Positions 1-64,000 of a stretch of DNA of 64,000 bases are shown piece by piece. The position numbers and the translations under genes are program-made. Where the stretch lies: assembly GCA_951406725.2 (NCBI GenBank), contig OX597821.1:43400001-43464000 (forward strand), given 5' to 3'. A model generated the notes under the pieces. The model saw only the letters and a program-made list of their open reading frames with translations. It was not told the origin of the DNA and did not search any database. The DNA is from Octopus vulgaris. Taxonomy: Eukaryota. Each line of letters opens with the position of its first letter. The stretch's first letter is position 1.

Positions 1-325
1 CCTGACTTTTCAGGATTTTAATGTGCCCGAAAATATCCTAATATCTCCAAATTAACCTAGTTTAGTTAGCTCTTAGTTAATAAGTAAAATTAGGATTAAA
101 CATCTTATTAGAAACGGGTTGAACATGACGTAAATAAGATTATTAGCAATGTTGATGCTTTTTGGAAATGCCTGGGCTGATAATGGAATATGTTCCATAT
201 ATCTGACACATTCCATACCTAATAATTTGCTGATTCTACTTACAATGTGTATTTAGAGTTGTAACTTTTCAGTTTTGGAATTAAGGACGTCAACATTTAC
301 ACAAAAGGGATTCCATTTATTTCAC

Positions 326-365
<40 letters not shown>

Positions 366-3300
366 TACACACACACTTATACACAGTAGAATAAATGGAA
401 TTTTCCTTAGATATTCCAAGGGTTATATCTCCCTATAAGGATTTCAAAATCAACTTTCAGAGTAAGTTAATTTTAAGATATGCTGTATTTCAAACAAATA
501 CACATGCAAATTATTTACATTAGGTTTAAAGTAGTCATACTATAATTTTTTTCCCTTCATGGGTAGTGGTAAGAACTTCAGTATCTTTAATACACATCAC
601 ATTAAAATAATTACATATTTCATTAGATGGGTTTGATATGGTTATTAATAAATCATTACAAGTATTTAAAAATATCATCTGGTTTATAAGTTTCTTGAAA
701 GTAATTATCTTATTTTACATTTTCCCTTATTATATTTTATATATATATATAATTACAGCAATATAATTAATTATACAAGTCCACAAATGAACAACAAGGG
801 GGAGCAAACTCTTACCAGGCACCTCATGCTGAAACATTAAGAAATGTTGATGTATATATATATATAAAATGTTACTGTTAATTTAGATTATTTTCGACAA
901 GCAACAGTGGTTACAAGTTATAAAACATGAGAAGAATTGCAACTAACAGCTTGTGTTAATAATTCAAATTAAAATATTATGAAGTATTTTTAAAGAAAAG
1001 TTGAATTTCAAATTGACACTTGTCTTAGTAGAATTTTCTATCAGCATCTGTGGTGTGCATAATCTTTGATACATCATTAAAGATACAACTCCACTTTAAA
1101 TGGCATATATTTAACATGTAATTTTGGAAGAATACAAGTAGAATATTGCTAGTGTGATGGGTGATATATTTATTTGGAATTTGGCTAAAAGAAAAGTACT
1201 TCATCTTGTGAGATAACTGGATGAACTGCAGAGAAATATTGAGCTGTAAAAGATGTTATAAAAAGGTAAAGTTTTGTAATTGTTTTGATATAACAATAAT
1301 GAAGACTATATTGTTAAGATTTGATATTAAGGCTGTTTTTGTCAGCTCACTTGAAAGCTTATAAAGCATAAATTAACTTTATGTAAATGTTACAAATGGG
1401 TTTACTTTAGAAATTGGCATAGTTCATAAAACACACCACAGAGGCATAATTTATTTTAGGCCAAACAACTGCATAATAACCAGGGGTTTCTAGGGTTGTA
1501 ATTTTAGCAATAACAAAAATCTTTATATGGAGAAAAAAGTAGTACCAATTTTTAATTTATCATAATGAGTTAAGTTTAGGGTATTTTCTATACATTCTGG
1601 TGGTTTTTCAGATGTACTTATTGCATTTTATTTTTACTCAGATTTATAAAAAGATATCACATACAATACTCCATGTGTGTATGTGCTTTGTCCTGTAACT
1701 CCTTAAACTGTTGCAAGAGGGACAGGCTGCACCTAGGTCATGACTCATGGGTACCCCTTTGCTGTAACATTTTGCGCTGTTGAGAATCTGAAAACTGGTA
1801 TAACAAAACGCTGTTGTACAAATGTATCTAAGTGTGTGTGTTTATAAATATATATATATATATATATATTTATAAGATTATTTTTTGTATTATTGGTAAG
1901 TATACACCGTTTGCAGTATAACAGTATTTCAAGGATGCTATTGAAAGAATTCTTGCAGAATCTGATTCCTGTTTTGTATGGAAAACTCCAGAGATTTCTA
2001 CACTGTTGTATGTGTAAAATCTTGATGATAAGGATAACTATATGTGAATAGGTAGCAACTAAGGGGGTGAAATATTGATACTTTTAACAATCTAAGTGAA
2101 CAATTTTTTGTTTGTGAGAGATTGTTCTCTTTGTTGTTGTATAAGAATTATTTCTTGGATCATTTTGCATTAAATAGTAAGCTAATTGTAAACGTATTTA
2201 GTGAATGTGCTTGGAAAAATAGAATTTTTCTCGCTCATTTTAATGACTGAAGTGGAAATAACTCAAATCATTTTTCTCAGTACTTGTGGAATGTATCCAC
2301 ATAATTTATTTTCTGGATAATTATTATCATTTTATAACATTTTTCCATAAACTAACATTAAATGTAACAAAATGAATTTATTTTGTTACTATGAAATAGT
2401 TTAAAGGTAAATGATAGCGCAATTAACTCTAAATGATTAATGTGTTTTGATGAACATGTGGTGACTTATTGGGTAATAAATCTCATGTTTAGAGGATAAT
2501 TCTTTACGATTAAGTTTAAGGTATACATTTAGTGAGAAAAATGCTAGTTATGCATTAGTAAGTTGCAAAATTAGGCATTTGGGCTAAAATAATTACATTA
2601 TTTTAGCCAAATATGTGGATAATCCAACCAATGTTATTGTTGTTGATTGTGTATTGAAACTACCAAAATATATTAAAGATATAAATATTCCTTACTTGCT
2701 ATATCTTATACTTACCTTTAAGGTGTTATCCTACCCAGAAGCTGGTTTAGGAAGTTCAATGGATAATTTACAGCTTGTGCAACTCTGATGAGACAGAAGT
2801 GTCACTTCTTTTCTTTTTAAACTTTAAACAAATATTTGTAAAAGAGATATATTAAATTTTCAGCTTTTTACATTAGTCAGATGAAATAAAGAGAAATTAT
2901 TTTTTATGAAAGCAAGAATATTTAGTTAAGTGTCCTAGTTTCTGTGAATGTAGTTTGTCAATTTTTGTTTAGTTTGTTTATAAGCCATTAGACAAAATTT
3001 ATGAGATTATTCTTTCTGAATTTCCTTTTATGAAGTAAGCATCTCATTATTTGAAAATTTATATCATCATACATACTCATTAAAATTGAAAACAAAATTT
3101 CAAGCATTTTAGTTATTTAAATATTTTTCAGTTAAAATGGAAAAAAGCATATCTTCTTTAATATCATTATTGTAGCCAAATTTGTGAATCCGCCAACCAG
3201 TTATAGCGTTGTAGATAGTGGTTGAAATCTGGTTCTGGTTGAAAGAGTTGTGTTTTGAAATTATCAAAATATATTACAGAGATGTCGGTAGATATTTGTT

Positions 3301-3644
3301 ACTTGCTATATCTAATACAAAGAAATAACAAAAGATGGTATACACTTGTGTACATACAGTTGTGAAGTTTAAAAAGGAACAGAAAATGTCACTGATTTAT
3401 TAGAATATAAAAACTGACCTGTAAAATATTGTGATATTGTGCCAAGAATGGTAACAGTTTCAGGTCAGATAATGATGAAACAATAGTTTCAAAAATTGTA
3501 TTCTAATGCAAAGATATTACCTTTACTTCACTTCATTGTCAGCAGTTATGAAGCTGAGGATTGATGTTTGTAAAGATGAAAGTTGAGGCAAGTATCACTA
3601 TGGAATTTGGATAAATATGAGTGGGGTTTCATGTAGTTTGCTGA

Positions 3645-4425
3645 TGCAGATGTGGCCAAGTGGTTAAGAAGTTTACTTCCCAACCAAATGGTCCTATGTT
3701 CATTCTAGCTGCATGGGCAAATGTCTTCTATTATAGCCCTGAGCTGACCAAAGTCTTGTGAGATGAAAAGAGCCTGCTGTATGGCATCTAGTTAATACCA
3801 TTTCTATCTTCTTTCCAATTACTCCGACTCCTATATAATGCAAGGTAGCCTCCTCTATAGCAAGACATTTGGGCTTTAGCCTCTAAACATCTGGCACACA
3901 ACTACCTTCCCCATCTCAATATTCCTCCCTCTGAGTCAAGATTACATTCTCCTTTTTCCTGTTCTTGTCTTGCAAAGTTACCTGACTACCTCACAAGTAC
4001 TGGTAGTATGAAAAAAAGCATCCAATACACACTGTAAAGTGGTTGGTGTTTGGAAGGGCATCCAGTATGCCAAATCTGTTGTTGGATGTTGACATAGCCC
4101 AGCAGCTTGCTGGATCCTGTCAGACTGTTCAATCCATGCCAGCATGGAAAATGGACATTAAATGATGATTATGATATCATATATATGTGTGTTTGTATGT
4201 TTGTATCTCTATGTCTTGACATCAATTGATATTTGTAAATGAGTGTCACTGTTATACAAACAATCATTTGTTTCCAATATTCTGTGAATGTCTGGTTAAG
4301 GGGAAATATTACTTTACTTGGAAACAGGTGAGGATTGGTGATAGGAAAAATCTGTTATAGAAAATTCTACCTCAAATTCCATCTGACCCATGCAAGTATG
4401 AAAATGTAGATGTTAAATGATGATA
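3645..4425 (+). mobile_element. Cluster of decayed tRNA-derived SINE and RTE-tail repeats
   Basis: SINE head (gtggccaagtggttaagaagtttacttcccaacca) at about 3652. RTE-type 3' tails (catgccagcatggaaaatggacattaaatgatgat) end near 4170 and 4425. Confidence 0.7.
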
Positions 4426-6319
4426 GTTGAGAACTATATTCTTGTTAATCTACTTGGTAAATTGAGAACGGTGGTGGTGTATACAGATTTATTTATGAAA
4501 ATTAGCTAAAAGTGAAACTGTTTTATCAGGAATTTGAAGACTTTATATAGGTATTTCATTTTCAAGAGAGAACAGCTGAGGCCACTCTAAAACCCAATTC
4601 CTGAAGTTGGAAATATGCAAACTGAAAATCAAAAGCAATGAAAATAAATATGGTATTCAACAGATAATGGAATAGCCAGTAGGTGCAATGGAATCTTAAG
4701 TGGAGTGACACTGTAGCAACAATTCTGTTGTGTTCAGTGCATGTATTCTAATAAACTGTACAAATAGTTTCGTTTCAAACACCATACTTGATACCAATAT
4801 GGTGATTGATTGTAACAAGTATGTAGTTTTTCATTTGTTTTTTTGTCCATTTTCTACCCTTGTATGATTTAGGTGACTATTGAGGCTTTGCTTCACAGCT
4901 GGATGCTCTTAATGTCTCTAATCCTTATTTTTTTTTCAACTTAGGGATCTCATGTTCCACACATTTCCTGTAGACCTTTCTTCAACTATTGATCTTCATA
5001 GATTAAATGTGGACAACCATCTCAATTATTTTCATTTCTACTCAAATATCTTACAAATGATAAGTGACCGAAAATTTTATCAAGTCTTGAGAGTTAACTG
5101 TTTTTTTTATATTAAAAATGTTAACTTTGGATTTACATATAAGTTTAGGTTAGCTTTTGTTAAAATCTGTAACTTAGTAAATAACTTAAGCAAACATTGA
5201 AATTAGTTTTTTAAATGTTTACATAGAATTTCCATATTGGGTCAGAATACCAACTGTGATCATTACTATTTCCTTTTTGAATTCATTATCTAATTTATTC
5301 ACCCATTTTAAAATTGAAATGATTTAGCTGCTATTTCTTGCAGGTTGATTTCTTTCGTTGGCTGCAATTGCTGTATAAATTTGGGTTTAAGTGACAGTTC
5401 TGAGAGATAACGTGTCATTTACTGTAGCAAAAAAATTTTTAAATATGTCTTTATCATTTTTCAGTATTTTCTTTGTTAATGTTTAGGAAATTGGAAATAA
5501 CTATAAGCAGCTGAAAAAGAATCTAAATTTAAAAATTTCAAATTTTTAAAATGTTTATATGGATAAATGGACATGTTTGTAATAGACAAAAGTTGTTGAA
5601 ACTTTCAAAGTTCAGGATATCACTGCTTTATTCTTGTTTTAAACATATCTTTTTCATTCTCAATTTAAATAATCTGGATTTGCATGCAATAACAGGATAG
5701 AATTTTATTAAATGTTTTAGAAAAAAAAAATTGGAAATAAACATAATTCATGTAAATTTTATTAGGATTTATTAAAATTCATTCTTTGATCACATCACTT
5801 CACAGAGTACTTATCAAGAAGAAACTTAACCTAAACTTCAGCACTAATGTGACCTTCATATCCAAGTGATCTTGATGTTATCTTGTGATAGATTTGTGTG
5901 ATAGATACTTTTATTTTTCTAAGCTATCTTTCCTCAACATATATTGAATGTTGGATGATTGTTCAATGCTTAAATCCTGTGATTTAGTATTGTTTTAAAT
6001 ATTATATAACCTGGGGTGTTTTAACAGATTATACAGTTTGCTGTTGGTTAACTGCACTTGTAACTTATCACATTTTAAAAATAAAACAACTGTCAACACT
6101 AGGTGGGATTTACTTTTGAACAACTTACACTGTACAGCAGTGATAGCAATATTTGTTCAGCCAGTATGATATGGATGTGTGAGATGATTTTATATATAAT
6201 AAAAAAAGTAATTCATTATATATTCTATTTCATATTCTTAAAAATGAATATAGGAAATAACTCTTATATTTTAACACTTTCCATATGGGTAATAGGAGAT
6301 AGAATGAATTAGTTTTTAT

Positions 6320-6355
6320 GTCTGTTCTTGTGTGTATCATCATTTTCAGGTATGT
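6320..6355 (+). promoter_or_regulatory. Candidate recursive splice site (pyrimidine tract-CAG|GTATGT)
   Basis: tctgttcttgtgtgtatcatcattttcag is followed immediately by the donor-like gtatgt; junction at 6349/6350. Confidence 0.3.
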
Positions 6356-6365
6356 TCGGAGTGTG

Positions 6366-7310
6366 GCATAGGCATTGGTGTAGCTGTGTGGTTGAGAAGT
6401 TTGCTTCCCAACCATACAGTTTTGGGGTCAGTCTTATTGCATTGCACCTTGGGTAAGTGTCATCTACAATATGTTTCCTTCAGTTTCTGTCTCTCAAATC
6501 TAATAAGGGTCTGGTTAACCTGGAGCCAAAGTAGAAGATACTTGCCCAGGGTGCTGTGCAATGGAATTGAACCCAAGACCACATGCTTGAGTATAAGATT
6601 CTTAACTACACAGCCATGTCAGCACCTCCATACATACGTATGTACGTGTGTGTGTGTGTTTATGTATATTTGTATCGCCTTGTCTTGATATGAGATTGTT
6701 GTAAATGAATGTTATTCATTTCCAGTATTCTACAAAAACATGTCTGGCTATGGAGAAATATTATCTTGCTTAGAAATGAGTAGGGGTTGGTAACAAGAAG
6801 AGCTTTAGTAAACCTGACCCATGCAAGCATGGAAAAGGGGATACTTAAATGATGATATATATAATGATCATTGTTTTAATATCTACTTTTCCATGCTTGC
6901 ATGAGTCAAAGTTCATTGAAGCAAATTTTTTACTGTCAGATCCTCTTTAAATTATCAATCCTCACCTGATTCCAAAGCAAGGTAATGTTTCCCTTAGTCT
7001 TTTAAATACAATCTGATCAATGGTTGGAGATGTTTTCACGGAAGATTGCAAACCACGACATTTTTTTGTGTGGATAATAACTTTGTTTACTATCAGCATG
7101 CAATATCAACCCATCTGCCCCACATTCATACACATATATGCATGCACATACTCACATATTCACACATACAGTTTCTGTGTACCAAATTCACTCATGAGGG
7201 CAGAACTATAGTAGAAGTCACTTGCTCAAAGTAGCATGCAATAGGAATGAACCTGAAACCATGTTGCTGATTGAACTTCTTAATCTCACAGCTGTGCCTG
7301 CATGGTTTTA
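6366..7310. mobile_element. Nested, oppositely oriented SINE copies
   Basis: A + strand SINE head (6366-6470) is interrupted by a - strand copy (about 6475-6630). A + strand tail runs to about 6855, followed by a - strand copy at about 6865-7310. Confidence 0.65.
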
Positions 7311-7356
7311 TATATATGAGAGAATAATTGAAATAAACAGATAAAGATCTTGGGTT

Positions 7357-7840
7357 TAAATGTACAAAATATATATACATGTATAATGTATACATGTAAA
7401 AAGAGAACGCAGACTTAAAATTTTCAGAGGATTAACAATCAAGTGTATATATATATATATATATTTTAATGGAGCAAACTTATTCAGATTACAGAAACTC
7501 AAAGTATTAGAGAGGAGAGGGCATTAGACTCTTATTTATCCACCCTGATGAAAGCGGTTCTGGATTTTATCAATGTTTGTTTGCTTCCACTGCTGGCTGC
7601 AAATTTTTGATGAACGACTTCTGCCAACATTATGATGTAACTCCGAGCCCTCAGAAACAGCTGTTGGACTTGTAACATCTTCTTCCCTCTAATCCTTTGA
7701 GTTTATGTAATGTGAGTAAGTTTGTGCCATTAAAAAATGAATATATATTTATACTTGATAAATTGTCTGAAAATTTTAAGTCTGTCTTCTCTTTACATGT
7801 ATATATATTTTGTACATTTATTTGAATTCTTGTCTCCATA
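7357..7840 (+). mobile_element. Foldback element, probable Penelope-like pseudo-LTR remnant
   Basis: Imperfect inverted arms at about 7357-7518 and 7680-7820. The spacer contains CTGATGA (7545-7551) and GAAACAGCTGTT (7654-7665). Confidence 0.6.
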
Positions 7841-8758
7841 TCTGCTCACTTAGATTACCATTATAGCCACTCTTTATCCTACTGACTTGGTCTTCAGTAA
7901 AGATATCAGTGTAAGTTACAATTATTTGAGTGTTTCTGTTTTCTATAATGAGATTCTCTTGATTTCATCTGTTGACTCTCTGTCTGTCAATCTCTCAGGG
8001 GTGACTCCGTGTCATCAGCATTACTTGGGCTCATCACAAATGTCGCATAAAACACATGCCTACTTGAAGAATTTCATGTTTTTTTCCACTTTATTTCTAG
8101 CCCCAAATGGCTTATTTTTTTATATCTAGTACTGTCTTTCTCCATTTCTAAGTTAAAGGTAAAAGTAAAGCAATCTTGAAAAACACAACTTATCTTTACA
8201 CACAGAATAACAGCAATCAAATAACAACGGCAGTGTGTGCAACAAACATCAGTGATCTGACTGTCACCTGTACTCTTTACAAGAGATGCCAGTTAGTTTT
8301 TTACACCTACCAGGCTCATTCGTATTAGCCCAAGATGCTGAATAATTTTTTGTTCTTTTAAATATATTGTAGAAAGGAAACTTTTCATAGATTGGAATTT
8401 AAATCCTAATCTCTTTCAAGAATACATTGAATTTGAATTACTTTTAATTTTTATGATTATAGATAACACCTTGGGCTGTAACTTTTGAGCCTGAGTCAAG
8501 CATGTGGGAACGATGTCGAGAGAACTTCTGCTACGAATTATATTTTTTGACATAGGGCACCCCTAAGATGAGCGCCAGACGCTAAACGAAAATAAGTGAA
8601 CTTTGACTCGGCTCAATAAAAGGAGCTTGAGTTATTGGCTGCAATTACATACTTGAAGTCAGTGTTGGCAGAAATTAAATCAGCTTGAGAATACACATTC
8701 ACTTTACTAAATGTTTGGTCTAAGTCCAAACAGCCTGAGTGCTGGAGATATATATATA

Positions 8759-9989
8759 TCAGGTCATCCCATAAGTTCTGTCTGATTTTACCTTTTTTAA
8801 AATTGGATGAAATTTAATAGTATTTTAGAATGTCTAATAGAATTAAAAATTTGTGTACATTTAAACTAATTTAATATTATATTACAGAATAATAGAATTA
8901 AAATTTCTTTGATTAAAACCCTTTCTAACATGGAAGTATCCAAAGAGCATTTGAGGCACATAATGCTTTATGAGTACAAAAAAGGAAACTCTGCAGCTGA
9001 AGTGTCTCGAAACATATGCTCAGTTTATGGGAAAGAATGCTTGAATGAAAGAACTTGCAGAAGATGGTTTGCAAAATTCAGAAGTGAAGATTTCAGCCTT
9101 GAAAATAGAGATCGAACAGGATGTCCATTTGAGTTTTGATGATAAGCTCCTTGAGGCATTACTTGAAGAAAAATCCTGCATTATCAGTTGAAGAATTGGC
9201 AATAAAGCTTAGTTCTAACCATACAACTGTTCATTGTCATCTTCAACAACTTGTGAAGGTTCCTAAACTTGGAAAATGGGTGCCTTTTGAATTGTCCAAA
9301 AGCAACCGCAAATCCTGAGTTGACATCTGCTCTTCTCTCCATTCTCATGAATTCATTTCACCCTTTTTGGATAGACTTGTGACTGGTGACGTAAATGGAT
9401 CTTCTATAGAAATGTTAAATGTTGTAAACAGTGGTTTGGTAAAATGGAAAAAGTTCAACCACAACCGAGAAGGGAACTTCATGGGAAAAAGGTTCTTCTC
9501 TCTATCTAGTGGGATTGCAAAGGAGTAATTCACTTTGAATTGTTACCACCTAATGCAATAATTAATGCTCGAGTCTACTGTCAGCAATTAGAGCATTTGA
9601 ACCAAGCTTTGAAGAAAAAAAGACCCACTTTAGTGAATCAAAAAGGAGTGATGTTTCATCAGGACAATGCGTGACCCTGGAAAAAATTCATCATCCACCT
9701 TATTCTCCCAACCTTGCTCCTTCAGATTACCATTTGTTTTGTAGTTTACAGAATCATTTGGGGGACATATCTTTCGTAAGCCAGGAGGAGGTTGAAACTG
9801 ACATTTCAGAGTTCTTTGCTTTGAAACCAAGAGTTTTACATTGATGAGATTAAAAAGCTTGTAAATAGATGGAAGGAAATCATAGATAATCAGGAAAAGT
9901 ACATTGATGATTAAATTTCAATTAAATATAACATTTGATCACTTGTTTTCTTTATTCAAAATTGGGACAGAACTTATGGGATGACCTGA
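8759..9989 (+). mobile_element. Mariner (DD34D-type) DNA transposon, decayed near-full-length copy
   Basis: TIRs tcaggtcatcccataagttctgtc / gacagaacttatgggatgacctga, with TA on both sides and a transposase remnant inside. Confidence 0.95.
8930..9914 (+). pseudogene. Mariner transposase pseudogene
   Basis: MEVSKEHLRHIMLYEYKKG N-terminus, WVPFEL, VTGD, HQDNA and PPYSPNLAPSDY motifs. Broken by frameshifts, stops and an internal deletion after HQDNA. Confidence 0.93.
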
Positions 9990-10864
9990 TAGTTCAAATT
10001 TACTGGAAACAAAAGATGCGGACATGTGAAAGAACAAGTAGCAGGTGTGTTAGTTTAATGCTTGGGAAGAATATATCACCTAGCATGCATCCACCCCATC
10101 TCTCTGCTCCATTTAGTCAAAGTGTCTTTTTCTGCCTTCTAAGTTACATGGTGACTTCACTAGTGCTGGTATGATGGGGGAAAAAAAGGCACCCAGTACA
10201 CTCTGTAAAGAGGTTGGTGTTAGGAAGGGTATCCAACTGTAAAAAACATCCCAAAGCAGACATTGGAGCTTATTGGATCTTATTAAACTATCCAGTCCAT
10301 GCCAGCATGTTAAATGATGATCATATAAAATTTTGTGGCACAAAAATATGTGCTCAATAATCTTTATGGTGGGAGCATGTGTAGTCTTGATATATGTGTG
10401 TATATGTTAATTTATGTGAACTACACAGATGACATACCTTTGAACTACAGTTATCCTCAAGCAACAGTACATGTGAGTGAACTGGTAAGTAACAGAATGA
10501 CTTTAGATGTTCTTTGTAATGTAAGTTCTATAGGAAGAATTAGGATATTTGCTAGTGGATGAAAATTAGTTCATTCTTTTTATTTATGACTGAAAGATAA
10601 TGTGTGATATCAGAGGCAGAGGTTACAACATTTTGTTCTGTTCTTAAATCCCTGTTCCTTACCTAGCATTAGATGCTGATGGTCTCCCATTTGTCTCTTG
10701 ATTTCCAAATCTACTTTGAAAGTGTTGTTTTTCCAGCTAGTAATGGCAGAATAAGCTTTTGTGTTATTGCATAGGACTCTTGACGGAGTGTTCTGAAGTC
10801 TCTTATATTACTTGCTAGTGAAACCATCAATCCACAATAAAATACTTTAGGTAATTGCTCTTTA

Positions 10865-11290
10865 ATGCAGCAAAGATCTTGCTTTCACAAATGTAGAGCA
10901 AAGGAATCCATTATTGAAACGGATCTTTGTCTCCTTCAGAGTAAATTCCTAGAGAAAAATATTGTGTATTGTCTATGTAGGGTTCACAGTGTACTTTTCA
11001 AAAAATTTGCTTGGACCAGCACAGCAGCTCATTTTGTCATTGCCATCTTGAAAAAACCATAGTACTTCCAAAGCTCATTGGGAAATTGAAATAAAGATGA
11101 TACAACCAATATTTGATGGGCTGTCTTTAGATAAGGTACAGGCATTTAAGAATAAATCAAAGTGCTGCTATTTTTGTCTCACAAAGAAATTATGTATCAT
11201 TCACCATTTTGCTATTGTCTTAAACAAAAACAGGGAACTGATTTTGACGTGTTAATACCCAAATTCCTTGAGAATTTGAAAACTGACTAA
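10865..11290 (+). pseudogene. Decayed GIY-YIG endonuclease C-terminal region of a Penelope-like element
   Basis: CRAK...CLL..KFLEKNIVYCLCRV resembles the CNCR..CPL.G.CL...IVY motif. Downstream frameshifted pieces resemble ST.LSK.IW.LK, SK.C..CL..K..I and LNK..EL...C. Confidence 0.6.
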
Positions 11291-11791
11291 ATCCCCTTTG
11301 ATGCATGACAAATGAAATCTAATTGTCTGAGTCATGTTTGACTTAAAGACTGACAAAATCTAACTGCCTTTTGGGGTTATGTAATTCCTGTCTATTTTAG
11401 AGAAAGTAAAATAAGTGTGTGTGCGTGTGTTTACCTTTCTGTGTTGATAGGCCATCATAGTCTGAATTTTTATTGGGAGTTACTGCCTTCCTAGATGAGC
11501 TTCTGTACAGTTTCCATTTATCAAATTTCAGTAATTTAAAAAAATTTCTATCTGAAGTATAGTAGAAGACAGTGTTGTTTAATGTGCCATGCACAGTGAT
11601 TGAACCTGTAACCAATGTGTTTAATATTGTTGTTGTCAGTGATTCTTTTTATTTCATTGGACATCACTAGCCAGAAGCACAAGAGCTACAGGAAATATTG
11701 TTCATGGGGTGGGATGTCTGTGACCACTTTGTTTTGGTCAATGTTATGCAGTGTTATGCAGAATGTAAACATGAGTAGACATGCATGCATA

Positions 11792-12648
11792 TGTGGACTG
11801 ATCAATAAGTATCTGGACTGTTGTCATAGTAATGAAGCCGCTTGGCACAGATTGATTTTGATCTCTGCTGTGCATGCACACTAAGTTTTACTGTTCTAGC
11901 TCACTTCCATTGTTTACAGCAGTGCTTGGAAGGAAGGTGTGTAGTTTATGATTGTCACATTGACCTTGACTAACAAAGTTGAGCAGAGAATCTGCATCAA
12001 ATTTTGCCAAAAGCTTGGTGATACCTGCTGAGAGGCCTACACAAAGTTTTCATTGTTCTTGACACAGTCAAGGAGATCTTGTGCAACTGAAACCCAAGTG
12101 TTTTTTTGGTCAGCTGAAAGTAGTTTTGACACAAACTTGGCAGACATGCATCTCGTACCCGAATTTTCAGTGATAATCGACTGAACTGAACCATAACTAA
12201 TCTCTTTATCCCCTGATAACTCATGGATGGTGATTCGACGATTTTATCTGTACACACATTTATGATGTTTTACTCGGTTCTACTGGTTGCGGGTCTCCCA
12301 GAACGTTTGTCACTATCAACATTTTTTTGGCCATCTTAGAAATGTCTGAACCACTTGTATACTTGTGTGCGGCTCATGCACTCCTCTCCGTACACTTTCT
12401 GCAACTTTGCTTAGGCCTCTGAGCAGATATCGCCATGACAACTTTCTCTGTCATGGTCAATGCAATGATTACACACTACACACCTTCCTTTGAAGCACAG
12501 CTGTAAACAGCATAAGTGAGCTAGAACACTAAAACTTAATGTGCATGCACAGCAGAGTTCAAGGTCAATCTATGCCAAGCGGCTTCACTCTGCATGCTTT
12601 AGCTTTGTTACTATGGCAACAGTCCGAATACTTATTGATCACACCTCA
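11792..12648. mobile_element. Non-autonomous mariner derivative made of two inverted 5' ends
   Basis: TA-flanked termini tgtggactgatcaataagtat / atacttattgatcacacctca and about 250 bp inverted arms. Both arms carry the transposase start; the left reads KVEQRICIKFCQKLGDTC. Confidence 0.88.
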
Positions 12649-12681
12649 TATATATATATATATATATAAATATATATATAT

Positions 12682-12855
12682 AGCTTAGTTTTTCCTTGGG
12701 GCTGGCCAGATCGGAGCAATCTCAAGATTAATCAGCCGAAATTGCGAGGATGATTCAGTTTTTGACTGAAGATTAGAGGCTTCAAATGACCCATCCGTGT
12801 TTTTTGTATCGTCTATTTGAATGTTTTGCATTCTTGTCCCATTTTGTATTTTTAT
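12682..12855. repeat. Short insert between (TA)n tracts, possible Penelope-like terminus
   Basis: About 170 bp CpG-containing segment bounded by TA microsatellites. It contains CTGAAGA but no intact GAAAC partner. Confidence 0.3.
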
Positions 12856-13060
12856 ATATATATAGATACACATGCACACACAAGTACACATTGGGCTTCC
12901 ATACACTTTCTCTCAACCAGTTTCACTCACAAGGCATTGGTTGGCCCAAGGCTATAGCAGAAAACATTTGTTCAAGGTGTCACACAGTGGGATAGACCCA
13001 AAACCTCATAATTATGAAGTGAGCTCCATATATATATAAAATGTGTTTGTGTGTGTGTAT

Positions 13061-13376
13061 GAAGGCACATGACTCAGTGGTTAGAGTGTTGGACTCACAA
13101 TCATGAGATAGTGAATTCAATCCCTGACCAGGCTGAGTTGTGTTCTTGAGTGAGACATTTTATTTCACGTTACTCCAGTTCACTCAGCTGTAGAAATGAG
13201 TTGTGACATCATTGGTGCCAAGCTGTATCACCCTTTGCCTTTCCCTTGGATAACATCGGGGCATGGAGAGGAGAGGCTGGTATCCATGGGCAACTGCTGG
13301 TCTTGTAAAAACAACCTTACCCAGACTTGTGCAATCCCATGGCCATTCATCACCGAAGAGCATCTTTACCCTTTGA
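13061..13376 (+). mobile_element. tRNA-derived SINE with CORE-like domain
   Basis: A-box/B-box-like head (tgactcagtggttagag...gaattcaatccc) followed by gtgttcttgagtgagacattttatttcac. Homologous to 28699-29038. Confidence 0.85.
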
Positions 13377-13382
13377 TATATA

Positions 13383-13782
13383 TCTTTATATATAAAACTG
13401 AAGTTGTGTGTCTGTCTCCTACGATTTAGATTCCTAACTACTCCCACATTTTGCGGTGCAGTTTAACCAAAACCGGGTATCTTTATAGTCGTGATTCATA
13501 TCGAGCCCTTCTGGGTATTAGCGTGCGTCTACGATGAGTCTACGATTTAAAAAAAAAATTTACCATCATTTTTTTCCATTTTAATGCATTTTTTTCGCTA
13601 TTATATAAGGGAAGTAATTCTCAAAAAATGTCTATGATGAGTCAACGATTTAAAAAAAAATTTACCATCTTTTTTTTCCATTTTTAATGCATTTTTTTGC
13701 TAATTTTTGGCTATAACTCTCTAAAAATGCATATATAGTTATTTCCCTTACAAACCCGAGCAACGCCGGGCGATACTGCTAG
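13383..13782 (+). mobile_element. Non-autonomous Helitron-like element
   Basis: 5' A|TC terminus, 3' GC-rich hairpin cccgagcaacgccggg followed by CTAG|T, and an internal tandem duplication of about 100 bp. CpGs are intact, suggesting a young copy. Confidence 0.82.
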
Positions 13783-14267
13783 TGTATATATAAATGAAAC
13801 TTACATCTTTCTTTTTCTATACAGTACCTCCTATTACATTGTTTAGTCCCCTCTTTTCATCCTTTTTCTTTATTCTCCTACAGTCTCTTTTTCTCTGTCA
13901 TCAGTTTGCTTTATCACTCAGTAATTTCTTTTCCTTAAAGATGTAATTTTCTTTTGTTTTTTGTATTAATAGAAACTCACAAATAGTCAAACGTCTCTGG
14001 AAATAGGCAAAATTTTCAGGTGATTAATCTAGGATTCTCTTTTGAAAAGTGTTTTACTTTACCTGTGGTTTCAAATAGCAAAGGTACATGTATGTTATTC
14101 AAAATCATTTTCCATTACACAGTTGAAATATCTTGTTTCAAAAGGAGTTTTAGAGAAACCCGAGGAGGCAACAGTAGAAAGGATGAAAGGAAAGCAAAAG
14201 CAATAAAAAAACAGAATAAAGCAATAAAATACGTTCTTTAACTTAAAATTTCTATCAAGTTAATTAA

Positions 14268-14463
14268 CCCTTTAGTATGCAGACCAACCATATCAGTCCC
14301 AGATATTTGACTTGTTTTGTGTACTCAGATCTGGCCTCTTACACTTATCCTAAACATAAAGTCATGTCATTGAAATCTCAGAGCTAAAGGATGATGTAAA
14401 ACTAATTCAAAATGATATGAATAAACAGGCATTGCATTTGACAGTAATCTGAATGTTAAAGGG
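14268..14463. mobile_element. piggyBac-like MITE
   Basis: TTAA|ccctttagtatgcaga ... tctgaatgttaaaggg|TTAA. Confidence 0.75.
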
Positions 14464-14911
14464 TTAAAATAATTACTTTACCCATTATGCAATTAGAAGC
14501 TGTAACACTTGCTTAAAATATAACCCAGAATTCCAGGTATTGTGGAAAATAGTAATGAAGTTATACTTCATATCAGCTGGTGGTATAAAATATGGTTATA
14601 TACGGTATACATGTTGTTTACTACAGGCATATATTAGTGCTTAATGTGAATTGTATTTTACCTGTTATATGGTGTGTGTGCACATCATCATCTTCATTGT
14701 TTAACATCTGTTGTCCATGCTGGTATGGGTTGGAAGGTTTGACCAGAACTGGCAAGCCAGAGAGCTGCACCAGGCTCCAGTCTGATTTGGCATATATATA
14801 TATATATATATTTGTGTGTGTGTGTGTGTGTATATGTATATATATATGTATGCGTAAGTGTATGTGTGTATATATATATGTATTGTCTATGTAGATATAT
14901 ATAAATATATA

Positions 14912-15145
14912 AGCAATAATAAATCTCTGGGTGAGGTATAAACAGTAGCTGCATCACATCGTGAAGTATATTTGCCACTTATATGTGGCTAACCCCTAAG
15001 GGTGGATGCTACTGTAGCTTGTAGCCCCAGGAGGACACCTCCTACAGTTGGCTATTGACACATTTTCTGTGCCCTATCAGTATTTGCAAAGCAAAGCCAT
15101 CCTTCCCATTTTCAACCTATGATACACATGGACTCGAGCTTCTGG

Positions 15146-15146
<1 letters not shown>
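14912..15146. repeat. Unclassified interspersed element between TA microsatellites
   Basis: A GC-richer 235 bp block sharply bounded by (TA)n tracts. Confidence 0.4.
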
Positions 15147-15174
<28 letters not shown>

Positions 15175-15176
<2 letters not shown>

Positions 15177-15557
15177 TGCAGGAGTAGCTGTGTGGTAAAT
15201 AGCTTGCTTACCAACCACATGGTTCTGGGTTCAGTCCCACTGCATGGCATTTTGGGCAAGTGTCTACTTTAGCCTCGGCTGACCAAAGCCTTATGAGTGG
15301 ATTTGGTAGACGGAAACTGAAAGAAGCCTGTCATATGTATATATATATGTGTTTGTGTGTCTGTGTGCCCCCAACATCACTTGACAACTGATGCTGGTGT
15401 GTTTATGTCCCTGTAACTTAGTGGTTTGGCAAAAGAGCCCGATAGAATAAGTACTAGGCTTACAAAGAATAAGTCTTGGGGTCAATTTGCTCGACTAAAA
15501 GGTGGTGCTCCAGCATGGCCACAGTCAAATGACTGAAACAAGTAAAAAGGTAAAGAG
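15175..15557 (+). mobile_element. Full-length tRNA-derived SINE
   Basis: Head gtagctgtgtggtaaatagc...gggttcagtccc, internal TA/TG tract and tail gactgaaacaagtaaaaaggtaaagag. Many fragments occur elsewhere in the window. Confidence 0.88.
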
Positions 15558-15559
15558 TA

Positions 15560-15981
15560 CCGTAAATCCTCGAGTATAGTCTGCCCTTGAGTATAATACG
15601 CAGGGGATTTTTAGGGGGCTGTACCTCTGAAAAACCTAAACCATGTGTATAATATGTACCCCTTCTCTAACTTGAGTCAACGAAGTCTATGTAATGTCCT
15701 TGGTTTGTAAAAATGTATACAGTAACATCCTTTATTATTATTGTATATATAACAATGCAAATGTGTAGCTTTTTTGTGCATTTTGTTTGCAAGAAATAAA
15801 GAAATAGCTGTAATAACGTTTAATAAATGTTGCGTCTGAATAAACATTGCTGGACAGCAAATAGAGATTTGGACATTGCTTAGAAAATAATTTTCATTCT
15901 TAACCTCGTATATAATATGCACTAGGGATTTTGACCTTTAAATTTTGGGTAAAAATGTGGATTATACTCGAGGATTTACGG
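15560..15981. mobile_element. Tc2/pogo-like MITE
   Basis: Perfect TIR ccgtaaatcctcgagtata / tatactcgaggatttacgg, TA target duplication, a sub-terminal repeat of the TIR motif and no coding capacity. Confidence 0.88.
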
Positions 15982-17741
15982 TAATATAATTTAGATGAAA
16001 CTTGCTGATATAATGTGATAGTTGTTGATTGAAATTGTGAAAAGGTTTTTACTTGTTGGCATGTAGGTTGAATACAGTTAAGGTAGGTTGAATACAGTTA
16101 AGTTGATTAAATATGAGATGTTTTCACAAATATTTGCAAGATGTGTATTGCTGGGCAAAGACTACTGTGTTCCAATATTCTTTGTAACTTGGAAGCTACA
16201 AAGCTCCCACTAGAAAAGGCATTCCAAGATAATGCCTCCATTGATTTATTGAGGATACTGTTTCCCTGGTTTCATTGCTCATCCTATAAAAAATGTTTTC
16301 AGAAAAAGAAAAGAAAAAATTCAAAGAAATGCTCAATAGATTTTACTTTTCTAAATTCAGAGATTGTGTTCAGCTCAAATTTCTAATGAAAGTATTGATG
16401 CAATGATCAACTGTGTGATAACTCAGCTCCTGTTCAGAATTGATGAATCTCAATATTACCTTGATTGCTGATATGACAGATGACACTAAAATATCAACTT
16501 ATTTTCTCAAACTTCCCTTCTCTTATTAAATCTTTAATATGTAATATCACTGAATCCTAACTCTTCTTGAGGTATTACCCACCCTCATACTCGAAAATCA
16601 AAGGAGGAAAAAATTTGAACATATTTACTCGATAAAATACAAAATATAAGCTAACATGGTGCAAATAAGAAGTCTATTGGCAGGAAATGCCTTCTAAAAT
16701 GAGGCTAAATATTGTTTCTTGCACAGAAGAGTTGCAATTATAAGTAGTTCAGGACTTGGTAACAGCTGCAGTTACTTGTAGTTCAGGCTTTTAAGAGTTA
16801 ACTGTATTTTTACTAACTTTTAATTTTGCTGCTGAATTTAATGACTTAAGCACAAAGCTTTGACTCATTTGACTTTTTGAAGTTTAAAGGAATTTGTAGA
16901 ATGGAATTCCTTCATACCTCATTTGTCTCCAAATTACATTGGTTGAATATAATTTTTCCAAGATATGTAGATGTTGCTCCACTCACAAGAATTTTAAAAA
17001 GTTAGACAAATTTCTGTAAATGGAGTTATTTCTGAGTAACAGATTTGAAATATTTGATAATATTGTATCCACTTTAGTATATGGAATCCTGTTTAATATG
17101 TTTTGTAATAAAATCTTTTTAAATTGTCATTAGATAAGGCTACAATGACATTTTTATTTCTAATAAAGGAAAACAAATTTTGGCCTGTGAATAGTTAGAA
17201 GTTCCAACAAAAGTATATAATACGAATGAATATAAAGTTCTATTGTATATATGACAAAATATGTGTAATGTGTATTCAATACTGAGTAGTATAATACTGC
17301 TAGTGTATTAGTACTGTTTCTGTTTCTGAAAATTTGAAACACTGTTAGTACACTTGTTTACAGACATAAATGTTAATTACAAATACAAACTAAATGTCAT
17401 TATTTGAATTGTAACTATTGTGAAAGAGTACTTACACTTGTTTTAAGACTTCTTCTCTGTGTCTTTTCTATTCTTCCGCACTGTCTTTTTCTCTCAGTTT
17501 TTTTTACACATTCTCTATCTTTTTCTCTATCACCCAGCTTTGCTCAGTCTCTAAGAAACAGAAGGAAATAAAAAAAACAAAACAAAAAACAGACCACTTC
17601 TTCATTAGTTAGTATTGAAGAGAATGGAAGTGATAAGTATATAAGACCAAACAAAATAGCCCAAACATAGATAAGACTTTCTTAATCTTAATTGATGCTT
17701 CATGATTCATAAAAAGGTTACAGATATTATCTCTCTTCCTC

Positions 17742-17772
<31 letters not shown>

Positions 17773-18232
17773 GTAGAGGTTTGTTTTTCCCTGAATGTGT
17801 TTATGGGTATTGTGGGTAATCGCTTGATAGATGTCTGGTTTGTTGACATGTATATTGTTTTGTATTTGTGTGTTGAGTGCAATGTTGAACCTCCACAATT
17901 GTTTATTCATCTATGAACCACCATGTAACTCAACCTCACCACGTCAAAAAAAAAAAAAAAGCAGTGGGTGGGGGTTACTCTAATCATCATCATTTAGCGT
18001 CCGTTTTCCATGCTAGCATGGGTTGGACGGTTTAACTGGGGTCTGTGACACAATAATACTTTCTCTGTGTCACACATTTCTTTCCTTAATTCCTTCTCCT
18101 CATCTGTGACTGTGCATTGTAGATCTTTGAGGAACTTGCAACCTCTACTCTTTAGCATTTAAACTAACCATATCTTGCCCAAATATTCTGATTACATCAT
18201 TAAAATCTTGAAGCTATGCATACATATATACA

Positions 18233-18950
18233 TATAATTGAGTAAGAAAGAGGTACATGTGTCAATTCATTACGGCCATTTTTAATGACTCCTTTAATTG
18301 ATTAATGAGAGCATTAAATCATTGCAAAGAAACCTTTTTCGTCAGAGGAATTCATGATCTTCAAACACAAAGGTCTGTTCTACATAGTTAATAAATTCCT
18401 GGAGTAAAAATATTTATATTGATCCTGCTACCATTCAGTTGACAGATTGAACTTATCTGAATAGTGTATATTTAGTCAGAACAAAGAAAAATTTAGGGAT
18501 TATTAGAGTTTATAGTTGGGAGAGGAGATAATAGACCTAAGTGACCCAGTTATCTAAACTTCTAACGGTAGAGGAAGGACCTAGATTTTTATCTCAAGTA
18601 AGTTATGTGTACTGGTCAGTGGTGAGAGAAGCAATTAATGCCAGGCCAGCCTACTAAATTATCAAAAGTGATGGGACTATATGTGGGCTTAATCTTTGCA
18701 AAATGGGCAAGGCATAGGGTGGTTATGATGGAGTGAGTAATGGGGAGGGCATGATAGTTAGAAGTAAGATAGAAGAAGCTGAACTTAGATTCATCTGATG
18801 AAATGGTTTCTTTGCATTGATGTAATGTTCTCATTAATCAATTAAAGGAATCGCTTGAAACGGCTGTAATGAATTGATACATGTACCTCTTTGTTACTCA
18901 ATTATATTTTATTCACCTATACTGGAATCTATGCTTTGTAAATATTATAG
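18233..18950 (+). mobile_element. Foldback element, probable Penelope-like remnant with inverted pseudo-LTR
   Basis: Inverted arms at 18233-18351 and 18789-18906. The right arm carries a hammerhead motif and a short extra tail. Confidence 0.75.
18789..18874 (+). ncRNA. Type I hammerhead ribozyme motif
   Basis: Stem I attcat/atgaat, core CTGATGA (18795-18801), stem II ggtttcttt/aaaggaatc, GAAAC-ggct-GTA. Predicted cleavage after 18868. Confidence 0.75.
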
Positions 18951-19106
18951 ACAATATTTTAAATATAAAGTACATGTCTGAATAGCTAAGAGCGGATTTT
19001 TTCACTTGGCTGAGTTTTATTATCTGCATACACTGTAAGAATATCATGTCGGCACTTATGCACCAAGTCTGATATTCACTTAATATTGTTGAGTATGCAT
19101 GTTATA

Positions 19107-19874
19107 TCTAATATAATAAATATGAAAAGTAATTTCTGTGTGTCAGTGTGTCACACTTTGATCCCCTCTCTCACTATTCATTAACACTCCTATTGCTCAT
19201 GTTGGGGGTGAAAGTAATAGTAGGCATAGAAGGCAGTGGCGAAGAAAGAGAGAGAAAGAGACACAAAGAAATTTAGGGAAAGTTGATGTTTTATTAAAAA
19301 CAGTAGTGTTGATGGTGATAGTGGGAGTAATAATAAGAGAAACAAAGTGGGTATGTGAGAGAAAGAGGGACTGACAAGTAACTTACTGATGAACACACAC
19401 ATTTAGCCTTTTGTGATGGTAATGGGGATGATAGTAATAGTATGAGCTGTAGTTGTGATAGAGGCAGAGGCGGCGGTGATGATGGTAGTGTTGGTGGTAG
19501 TAGCCGAGAGAGTGAGGAATGAAGTGAAAGTAAGCGATGTGAAAGACAGTAGTGATAGTGGTGGAGGGGAAGGTGGCGACGTCAAAGGTATTGATGATGG
19601 TGGCATCAGAAGTCTGCATGTGTGTATATGGCAGATGTGGTGGTGATGCTAGTGGTACTGTTGTTTATCATGCAGCTTTGCAATAAGTTCCAAGTCGACG
19701 ATTATGTCATTGTTTTGATGCAAATTGTTCATTGCTTGAAAAATATTGTTGAAGTTTAATAGAATTTAATATGTACTCAATGCATGAAGTGTCATTGTTG
19801 GGCTCAAGGCCTAATGAAGAGCCCTCCTCAGGAGCTAGCTTAACAGCAGCCTCATAGAGTGGCTTTTAAGCTAG
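19107..19874 (+). mobile_element. Non-autonomous Helitron-like element
   Basis: 5' A|TCTAATATAATAAA..tgtgtgtcagtgtgtc, purine/GGT-rich low-complexity interior, and a 3' hairpin agcc..ggct followed by CTAG|T. Confidence 0.65.
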
Positions 19875-19923
<49 letters not shown>

Positions 19924-20097
19924 GTATATATATACTAGCTTAAAAGCCACTCTCTATATATATTTAATAAAAATAACATATAACAGAAAGAAGCACACTC
20001 TAAAAATTTAGAGCAGTAATGCAACAAAATTTTATATCTTGGGTAACTCTGTCCAAGATATAAAATTTTATTGTAATATATATATATATATATACAT

Positions 20098-20348
20098 ACA
20101 ATTGCAGCATGGAAGGTGTTTATAAGCCATTTAAGAAACACACAAAAACCGTTAGATTCACTTCAACGTTTAAATTTAGTTTGCCAAAATATTTTCATTG
20201 CTTTGTTCACTGACAAAATTCCATGTAGCACGGAATTGTGTGTTTCTTAAATGGCTTATAAACACCTTCCACGCTGCAATTGTTTTTGTTCCGGCACACA
20301 ATCTCAGATCAGGTCACTTGCTATGCAAGTACTTGTACATCTCTGTAA
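20098..20348. mobile_element. Foldback element in (TA)n, probable Penelope-like remnant
   Basis: Near-perfect 48 bp inverted arms at 20098-20145 and 20236-20283, plus a tail of about 65 bp before the next TA tract. Confidence 0.7.
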
Positions 20349-20361
20349 TATATATATATAT

Positions 20362-20550
20362 TAATATTTAGCAGAAGCAACAGAATGACTCAAGGTCCGA
20401 AAGTTTCATGCATCATCACTTGGTGCCAATGCATGAAACTTTCAGACATTGATTCGCTCTGTTGCTTCAATTAAATATTGATAACAATATACTTAGACTC
20501 ATATTTTAAGTCCTATTTTTCCTGTCTACATCACCATGCCTGTATGTTTA
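20362..20550. mobile_element. Foldback element in (TA)n, probable Penelope-like remnant
   Basis: Inverted arms at 20362-20413 and 20429-20480, plus a tail of about 70 bp before the next TA tract. Confidence 0.65.
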
Positions 20551-20562
20551 TATATATATATC

Positions 20563-20960
20563 AGAAATTAAAAAAAAGGAAAATATGCATTCTTTACTTA
20601 GTTTTAATATATTGACCGGTTTCGCTATTGCAATTCATGATATTTTGTTTTACTTATTTGAATATGTATTTTTTCTTAAGAAGAAATTTTGTCCATGTTG
20701 TGTGTGAGGATATTTACAAGTGAATATTCACTCGTAAATATCGTCACACACAACAGGGACAAAATTTCTTCTTAAGAAAATACATATTCAAATAAGTAAA
20801 ACATAATATCATGAATTGCGATAACGAAACCGGTCGATATATCAAAAATTATATTAAAACTATGTAAAGAATGCGTATTTTCCCTTTTTAATTTCTTGTA
20901 TACATTACATCTCACCATGTGAGGTAATCGAAATTCTTCCTTTCTGTTACTACTACTACT
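20563..20960. mobile_element. Loopless palindrome of about 330 bp, probable Penelope-like remnant
   Basis: Arms at 20563-20725 and 20726-20896, centred on gtgaat|attcac. It contains CGAAACCGGTC and has a tail of about 60 bp. Confidence 0.75.
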
Positions 20961-21940
20961 CTCTCTTTCTCTCTCTATATATATTTATATATATATAATC
21001 ACTGCTTATGTTTATAAACATACACTTAGTAAGGGAAACACCTTCCTCTGGATAGCTTTCTCCTGATTTGTATTATATATGTATTCTCTTTCTGAATGTT
21101 AGTGTGATATGACATGACAAAGTCAACATTGTCCTCTACCAACCAGTGCAATCAACTGTTCTATGCAAGAATTGGTCTACAGTCATCAATGACATCACCA
21201 TGAAGGAAGCATTCTACAAAAAAGAAAATAAATTCTCGGATATGAGATAAAGCTTCCACTGCCAATATCGTATTGATTAATGTTTTTTTCTTTTGATAAG
21301 TACTGAAACTGCAAAAAAAAAAAAAAAAGTGAAATATAGGATGTCGAAGGGAAATGAAAAGATTTGTAAATCATGTAAACAGATATGAATAAAGGAATAA
21401 TTGTATTCTTAGCAAAGTAAAAATTAGTGTCAGACTGGTGGGGTGGAGGAAAGGTAAACTGGAAAAAAACTATTATGGTGAATATGAACTGGGCTTTGAT
21501 GAGGGATGCTGTTCAAAGTGTAAATAGATTGTATGTATGTATGTATGTGTGTGTATATTGCCATCCCCATCCTTCTTCTCTGCCTACTATTCCTGAGAGG
21601 TTATGGGGATAGTTTCCAGGTATCTTATCCATAGGATCCTATCAAAAGGAACCATTGTTACACTTTCTATACACTTGTAGGTCCAGCACAAATTCCAGCT
21701 TGATATGAAAGGGGTTCAAAAGAATTTGGGTTAGGTAGAGGGGTCCATTTGAAAAATATATTAGTCGACACACAATACCAGTGCAACAAAGCAATAAGCC
21801 TGCAACTTGTTCTGGGAAGCTTAGGGGTGGGTGTACAAAAGATTTGTTTCACAGGACTCTAAAGCAGGTCCAGGAGGGGACAACTGTTAGTGATATGTAT
21901 ATAAGATACAAACACACACACACATTTATATACATATATA

Positions 21941-23202
21941 TTGAGTCATTCTATAAATAATGTGGTTTTTTCAATTGACTGAACTGAAAGTCAGAGGGGG
22001 ACAGGATAAGCTACTTTCATCAACTTGATATAAAAGCAGGTTGTAATTTTACCATGCCCTTATTCTTAGTGCAAGTTTTGTAGAGTGCAGTTCAATTTTA
22101 ACAGTTAATTTTTCAAGGCTGTAATGGAAGTGTGGCATATTTTGCTTTATGATTTCAATAAAGGCAAGAACACAATGGAAAGTGCAAGGAATATTAATGC
22201 AGTATATGAGGATTGGACTATAAGAGTAAGCCAGTGTTAATGCTGGTTCCAGAAATTCCAATCTGGAAACTACAGCATAGAAGATGAGCCTCTTCCTGGA
22301 AGATCTGTAGAACTCAACGAGGATGTCCTGCAAAGCCTGGTGGAACAAAATCCCATTATATAACTGTTGAACTAGCAGAGAAGCTTGGATTTAGTTAGTC
22401 AACCATTCATTGACACCGGGATGCCGTCAGCAAATTGGGTCAATGGGTTTTTCACAAACTTTCCAATTCTAATTGTGCACAGAGAGTGAATGTGTGCTCT
22501 TCTTTGCTGTCACGTCTCATGAATGAACCTTTTTTAGACCGAATAGTGACTGGTGATGAGAAATGGGTTCTCTATAAGACTGTCAAGCTTCAAAGACGGT
22601 GGATAGAGAAGGAGAAACTCTGGCATCCCAGGCTAAAGAAGGTTATCACCCACATAAGGTGTTGTTATCTGTTTGGTGGGATATGAAAAGTTTAGTCCAC
22701 TTTGAACTTTTAAATCCAAACCAAATAATAACAAAGGAAATCTATTGTGAGCAGCTTGAGTGGCTTAAGTCAGTGCTAGAAGGAAAAAAAACGACCATCT
22801 TTGGTTTCAAGACAAAAGGTGTCCTTCCATCAGGATAATGCTCGGCCACATACAACGAGGATGACATTCCAAAGGCTGGAGCAGTTTGAATAGGAAACGA
22901 TGCCCCACCCACCATATTCGCTGGACATTTCCACATGTGATTATCATTTATTTTGCAGTATTCAAAATCATTTGGATGGAAAAAATATGAATTCTGTAGA
23001 CAAGGCCAAAACAGTACTGGAGGAGTACTTTTCATTACAGACAAGTGTATTTTGGAAGAGGGGCCTGGCAAGTCTACCAGATAGATGGAAGAACATTGAA
23101 AATGAAGGAGAGTATATTTTAGATTAAAAAAGAGCTTCATCTTAATTTTGAAAAATAAAAGTAGTGTAAAAAAAGAAAGTCATTATTTATGGGATGACCC
23201 AA
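21941..23202 (+). mobile_element. Mariner (DD34D-type) DNA transposon, decayed near-full-length copy
   Basis: TIRs ttgagtcattctataaataatg / cattatttatgggatgacccaa flanked by TA. Motifs WVFHKL, RIVTGDEKW, HQDNARPH and HPPYSLDISTCDYHLF lie in broken frames. Confidence 0.95.
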
Positions 23203-24488
23203 TAAATACATAAATATATGTATAAATATAACTACATAAATATTAATAGGTTGACTTAGCTCCTCATGTTACTTAGTTTTGTGGATGTGACAAAGCATGA
23301 CTAGTTCCTTGGTCATTCAGAAGCCCAAGCAGCTAAGTCAACCTACTACTCAAATATGATGTCAACTGTGTGTTGAGTGCTACTTGTTTTCATTTGTTCT
23401 CTCTCTTGCTTGAGCAATAAATTTCCTAAATCCCTCATAGACTCATCCGTACACCATCAAGTCATAGTGATGTTGACTTGCAACTGCCTCATTTTATGTT
23501 AGGCAAATGTGATTTTTGTAGATTTTATCACTCAGATTTGTTTAGTTGTTTACACTGGGTATTGAAATTGAAGTGTTAGATGTATGTTGTGAGTTACATC
23601 TGTTTTACTTTTTACTTATGTGTGTTTATTTTAACATTGTGTGATGTTATCAATAATGACTTCCAGCATACGGCAAATGTTTTATGACCATTTTCCCTGC
23701 TAAAATAGGTGTTAACCATGTGAAGGCCTCCATAAGTCTTCTCCATTTCATCCTATCCTCAACATCTTCTCCTTACCTTCATTTCCCTCTCCATTTAAGT
23801 TATATATGACATATATTCACTCTTCTTCCTGTCAATGTCTCTACTACTTCCCTAATCTCCCTGATTTCTACATCAGCATTTGGTCATCCTAAATGCACTG
23901 AATTCCTCTCTTGCTCTGACCTGATTCTCCACATAGTTTTGATTAAAATGTGTGTGGATTCCCACCTATGCACTATATACTATTCATTATAAAGTTTGTT
24001 TTTGAGATGGCATTTTACACTTTGGTACCAGCTCCTCTTATGACATGCAAAAATGCTGTCTGTTCTAAGCCAACATTTACATGAATACATTTATATATAA
24101 CATTTTTTTTCTTAAATTATAATTTAAATATATTTGAATTGGTTATATTTTTATGATTATATAAAAATTTCATAATGATCAGAATGTAAATAATTTCCTT
24201 TTGGGCTTTGTACTTAATGAAATAATATATTTTCAGCTTGTAATAGATAGCAAAAAGTAATTTGTTTTTCACTTTTCTAATACTGTGGCTTGAATTGGGA
24301 GCAATCACATTGTGTCACTTGGTCATGAATTAAGATTTATGATAGATTTTCCTTCATAATGACAAAGCGATTTTGTTGATTGAAAAGTTCTATTCTTTGA
24401 ATGAATTAATTTAATTTTTGGAAAACGATACTTTACCATTTTATTATTTTTATGATGCAGATCTGTAATCAGATGAGCATGTATCCAT

Positions 24489-24544
<56 letters not shown>

Positions 24545-25654
24545 CAGTAATAATTTAAAATCATTGAATTGTCACTTGGAAGAAATATTGTGCATATATA
24601 TTTGGGCATGCGCGTGCGCGCACACACACACACACATACATACACACACTCTCTCTCTCATTTGGACCCCAGAATCTTCTGATGTATCTTGATCCAAAGT
24701 CAACTCTGTGAGACCTAAATATAACTCTCAATGTGTTTCTTAGGATTTCTTCAGTTTTGCTCTATCAGATATACCTCTGACCACCAACTTGAAACCCTTT
24801 TTTGTACTCAGCTTATCAACTAATTGCTTTACTTGTTCAAATATTTTTCCTACATACATCTACCTTCAATGCAATCTTGATTCATTTGTGCTCAATCATT
24901 CTAAGTATATATTATACATCTATTTGATCAAACACATGTATGTACATATTTCACTTGTCTATGCAGTATGGAAAGATTATACTAAATAATTAAATAGAAA
25001 AAGATTGATGAATTTATTGGAAATAAAATTTTATATTTGCTATTGAAGAAAGCAGATTTTCGGCATGGTTTCTTAAGCCAGATGCCCTTCCTAATGCCAA
25101 CCACTCCAAGAGTGTAGTGGGTGCATTTTATGTGCCAGTTATGTGACACCATCATTGGCCACAACCATGTATGCTTTCACTTGGTTTGATGAATCTTCTC
25201 AAGCATGGCAAAGGTCTCTCTCACTTAATGTTGTCTCTGTGCAATGATATAGATTACAAATAAAGCTGAAAATTGTTTTTCAAAAAAAATCAGTTCTCTC
25301 TTTTTTTTTTTCTATCTCTAACAGCACAGGCTTGATCTGTGTTCATATATGTTGTAGATAAATAACATATATCAATGATAAACAGCTCCACAAAATACAC
25401 CGATACTAACAGTGTTTAGCCCTTGATTCATTAGTGTTGTATGTATAAGAAGAGTCTCATTTCTTTTAGGTGAGAATTTTAATACTTGCAAAGAGTCCTA
25501 AAAAATTCAGATACCATTGTTTTTTTCCATGCTACCATGTGTTATTTAAGTCAGGATTGCATGAATGGATACTCTTCCTGTCACTTATCCTTACCTGTTT
25601 TTCAAGTAAGAAATTTTTTTGTAATTCTACATGTCTTTGTAATTATTGAGTGCC

Positions 25655-26237
25655 TGGTTATATTGTGATGTGTATGGACGAGGACAGCAGTGTAAAAAAG
25701 TGCTGATCTCTAACTGTGGCGGGAACCTGTGGAAGAGGTAGACTCAGGAAGACATGGGATGAGGTGGTGAAGCATGACTTCGCACATTGGGCCTCACGGA
25801 TGCAATGACAAGTGACCGAGACCTTTGGTGATATGCTGTGCTTGAGAAGACCCATTAAGCCAAATTAAACTGTAGTCATGGCTGATGCTGGTGTCGCATA
25901 ACAGGCACCCATGTCGGTGGCATATAAAAAGCACCCTTTGAATGTGTGGCCTCATAGAGGCAATGATAAGTGACCGAAACCTATGGTCATATGCTGTGCT
26001 TGAGAAAACTCATCAAGCCAAGTGAAAGAGTAGTAGTCGTGGCCAATGGCAGTATCATGTAATTGGCATGTAAAACACACCTATTACACTCTGGGAGTGA
26101 TTGGCATTAGGAAGGGCATCCAGCTGAAGAAACCATGCCAAATCAGATTGGAATCTGGTGCAGTTCTCCAGGTTACCAGTTTCAGTCAAACCATCTAAGT
26201 CATCCCTGTATGGAAAGCAGACACTAAATGATGATGC
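25655..26237 (+). mobile_element. 5'-truncated RTE-clade LINE (ORF C-terminus and 3' UTR)
   Basis: Encodes V.CMDEDS.VKKC..L.V.G..GRGRLRKTWDEVVKHD, followed by repeated 3' UTR units and an aaatgatgatg tail. Confidence 0.85.
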
Positions 26238-26247
26238 ATATGATAAT

Positions 26248-26279
<32 letters not shown>

Positions 26280-26437
26280 TATCTGATGATGATGAAATAT
26301 ATATGTATATGTATTTAAATGCACACATATATACAATGGGTGTCCTACTGATTTTGCTTAAAGGATTTTGTCAAGTGGTTAATTTTTAGAATAAATGTAT
26401 ATGTTTTAAGATGTATATTTATTAAATAGATCTAGAT

Positions 26438-26666
26438 CAGCATTTCTCAACCAGTTTTTACCTATGGACCCCTTTGGTTCCTATTTTACTCAGATGGATC
26501 CATCTGATGTTTAAAAAAATCCTATTCTATTTTTATAATTAAATAATATTAGGAATTGTGTAAAAATGATTATTAAAAGATTTTGTGTGTTGTAGATGTA
26601 TTAATATAACCAAATTATTGCAGATAAATTTTAACCTCCTTATATGGTCCCTGGTTGAGAACACTG
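26438..26666. mobile_element. hAT (Charlie/MER5-like) MITE
   Basis: Termini cagcatttctcaacca / tggttgagaacactg. The 8 bp TSD is not clearly preserved. Confidence 0.6.
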
Positions 26667-26719
26667 GTTAAGAGGAAGGGACAGTGCTCTTGGCTTTTAC
26701 TCACCTTCTGAAACTGATG

Positions 26720-27050
26720 ACACATCATTGACATTTGACTTAAACCATTGTTGGTCAATGTGAATAGGAACAACATCTGTCTGGAGGGAATTTCAGAGGG
26801 CCAACATTATAGTTAATAAGATATGGGTGAATTGATTAGTGCGAGGGAATAAGGGTTGACTATATTCTAAGTGTGGGGTCTGGCAGGAGTGAATACCACA
26901 TAGGTGATGAGAGGAGAGATGGGTGAGTCAAGAATGCTTGAGATGGTTTGACACCAGTCAGCTGTGAAGAGCAGAAGCCACTGTAGTAGTGGTAGAAAGG
27001 GCAGACTGGAGGTGACATCACAGCTGTAGAGTGAATGATTCCTGGAGTGT
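26720..27050 (-). mobile_element. Old LINE ORF2 3' fragment (CR1/L2/Jockey-group-like)
   Basis: The reverse strand resembles the motifs V.SL..FY.YY.G.CS..L and L.NSL...V.P. Confidence 0.45.
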
Positions 27051-28698
27051 GTTAGTGAGTGTTGAACTCATATTGGTTGATTGACTATTGTTTTTGTTTT
27101 CATTAGTTTCAGTCTATGGTTGGTTCTCTTACTGGGATCTCAGTTACATTATATGTTCTAAAAATAAATATTTGATCTAATATATGTGTTTGTGTTGATA
27201 GGGAATATGTGACGTCAGTCTCAACGATTAGCATTCAGGTTACAATTGAATTCCCTCTGTTCCTGTTAAGTGGCTGAATATTCCATAGACATGTATATCT
27301 TTAGTGAAGTTCTCAGCTAAATCAGTACAACTCATTGTGAGAAGGTTAGGCTTTTGAACTAGAGAGAGGGGGGGGGGCAGGGAAAAAATGGACCTTAGTA
27401 TTAGACTATTATTTATCGACAATGAAAGGCAAAGTTGACCCCAGCAATAGCCAGATGATAGCTGATAGCCAGATACTGCATGGGATTTTAATTCTTTTAG
27501 TTTTAGAAATAGCAGTTAAAGGAAAAAGAATGGACAACTAATTTCTTTTTCTTTTTTTTTTTGTAAAAAAAAAAAAAATCGTCAATACACACACGCACGC
27601 GCACGTACTGGCAGCTTAAACTGCGGCATAAATCTCACTGATAGTAAGAAATGATATTACTTGCATAAATAACAAACTACTGTACCATGTGAAAAGAAAA
27701 TCGGTATTTTATGTTGGAAAAAAAGAATGTAATAGAGAAGTCTGAAAACATCGTATTCACAATCAAAGGGAGAGCACTCTGTTACGTAGATGTCAAATTC
27801 TTGAATACTGAGCGAATCCAGTGAGATTAATTTGATAGTGTTTTCTGAACAATAATGCTTTTTAGTCATTTGGGGCCTATTTTAATTGCTTTCACTGAGA
27901 TATTTGTTCTAAAATATGTTAACTCTATAACAATTTAGTTAGATTATGCTGTAAAATGCTAAGCTTAAACAATAGCGTTTGTGCTTCTTAACTAGGTTAA
28001 GAGTAATTTTTTGTTTTGCTCAAATAAATGACGAATTTGTTTATTCTGGAAAAAAAAAAAAACAAAAACGAAGAGAAACAAGCAAACAAAAAACACAAGT
28101 TTAGTTAAAAACCTACTAACCCTAAAACTGTGGGTTCAAACACCCAAAACGATGCTTGAAAATACTGTTTTTTTCGTTTATATTTTGTTGACCAAATTGT
28201 AATAGATTATCCTTTTATAACTAGTAAGCTATTTAAAATAGAATTCCACGATGAAATTACTTTTGAATAACGTAGACATCAAGCATTGACATATTGTGAC
28301 GGACAACAAGATTATATTTACTCTATAGAAACAATATGGCGGTGCCCCAGCATGGCCACAGCTCGTGAGCTGAAACTAAATAAAATAAAAAAATAAAAAA
28401 TATCAGTTAACTGGAACTTTTAAAGCAATAAAATAGGTTTTCTTGATCAAAATTCCATTATTTATTTAGAAGCAGACAATCATCGTTTTGTATCTACTTT
28501 TCCATGTTTGCATGGGTCAAATGGAATTTGTTGAGGCAGATTTTCTACAACCAGATGCCCTTCCTGTTGCCAACCCTCACTTGTTTCCAAACAAGTTAAT
28601 ATTTCTCCATGGCCAGACATGTTCTTCATGGAAGACTGGACATGAATAACATTGCTTGTATGATTCTGATGCTTGTTTATAACTGTTATATGATGTTA

Positions 28699-29038
28699 GT
28701 GAAGGCGCGTGGCTCAGTGGTTAGAGCGTCGAGCTTACGATCGTGAGGTTGTGAGCTCGAATCCCGGACCGGGCTGCGTGTTGTGTTCTTGAGCAAGACA
28801 CTTTATTTCACGTTGCTCCAGTTCACTCAGCTGTAGAAATGAGTTGCGACGTCACAGGTGCCAAGCTGTATCGGCCATTGTCTTTCCCTTGGACAACATC
28901 GGTGACGTGGAGAGGGGAGGCCGGTATGCATGGGCGACTGCTGGTCTTCCACAAAAAAACAATCTTGCCCAGACTTGTGCCTCAGAGGGTAACTCTAGGT
29001 GCAAACCCATGGTCAGTGTCTGACTGAAGGGGGTCACC
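28699..29038 (+). mobile_element. Young tRNA-derived CORE-like SINE nested in an older - strand SINE
   Basis: CpG-rich tRNA-like head (tggctcagtggttagagc...gctcgaatccc) and 9 bp TSD atgatgtta (28690-28698 / 29039-29047). Confidence 0.9.
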
Positions 29039-29274
29039 ATGATGTTAAAACAAAGGCACTCATATACACAAACTTATATATGATGAACTTCTTTTGCTTT
29101 CCATCTACCAAATCCATTCACAAGGCCTTGGTTGGTCTGGAGCTATAGTTAAGACACCTAGGTGCTATACAGTAGAACTGAATCGAAGACTACATAGGTG
29201 GGAACTAAGCTTTTAAGCATGCATTAAAGCTTGCACCTACAGTGTTTGTCTTCTTATGGTTTCTGAGAGGGAAA

Positions 29275-29509
29275 TATAGGCAGCGAGCTGGGAGAAGCAT
29301 TAGCACGCCGGGCAAAATGCTTTGCGGTATTTCGTCTGCCATTACGTTCTGAGTTCAAATTCCGCCGAGGTCGACTTTGCCTTTCATCCTTTTGGGGTCG
29401 ATAAATTAAGCACCAGTTACGCACTGGGGTCGATGTAATCGACTTAATACCTATGTCTGTCCTTGTTTGTCCCCTCTATGTTTAGCCCCTTGTGGGTAAT
29501 AAAGAAATA
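29275..29509 (+). mobile_element. Young SINE with Nin/Deu-like central domain
   Basis: Core gactttgcctttcatccttttggggtcgataaattaag and 17 bp TSD ggtttctgagagggaaa (29258-29274 / 29510-29526). Confidence 0.9.
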
Positions 29510-30289
29510 GGTTTCTGAGAGGGAAAATCATTTTTCATGGACTACTAGAGGTGGTGGATGAGAGGTTTTTGGTAAATATGGAACTTAACTAATATAGTAA
29601 GGAAATGAATTGTCTCAAGCAAGAGTTCCTTTCAGAGAAAGATTGCATGTAATGTTTGGAGTGTGTTGGGATAGAAACACAGAACATTGGTAACTGTGTT
29701 GGTTTAGGCTGAGATGGGGCTGCAGCTAGCTAGTTGTAAAGGGCATAGTGCATTACTGGTGTATAACATAGGTGTGTGTATGTATATAATAAAGAGAAGC
29801 AGAGTGGGTCAGGGATAGGACATTTTCCCCTAATTACATGATCAAATATATTTTCATCTCAATGTAGTGCTTAATATAAATGATGGAAGAGAGAGGTTTG
29901 AAGGAAGTGTTTGTTTCAAGATAGAGGTTCTATTCAATAGCCACCTTTTCTGAAATATTTTTAGGATAATTTTGTTTTGTCTCTGTTCTTGCAAGTAACT
30001 TGGCAACTTCACATATGCCTGTAGCATGAAAAAGAAGCGCTCAAAAGTACATACTGTAAAATAATTGGTATTAGGAAGGACATCCAGCTGTAGAAACCTT
30101 GTCAAAGCTGACACTGGAGTTTGTCTCAGCCTTGCCACCTGGCAGCTCCTGTCAAACCCCCCAACTCATGCCAGCATAGAAAATGTGTTTAATGGTGATG
30201 ATAATGAATGAGGAATCCTTTTGATTTTAAATATAATTTTAACTGTTACTCTGTTCCTCTGGCAATCCAAAGTAGTTAATAATATTGAT

Positions 30290-30500
30290 TTTAGATTTTG
30301 GGACAATGCCAGCACTTTTAGGGGAGGGAGTAAGTTGATTACATTGATCCCAGAATTCAACTGGTATTTATTTTATTGACCCCAAATGGATGAAATACGA
30401 AATCAACCCTGGCTGCATTTGAGCTTAGAATGTAAAAGCAGATGAATTGCTGCTAAGCATTTTACTTGGTGCACTAACAACTCTGCCAGCATGCTGCCTT
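30290..30500 (-). mobile_element. Older copy of the Nin/Deu-like SINE
   Basis: Reverse-complement similarity to 29275-29509 and 43050-43258. Confidence 0.7.
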
Positions 30501-32128
30501 AAAGAAGTTACTAATATTAGTGTTTAAAAAAAGATTCAGTTAAATTGAAGTGACTTTCATTGTGGATTGAATTCTCCTAGCATGTCATAACATTCTCCAA
30601 AGATTTGTTGGTAATTCAGTTGGAAAGAGATTCAGAATTTCCTGTTAAGAGAAACAAAATGCATGTAACACAGTTGAACCAATGACCTTTCAGTTCTAAA
30701 ATATCATAAATAGCCATCATTTTACCACCAATCCTTCTACTCATGAGATTGTGACTTCCCTTTCTATAACATTCCTCTACTCTTTAATATACACACACAC
30801 ACTTTCTTTTCTTATATTTGCTTTCAAGTGCTGTATCTTAACTCTTAATGTATCTTGTTTGGTTTAAATAGTATATTATGCAAGTATTATTATTTTCTTT
30901 GATGATATATTGACATTCTAACTCAGTAAGAATGCCAAGGTAGAAATTGTCGTCACACACAAAGTGGATAGTAAGTATATAAGCTGTTTCAACAAAGGAC
31001 AAATGACAATGAACAGAAGGTTGTTGTAAAATCATAAATTATGCATGATTATAACAATAACTCATCTCCAAAGAAATTTGGTTGGCTTTCATTTGTTTCC
31101 ATAGATAGAGGACATTATTGTATCTGTGTCAGTGTGTATTTTTTGATTACCTAGTCTGAGGAGTAAAGGTAGTGGCTATAGTCCTTCAGGTACCTGGTAT
31201 TGAGATTATAAGGTGTGAGATAATGATGGTTAATGTTCATTGTAAATTATTGAGGGTTAGAGGAAATAACACTGGTGTGGAGTGAGTTCCAGAGGGATGA
31301 AGAACACATGGAGGGGAATAAGGGTTTCTTTCAGTTTTGTGTGCATGCACTCATACACACATGGCTGACAAGCATAGGCATGGCTGAATGGTTAGGAAGT
31401 TCGTGCTTTGCTAGTATATGGTTTTGGGTTCAGTTCCACTGGTTAAGTGTCTTCTACCATGGTCTAGGTTGAGCAATGCTTTGTGAGCAAAATTGATACA
31501 CAGAAACTTATATATATATATATGTGTGTCTGGGTCCATATGTACATGAATGGTTGCATTCTGCACTTCATTTGAAAACATTGTGCTGTAAATTGGTGAC
31601 TTTATATTGTCAGAAACATTGTCTTCTAACTCTGGAATAAAAATAATCCCTTACTTTAAAAAGCAAGTACTGGTTGGCATTAGGAAGGGCACCTGGTCGC
31701 AAAATGCAGGCTGAAACAAGCTCCTTTGCAACCCATGTTGGCATGGAAAAATGTACCGATGTATATCTGTACTGTCAAAAACTATGAAGCTGGTATTTGA
31801 CAAATGGATCAGTATAACATAGATGTCGTATACATTTGATTTAGACTTGTAATAATTCACCATATATTGCCAAGTTAGGTTTGGATCAAAGTTCATTCAC
31901 TAAAAGGTAGTATATTTTGTCAATAATCAATTTAGCATGCATTCCATACACAATACAATAAACATCTCATTAAGGCAAGTCCTTTATATAAAGTTGATAC
32001 GGTTTAAGATACATGCATTACAATAAGCAAATACTAAATGTACTAGTATGACATGACTTAGTACTAAATATACATACTTGCAAAACACACGTGTGCTTGC
32101 CCATTAAATTTCAAATATTGTGCATATA

Positions 32129-33343
32129 CACAGGTTGGACAAAATAATGGAAACCCCTTAAAATTTCAAATTAATTTTAATATGGGGTAGGACTACGAGG
32201 TATAGACTCATACAAAGTTTGAATTGTTTCCAAAGGGATTTTTGCCCATTCTTCAGCTAAAATAGTCTCCAGTTCTTGTAGTGATGATGGTGGAGGATAT
32301 CGACTCCTTACTTGGTTTTTCTAAAATGCACCATAAATGTTCAATAATATTGAAATCTGGGGACTGTGGTGGCCAGATAAGATGTTCAACTTCACTAGAA
32401 TGTTCCTCATGCCATTCAGTGTGTGAATTAGCTGTGTGAATTGGTGCATTATCATCCTGAAAGATTGCATTTCCTCCGGAAACAGTTCCACAGCCATAGG
32501 ATGAATTCGATCAGATAAAATGCTTAGTCTTGACTATTAATTCTGGCATAAATGGAAACCACTGGGCTGGCAGATTTCCAAGATATAGTCCCTCAGATCA
32601 TCACAGATCCTCCTCCATGTTTAACAGTTGGAAGAAGGCAGTCTGGGTCAAATGCTTCTTTTAGCAGTCTCCATACATATACTCAGCTGGTGGCCAGAAA
32701 TAAGGTAATGGATGACTTGTTCGAGAAAATAACATTCTTCCACTGCTCTAGAGACCAACTCAGTAGGTTTTTACTCCACTCTAAACACTTTGCAATGTTT
32801 GCTTTTGAAAGTAGCAGTTTTCTGATTGCAGCCCTTTTGTGAAATCTGGTTTTGTGCAGCACTTGGCGAACAGCTTTTGTGGAAACTGGGTTCTCGAGGT
32901 GGTCATTAAGCTCTGCAGTAATTTTGGGAGATGTACTTTTGTGATCCTTTCTAACAATTCGTGTAAGAGTATCTGAAAGTTTTGGTTTTCTTCTGGAGTT
33001 TTGTTTCGTCGAAGAGGCTCTTCCCACTTTCTCAAAGGCTATCATTACTTTCGAGACAGTACTTCTTGATACACTAAACATTTCAGCTGTTTCTGTTACA
33101 CTAGCACCTGCCGTACGAGCACCAACAATTTGACCTCTTTGAAAGTCTGATAGATCTGTCATTATAATGAATTTTAATTATCTTTTTCTGATGATGTCTG
33201 AAAAGAAACAGCAATTTTAGCAAAACATATTAAGCAACACTAATAATAAATCAAAAAACATAAAAATAAAGAAGCTTTTAACGGTTTTATAGATATATCA
33301 AAATTATGATGCTCGGTGTTTCCATTATTTTGTCCAACCCCTG
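32129..33343 (-). mobile_element. Tc1-like (DD34E) DNA transposon, decayed
   Basis: TIRs ggttggacaaaataatggaaac on both ends, TA-flanked. ORF 33162-32683 reads MTDLSDFQRGQIVGAR (HTH), with FQDDNAPIHTA and WPPQSPDFNIIEHLW downstream in broken frames. Confidence 0.95.
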
Positions 33344-34004
33344 TAAATTGCATCATACATTAATGAACATAATCCAGATATTTCCTCTTTAAAGTTTTTG
33401 TTACCATATTTCTGTTGAAAAACACTGCCAATATTAATTTTCAAAATAATGAATTCAGTAAAATAATGTCAAAATGAAGCTGATATTTGGAGCATAAATT
33501 GAAATTTTGATCAAAGGTTTTGAGCTATATGACTTCAGATTATGAAATTTGTGCCATAGAACTCAGGATGGTCTTGGGCAGGTTGGTAACAAAAAGGTTA
33601 TCTGTGTGCACAGACATGGCTATGTGGTTAAGAAGCTTGCTTCCAAACCACATAGTTTCAGGTTCAGTCCCAATACATGGCACCTTGGGTTTGTGTCTCC
33701 TAGCGCCTCAAGCTGACCAATCTTGTCATACAAACTGTCCTTTGTTTCCAATCTTCTGTGAAAATGTATCCAGCTATGGAGAAATATTTCTTTACTTAGA
33801 AACAAATGAGGAAGGACGTTTTGTCTGCTTGTGACTATCATAGAAGACATAGGAGAGCATTGCAACGAGATGGAACTTGAAACCACATGGAAGTGAGAAA
33901 CACTTAATAACCACGTAGCCATGTCTCCCCTCCCTCTCTCTCTCTCATATATCTTATATATGCACACATGCACACATGGATGATAGCTAGTCTCTCTGCA
34001 TATC

Positions 34005-34054
<50 letters not shown>

Positions 34055-37000
34055 TATCTTGCTTTTTTGTGTGACGGAGCTCACTACTAACAGTGTCAAG
34101 GACATGTTGCAATAAATAACTCAAGTTGTATTATAATGTGTTTCTAATATTTCATTTTTTTTGTTTGTTTTGTCTTTTGTGTTGGTGTTGGTATGAACAT
34201 GCTTTCTGTACCATTGCTTATCTCTCTGCTGCTTTGAACTTTTAATACTGTGACAGCCTTTAAAATATCTGTGACTGATTGCATTTTCCAGTAGCTGTGG
34301 TTTCTGCTTTAAAATACCCACTTCCCTTTACTTATTCTATTTGTAGTTAATATCATTGTTATTTAATCAAAATGGATAATTGTAAATTTATCCATCTCTC
34401 CCACCTCCTTTCACACATATCACATCACTGTTATCTTTGTCTTTGAAGCTAAACATGTAAAATGGGCATCTAAATGCTGCAAACTGCAAATTAATCTAAC
34501 AATGATAATGAAAAGACAAGTCTCCACTAAATTAGCCTTGAAATATGTTTTATAAAAATTCAAGTTACATTGCTAATTTTTTTAGGATCAAGTCACAACT
34601 TAATGTTTCATTTTATTCTTCATTAACTGTTAAGAGTTAAAGATTTCATCATTTATTTTCAGAAAATCTTTTTTTTCAAGAAGAGAACATTACTGTGTCT
34701 GCTGCAACATTTTCTACTTGAACATTTTAATTGTTCATTTACTCTATAAATCTTGCTCATTTTTCAGAATTGATCAAAGATTAAATAGAAGTTAACCTCT
34801 TGTAAAGAACACATGCTCAACTAACTTTAATCTTTGTATTGCAGTCATGTATTATCTGTTTTATTCTTACTTTCCTACCACTTTCTCTTGAAAGATTCCT
34901 TTGCCTCTATCTAGCTTTCTATAATATATGCCTTATCTCTTTTATGTCATTTTAAGTTAGTGTTAATTCTATTACTTTAGGTGCAATTGGTTTTCTTCTC
35001 CCCAGAGCATAGTGTTTCATTACATATCCACCTTCCTATATTGTGTATATCATAATCAATAAACTTTTGCAATATTCTATCAGTTGTTCAAGTATATAAA
35101 TTTTAAATGTTACTTTTTTAGCAAAATTTAATGTTGTGTCTTGGTAAAATATACTTGACAGTTTTTCAGTTCAGTGCCTGTAATACTGGTCTCAGCCAAA
35201 TAAGCATTGTAGTTTCTTTTGTCTTAGTCATATTTCATTGTTTGTTTATCTGTGAAATAGCTACTTATTTGACATTTAGCACCAGGAAATGTAAGCATTC
35301 TTCTATTGAAATCTCTTGAATCAAGATGTGCAAGGTATTCATAGTAAAGGTCTTAGTTAATACAACTCTATGTCCTCATGTTTATGCATATTAATAATTC
35401 CTTTGTATGATATTATTCTAAAATTGCTATCCCTCTTTCTCTCTTGTTGTGACACCAAACTGACTAAAAACAAGCATTATTACTTCTGTATGTAATATTC
35501 ATTTGCTTTTTGAGCCAAAATCTATGTTTATATCCTAAATATTTGTTATCCCTCTACACTGTACATGTACATATTGACACATATCTACTTAGAATGGTTG
35601 TCATGTTCCAATGGGAAGTGGCGGTGGCGGTAGGACTCTATGCTGTAACTTGCTAGAGATAGTGACCAAATTCATCCTAGCATCCTAAAATAGCATGGTC
35701 ACGTTAAACAGTGTAGTTTTAGTTCTACAAGAAGTTGGCATGATCTAGGCTGGAATGCATTTGTAACTAGATCTACTAGTTCATGGCTAATCAAGTTAAC
35801 CTTGAAGGGATTGGAATTCAGAATATAAATGGCTTCAACAAAACTGCCTGACATTGTGCTTGATGCTCTACTGATTCTCTTCTGTTCAGTTAAATATTTT
35901 CTTTAGCTAACAGTCTCAGTACTTTCAATGGCTATTGCTGGATTTTGGTTATTGTAAGGAAACTGGTAGTGGTGGTGGTGCAATTGAAAATTAACATCTC
36001 ATTTACACTTTCAATTGGATGTAGGGTTAAAAATTCAATCACTTCATTAGAAGTTATGGCAAGATTATGAATCAGGCAGCATGTTACATAAAATTGTTAC
36101 TAATTTACTTAAATGTCTACTTTAAGAGAAATAGTGCAGTAGTTAATTTAGTAAGGTAATCTTGTTTTGAATTTTGCAATGGCTATGTTGTTTTGCCTTT
36201 AAGGCATTTGTTTTCATATGGTGAATAGACACTAATATGGGAAATGTTTTAAGTTTTAAAACCACTTCAATGAAATCTCTGAAATTGCTTGTTCATTTAT
36301 ACCAGTATAGATATGAACTAAATGGTAAAATTGGAAAGAGATATAAAAAAAATTATTTGGTTCCCATGAAACTTTTAATTTTAGAATAAATGATCTTTAT
36401 TTAATGAATTTATTTTATATAAATTCTTTAGGAATTCTACGGTGTGCATGTATTTGTAAAGAAAAAAAAAGAAGCCTATTTACTTTAGATCTCATGCTAG
36501 TTGCTTTTGACAATATTTAACTTTTTATGTTGTAAAATCAGTAATTTTTTAATAGAATTTTAATGTAAATGTTTTGCAAAAAAAAAAAAAGTGTGGTACT
36601 CATGCATGAAAGAAAAACACCCCTGTTTTTCCTTATTGAAAGCTTTTTTTTTTTTGTTTTTAATGTTAAATCAGGTGAATATTGAAATATATCTACTATT
36701 ATAGTTAATTTATCCTCTCAAGTTATTTCATTCAGGCATGCTGTAAGTTATCTTTTTCATCTAGATAGTTTATTGCATTTTTTAAAAATAAATAATGAGG
36801 ATTGCTGTATTTTTCAAAAATATTTAATTTGCTTACATAATTGAAATGAATTTCAGTAAATTTTTAATTATTTTCTCCACTTGATTCGGTCGTTGCAATT
36901 TTTACAATCACAAATATAAAAAAATCGCTTGCTGTAAAAAATGGAATTTTAAAGAATTTATGTTTTAGTGTCATGAGCAATTAGTTCTAGTTTTGTACTT

Positions 37001-37075
37001 TTCTTTAAATTTTTCAAAATCACAATCACATCGATATTGTCAGCTTCCTATATCCCCTATTTGACTTATTTGTAG

Positions 37076-37105
37076 GTTATCGCTGCTTTTTGGCCAAAGT
37101 GCCAG
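37076..37105 (+). CDS. Candidate 30-nt small exon
   Basis: ttgacttatttgtag|GTTATCGCTGCTTTTTGGCCAAAGTGCCAG|gtaggc. Length is 3n, no stop in any frame, and the surroundings are TE-poor. Confidence 0.5.
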
Positions 37106-39323
37106 GTAGGCCTCACCTGCTGCTCACTTTTTGTGTGATGTGCTGTGTAGCGCTCAGAATGTGGTGACCCTGTTGCTGTGAACTAGCATGTTTATCATAA
37201 TGATGATGGTATTTAATAACCATCTATAATAGTTGCACTAATTCAATCCACTCATATTAGTTATATCTATTTTTATCAAAATGTAGTTAATTCATAAAGT
37301 AAAAAAAAAAACCTATTTGTTTCTGGGTTCGTGCCTATTTTTGTTATTTTTTGTCGAATGTTGTCATAATTTCTGCTGTATTTTTAAAGGCTTTCTTCTT
37401 ATTTTTATTAACTATTTTTTGTTGATAATTTTATTATTTAAACAAACCTATCTCATTTCTGTGCATTTACAAATGAAGTTCATGTTCCTCTTATAACAAT
37501 TAACATAAATTCAAGAATCAAAATTTTCTAACCAAGTTAGTTTAGTATATTAACATCTTTTAGAGTTGTGAGGAAAGCACCAGGAGTTAATTTTTTTATC
37601 TCTTGCTCCTATCCATTTCACTTGTTGCCTTTGAGAAAGGCAAGAACTGCACTGACTTAATATATGGCATGTATCTAAGAATGAAATCAATATTTCATTC
37701 ATACATATTCCTTTTAATTTTGCAAATCAAGAACAAATGGAAAAGATTATCTTTTTAAAATTGAAGACTATAAAATGCCATACGTTAAATATGTTGAAAT
37801 ATTATCAAGTTTCTTTGAGGCTAAATTTACACATACACACACACTTGTAGAAGATTATTATTATTATCATTGGTTTTAAAAGCACTGATGTTTTGAATGC
37901 TGCTTTCAGTCTTTGAAGAGAGAATAGATTAATGACATACAAGTTATAAATCTATATCTTCCATTTTACTTCTCAGCAGTAAATGTCAGTTATTGACTTT
38001 TATATGGAAGACATTGGTGGTGGTGGTTGTGGTGGGGCAGGTCTGAAATAACTTAGACAACATTTAAATAGTTCTCATCTAGAGTTTTTTAATACTTTTC
38101 CTATCTTTTAACTTTTCTTTTTGATTTGCTTCTTACATGTAATATTTAAACAGATGGAATGAAGGAACAAGGGAAATTAGTATGCTGTAAATAAATTTAA
38201 TAATTTGATTGCAACTAAGAAATATATATATAAAAAAAAGATACTAAGTTTCCATGAAAATCATTACGTTTTCAGTTTTGTTAAGCAAAAATATTAAACA
38301 CTCTACAAATAAGCTTCTTTCAAAGGTAAAATAATTCTCTTACTTAGTTTTTGCCTTTTATCTATGAAATTAAAAAATAAATTCTAAGCAACTTTATGAA
38401 GATTATTGTTGAACTGGAAATACATTTTGAAAAGAATTCCAAATTGAAACATTAAAAAAAAATATAAAATAAAAAAAACAAAAACAACAAAACCCAAAAC
38501 AAAAAAAAATTCACTGATCTTTGATAAAATATAGTTTTTTGTTATTTATGGAAAGCTGAAACTTCATTTTATATGCACTTTAATTGAATATAATTTTTGC
38601 ATTTGATAAATTTATTTTTAATGGGTATTTTTAAACTTTTTTTTCTGAATGTTTTATTTTTTTATTCCTCCCCCATTAGATTCTGTAGATACTTCAGTAT
38701 ATATTTGATGTATTGATCTTTGTCCAGTTGACTGTTCAATTGATTAAGATTGTACAAATTAGGTGCGATTTTAATATGAATATTTAAATGAATTCTTTTT
38801 TAATCAAGCTGTGCTGATTACGAGATTTTGTTTAAGAACGGAATTAGATGCTGGGGAGAAGCCCCAAGAAAATGTTTTATTAGTGTATGTTTGACAATCA
38901 TATGATTAATGCACATCTTGAATTAAATTTGATTAAACAATATTTTGATTGATCTGGAGATTTAAACTTACCAAAACGTTCCTATTTAAAAAATTGTACT
39001 TTCTGGCATAATTTAGTGATCGTTATCTTTAAATTCATTGTATATTTTGGAGCATTCATCTGTGGACATAATCGAATGTTTGGTCATTTTTATCTGCTCA
39101 TTTTCTCTGTTATCAAATAGAATCTAAATGTACATGAAAGTTGTTGTCCTTAATTCTGGTGGTAGATACCTTAGTTTCCATGTTTCCCAGCATATTTTCA
39201 TTCACTATTTCAGTTTCATTCATTTGTAATTGTTTTTTTCATTTATATAGCCTAATCCAAGTATTTAAAGAATTCTTTCCTAATGACTCTAACCCTCTAT
39301 GAATGCTTGCTTATTTGTTTCAG

Positions 39324-39377
39324 AATGGATTACTTCAATAGACTTTTCTCAAATATCTTCATACAAGTTCATAGTTG
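39324..39377 (+). CDS. Candidate 54-nt small exon
   Basis: Branch-point-like ctctaac, then tgcttgcttatttgtttcag|AATGG...GTTG|gtaaat. Length is 3n and two frames are open. Confidence 0.35.
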
Positions 39378-39486
39378 GTAAATCTTGATGGCAAGGAATA
39401 AACCTGTTCATGAGATAACTGGTTCATAAATAAACAATAAAATCTCAAATGAACATCTGATGTGTGTGTGCCTATATCTATCTATA

Positions 39487-39552
<66 letters not shown>

Positions 39553-39719
39553 TGTGTGTGTGTATATATATATATTCATTTTTTAAATGTCTTGCTTTGA
39601 AAAACTGCATTTAGGTATGATTAGTATAATTTTGGTAGTAATGACTTTGTCCCTCTTAGTGTGAGGCATTTATGTGTAATAATGCCCTCTATACAATATA
39701 TATATATATATATATATAT

Positions 39720-40270
39720 AACATCCTTTAATGCCCGTTTTCTATACTGGCATGGGTTGGACGGATTGACCAGAGCTGGCAAGCTGAAGAGCTGCGCCAG
39801 GTTCCAGTCTGATTTAGCTTGGTTTTTACAGCTGGATGCCCTTCCTAACACCAGCTACTTTACAGTGTGCTAGGTTTCTTTTAACAAGACACTGGCACAA
39901 GTGCTTTTGTGTGGCACCAACACGAGTTTTTTTTATATAGCGTGAGCACAGAACTCTTGCAGGCCAATCCTCTGTCCTGGGGGAAGTGGCCTTAACACTT
40001 CTGCTATAGAGGACATGTCTTCTCGAGTAAATGTTTTTATGTCAAGTTATATTTAAAAACAATTTAAATTAAATTGAATGATGACTTAATACTTTTTGGT
40101 AGAGTGTGCCATCATCATCATAATCTAATGCCCTTATTCCATGCTGGCATGGTAAGGATGGTTTGACAGTATCTGACAGGCTTGATGACTGCATCGATGT
40201 CTTCTTTGGTGTGATTTCTACAGCTGGATGCCCTTCCTAATGCCAACCACTTTAACAATTTGTACTGAGT
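39720..40270 (-). mobile_element. Two RTE 3'-tail fragments
   Basis: cagctggatgcccttcctaa..cca motif and an inverted tail (catcatcat) at about 39720-39900 and 40110-40270. Confidence 0.7.
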
Positions 40271-40442
40271 GTTTTTTATAGTATAAACTGTCAAATGTAT
40301 TTAGAGCCCATAGAATCCCAATTACTGATTGCTCTGAACATTGAAATGCGGTGTTAAACTTCCTTTATTACCAAAATTGAGATTATTTCAATTCCTGGTT
40401 GACCTTATTTCTATTTATATCATCTCATGTGTCCATAATTAA

Positions 40443-40637
40443 CCCTTTTGATACCAACCCACCTGAGACTTCTCTTGGTTCTGTGATAGAAACTGGTTCA
40501 AAAAGATATCAATTAAAGTTTTCTATCAAAATTCTATGTTAATTTCTGAATTACGAGTTATTTTATTAAATTTTTCAATATTTTCAAAATTAATTGAAAC
40601 AGATGAGTGTATTTTAACAAATATTGTAACAAAAGGT
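40443..40637. mobile_element. piggyBac-like MITE (family also at about 33390-33600, 43665-43840 and 63350-63567)
   Basis: TTAA|cccttttgatacc ... gtaacaaaaggt|TTAA, with interior shared among the copies. Confidence 0.7.
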
Positions 40638-40759
40638 TTAATGAGATGGACAACTCCTCATGTCCTTCCACATGATGAACATGTCTTTAACACTTAATGT
40701 CATGGATAAAAGAATAAAGCTTCTTCCTAAGTCATAAGGCCAGTTTCCCAGGTTTTGTG

Positions 40760-40952
40760 GTGTATATATTCTCCCTCCGCCTGTGAACATGATACTATTC
40801 CAGCACAGGGTTACTCGTTTTTGCCAGCTGAGTGAACTAGAGAAATGTGAAGTGTTTTGCCCAAGAACATAACACATCATCAGGTTCAGGAATTGAAACT
40901 ACAATCCTATGATCATGAGTCCAACACCCTAAACACTAACCTACATGCCTTC
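40760..40952 (-). mobile_element. Old CORE-like SINE copy
   Basis: Reverse complement of the 13061 and 28699 family (cagctgagtgaactag...caagaacataacac). Confidence 0.7.
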
Positions 40953-41559
40953 ACTAATGTTATGAGTTATGGAACATTTTTCATTTTGTGCTTCAGTTGG
41001 TGCCTGTTGCATCCTTTCCATTCACAGAGGAAATTTTTCTAGAAAGAACATTTCTTTTTCAAAATGTTTTTAGTTCAGTTCAAATGTATTCAAGTAGAAG
41101 CAGTCCCATTTGCTCTTATGATGTAGGTTTGACAGTGAAAATAATGAAATTTCATCTTCATCTAGAAAATCTTGTATGTTGTCTGGAAAGCTATTATTTT
41201 CCAGCTAGCAGCTATGTGGAAGTAATATAGTTACAATAGAAAAACAGAAACCACATGAAGGACAAAACAGTTGTTGGTGGCATTCTTTTCTTTTAGTGTG
41301 ACAACTTGAAAGCTGTTCTCAATTATCAAGTTTTTTTTATAATGTATTTTCTGGTATGATTATCTTTTCTTTCAAATCTACATTATTTTACTTATTTCTC
41401 TGAAGTGGTGCCATTTATATAACTGAAACTAGTTAGATTGAAATATTTTTTAAATTATGAAATTTGTAAAAATAATTTCAAACTCTTAGTAGTGAAGGCT
41501 TACAAATTCAATATATGTATTGAAAATGTGTGTGCATGTATCTGTCTGTTTGTCTTATC

Positions 41560-41590
<31 letters not shown>

Positions 41591-43049
41591 AAAAGGATGG
41601 ATGGGTGAATTTTTCAGTTATAAACAATTTTCATTCATGTAACTTGGTGTCAGACTCGTGTATATTTGTATTCGTTTGTAAACGCCTTGAAAAAGACTTG
41701 AATGTTTTTAACTCATTAGAAAAGCTAATAATATTCCATAGAACCAAATCACCAGTAGTTTTGCCTAAAAAGAAATCCTTCCTGACCTGCATGTAACTAG
41801 AAATGGGAATAACTGCGCATGATGGTATATCACCAAAAGGAACCTTGTATTCTCTCTCAGCCATTTGCATATCCTTAATTCTGTTTCTATATTGAAACAG
41901 TAAAGTCTAATTGCAAGGATAGTATATCTGATATACTACCATTGATTTTTAAAAAAATATTTTTTTGCATTTTCTTCTATTTATTTTAGTGTTATTATTT
42001 TTACTACAGGTGTTAGATGTGTTTTTCATTTCTATTCTAGGAGTGTTTTATTTCTCAATAACTTCAGTTTTTTCTAGTATATTACTGGTACCTATTTGTT
42101 AACTCTGACTGAAAGGAATAGGGAAATGGTTACCAGTAGGTTTTCAACAAGTCCTTTATTTAGCATAATCTCATTTTATGACTTCCCTATCTTTCAAATA
42201 TGCATGTTTATCCTTTCAATATTGTTTTTTAAAAATAATTTTTTACTGTTTATTCTTTTTTTTGAAAAATTTTTCATAATTGGTAACAGTTTGATTTCTT
42301 ACCAATGTGTAAAATTTTAATCTATTTTATTCAACTTACAAATGTTAATTGTTTTGGATCCAGTATTCACATATAACAATTGTTTACCTTTTAAACCATT
42401 GTCCTCCAATAATTAAAGATAATTATACCAAAATTTATAATCGTTTAAATTTAAAAAGAAAAATCAACAAAAAAACATTTGTGCTTTTCACTTTTTCAAT
42501 TAATATTTTCAAATCTTTCTTTCTGCTGAATGCTGTGCTATGAGATTATTTTATGACTTCTTAATATTTTTGTTTCAAGATGCGAATGTAGATTGTTTTG
42601 GTTCATTTCCATGTCCTTTTGTTTCTAAAATATTATTTATTCATTTGTCTCCTTCAGAAATTACATGTGATTCTTTGCTTTTTTCTCTCTTGTTTTCATT
42701 TAAATGGGTGAAACTTTTAAAACCTTTGTCTTTTAAATATACATAAATACACACACACACACACAAGGATAACCAGTGAGTTATTCCAGGCTATTAAATT
42801 CAGTTCTTGAATTGTGTCCCTTTTTCTTATTTAGACCTGAACATTAAGTCCCTTTTTTCCAGTGCAGTGTCCCTGAGGTCTTATTTCCTAAATGACAATA
42901 TGTAACAATACCTGAGATCAATCAGAATTTACTAAAACAGCTAAATATTATTTAGAGAAATCCTAAATGTAAAGAAAAGACATGTATAAGTCCACTTCCC
43001 ATCACAAACATTTGTACATGTCATTTTTTTGGAATTAATTATTATTATT

Positions 43050-43258
43050 AGGTGGTGACTTGGAAAAATTGTTAGCATGCTGAGTGAAATGCTTAGCGGT
43101 ATTTTGTCTGTCACTGCGTTCTGAATTCGAATTCCGCCGAGGTCGACTTTGTCCTTCGTCCTTTCGGGGTCGATTCAATAAAGTTACGCACTTGGGTCGA
43201 TGTAATTGACTTAATCCATTCCCCCAAATTTCAGGCCTTGTGCCTTTAGTAGAAAGGA
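43050..43258 (+). mobile_element. Nin/Deu-like SINE
   Basis: gaattcgaattccgccgaggtcgactttgtccttcgtcctttcggggtcga, flanked by (att)n. Confidence 0.85.
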
Positions 43259-43609
43259 TTATTATTATTGATAGAATTAAAAATATAAGGAGGATGCATC
43301 TTACATTGATTATTTGAAATGAGAGGCTTGCAAGTTATGTTTTGCTGGTTATTTTCATTATTTTTCTTTTTGTGTTTAACTTTGATTTAATTATTCATTA
43401 ATTAATTTCAATGAGAATTGACAACAATAGAAATGTTGACAATCTCCTGTTTTAAACTAGTTGTCAAGGCCAGTCTGTTAGAATTTGTGTATATGTTATA
43501 TAGTTTTAGTAGTGCGTAACAAAGTAGTCCCATGTAGAGAACTCGATGTAATTCATTGGAATAATGGGTATATTGTAATGAATTGTTAACTGCAACAATT
43601 GTGTGTGTA

Positions 43610-43646
<37 letters not shown>

Positions 43647-46600
43647 CACTCTAGTGAGAAAACTTTAATCCTTTTGTTACCATTTGTTGCAATATTTTTG
43701 TTGAGATACATTGTTTTTGTTTCAATTAGTTTTAAAAATAATGAAAAATTTAGGAAAATAACTATCATTCAACTCTTGTTTGGACCACTTTAGATCATAG
43801 AACCAGGGAGGGTCTCAGATTGGTAGGTATCAAAGGGGCTATATATATATATATATAAAATAAAATTTGCAGTAGACATATTTTAAACAAGTGGGTCTTT
43901 GTAATGTAAATAAATAAATATGTATTTGAAGTAGATATATTTGTATTTTAAACATGTGGGTCTTAATATTTGAATAGACATATTCAGTTGAAATCAGTAT
44001 AAATGATTAATTTATTTTTGTTTCTATCTTTATTTTTTAAAATAATAATTAATTATTAACTATTCTTTTTAATTAGAAACTTTATTATTGTTGTTATTGT
44101 TTTTATTATTGCCATATATATTTAATTTGATTCTCATACATTGTGAGTTTTAACACCATTAAGATTTTGTCTTTCATCCCAAGTGACAGACAAGTAAGTA
44201 ACGAGAGTGAATTAAATCATGTCTTTGCACCATCCTTAATCAATATTATTTTTATGAAAGGTACTAGGGTAATGGATTGGTAATATCTTCAGAATGTTAG
44301 AACATGAGTTGTGCTAAATACCACAAGGCGTTGTGTCCATGTTCAAATTCCACAGAGATCAACTTTTCCTTTTCATCCCACTTAGATTGATAAAATAATG
44401 CACATACCATGTCCACAACCCCTCTTCTTGAAATTTCTGGCCTTGTACCTTTGTGAAACCTTTTATTATTTAAATCACTTTACCCAAGCAACTTATATAT
44501 GCTCAGTAAAACTTGAATATTTCAACTCCATTCTTCTAAAATATATTGCCCTATTGCCTTTGATCTGTGGCTTATAAGAATAGTTTCTTACCATAGTTAT
44601 TTTATATCTTGAAACTAAATATTAGTATTTCGTTGAGAAACCCTAGTTCCTTGGAGAAGACTTCAGTTGATGGGATGGGTGTCAGAAAATTTTTGTGTGG
44701 ATTCTTACTGAGGGAAGGGAAATGATCTGAGAGGTAGAGGCTAGTATATTGTGACAAGAGGCAGGAAATATTTTTATAGGCAATGTGATAACTGGGGTCA
44801 CCTTTATATTGAAAGTAGACACTTCAGCAATGCTAGACTGTAGCAATGTTGGGATACATACAACCTTCAGTGGAAGAGATTTATGCATTTAAAGTGTAGA
44901 ATTAGAGATAAAGCAGGAGTAAAACTGACAAATGTATTGGAAAACATAGTTTTAATAAGAAGGAAGAATGCTTCATGGCTATAATTGTTTGTGCTCCTTT
45001 TGACTTGTACTGATTTTGATTAATGATTGTCATCATCATTTGATGTTCATGTTCCATGCTGGCTTGGGTTGTATGGTTTGATAGGATTCAATGAGGATTC
45101 ATCAGAGTCCAGACTCTGTAGTCTCCAAGACTACAGAATCTTGACTCTGATGACATGGTTTGTATAGCTGGATGCCCTTCCTAACACCAACTACTCCATT
45201 TGCTATTTTTGTGGCGACAGCGTAGTCACCCTTTCAGTTTGTAAGACTAAGATCTTCAGTGACTGACTGGAGCTACAGTAGAGAGAGAGGAGGCTTTATG
45301 TTAGGATATGAGAGGTTAAAGAATGAAAGAGGCCAGAACATTGGGTTTCTTGCTGTAGAGGAGCTATGTGGCTTTTCATGTTAAAGGGAAGATAATGAGA
45401 GTGGCTGAGGTGGAACTGGAAACAGAAACAAAAATAGTGATGGGATGTCAGGGTTGTGTTAGGATATTAAAGTTGTCTTCAACGTGGCAGTTTTTTTAGT
45501 TAAAATTCATGTTCTCTTCTTACCACCACCTCTGCTTTTTGTTTTTGCAAATTGTATTAATGTACTTGCTTTAGAGGGTTATATGAAAGAATGGTTTCTG
45601 TTGTGTTTCATAGTGTGTTATAAAAATTGAATGATTTGTGAACTGATTTATTTTTCTCTATTACAATTTACGACAAAATACACAGTAAAAGTCAGAGCAC
45701 TGTGTTCAAGTATTTAACAGAATCACTACTGGAATGTCGTTCCTTTGAATGGAATGGTTGAGAGTTTTCTCTTGGGAGTGAAGTTAGCAAAAAGAAATCC
45801 ATAAATGTGAATACTATGTCCTCCTATGATTTCTATTAATATCACGGCTTAAAATATTTTTTCAGTCATTTGATTACTCAGAGTACACATATGGATGTTA
45901 ACAGTAAAAAAGTTTCTCTTTAGATGTATCAAAAACTGGGAAAGTAAATTTCATTTTCTATAATATTACATGATTTCTTTGTTAAATTATTGATATAAAA
46001 ATAAGAAATATTATACTTAGATTAAAAGAATCCCACTTAAATTTTAGATAATCCATATCACAAATAAAAAAAGGAAATTAAATAGTTTGTGAGTTTTAAG
46101 TTGTTGAGGTATTTCATGTGTGCATTTTAGTTCTCTAATGGACAAAATGAAATGTAGACTATTTTCTTATAACCATGCTCAAGATTCTGATTTTTCTCCC
46201 ATTCTCTAAGTTTGCCATGCACATCTATCATCAGAAAATGTTGACATTTTGATCAAAACAAACAATGGATTTTCTAAGTTTTTCGTGTTTTTTCAAAAAC
46301 ATTTCTGATTCACAAAACATATATCCCACTTAAGTTTGCTATAATTATTACATAGGCAGTTAACAAAGTCAATGAGAGAGAGAGAGAGAGAGCTCTCTGT
46401 GGTTGCTCAGCCTGCTAGAAATAGCAGCTAAATCTGTCATATTACACCCTACTTAAAAAAAAATGATGCATCTGAAAAAAAAAAAAAAAAAGAAAGACAA
46501 GATAGTCATAGGTCTGTTTGATCATTGTTGGCCTGGAATTAAACAACAGCTGGCATTTATAGCAAAATAGATGTTCACCTTATAAGAACTCTGTACTTAC

Positions 46601-47736
46601 TATCAGTAGTAGTCTTGTATCAAAGAACTTATGTACAGGTGTTTGTTTGAAGAACAATTGTTTTGATTGCTAGTAGTAGCCAATTATAGAGATAACATTT
46701 CTCAATTCTTTCTCTGTGGTATTTTGGTAGGATACATAGCAATACTGTTTTAGGTTTTTTTCATTGGGTTCTCAATATTCAGTTGGAGAGAAAAAGGCTG
46801 GGGAATATTCCACATATTGAAGTATTATCATTTTATTGTGTAAAATAACTTTGCTTTTTTAAGTAACTAAATATAAATTTATTCATTTTCTGCCTCCTCC
46901 TCTTTCCATTCTCTTGTACAGTAAATGCTTAAAATAAGTCAGAAAAAATTATAAAATGAGTCCAGCAGAAGAAAAACAACAACAAAAAACAAAGAAGCAA
47001 AGATTATGTAGTTGCTCCCTTGTCATTCACACCACTGGAAATGCATTCAACCAGTGAGTGATCAGTTGGAAACCTATAAGCAATGAGCAGAGCTATTGTC
47101 CATAAAATGTATGATGTTATAAAAATATTTTATGTACAGTGAATAAACTCTATTTGATGTAACAAATACTTTCTCTCCTTTGTAAATTCTGACATATATA
47201 CACACACAAAAAATACAGGTAGATGCTCTACTTTTAATATTGTTTTGAGCATAAGCAGCAAGTGAATGACTGTAAAAGTTTGTATAGTTATGTTTTGTAG
47301 ATCTACTAACTAGCTTACATATACAATTGAGTAAGTTATTTTATTTGTTGTTGTTGCCTGTAAGAGAATTATTGCTATGACATCAGTAGCTGAAGTTACT
47401 GTTCTACTGGTAGCCTAGTTCTTTTCATTGGAAGTTGTGTAACTCTCTTCTAGCACTAAGGATGGAGTGGGGTTGCAATCACACTGAACAGCTAAGTAGA
47501 ACAGTTCTTGTCATTGTTTATGGAAAGTTGACATTAGCTTAACACACACAACTTGGTCTGCCCTTTGATATTATTTATTAACAGCTGCAGACCCGAAAAT
47601 GATTCTATCAACAAAAGTTTTACAAGTAAATTTTATGAAGAAATGCTGCTAATCATCTGAGTAAAATATTAATATAAACGAAGACATTCTTTTTCTTCTA
47701 AATTTCTTCCTGATGTATCCCAATTTGACTATACAG

Positions 47737-48005
47737 ACATGTTATTCCTATCCAAACATCCCATCGGCATTAAGTTTCACACAGATACCCCAGATGGCCC
47801 CTCAACCTATGTCTCCTACTTTGATGCAACGAAGTTTTTCTCCACCACTTCAAAGGAGAGCTGTATCCATTGGCACTCACTGTGATGGTGGTTTTATAGC
47901 AAGGCGGTCCGTGTCTCCACTGCCTTATGATCGACCGACCCCCATCAAATCACCTCCATTTTGTTACAGGCATGATAGTCATTTTAGAAGAAAAATTCAG
48001 GAAAG
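47737..48005 (+). CDS. Coding exon of an unidentified host gene (Ser/Pro/Arg-rich, likely disordered)
   Basis: Acceptor ttgactatacag|, strong donor GAAAG|gtaag, and a single open frame (TCYSYPNIP...MAPQPMSPTLMQRSFSPPLQRRAVS...RRKIQER). GC is elevated and the sequence is non-repetitive. Confidence 0.8.
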
Positions 48006-48919
48006 GTAAGAATTTTATTGTGAAAGAAAAAAAAAAATAGAAGCAAAAAAAAATTGAAGCTGTTTCAGTATGTATTTAATTCTATTTCCAACTCTGATTT
48101 CTAAATTTTTGTGAATTATGCATTATCCATAACTTGTTATTGGAGTAAGGGTCACAGAACCATGTAATTTGATTATCTCTTTATATATATATATATATAT
48201 ATCTATATATATATATATATATTTATTTGTAAAAGCAAATTTACATGAACTCGTACATGTACCATATGTACACAACTACATAAGTGGGTTTATATGAACA
48301 CATTGTGTATAGATGTAAACACATCTACATATGAACACACATGTTGTGTGAACATGTGAAAAAAGAAAATATAAAAAAAAATCTGCTGGAATAAGTAAAT
48401 ACAAGAATAAATGTTTTGACGACCGTCTACTTAGTTTACGTTACAAATCTCTAAGTTAGTTTTTTTTTTGTCTACTTCAGCTAATTATTAGCTGGCTTGA
48501 GCAAATTAGATATGTTTAAAATTTCATTTTTAACTTACAACATGCCAAGTCAATATATATGACAACATTTTCATGACAACAACCTTCAACAATGTTGGTG
48601 AAAATAGCCTGACAAGCTGTAATCATCTCAATTTAGGTGCATTATATACTATTTAGCTGGTGTTAGTGTTTAGACTGTGGCCATGCTGGACACTACCTTT
48701 GTGGGTTCTAAATGATTGTTTTGACCTCATGGAGCATTTTTGAGTACTATTTGTTGAACTGCTGAATTAGGGGACATGTATATAATGTAAACACACACAC
48801 ACATAAATTACATGATGTGAAGTATATAAAAGTTATATAATGAGTAAGCTATAAAAATATACGATATATAAAAATTAGTGAGAAAAAGTTAGATATAGAG
48901 TAAATATATAATTACACAT

Positions 48920-49108
48920 TTATTGGATGGTCGTTAACTCTCAAGGGTTCGTCTGCCCTTTGACGGGTTTTGTTTTTCATCCCACTGGGTGTCCAATAAA
49001 CACCCTCCTCACCAAGCAAGCTTGGTGGGGTTGCCAGTTTAGTTTCCGATGGCCCGACCATGCAATAGGTTGTACTGGGTTACATGTTACCAGTAGCACT
49101 CAAAAGAC
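48920..49108. repeat. Unclassified GC-richer structured element, possible LINE 5' UTR fragment
   Basis: Sharp compositional block with the hairpin caccaagcaagcttggtg, flanked by AT-rich low-complexity DNA. Confidence 0.35.
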
Positions 49109-49644
49109 ATACTATAAATTACATACATACATACACTTTTATATATCTTTTATGTATTATACAGACATGTTATACATACATACATATACTTTAATATATT
49201 TTTATGTATTATACAGACATGTTATACATAAATATTATCAATATTTTGCAAACATATCTTATGTGTCTTATCTACTGTCTCAGTCATTGGACTGAAACCA
49301 TTTTGGGGCACTGCCTTCAAAGGTTTCCATCAGTCAGATAGACCCCAGTACATATTTTTTAAGTGTATTATTTATTCTATTGGTCCCTATTTTTGTCAAG
49401 CGATTAAATTACATTAACATAAACAAACAACTGTTTTTCAAGTGGTGAATGTAAAAAAAATTTACTTAGTGAGACACACGCACATTCACACATGACTGGT
49501 TTCATACAGTTTCCATATACCAAACTCGCAAGGCATTGGCCAAGTTGGAACTATAGTTAGAGACACTTGGCCGAAGTGCTGTGCAGTGCTACTGAACCTG
49601 AAAACAAGTGGTTGACCTCTTAAACACCTAGACATATATGTAGT

Positions 49645-49689
<45 letters not shown>

Positions 49690-49690
<1 letters not shown>

Positions 49691-50155
49691 TAATAATAAA
49701 ATAATAGGGAATAAATCCAAACTTACAGGGAAAAATCAGATTTAGGATTAAATCCAATTTTATAGTATAAATATATTATATTATATTATATTAAATTAGA
49801 TAAAACCACTAAAACATAAGCCAATACATAAAATTAATTTAATTTATATTATTTTAAATATGTATTAAAAGTTTAATAAAAGATAAAGAGTAAACACTAC
49901 AATCGTTTCATGGCTGTACAATTCGAATAACAATGATTTAAATTCAATTAATAATTTGAGTTATGGTTACAGTCAATCTTCAGGTTAATTGAAATATCTA
50001 AAAAATAATCAGAAATATTTAAACAATATTTTTAAGATATAAATAATATAATAATTTTACTTATGATAAACTCTATTATCAAACTAGAAACAAACCTTAA
50101 CAATTATGATTATATCAAAATCGACTATAATGTTAAATATTAATTTTAATTTATA
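49690..50155 (-). mobile_element. Probable Penelope-like terminus between (TA)n tracts, with hammerhead-like motif
   Basis: The minus strand at 49987-49893 reads CTGAAGA-ttgactgta...tacagccat-GAAAC-gatt-GTA. Confidence 0.55.
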
Positions 50156-53100
50156 ATATATATATATTATATTATATTATATTATATTATATTTCACACA
50201 CATGTATATTCAGGGTGGTAGATTGGGGGAATTGTTAAAGTCAGCTTCCTTGTGGTATCTGTTCTGACACCTTGTTTTCTGATATTAACACCTGTTGTAT
50301 TGGCCTAAGTTGGTGGATTTTCTTTGGATAAACATTGGTGTTGTCAAGAGGGGAAACTTGTATGTATAGGCTAATGTCAGTCTTCCTCAAAAAAAATCTT
50401 GCTCGGGCCTGCACATATATGTGCAGTTTCATGGTCAACATACTGACCTACGGAGGTTTCTTCCTCTGCACATGCATGCACACATATGTTGGTATAGTCA
50501 GATACATACATGCATCCAACATAAGCTTGCATAAAAAACCTGATGCACAACAAAAGTGTTTGTGTGTATGTGTATTTAGAGTCATACCCTCACACATAGT
50601 TGTCTGTAAAATGTATAGTCACCAAAGGAACAATACAAGGTGTCTAAACATGTTGACAGTCAACATTATTAAGTTAGATGCTCAGAGAAGTGGAAAGAGC
50701 GTTTTGTCCTTTGGAATAGGGTGTAAAAGGGTGTAAGATAGAGAGGCGGAAAGGCAAGAACAAACAGTATGTATGTGTAAATGTGTCATAATGGTGTGTA
50801 TAATAGTTTTAATGTATATACAAACCTGAATCAGCACAAGCTGTTCGGCAGATCATCAAACAATTTCAACCTCATTTACTCTTTTCAGCAATGTACTTTC
50901 CTAGACATTCTGAGCTAAGCCAAAAGATATTCATTCAGCTATAGAAATCAGTAAGTACTGAGGAGACCAAATGAGGTCAAAACACTGTCTGATGATCTGT
51001 TGTTGGTGTTCTGAGTGAGCTGTGTTTTTGAGAAGCTTCTCAAAGACATAATATTACAGCTGGTGCTGTTGAATGTTTGTATATACATCACAAATGTCAT
51101 ACACCTTTTTATTGTAATATAATGCATGTATATAAATGTCTGTGTGTGTCTTTGTATTATACATAGTATATACTTTTTTTTATATAAACACACTCACACA
51201 CATGCATAATATTTTAGGTAAAACAAATGCAAAATCACCAAGCCTGTAAAAGTATGCACTTGTGTTATGTGCAGACCTAATTTTGGACAGTGAAATCTTG
51301 AAAAAATATCTCTCATGTGTAATATGCATTGAGTTTTATTATTATTGAGTTGAATTCATCCTTAAAACAAAAAAACAATCTCTGTCCACCAAATTCACTC
51401 AAGGCATTGGTCAACCAAAGCTATTGTAGAAGATACTTGCCTAAGGTACTGTACAGTGGGCCTGAACCTAAAAACCACGTGGTTGAATAACAAGCTTCTT
51501 AACCATACAGCCGTATTTGAACATATTCAATATTTTTTACTGAAAATCATATTATGCTTTTTTATGACATGAAGAACATTGAAACCAGTAATATAAGACA
51601 AACTAAAAGATTCTGTTCACAAAGTTAGCTATAAGCAATCTATGAAAACTATTTCAAAATAATGTTGTAGTTTTTGTTTGTAAATGGAAAAAAATTTGTA
51701 ATATAAATTATGTCCTATAAGGGAAATAAGCAGGCCTGACAGTTTTTATTTTCATTTTGAGGGTGCTGTTCACTCTATTTCTAATTTTATTCTGTATGTT
51801 ATTGATCCTTTCATTTCTCCTATTATGTTTTATGTTTGTCAGGTTTCATCTGCACCCTATTCACTTCTCAGGTCTCCTCAGTTGTAGGTTAAAATCGTAG
51901 AATATATTAGAAAGGCTAACCATCACCTTTCCACCAGCATTTCCACTCTAATTAATAAACATATTTTTGTGATATATCCTCAAAATAGTGGCCACCACTA
52001 CTTAGCTTTTAACTACTACATTCTACTACAGTGAAATAACCTGAATAAGTTTTATTCTGCACTAGTAACCACAATATATGAGTTTTCTACTTTATTCTGT
52101 TTCTTGATTTATTTTTGTTGGAGCATTATACAACAAACTATCTCATACTTCTTTTACTTTGAACTTTGTCAACAGCACCACACAGAGCAGGATGTTTTTT
52201 TACAGGAGGTGAACTTATTTTTACAAATGAAAACTATGGTATTACACAGATATAACTGCCCTTTAAATATGAAACTATATAAACAATAACTGATGTGTAA
52301 GTTTTCACTCTGAAGGCATTAAAAATGATGTCATACTAAGAGAAGTCCTCTTTTAATCATGTAATTCCAGACTGTTCTTAGTATGTACTTGCCAATAGGC
52401 AACCAAATTTCCCCGAAACAACACCCTATTGCCTTATGTGTATACAGATAAGTTCCATTATCATGTGTGCGCGCGAACACACACACACACACACAATTCA
52501 TCTATAATGTTGACTTATTTTTTCCATATTTTTAAACCTAGAATTAAGGGGTATGTAATATTTCAGTGAACTAGTCAACCACATGGTTCCTTGGTTCTTG
52601 GTTCAGTCCCACTGTGTGGCACTTCGTGAATCTTCTATAGCTTTAGGCTGACCAAAGTCACTTCTAAGATATTGCTTTTTGTCAGGTTATAAGGTGCTTG
52701 ATTTTTCTCCATACATTACTTTACTAATCAAAAGACAAATTTATCTTTTTTTTTAAATTTTTTCAATATAAACTTATCAAGTCTTATGACTACATATATA
52801 TTTACCTGTTTCTTTTGTCTTGTGCCTCCCTTTTCCTTTTCATTCTCACAACTTGTGTTACTATTGTTTTGGGTTTAAAGACTTTGTATATTTTCATTTA
52901 TCTTGTTCTATATTTTAACATTTTCTATGCACACTTGTCTGTATCCTTGGTACACTAATAAGTTATGGACACCATTGAAATGAACAATACTTTTAGATTA
53001 CAAAATTGTAATGATTTCCAATTTCGAACTAAAGAAAGGATCAAATTTGTGCATTTGTGTTAGATTTTTGTTTATTGTGTATATTTCCTTGTCTGTTCTT

Positions 53101-53293
53101 TGTAGGGAAGTGGCTAAACAGGTACCCAGGTATTTCAGCTGGCCTCACTCAATGTCAGCACAAAACCAGCCAGAGTAAATGTAAGGAGACCCTGAAGTCC
53201 TGAAATTGGGACACTTGATCAGTACACATGCACACATACACAATTTAGATATATATCTTATATTACATTTATATGTTATATATATATATATTG

Positions 53294-54911
53294 TCATCAT
53301 TAACATTTAACGTCTGGTTTCCATGCTGACATGTGTTAAAAAGTTTGACTGAAAATTGGTAAGACAGGGAATTGCACCAGTTTCCAATCTTATTTGGCAA
53401 GTTTCCTATGGCTGGATGCTTTTCCTAACATCAACCACTCTAAGAGTGTAGTGGGTGCTTTTTACATGTCACTGGCACAGGTGCCATTGATGTGACACTG
53501 GCATCAGCCATGGCTATGACCTCACTTGACTTGACAGGTCTACACCAGCATGGCCCAATGTTTGAATGGTGCTTTTTATGTGCCACCAGCATGGGTGCCA
53601 GTCAGACGGCACTGGCATCAGCCACAACTATGATTTTACTTGGCTTGACAGGTCTTCTTAAGTACAGCATATCACCCAACATTTGAAAGGTGCTTTTTAT
53701 GTACCAGTTATGCGACAGTGGCATTGGCCATGACTACGATCTCATTTGGTTTGATGGGCCTTCTCAAGCACGGCATATCACCAAAGGTCTTGGTCACTTG
53801 TCATTACCTCTGTGAGGCCAACATTTGAAGATCATGCTTCACCACCTCATCCCATATCTTCCTGGGTCTACCTCTACCACAGGTTCCCTCCACTGTTAGA
53901 GTGCAGTGCTTCACGCAACTGTCCTCATCCATACACATCATGACCATACCAGCGCAGTCATCTCTCATGTACACCACATCTGATGCTTCTTATGCCCAAC
54001 TTTTCTTGTCGTGCATGCACACTGACATTACATATCCAGTGAAGCATACAAGCTTCATTTCTTACAAGCCTAGGCATGTCATCAATAGTCACTGTCCATA
54101 TTTCACTACTGTGTAGCATGGCTGTTTACACACAAGCATCATACAGTCTACCTTTCTGAGAGAGAGGCCCTTTCTTACCAGCAGAGGTAGGAGCTCTCTG
54201 AACATCCACTCCTGCTACTGACTTGGTCACTTACATAACAGAAGCTATCAACTACTTCTAGTTTTCCCCTCTGACATGTAATGGAGTTTATTTTCTGTAA
54301 AATTTTAGAGTTAATTGTGCATGTGCAACTTCCACACACAAAAACTATTTTCCCTGTTAACCTTCCTCTGATATTGCTGCACCTCTTAAGTGTTCATAAC
54401 TTATACCGGGTACATCTTATGGAGTTTCGATCTACACTTTTCCTACAGATCGAACAGAACCATCTACCTGAAGGGATTTGTAATTTATCTGCTCTTCTAC
54501 TTACTAAGACTTTGGTTTTTGCTAGATTAACTCTAAGACCCTTCAATTCTAGACATTGCTTCCACACCGGGAACTTCTCTAGTTCTGGTAGTGATTCAGT
54601 TATAAGAACAAGGTCATCAGCATAGAGGTGTTCCCAGGGGCAGCCTGTCTTGAATTCCTCTGTTATTGTCTGGAAAGCTATGATGAACAAGAGGGTCTGA
54701 GGACTGATCTTTGGTGAAGCCCTACTTGTACTCTGAATTCTTTGCTATACTCATTGCCAACCCTTACCTTACTGACAGTATCCCTGTGCATGGCTTGTAC
54801 AGCTCTCACCAACCACTCATCTATCCCTAGTTTCCACATTGATCACCAGATAAGGGATTGGGGGGTTCCTGTCAAAGGCTTTCTCCATGTCAACAAAAGC
54901 CAAGTACAGAG

Positions 54912-54912
<1 letters not shown>
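53294..54912 (-). mobile_element. RTE-clade LINE, 5'-truncated and decayed, with partial reverse transcriptase
   Basis: ORF 54690-54394 contains LYADDL, GLRVNLAKTKVL and CSICRK. The C-terminus is GRGRPRKIW-like, and the 3' UTR and tail match 25655-26237. Confidence 0.92.
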
Positions 54913-54953
<41 letters not shown>

Positions 54954-56199
54954 TTATATTTCATATTGCTTATACATACACATACCTTGATGCAAGGGGA
55001 GTTTTTAGGAGTTGAGCTATTTTCTACTCTGCTAAGCCTACATGTACTACTCCATCTCTCATTTCCCTACCACCTGTACAGGGCATCATCCTCATCATGT
55101 TGTACCCCTCACCCTCATTTCCCTACCCAATACACTCTGACTTCACTTTTTGCTGTGCTATTATGCATCCCTCTTTCCCTTTTTGGCCAGCCATCACAAC
55201 TCAGTACCTTTATCTGTGTCCACCTCTGCTGTTACCAATCATTTTCTTTTCACTCAACCTCAAATAACCCTACCTTTTCCATCATACTCTTTGCTCTTTT
55301 CACCTACTTAGCCTTACCTATGTCCATCTTTTCTATTGTCAGTCATTAAGCTCTTCTCTACTCCACATTTTCTACAGTCATTCCTTTACTGGTAGATTTG
55401 GACACACTCATGCTGTGCTTTCATTTGAGTGAATGGTGAGTGACATTTCTCTTGTGTTGATGGTGCCACATCAAATGCACCCAATATACACTGTGAAATA
55501 GTGAAGAAAGTGGAGAGTTGTGATGTCCCTTTTATTATGTCTTGTGACCAATCAACCTCTCATATTGGTGCTACAAGAAAGAAAAAATAAGCATTCAACA
55601 CATTCTGTAAAGTGATTGATGATAGGAAGGGCATTTAGTCATAGAAACTAAGCTAATTGATGTGTGAGCACCAGTCTGAGACAGTGGCTTCCCCCAAAAA
55701 GTAACTTGAACTGTGAAGACTCATCCAACCCATGCCTGTATGGAAAGCAAATGTAGGATTATGATAATATGTAATAGACATATAGGTATGGATACGGAGT
55801 TTTTTTTTTGTAACCATGAAGCCATGAGTTTTGTCTCACTGCACAATGCTTTGGGCATGTGTCTTCCCCTGTAGCTTTGGGATTGTATGGAAGCTCTTCA
55901 TGTGAATGTGTATACATATGTGTCTATGTCAATTTTTACATTCTTTGTCTTTGCATTGATACATTGAGCTAAAAATGGGTGACATAAGTTGACATGACCT
56001 GCCAACAAAACAGATCTTCTCGCTCACTAATGCATATTTATCTAAGTTATGGTCCCAATCATGCCAGAACGGAAGACGGACATTAAATGATGATGATGAT
56101 GATGATGCTAGCATGGAAAAGCGGATATACAATGATACACACATTTTATATACAAACACACACACACACACACACACACTTAATATAGGTACATGTATA

Positions 56200-56870
56200 A
56201 TTGTTATTTTATGTCCACTTTTGGTACTGATGTAAGTTGGATGAGTTGTTGCTGCTCTCTTAGATAGACCAGAGAAGTGACCTCTTGAGTCACTTCATCT
56301 TGTGAAATGTGTAATGAGATAGTAGGCTTCTTTCTGCTGCAGTTCTTTCTTGGTCTATTTAGCTACTCTTCATGCATTTGAAATCTTGTTGGAATGTCTG
56401 TGCCAGATTCTCTTAGGCTGGGCTTTTTTTGTCTCATTTTCCTTCTTCTGGTATCCATATCATTGCAGTCTTTGCATGCCGAGTGGCTGCTACATGCAAA
56501 ATGTAATTGTTAGGTGAAACTGATATAATGCCATCATGTTTTGCAGAAGGATTTCCTCCTTTGTAATTTTTACCAGTTGTGTTTGAAGATCGTGTGTAGG
56601 CATCATTGGCTGCCTTTTCTAACATTTTCCATGTTTCACAGCAAATTTTCCTTGCAACCATAAAAAATCACTATGGATGATTGCCCAAGCATATGTTATT
56701 CCCTAACAGTATCTCAGCATCTTCCAGAATCTGTATGAGGATTCTAGTTGTTCTCTCAGGACAGATTCTGGGTATACTAAGAACCTTAGCATCATTTCTA
56801 GTATTCACCAGGGTTACATCCTGTCTCCCATTCTTGTTTTGCTTGTGGTTGATTTAGTGATGGAAAGGTA
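56200..56870 (-). mobile_element. Old RTE-like LINE 3' fragment of a different family
   Basis: LHVAATRHAKTAMIWIPEEGK followed by a KR..P...W-like motif, typical of RTE C-termini. Confidence 0.55.
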
Positions 56871-56881
56871 ACCAAGTGTAC

Positions 56882-56919
<38 letters not shown>

Positions 56920-57189
56920 ATTAAGACAGTCATGATGATTATGATGTCTGTATATGATAGGAGATGGATATTATAACACAGAGGACATTTGGGAACAACT
57001 CAGATATCCTTTATGGAACAATTTATTTTGGGTAATAGATATCGGTGGCTGGTGTAAGGTTACAGCCAAAAGGGTGACCTGATGATAGAATAGTTCTGTA
57101 GAGAGAGCTGTTAAGGCATAGAGATATTCCTGGAAATATTGGAAGAAAGTAGGTGTTAAAGAATAATATAAGAAGCAAAAACAGAACCT

Positions 57190-57570
57190 AGACATCAGAT
57201 ATATTTAGCAAGGGGAGTAGTTGAAAGTAGGAAGTTTACCAATGTTCTAAAATGTATGGCTCAGAGACATGAAATATTCGGAATTGATAAGCAGTTTCCT
57301 ACTGAAAATCAAGTTGTCATAGAGAAATTGTATGGAATGATAATGACACACCAGTGTTTACTGTTGTTGAAAAGAAAGTGGCATGAAAGTGAGGGCTGTT
57401 GAATGTGGAGAATGTGTTTGTAAGGTAGTCTACCCCATGTAAACTCAACTGTAGTGATGGGCATCTATCCAAGTTGACATGAGCATGCTAAAGCAATAAA
57501 GAATATGAAGACAGGAAAAAAAGTTGGCCCATTGGGGATAGTTGCTGAGCTGCTTAAAGTATCTATTTGA
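57190..57570 (+). mobile_element. Highly decayed RTE-like LINE internal fragment
   Basis: AIKNMKTGKK.GP.GIVAELLK-like motif at about 57490-57560. Confidence 0.5.
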
Positions 57571-59813
57571 AATAGGGTATATTCACTTGTATAGTCTACT
57601 AGACGATATAGGAAAGTGTCCTATACATTGATATTTATCATTGGTATGCATAAAAGAAGTCTGGGGTTAGTTAATCAAACTAGAAATGATGATTAAATAC
57701 CAGTGTATTTTGAAATATATGATATTAAATTGATATATGGCCTTACAGGTGGCAGCGTAAAACAGTGGTGTATACTAATGCTTGTATTGATGGTGGTAAA
57801 CTGCCTCTTTGTTATAGGCAGCATTAAATTTACAAATAATGTTATTGTTTCTGCTACTGAAAAAGGCTGGATGAAGAATGGATTTGTTTGGTTTGGAATC
57901 ATGCTGGTGCTTTGCTAAAACTGAACCCAATATTTGTATTGGATTATCTTCATGGCTGCCTTACAGATAACAATGAAATAGCCTGCAATAATGTAATATA
58001 CAGAACTTGTTATACTTGGTGATTCAACAAAACATATAATCACTGGACATCTGTATCAATAAACCCTTTAAGCAAAAATTGATAACATTCTATTCTGATT
58101 ACATGTTTAATCACAACCATGACTTTACTGCCTCGTGCAAAATTACAAAGGTTCTAATTACCACAAATTATATCCTGGATAAAGGAAGTGAATAATTGTG
58201 CATTGTAAATGAATATATATGTTTTTTATATTAAAAAAGATGACTGCATATACTTAAATATGGTATTTATTTTAAATTTGCATGGTATTTTGTTCATTTG
58301 AAGTTAAAGTTCTATCTTTTAGAGATATCTAAAATAAAACCATAATAGTTATCTATGTGACGATTAACTTTAATTACACTTTAGATAGTGACAGAACTAT
58401 CTTATTTTTGACAGTCATTTAGAATCTTCCTTAAATTTTAAAAATTATCAGTAGGGCATGTAATCATTGATGATTTCTTACGTTGGTCCCAAGACATTTT
58501 GATTCTCTAACTTTATTTGTGCTTTGGCAAATAGATGAATGGATATCTTTCCAGGTGGGAAATAGGGGTATGAAGATCTACAAACCATATCCACTTTATT
58601 GTTGGCATGTGCACTCCAGTTTAGGTTATGGTTCACAGTTACACTTCAGTCTGATATTGACATCAGGAGAATCTCTGAGGGAAGAGAATATAAAACTTTT
58701 TAAGTATATCCTCCTTTTTCAAAGGAGATGTGCTCAAATGTTTCCTTGTTCAGCAGCTGTGGCCTGTTATATAATTTGTTTTTAGATCTCTGCCATGAAT
58801 GGAATGGATAAACAGATTTGTCAACTTTAATGCAGGTGGGAGTCAAAAGTTATTGGTATGACTTTCAACACAACTACTGTATTATTATACACAGGGCAGT
58901 TGTGATAATAAGCTGCTAGATTTCCTCTTTATTACTTTGTGGAACTGTAATCTGATCCAGTAACAAGTGACATGTAAAACACATGTTCAGTATACATATT
59001 GCAAGTTTTTGTTTTGACTTTGCCCTTGATGGGTGGAATGTGTTTATAAATATTTCGAAGCAACTAAGTAGTTCAGGTATTGACAACTTAGAGGAAGGTA
59101 GACTCATCTGGAAATCTTCAGATTCTTTTGTTTACCTTGGATTTTATGTTTTTACGTAATCTATTTTTTTCTGTTTTGCATTTCCTCCCATTGGTATGAG
59201 AGGACCACCTCTACAAACCCTTGTTTAGAACAAACCTTTATTAACTAAATAACTTTTAAATCGCTATCAAAGAGGATGTGCCAGGAAAACCTCTCATATT
59301 TTACATGGCCATTGGCATGGCAATAGTGAAGTTAGACAGGTGGTAATGGTGTCTTCATGTAGCTAATGTTTTATTTTATTTTTACAATTACCATCATGGT
59401 TTGGACCAATGCACACCATACATTTACTGTTGAAACATCAAGAATGATGAATTTGAGGATTTTTGTTTTTTTGCTGTACCTGATCTTGTTCAATGTACAG
59501 GTACCACACCTGTATATTGAACAAGATTGGTTACATAACTGACTACTCATACATAGTATAGACGGGGGTGGGGTTCTCTTGTGTTTTTTTGAGATTATGA
59601 TGGTATTAAGAAGACTGGATTTATAAATATTTTATATTCTGTTAGCTTACACACACCACACATGCACAGACTGGGTTTATCAGGCTTCATGTGAAGATAT
59701 AGAGGAAGGAAATTTTCTTTTTCTTCGTGTAACACAATAATTTCTACGACCTAAAATTTAAATGTACCTTATATAAGTCATGTATTGTTTATGTTATCAT
59801 CATTATAATTAAT

Positions 59814-60028
59814 CATTTCTACTCTAGGTACAAGGTCCGAAACTTTTGGGGAGGGGGTCAGTCAATGAGATCAACCCCTGTATGCAACTGGTACTTAATT
59901 TATCCGAAAGGATGAAAGGCAAAGTTGACCTCACTGGAATTTGAACTCGGAATGTAAAGACAGACGAAATACCGCTAAGCATTTCACCTGGCATGCTAAT
60001 GTTTCTGACAGCTCACCACCTTAAATTG
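59814..60028 (-). mobile_element. Nin/Deu-like SINE
   Basis: ggatgaaaggcaaagttgacctc core and 13 bp TSD cattataattaat (59801-59813 / 60029-60041). Confidence 0.88.
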
Positions 60029-60289
60029 CATTATAATTAATACAGGACAAATGGGATTAGGTGAAGACCCTCATTGAGTAGATTTCTGAGTATATAAGAG
60101 ATTCTATGTTACCCATACACTGCTATCTGTAAATGGAGATCTGAAATATAGTTCTCTGTACCTTTTAAATACAGTTCTCTGTCCCTTTTAAACTAGGCAC
60201 TTTATTGTTAAATTCTCAAACCTAGAAATTAGTGGGTACAGGTACAGATACATAAAACTAAAGCTACTCATTTTTTCCTAGTGCCGCCT

Positions 60290-60605
60290 AGACTAGTTTC
60301 TGTGCCGGTGGCACGTAAAAAGCACCATCTGAACATGGCCAATGCCAGTGCTGCCTTGACTGGCTTCTGTGCTGGTGCACGTAAAAAGCACCAATCTGAT
60401 CGTGGCCGTTGCCAGCCTCGCCTGGCACGCAAAAAGCACCCACTACACTCACGGAGTGGTTGGCGTTAGGAAGGGCATCCAGCTGTAGAAACACTGCCAG
60501 ATCAGACAGGAGCCTGGTGCAGCCTTCTGGCTTCCCAGATCCCCGATCAAACCGTCCAACCCATGTTAACATGGAGAACGGACGTTAAATGATGATGATG
60601 ATGAT
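60290..60605 (+). mobile_element. Young RTE 3' UTR fragment
   Basis: Three subrepeats of (g)gcacg(t/c)aaaaagcacc, then ggacgttaaatgatgatgatgatgat tail. CpGs are retained. Confidence 0.85.
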
Positions 60606-60644
60606 TTTAAAGATCTAAATTGTAGTTTGAAATATCTTTTTTGC

Positions 60645-61020
60645 GTGTGGTTTAGAAGTTCACTTCCCAATCCCATGGTTTCAGGTTCAGTCCTACTGTG
60701 TGGTACTTTGTTCATTTGTCTTCTATTATAGCTCTGGACCGTTCAAAGCCTTGTAAGTGGATTTGGTAGATGGAAACTAAATGAAGCCAGTCATATGTAC
60801 ATGTGTGGTGTGTTTGTGTTTCTTTGTCTTGACATAATGTGATAGTTGTAAATTAGTGTCACTGCCATACAAGCAGTGTTATTCTTTTCCAGTATTCTGC
60901 TCAAACATGTCTTACTCTGAGGAAATACTACCTTGGAAACAGGTTAGGGTTGGCAACAGGAAGGGAAACCAGCTGTATAAAATCTGCTCAAATAAACTGA
61001 GTTTGACCCATGTAAGCTTG
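60645..61020 (+). mobile_element. tRNA-derived SINE with RTE-like 3' tail
   Basis: Head matches the 15175 family. The 3' part (ggttggcaacaggaaggg..ccagctgta..gacccatg) matches the RTE tail. Confidence 0.75.
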
Positions 61021-63349
61021 TATGTTAATGGTGAAAATTTAAAATGCTGTTTCAATTTATTAAAAAATTCTGATTTAAAAAAGAAAGGAGTTTTAATTAA
61101 AGTGTTTTATTGAAGAACAAATTTTTAACTGAGTTTCAAAATTTTACAGGTTTTATTTCTTTTGAGAGAGAGAGAGAGAGATGCTAAAAATAACATGTTT
61201 TCAAATTGATTATGAAATTTTTCTAGGATTATAATCACCTATGTTTAAAACAGCTCTTTCATTTCATACACACCTCTCAGAGCTGAATGGCAGTGACTCA
61301 GAATTGCATCAAACTAACAGGAGACAGAAGGGTATAATTGAAAGAAGAATTGGCTGTCATTTTTAATATGTCAAACTATTATGTAGCTGCCTTGCTTGTT
61401 GGTTCTTATATATACATAAGATAGTAGGGCAATGTTTGGAGGAAGTTTGGTTGTTCATGCTAAATACAATTAAGAACAGCTCTGTTACATGATTAAAAGG
61501 AGTTTTCTGTTTGTTTTTAATACCTTCAGACTGTAAATACTCATCAATTATTGTTGCTTTTTATATATTTTCATATTTAAAAGATTCAGTATTAAGAAAC
61601 AGTTCCTAATTCAGGTTGTTTATTTGTTCATAATTTTATATGTAACTCTTTTTAAAGTTTGTATTTCTTTTTAATGGTTTCATTGCTGTTGTTATTGATG
61701 TCGTTTAGCTCATAGTCAATCAGAAATGATATTTTCAATAAATAACATTGAATATATCTCAATAACACTGTAATTGCCACTAAGTTGATTTTACAACAGG
61801 TGAATGTTTGTGGCCTGTACTGGTGAAGTTCAAATACCACTTTCAAATTTCATTTGTTGTTCTTTGAAGGATGCAGGAACTTTTACAATGTGAATTATAC
61901 AGCAATTATAATAAATGTGACTAAATACTCTTCCCCACCCCATATAACTTAGTAGTAAAGAATATTCAGTGCATATTATACACGAGATATTTTTTGTGAA
62001 TATTTTGATATATCTACAGATATTAATGGAGCTTATTTGTTGACTTGGATGAGTTGAAGCTAACCCGACTAACATTGACCCACCCATTCAGCCTTCAGTT
62101 TGATAGAATGATTGTGTCTGTGTGAGTTGCCTTGCATTTTAGGTTAATCTCTTTCCTTCTTGCTCTTTTTCTGTCTCTCTCCATCACACTTCTGTCATAG
62201 TAACCTTTGTTTTTAAAGCACATACAATCAATTGAATTGATAGCTGTGCATGACTCCAATATATTTTTATTGTGTCTAGTCTGATATAATCTTAGCCTCA
62301 GACTTAACTAAAACTCAATATTTCTGATGTCCCAAACAATTATAAGGTCACTTATTTAAGAAGTGGATGTAGAAGTGTGGTCAAAATTAACTAACCCCAC
62401 TCAGTGCTCTTTCTTGCACATACTTATTTTATTGACTCTGGAAAGATAAGTAGTCAGCTTTGACAATATTTGAACCCAGAATGTATAAGTAGTGTCAGGT
62501 ATTTTGTTGGACACCATAAAATTAAAATAACACTTATTCACATGAAAGTTAAATTAGCAGGTGACATATATTATCTGTGTTATTAGGATTCTTTTATGTA
62601 ATGTGTTATTGAGAATTTGGGTAGAGATATTCGAAAAAGTTTCTAACAACATATTTACAAATATTTCTTAGTATTATTTATTGACTTGCTTCAGCAAGCT
62701 GTTGAGATATACTTCTGACTTTTATCAAAGCCAGTAGCTTTAATTATTACATCATGACATTTCAGACTTAACTCATTGTCTCTAAATATAAGCAGTTGCT
62801 AATATAATTTTCATGATGCTGAACTGTAATTATATGTTTGGTGGTACAGTGATTTAATTAAATGTCTAGTCATGAAGGTGAACATACATGTGTATGTATA
62901 AACATATACGTGTGTGTGTGTATACACACTTGTATATGAAAGAGAAGTGAGTGTGTGTTCCTTTGGCTTGAATCAGAGAACTTCTGACTCTAAAGTTGTA
63001 CAGTTTTAATCCCTTATTATTAATGGGTGTTGCTAAATTAATGCTATATAGGTTATGAAATGGTTAAGTTGTGACATTGTGCCTTGTTCAGATTATATGA
63101 GCAGTAGGTGGGGGGAAAGTTCTTATTAGGAAGTGAAAGGCTGCTAAAGGCTAAGTACACTTCTAGAGAACCTGTAATATTAATTTATGTGATTGCTTTG
63201 ACATAAATTATCTCTCAAAATAAGCTGATTAACCTCATATCTTTATAACAACTTCTATAGTTACAAACTTTTCGTTTATTTCAGTAACCAAACATTATCT
63301 ATTACTTTGTTGATATATTAACAGGCATTGTTGGAAAGCAACATTTTAA

Positions 63350-63567
63350 CCCTTTTGATGCCAACCTGCTCAAGACCACCCTTGATTCTATGAGATAAAC
63401 TTTTTATTTTGAAATAATTGAAATTTAAAACTTTAAAATTTCAGGCTGACTTGTACTGTTAACACCAGCTTAATAATGACAAAGTTATTTTACTCAATTC
63501 CTCATTATTTTTAAAATCAATTAAAACAATGACAGTATAATCCAACATAAATATGCTAACAAAAAGG
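63350..63567. mobile_element. piggyBac-like MITE
   Basis: TTAA|cccttttgatgcc ... aacaaaaagg|TTAA. Confidence 0.72.
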
Positions 63568-64000
63568 TTAAGGAACGGGTTTGCAAATGATTTGTGCCTT
63601 TACAAACTCTTGTTCAAAACAATAAATAATAAGGTTGCTCTGGAACAAAGCAGGTCTATTGTGGTCTTTTTTCATATGATTTCTTCTTCGCGACCTGTCT
63701 TGTATCAAGACAAATATCATTGGTGATGATTCATTGCTGTCTTGTTTGTTTTCTCATGCTGGTATGAGTGGGGAGGATACCTAAAGTCTGTTGTTAGTTG
63801 GTGCTTTACAGCTGAAGGTCTTTGGCAATGCTAGCTGCTATAATTAGAATGTTTATATCTTTACACACACACAAACAAACAATGGTTATGAAGTAGGGAG
63901 GAGACAAACAACACTATGATGTCAGACGAGTAAAACAGGTGGTGGAAAAAGCTCAGGAAAATAAAGAAAACAATTGCAATTAAGGCATTTAATGAATATA

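What the first reader, a model, noticed from the sequence alone, without database searches (positions are those of the whole stretch)
19856..20960. Train of five back-to-back, unrelated foldback structures, each separated by a (TA)n tract
Seen: inverted repeats at 19856-19953, 20020-20075, 20098-20283, 20362-20480 and 20563-20896, with no evident similarity to each other. The last three each have a one-sided tail of 60-70 bp before the next TA run. Established: Penelope-like elements can leave an inverted, truncated pseudo-LTR plus a short tail and often sit in microsatellites. Inference: this TA tract is a landing pad repeatedly hit by different Penelope-like families. The result is a 1.1 kb intronic multi-hairpin array that could be a substrate for ADAR or Dicer.
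Basis: partly seen in the sequence, partly recalled or inferred. Interest (0 to 1): 0.75.

Follow-up and report, generated by a model that had tools for sequence, protein, structure and literature searches.

The report
Stacked Penelope retrotransposon ends in microsatellite
The hairpins are real but ordinary: four are short leftover ends of repeat families common in this octopus genome (three traced to Penelope-type jumping genes, the fourth likely one) that likely landed one after another in a TA microsatellite inside an intron, and the fifth is a small local DNA fold-back; whether any is edited or diced as RNA is untested.

Summary
All five inverted repeats exist. Units 2-5 are hairpin-plus-tail 3' ends of four unrelated high-copy families, and the same shape recurs genome-wide with fixed end points. 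Longer copies of families 2, 3 and 5 lead into RT and GIY-YIG coding sequence. Family 4 was not linked to an ORF. All four families carry hammerhead-like cores found by my own descriptor; Rfam did not detect them, and none is intact here. Unit 2 also has a tail, on its left. Unit 1 is not Penelope: it is the CTAG end of a Helitron-like repeat, a (TA)n tract and a local 19-bp inverted copy. The train lies in intron 1 of octopus TSC22D1/bunched. Contigs of other runs bridge unit 2 and the unit 4-5 junction. A rough estimate gives about six four-hairpin chains per genome. ADAR/Dicer use is untested. The scan reported Penelope ends in (TA)n elsewhere in this genome before. Verdict: known structure, low interest.

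The parts
19107..19874 (+). Non-autonomous Helitron-like repeat: 5' A|TC, 3' terminal hairpin (19835-19874) ending CTAG|T
   Evidence: 878 first-look candidates; 19100-19884 aligns with 4 of 14 other loci over about 800 bp, and all 14 end at the same point; end motifs read; the name Helitron rests on recalled end rules, no Rep/helicase parent tested
19875..19934 (.). (TA)30 tract forming most of U1; its C and G interruptions are mirror images
19935..19953 (-). U1 right arm: exact 19-nt inverted copy of this Helitron-like copy's own last 19 nt (local fold-back)
   Evidence: the 21-mer occurs 5 times in the genome, 2 of them the U1 arms, against 378 family-type ends
19955..20078 (-). U2, family 2 Penelope-like end: direct copy with tail 19955-20042 (minus), inverted arm 20038-20078; holds only the 3' part of the hammerhead-like motif
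   Evidence: parents L220/L221 carry RT- and GIY-YIG-like sequence
20077..20097 (.). (TA)n spacer; U2 and U3 are head to head
20098..20346 (+). U3, family 3 Penelope-like end: inverted arm 20098-about 20230 (longer than the paired 48 bp; hammerhead stem II deleted), direct copy plus 63-nt tail 20236-20346
   Evidence: parent L218/L163 with RT (YVDD) and CxxxCxxC plus GIY-YIG
20347..20361 (.). (TA)n spacer
20362..20545 (+). U4, family 4 end (likely Penelope-like or a non-coding passenger): inverted arm 20362-20421, direct copy plus tail 20423-20545; most diverged unit
   Evidence: no ORF found upstream
20547..20561 (.). (TA)n spacer; junction shared with runs labelled organisms A, B and D
20563..20958 (+). 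U5, family 5 Neptune-type Penelope end: inverted arm 20563-20725, direct copy plus about 62-nt tail 20726-20958; both arms carry the same mutated hammerhead core
   Evidence: parent L219 hits Pfam RVT_1 (30.3 bits) and GIY-YIG (22.6 bits)
1..64000 (+). Intron 1 of the long TSC22D1/bunched isoform (inferred): exon 1 ends about 395 bp before the window, the terminal exon lies 145.6 kb after the window start

Best explanation
U2-U5 are short hairpin-plus-tail ends of four abundant repeat families, three traced here to Penelope-like RT/GIY-YIG elements and the fourth likely one, which likely inserted independently and at different times into one (TA)n tract in a TSC22D1 intron. Shown: family membership, fixed double end points, TA adjacency, parent ORFs for families 2, 3 and 5. 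Inferred from PLE literature: the GIY-YIG endonuclease cuts AT-rich DNA; RT starts at either of two internal sites, giving a long copy with tail and a shorter copy without; joining these head to head gives hairpin plus one-sided tail; each insertion duplicates (TA)n and so renews the target. U1 is shown to be a local inverted copy of a Helitron-like end; it is inferred to come from one snap-back synthesis event at a broken or nicked (TA)n end. The array would form long dsRNA in the pre-mRNA and is probably edited as a bystander, but it is most likely neutral, decaying repeat debris.
For: Each unit matches a multi-copy family (1750, 3292, 1247, 162 first-look candidates). Head-to-head arm pairs end at fixed points 45-60 nt apart: family 3 in 42 of 47 pairs, family 2 in 7 of 7, family 5 in 5 of 8; loose ends in run contigs pile up at 20283-20285 and beyond 20332. 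3' ends abut (TA)3 in 22/27, 33/63, 25/47 and 15/19 cases against 7.7% of random flank positions. Parent ORFs. Non-simple target-site-like direct repeats in 9 of 27 parsed family-3 copies, some of them TA-rich. Hammerhead-like full core in 34/37, 71/95, 41/72 and 8/19 aligned copies. U5 arms share 9 non-majority bases in 183 columns against 0.4% for random pairs, so they come from one template. Identity to family majority ranges from 85% to 97%, which fits staggered ages. Another of the five families lies within 60 nt in 3 of 7 neighbour cases, p=0.003. Structure matches PMC8557442, PMC3846280 and PMC11167929.
Against: Family 4 has no ORF link after about 80 loci chosen for it plus 30 GIY-YIG loci. 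Pfam did not hit the family 2 or 3 proteins; their assignment rests on motifs, a profile match to family 5 and unnamed homologues. Rfam found no hammerhead in 5 loci, and the strict descriptor hit only 2/105 family-4 and 1/19 family-2 loci. Tails are 45-63 nt, longer than the 30-40 nt in the papers. Generic inverted repeats are not enriched next to element ends (11 of 166, p=0.19). A five-unit chain is expected only about 0.1 times per genome under independence. U1, U3 and U5 hairpins are not bridged by independent contigs.
Confidence: 0.85

Rival explanations
1. Self-reinforcing hotspot: hairpin-flanked (TA)n in a transcribed intron extrudes cruciforms or breaks, which attracts further PLE insertions, and U1 records the cut target end folding back during the U2 insertion.
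For: Five in a row is at the edge of chance (about 0.1 expected); cross-family neighbours are enriched (3 of 7); U1's copied arm lies on the strand that would prime U2 and ends 1-9 nt from U2's 3' end.
Against: 0 of 174 other element 3' ends show such a flank inversion (positive control); 0 of 28 Helitron-like ends do; no enrichment of generic hairpins beside elements. A CTCT microhomology with the right flank offers a repair route independent of U2.
Confidence: 0.12
2. The array is a selected dsRNA element that regulates TSC22D1 through ADAR editing, Dicer products or splicing.
For: Stable predicted helices up to about 150 bp on the pre-mRNA strand; U4-U5 is shared across organism labels A, B, D; squid editing outside neurons is concentrated on repeats in UTRs and introns (PMC9068888 passages).
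Against: Arms carry unrepaired mismatches (U5 18 one-arm differences in 183 columns, U4 12 in 61); short inverted repeats occur about every 5 kb in this genome; the cluster is about 20 kb from the nearest known exon; Rfam miRNA matches are all below gathering thresholds.
Confidence: 0.04
3. The units are MITE/foldback DNA transposons with terminal inverted repeats.
For: Inverted repeats, TA context and high copy number.
Against: Tails extend beyond one arm, 5' ends vary, many copies have no inverted arm, and longer copies run into RT and GIY-YIG, not a transposase.
Confidence: 0.02
4. Assembly artefact (polymerase or read fold-back) produced the palindromes.
For: U1 is nearly perfect and TA-centred; no contig spans it.
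Against: U2-U5 arms differ from each other, the same forms occur at hundreds of loci, and contigs from other samples bridge U2 and U4.
Confidence: 0.03

Closest known systems
EN+ Penelope-like elements (Neptune, Nematis, Penelope/Poseidon): inverted 5'-truncated pLTR with optional tail (PMC8557442 passages; PMC3846280 passages)
   Same: Head-to-head inverted end copy, one-sided tail, heavy 5' truncation, (TA)n bias, C-terminal GIY-YIG, CX2-5CxxC linker in families 3 and 5, short target duplications.
   Different: Here only the last 120-400 bp are left; tails are 45-63 nt rather than 30-40; four families sit in one tract.
Poseidon_Ac two internal RT initiation sites (Frangieh et al. 2024, PMC11167929, parts 1-2 of 4 read)
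   Same: Two fixed 3' end points bracketing the tail, downstream of a hammerhead; AT-rich target.
   Different: Different clades and host; not tested biochemically here.
Minimal type I hammerheads of metazoan PLEs (Cervera and De la Pena 2014, PMC4209133, parts 1-2 of 4 read)
   Same: Short palindromic helix III, extra base between positions 9 and 10.1 (family 3), C3-G8 and U3-A8 cores, pairs on opposite strands 100-700 bp apart.
   Different: Families 3 and 5 have G3-C8 and A3-U8 cores, which I did not find reported as natural in three searches; all copies in this window are broken.
Non-autonomous Helitrons (end rules recalled, not from a call)
   Same: 5' TC, 3' CTAG, A|T insertion site, 3' hairpin.
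   Different: The hairpin includes the terminal CTAG instead of lying about 11 nt upstream; no autonomous partner was sought.
Animal non-LTR retrozymes (10.64898/2026.07.22.740005, part 1 of 5 read)
   Same: Non-coding, hammerhead-bearing, PLE-related; family 4 could be such a passenger.
   Different: No tandem head-to-tail hammerhead units here.

Membership tests
EN+ Penelope-like element | Parent encodes RT plus C-terminal GIY-YIG (family 5) | tested here: met
   L219: RVT_1 30.3 bits (cut-off 29.6), GIY-YIG 22.6 (cut-off 22.6), followed by the U5 sequence
EN+ Penelope-like element | Parent encodes RT plus C-terminal GIY-YIG (families 3 and 2) | tested here: met
   Family 3: YVDD and VYQIKC..YIGET motifs; profile of 28 homologues hits family-5 RT (E 2e-14) and EN (E 6e-9) in a 6-sequence search. 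Family 2: tblastn to two unnamed RT/GIY-YIG-like proteins, RT part E 4e-18, EN part E 0.001. Pfam itself negative
EN+ Penelope-like element | Parent encodes RT plus GIY-YIG (family 4) | tested here: inconclusive
   Traced about 350-400 nt upstream into simple repeats; no ORF
EN+ Penelope-like element | Inverted 5'-truncated copy with one-sided tail and fixed end points | tested here: met
   inverted arm in 12/29, 2/24, 8/20, 4/23, 7/19 and 5/25 sampled copies
EN+ Penelope-like element | Hammerhead motif in the pLTR | tested here: inconclusive
   Own descriptor: 16/26 (F5), 35/84 (F3), 2/105 (F4), 1/19 (F2) loci against 3/277 control flanks; core conserved; Rfam negative; cleavage untested
EN+ Penelope-like element | AT-rich or (TA)n target, short target-site duplication | tested here: met
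   (duplications checked for family 3 only)
Neptune/Nematis clades | CX2-5CxxC linker before GIY-YIG | tested here: met
   families 5 and 3; family 2 unclear
Neptune/Nematis clades | Placement in the PLE RT phylogeny | not tested
   no reference set on hand
EN+ Penelope-like element | U1 belongs to a PLE family | tested here: not met
   U1 is the end of a different repeat with no tail and no hammerhead-like motif in 43 loci
Helitron (non-autonomous) | 5' TC, 3' CTAG, A|T site, 3' hairpin | tested here: met
   hairpin position atypical
Helitron (non-autonomous) | Autonomous Rep/helicase partner with the same ends | not tested
   not searched
MITE/foldback DNA transposon | Inverted repeats at both termini, transposase partner | tested here: not met
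   tails, single-arm copies and RT link
Non-LTR retrozyme | Tandem units each with a complete hammerhead | tested here: not met
   no intact motif in 19000-21200; no tandem units
ADAR/Dicer substrate | A-to-I changes or small-RNA reads on the hairpins | not testable with these tools
   only contigs, swamped by paralogous repeats

The most novel reading that the evidence does not exclude
The tract is a self-feeding trap: each Penelope hairpin makes the neighbouring (TA)n a better endonuclease target, and U1 is a frozen intermediate in which the cut host end folded back and was extended before it primed the U2 insertion, the same self-priming that makes inverted pLTRs. In addition, the four families together use all four Watson-Crick pairs at hammerhead positions 3-8, giving natural G3-C8 and A3-U8 ribozymes.
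Probability: 0.12. Interest if true: 0.55.

Novelty: new member of a known kind. Interest (0 to 1): 0.22.

Why it matters
As it stands it is a compact example of known Penelope insertion anatomy and of (TA)n targeting. It shows that such elements seed intronic dsRNA across the octopus genome, which is the likely raw material for repeat-directed editing, but this cluster is not shown to be special. The side result with most value is that four co-located families show C3-G8, U3-A8, G3-C8 and A3-U8 hammerhead-like cores; if the last two cleave, they are natural tests of the 3-8 tertiary pair. If the hotspot reading were true, it would bear on how PLEs choose targets and build inverted ends, which the papers read here call unresolved.

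Tried and rejected
Rfam scan of 5 loci: no hammerhead, only sub-threshold miRNA-like matches. Family-4 parent ORF: five searches found none. Pfam on family 2 and 3 proteins and on 8 homologues: nothing over cut-off. ESM Atlas did not hold the two queries. Flank inversion as a regular PLE footprint: 0 of 174 ends; tail-to-tail Helitron-like ends with a 4-9 nt gap: 0 (this pattern cannot see long TA gaps such as U1's). Two independent Helitron ends as the origin of U1: rejected, the variant is in 3 of 376 other ends. Edited RNA copied back into the genome: no A>G excess over T>C on the sense strand in any family. Enrichment of generic hairpins next to elements: not significant. Expression: no RNA holder listed; two runs guessed to be RNA gave only paralog-level contigs over the train, so no inference. 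The 17-nt direct repeat at 19950-19966 and 20971-20987 was considered as a target duplication of the whole block; it is low-complexity and does not abut U5, so it is left open. No supplementary files were read; natural G3-C8 or A3-U8 hammerheads may be listed in supplements (e.g. of PMC4209133) or in papers outside the library.

Full report
Observation. The five inverted repeats are at the stated coordinates and fold far better than shuffles (z -30.5, 20 shuffles). Two corrections matter. U1 has only 19 bp of non-TA sequence per arm around a (TA)30 tract. U2 has a tail as well, on its left, because it lies on the minus strand.

Setting. The window is G000:C8:43400001-43464000 of a 2.8-Gb genome. 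A 516-codon frame ending about 395 bp before the window is 98% identical to Octopus bimaculoides TSC22 domain family protein 1 and ends at a GT donor. The only PF01166 match in the genome lies 145.6 kb downstream on the same strand. The middle exon was not found between -10 kb and +74 kb. The train is therefore in intron 1 of the long isoform, by homology; no transcript was seen.

U2-U5 are family-level structures. Each matches a dispersed family, and the best matches repeat hairpin plus tail. In sets not retrieved with a full hairpin query, an inverted arm was present in 12/29, 2/24, 8/20, 4/23 and 7/19 copies, and in 5/25 family-5 copies. The two arms end at two fixed points: family 3 in 42 of 47 pairs, family 2 in 7 of 7, family 5 in 5 of 8; family 4 (57 pairs) is more scattered. 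This is the structure described for EN+ PLEs (PMC8557442 and PMC3846280, passages), and the two end points match the two internal RT start sites found in vitro for Poseidon_Ac (PMC11167929, parts 1-2). 3' ends sit next to (TA)3 in 22/27, 33/63, 25/47 and 15/19 cases against 7.7% of 44,000 flank positions. Family-3 copies outside pure (TA)n show 9-15 nt direct repeats (9 non-simple of 27 parsed from 29).

Parents. Family 5 continues upstream into an ORF with YLDD, CxxxxCxxC and GIY-YIG (Pfam at or above cut-off). Family 3 continues through a (TACA)n-rich 3' region into a CxxxCxxC/GIY-YIG frame and a YVDD RT; Pfam misses it, but a profile of 28 homologues matches the family-5 RT and EN. Family 2 continues into degraded RT- and GIY-YIG-like sequence. 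Family 4 was followed for about 350-400 nt without reaching an ORF; it may be an old PLE or a non-coding passenger.

Hammerheads. By eye and by my own descriptor, each family has a minimal type I hammerhead-like motif upstream of its end points, with a different 3-8 pair: C3-G8 (13/19 copies, family 2), G3-C8 (85/95, family 3), U3-A8 (68/72, family 4), A3-U8 (36/37, family 5). The strict descriptor hit 16/26 and 35/84 loci for families 5 and 3, but only 2/105 and 1/19 for families 4 and 2, against 3/277 control flanks. Rfam found none. None is intact in the window. Natural U3-A8 is reported (PMC4209133 part 1; PMC3088659, one passage). Natural G3-C8 and A3-U8 were not found in searches; G3-C8 appears as an engineered, partly active variant (PMC11167929; PMC3884650 passages).

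U1. Sequence 19107-19874 is a different repeat with A|TC and CTAG|T ends and a terminal hairpin, which by recalled rules is Helitron-like. The 19 nt after the TA tract are the exact reverse complement of this copy's last 19 nt, a variant found at only 3 other places among 376 family-type ends, and the tract's interruptions are mirrored. It is a local inverted duplication. It is not a regular product: 0 of 174 element ends and 0 of 28 Helitron-like ends show it. Snap-back synthesis at a (TA)n end is inferred, either during U2 insertion or during repair using a CTCT microhomology.

History and chance. Units differ in identity to their family majority (U4 85-90%, U5 89-91%, U2 and U3 94-97%), which suggests staggered arrival, U4 first; short arms make this weak. 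The U4-U5 junction is in contigs labelled organisms A, B and D, and U2 in A and B. U5's arms share 9 private bases, so they derive from one template, and have since gained 18 one-arm differences. Short inverted repeats occur at 0.21 per kb in 746 kb of flanks; one lies within 60 nt of an element end on 2.1% of sides (11 in 259 loci), which gives about 0.1 five-chains per genome and, by the same arithmetic, about 6 four-chains. Generic adjacency is not enriched (p=0.19), adjacency among these five families is (3 of 7, p=0.003). The cluster is an upper-tail case, not proof of a special mechanism.

RNA. The + strand would form helices of about 23-150 bp. Editing of repeats in introns and UTRs is common in squid (PMC9068888 passages), so bystander editing is likely, but it could not be tested. 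A recent annotation lists Penelope-like elements and Helitrons among active O. vulgaris repeats (PMC13282606, part 1 of 3).

Verdict. Earlier scan notes describe the same class at many other places in this genome. Interest 0.22.

Noticed in passing
Family loci, e.g. L013:1600-1640 (family 5), L134:1515-1565 (family 3), L234:1500-1550 (family 4), L101:1590-1645 minus (family 2): The four families use all four Watson-Crick pairs at hammerhead positions 3-8; G3-C8 and A3-U8 were not found reported as natural in three paper searches.
   Followed up: partly
L318, L323 and other rows: A young Neptune-type PLE family with 781-aa open frames at many loci with identical scores, probably recently active; it is not one of the four families in the train.
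   Followed up: no
L218 (G000:C1:91632500-91639000), L163/L164, L171/L172: Family-3 insertions 2.4-4.9 kb long flanked by inverted ends, with internal inversion of the ORF and a long (TACA)n-rich 3' region between ORF and pLTR.
   Followed up: partly
window 20859-20866 and family-5 copies (e.g. L013 near 1655-1665): A GTAAGT/GTAAAG donor-like site followed by a pyrimidine-rich tail in the family-5 end, possibly the start of a PLE intron.
   Followed up: no
window 19950-19966 and 20971-20987: Exact 17-nt low-complexity direct repeat bracketing U2-U5; possible remnant target duplication or microhomology donor for U1.
   Followed up: partly
window 11789-12651, 18232-18907, 25059-26142, 7357-7820, 29278-30499: Further inverted repeat pairs (120-210 bp, 73-87%) in the same intron, so the train is not its only dsRNA source.
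   Followed up: no
window 9133-9841, 22414-23124, 32552-33177: Degraded Tc1/mariner-like transposase fragments, judged by eye from translations.
   Followed up: no
L027, L102, L205: Two-family stacks (5+3, 2+3, 4+3) separated by 1-41 nt, mostly (TA)n: smaller versions of the same pile-up.
   Followed up: yes
L217 (G000:C2:171237500-171247400): Three family-3 ends at 3.4-kb spacing are a local tandem duplication including flank, not a tandem PLE.
   Followed up: yes
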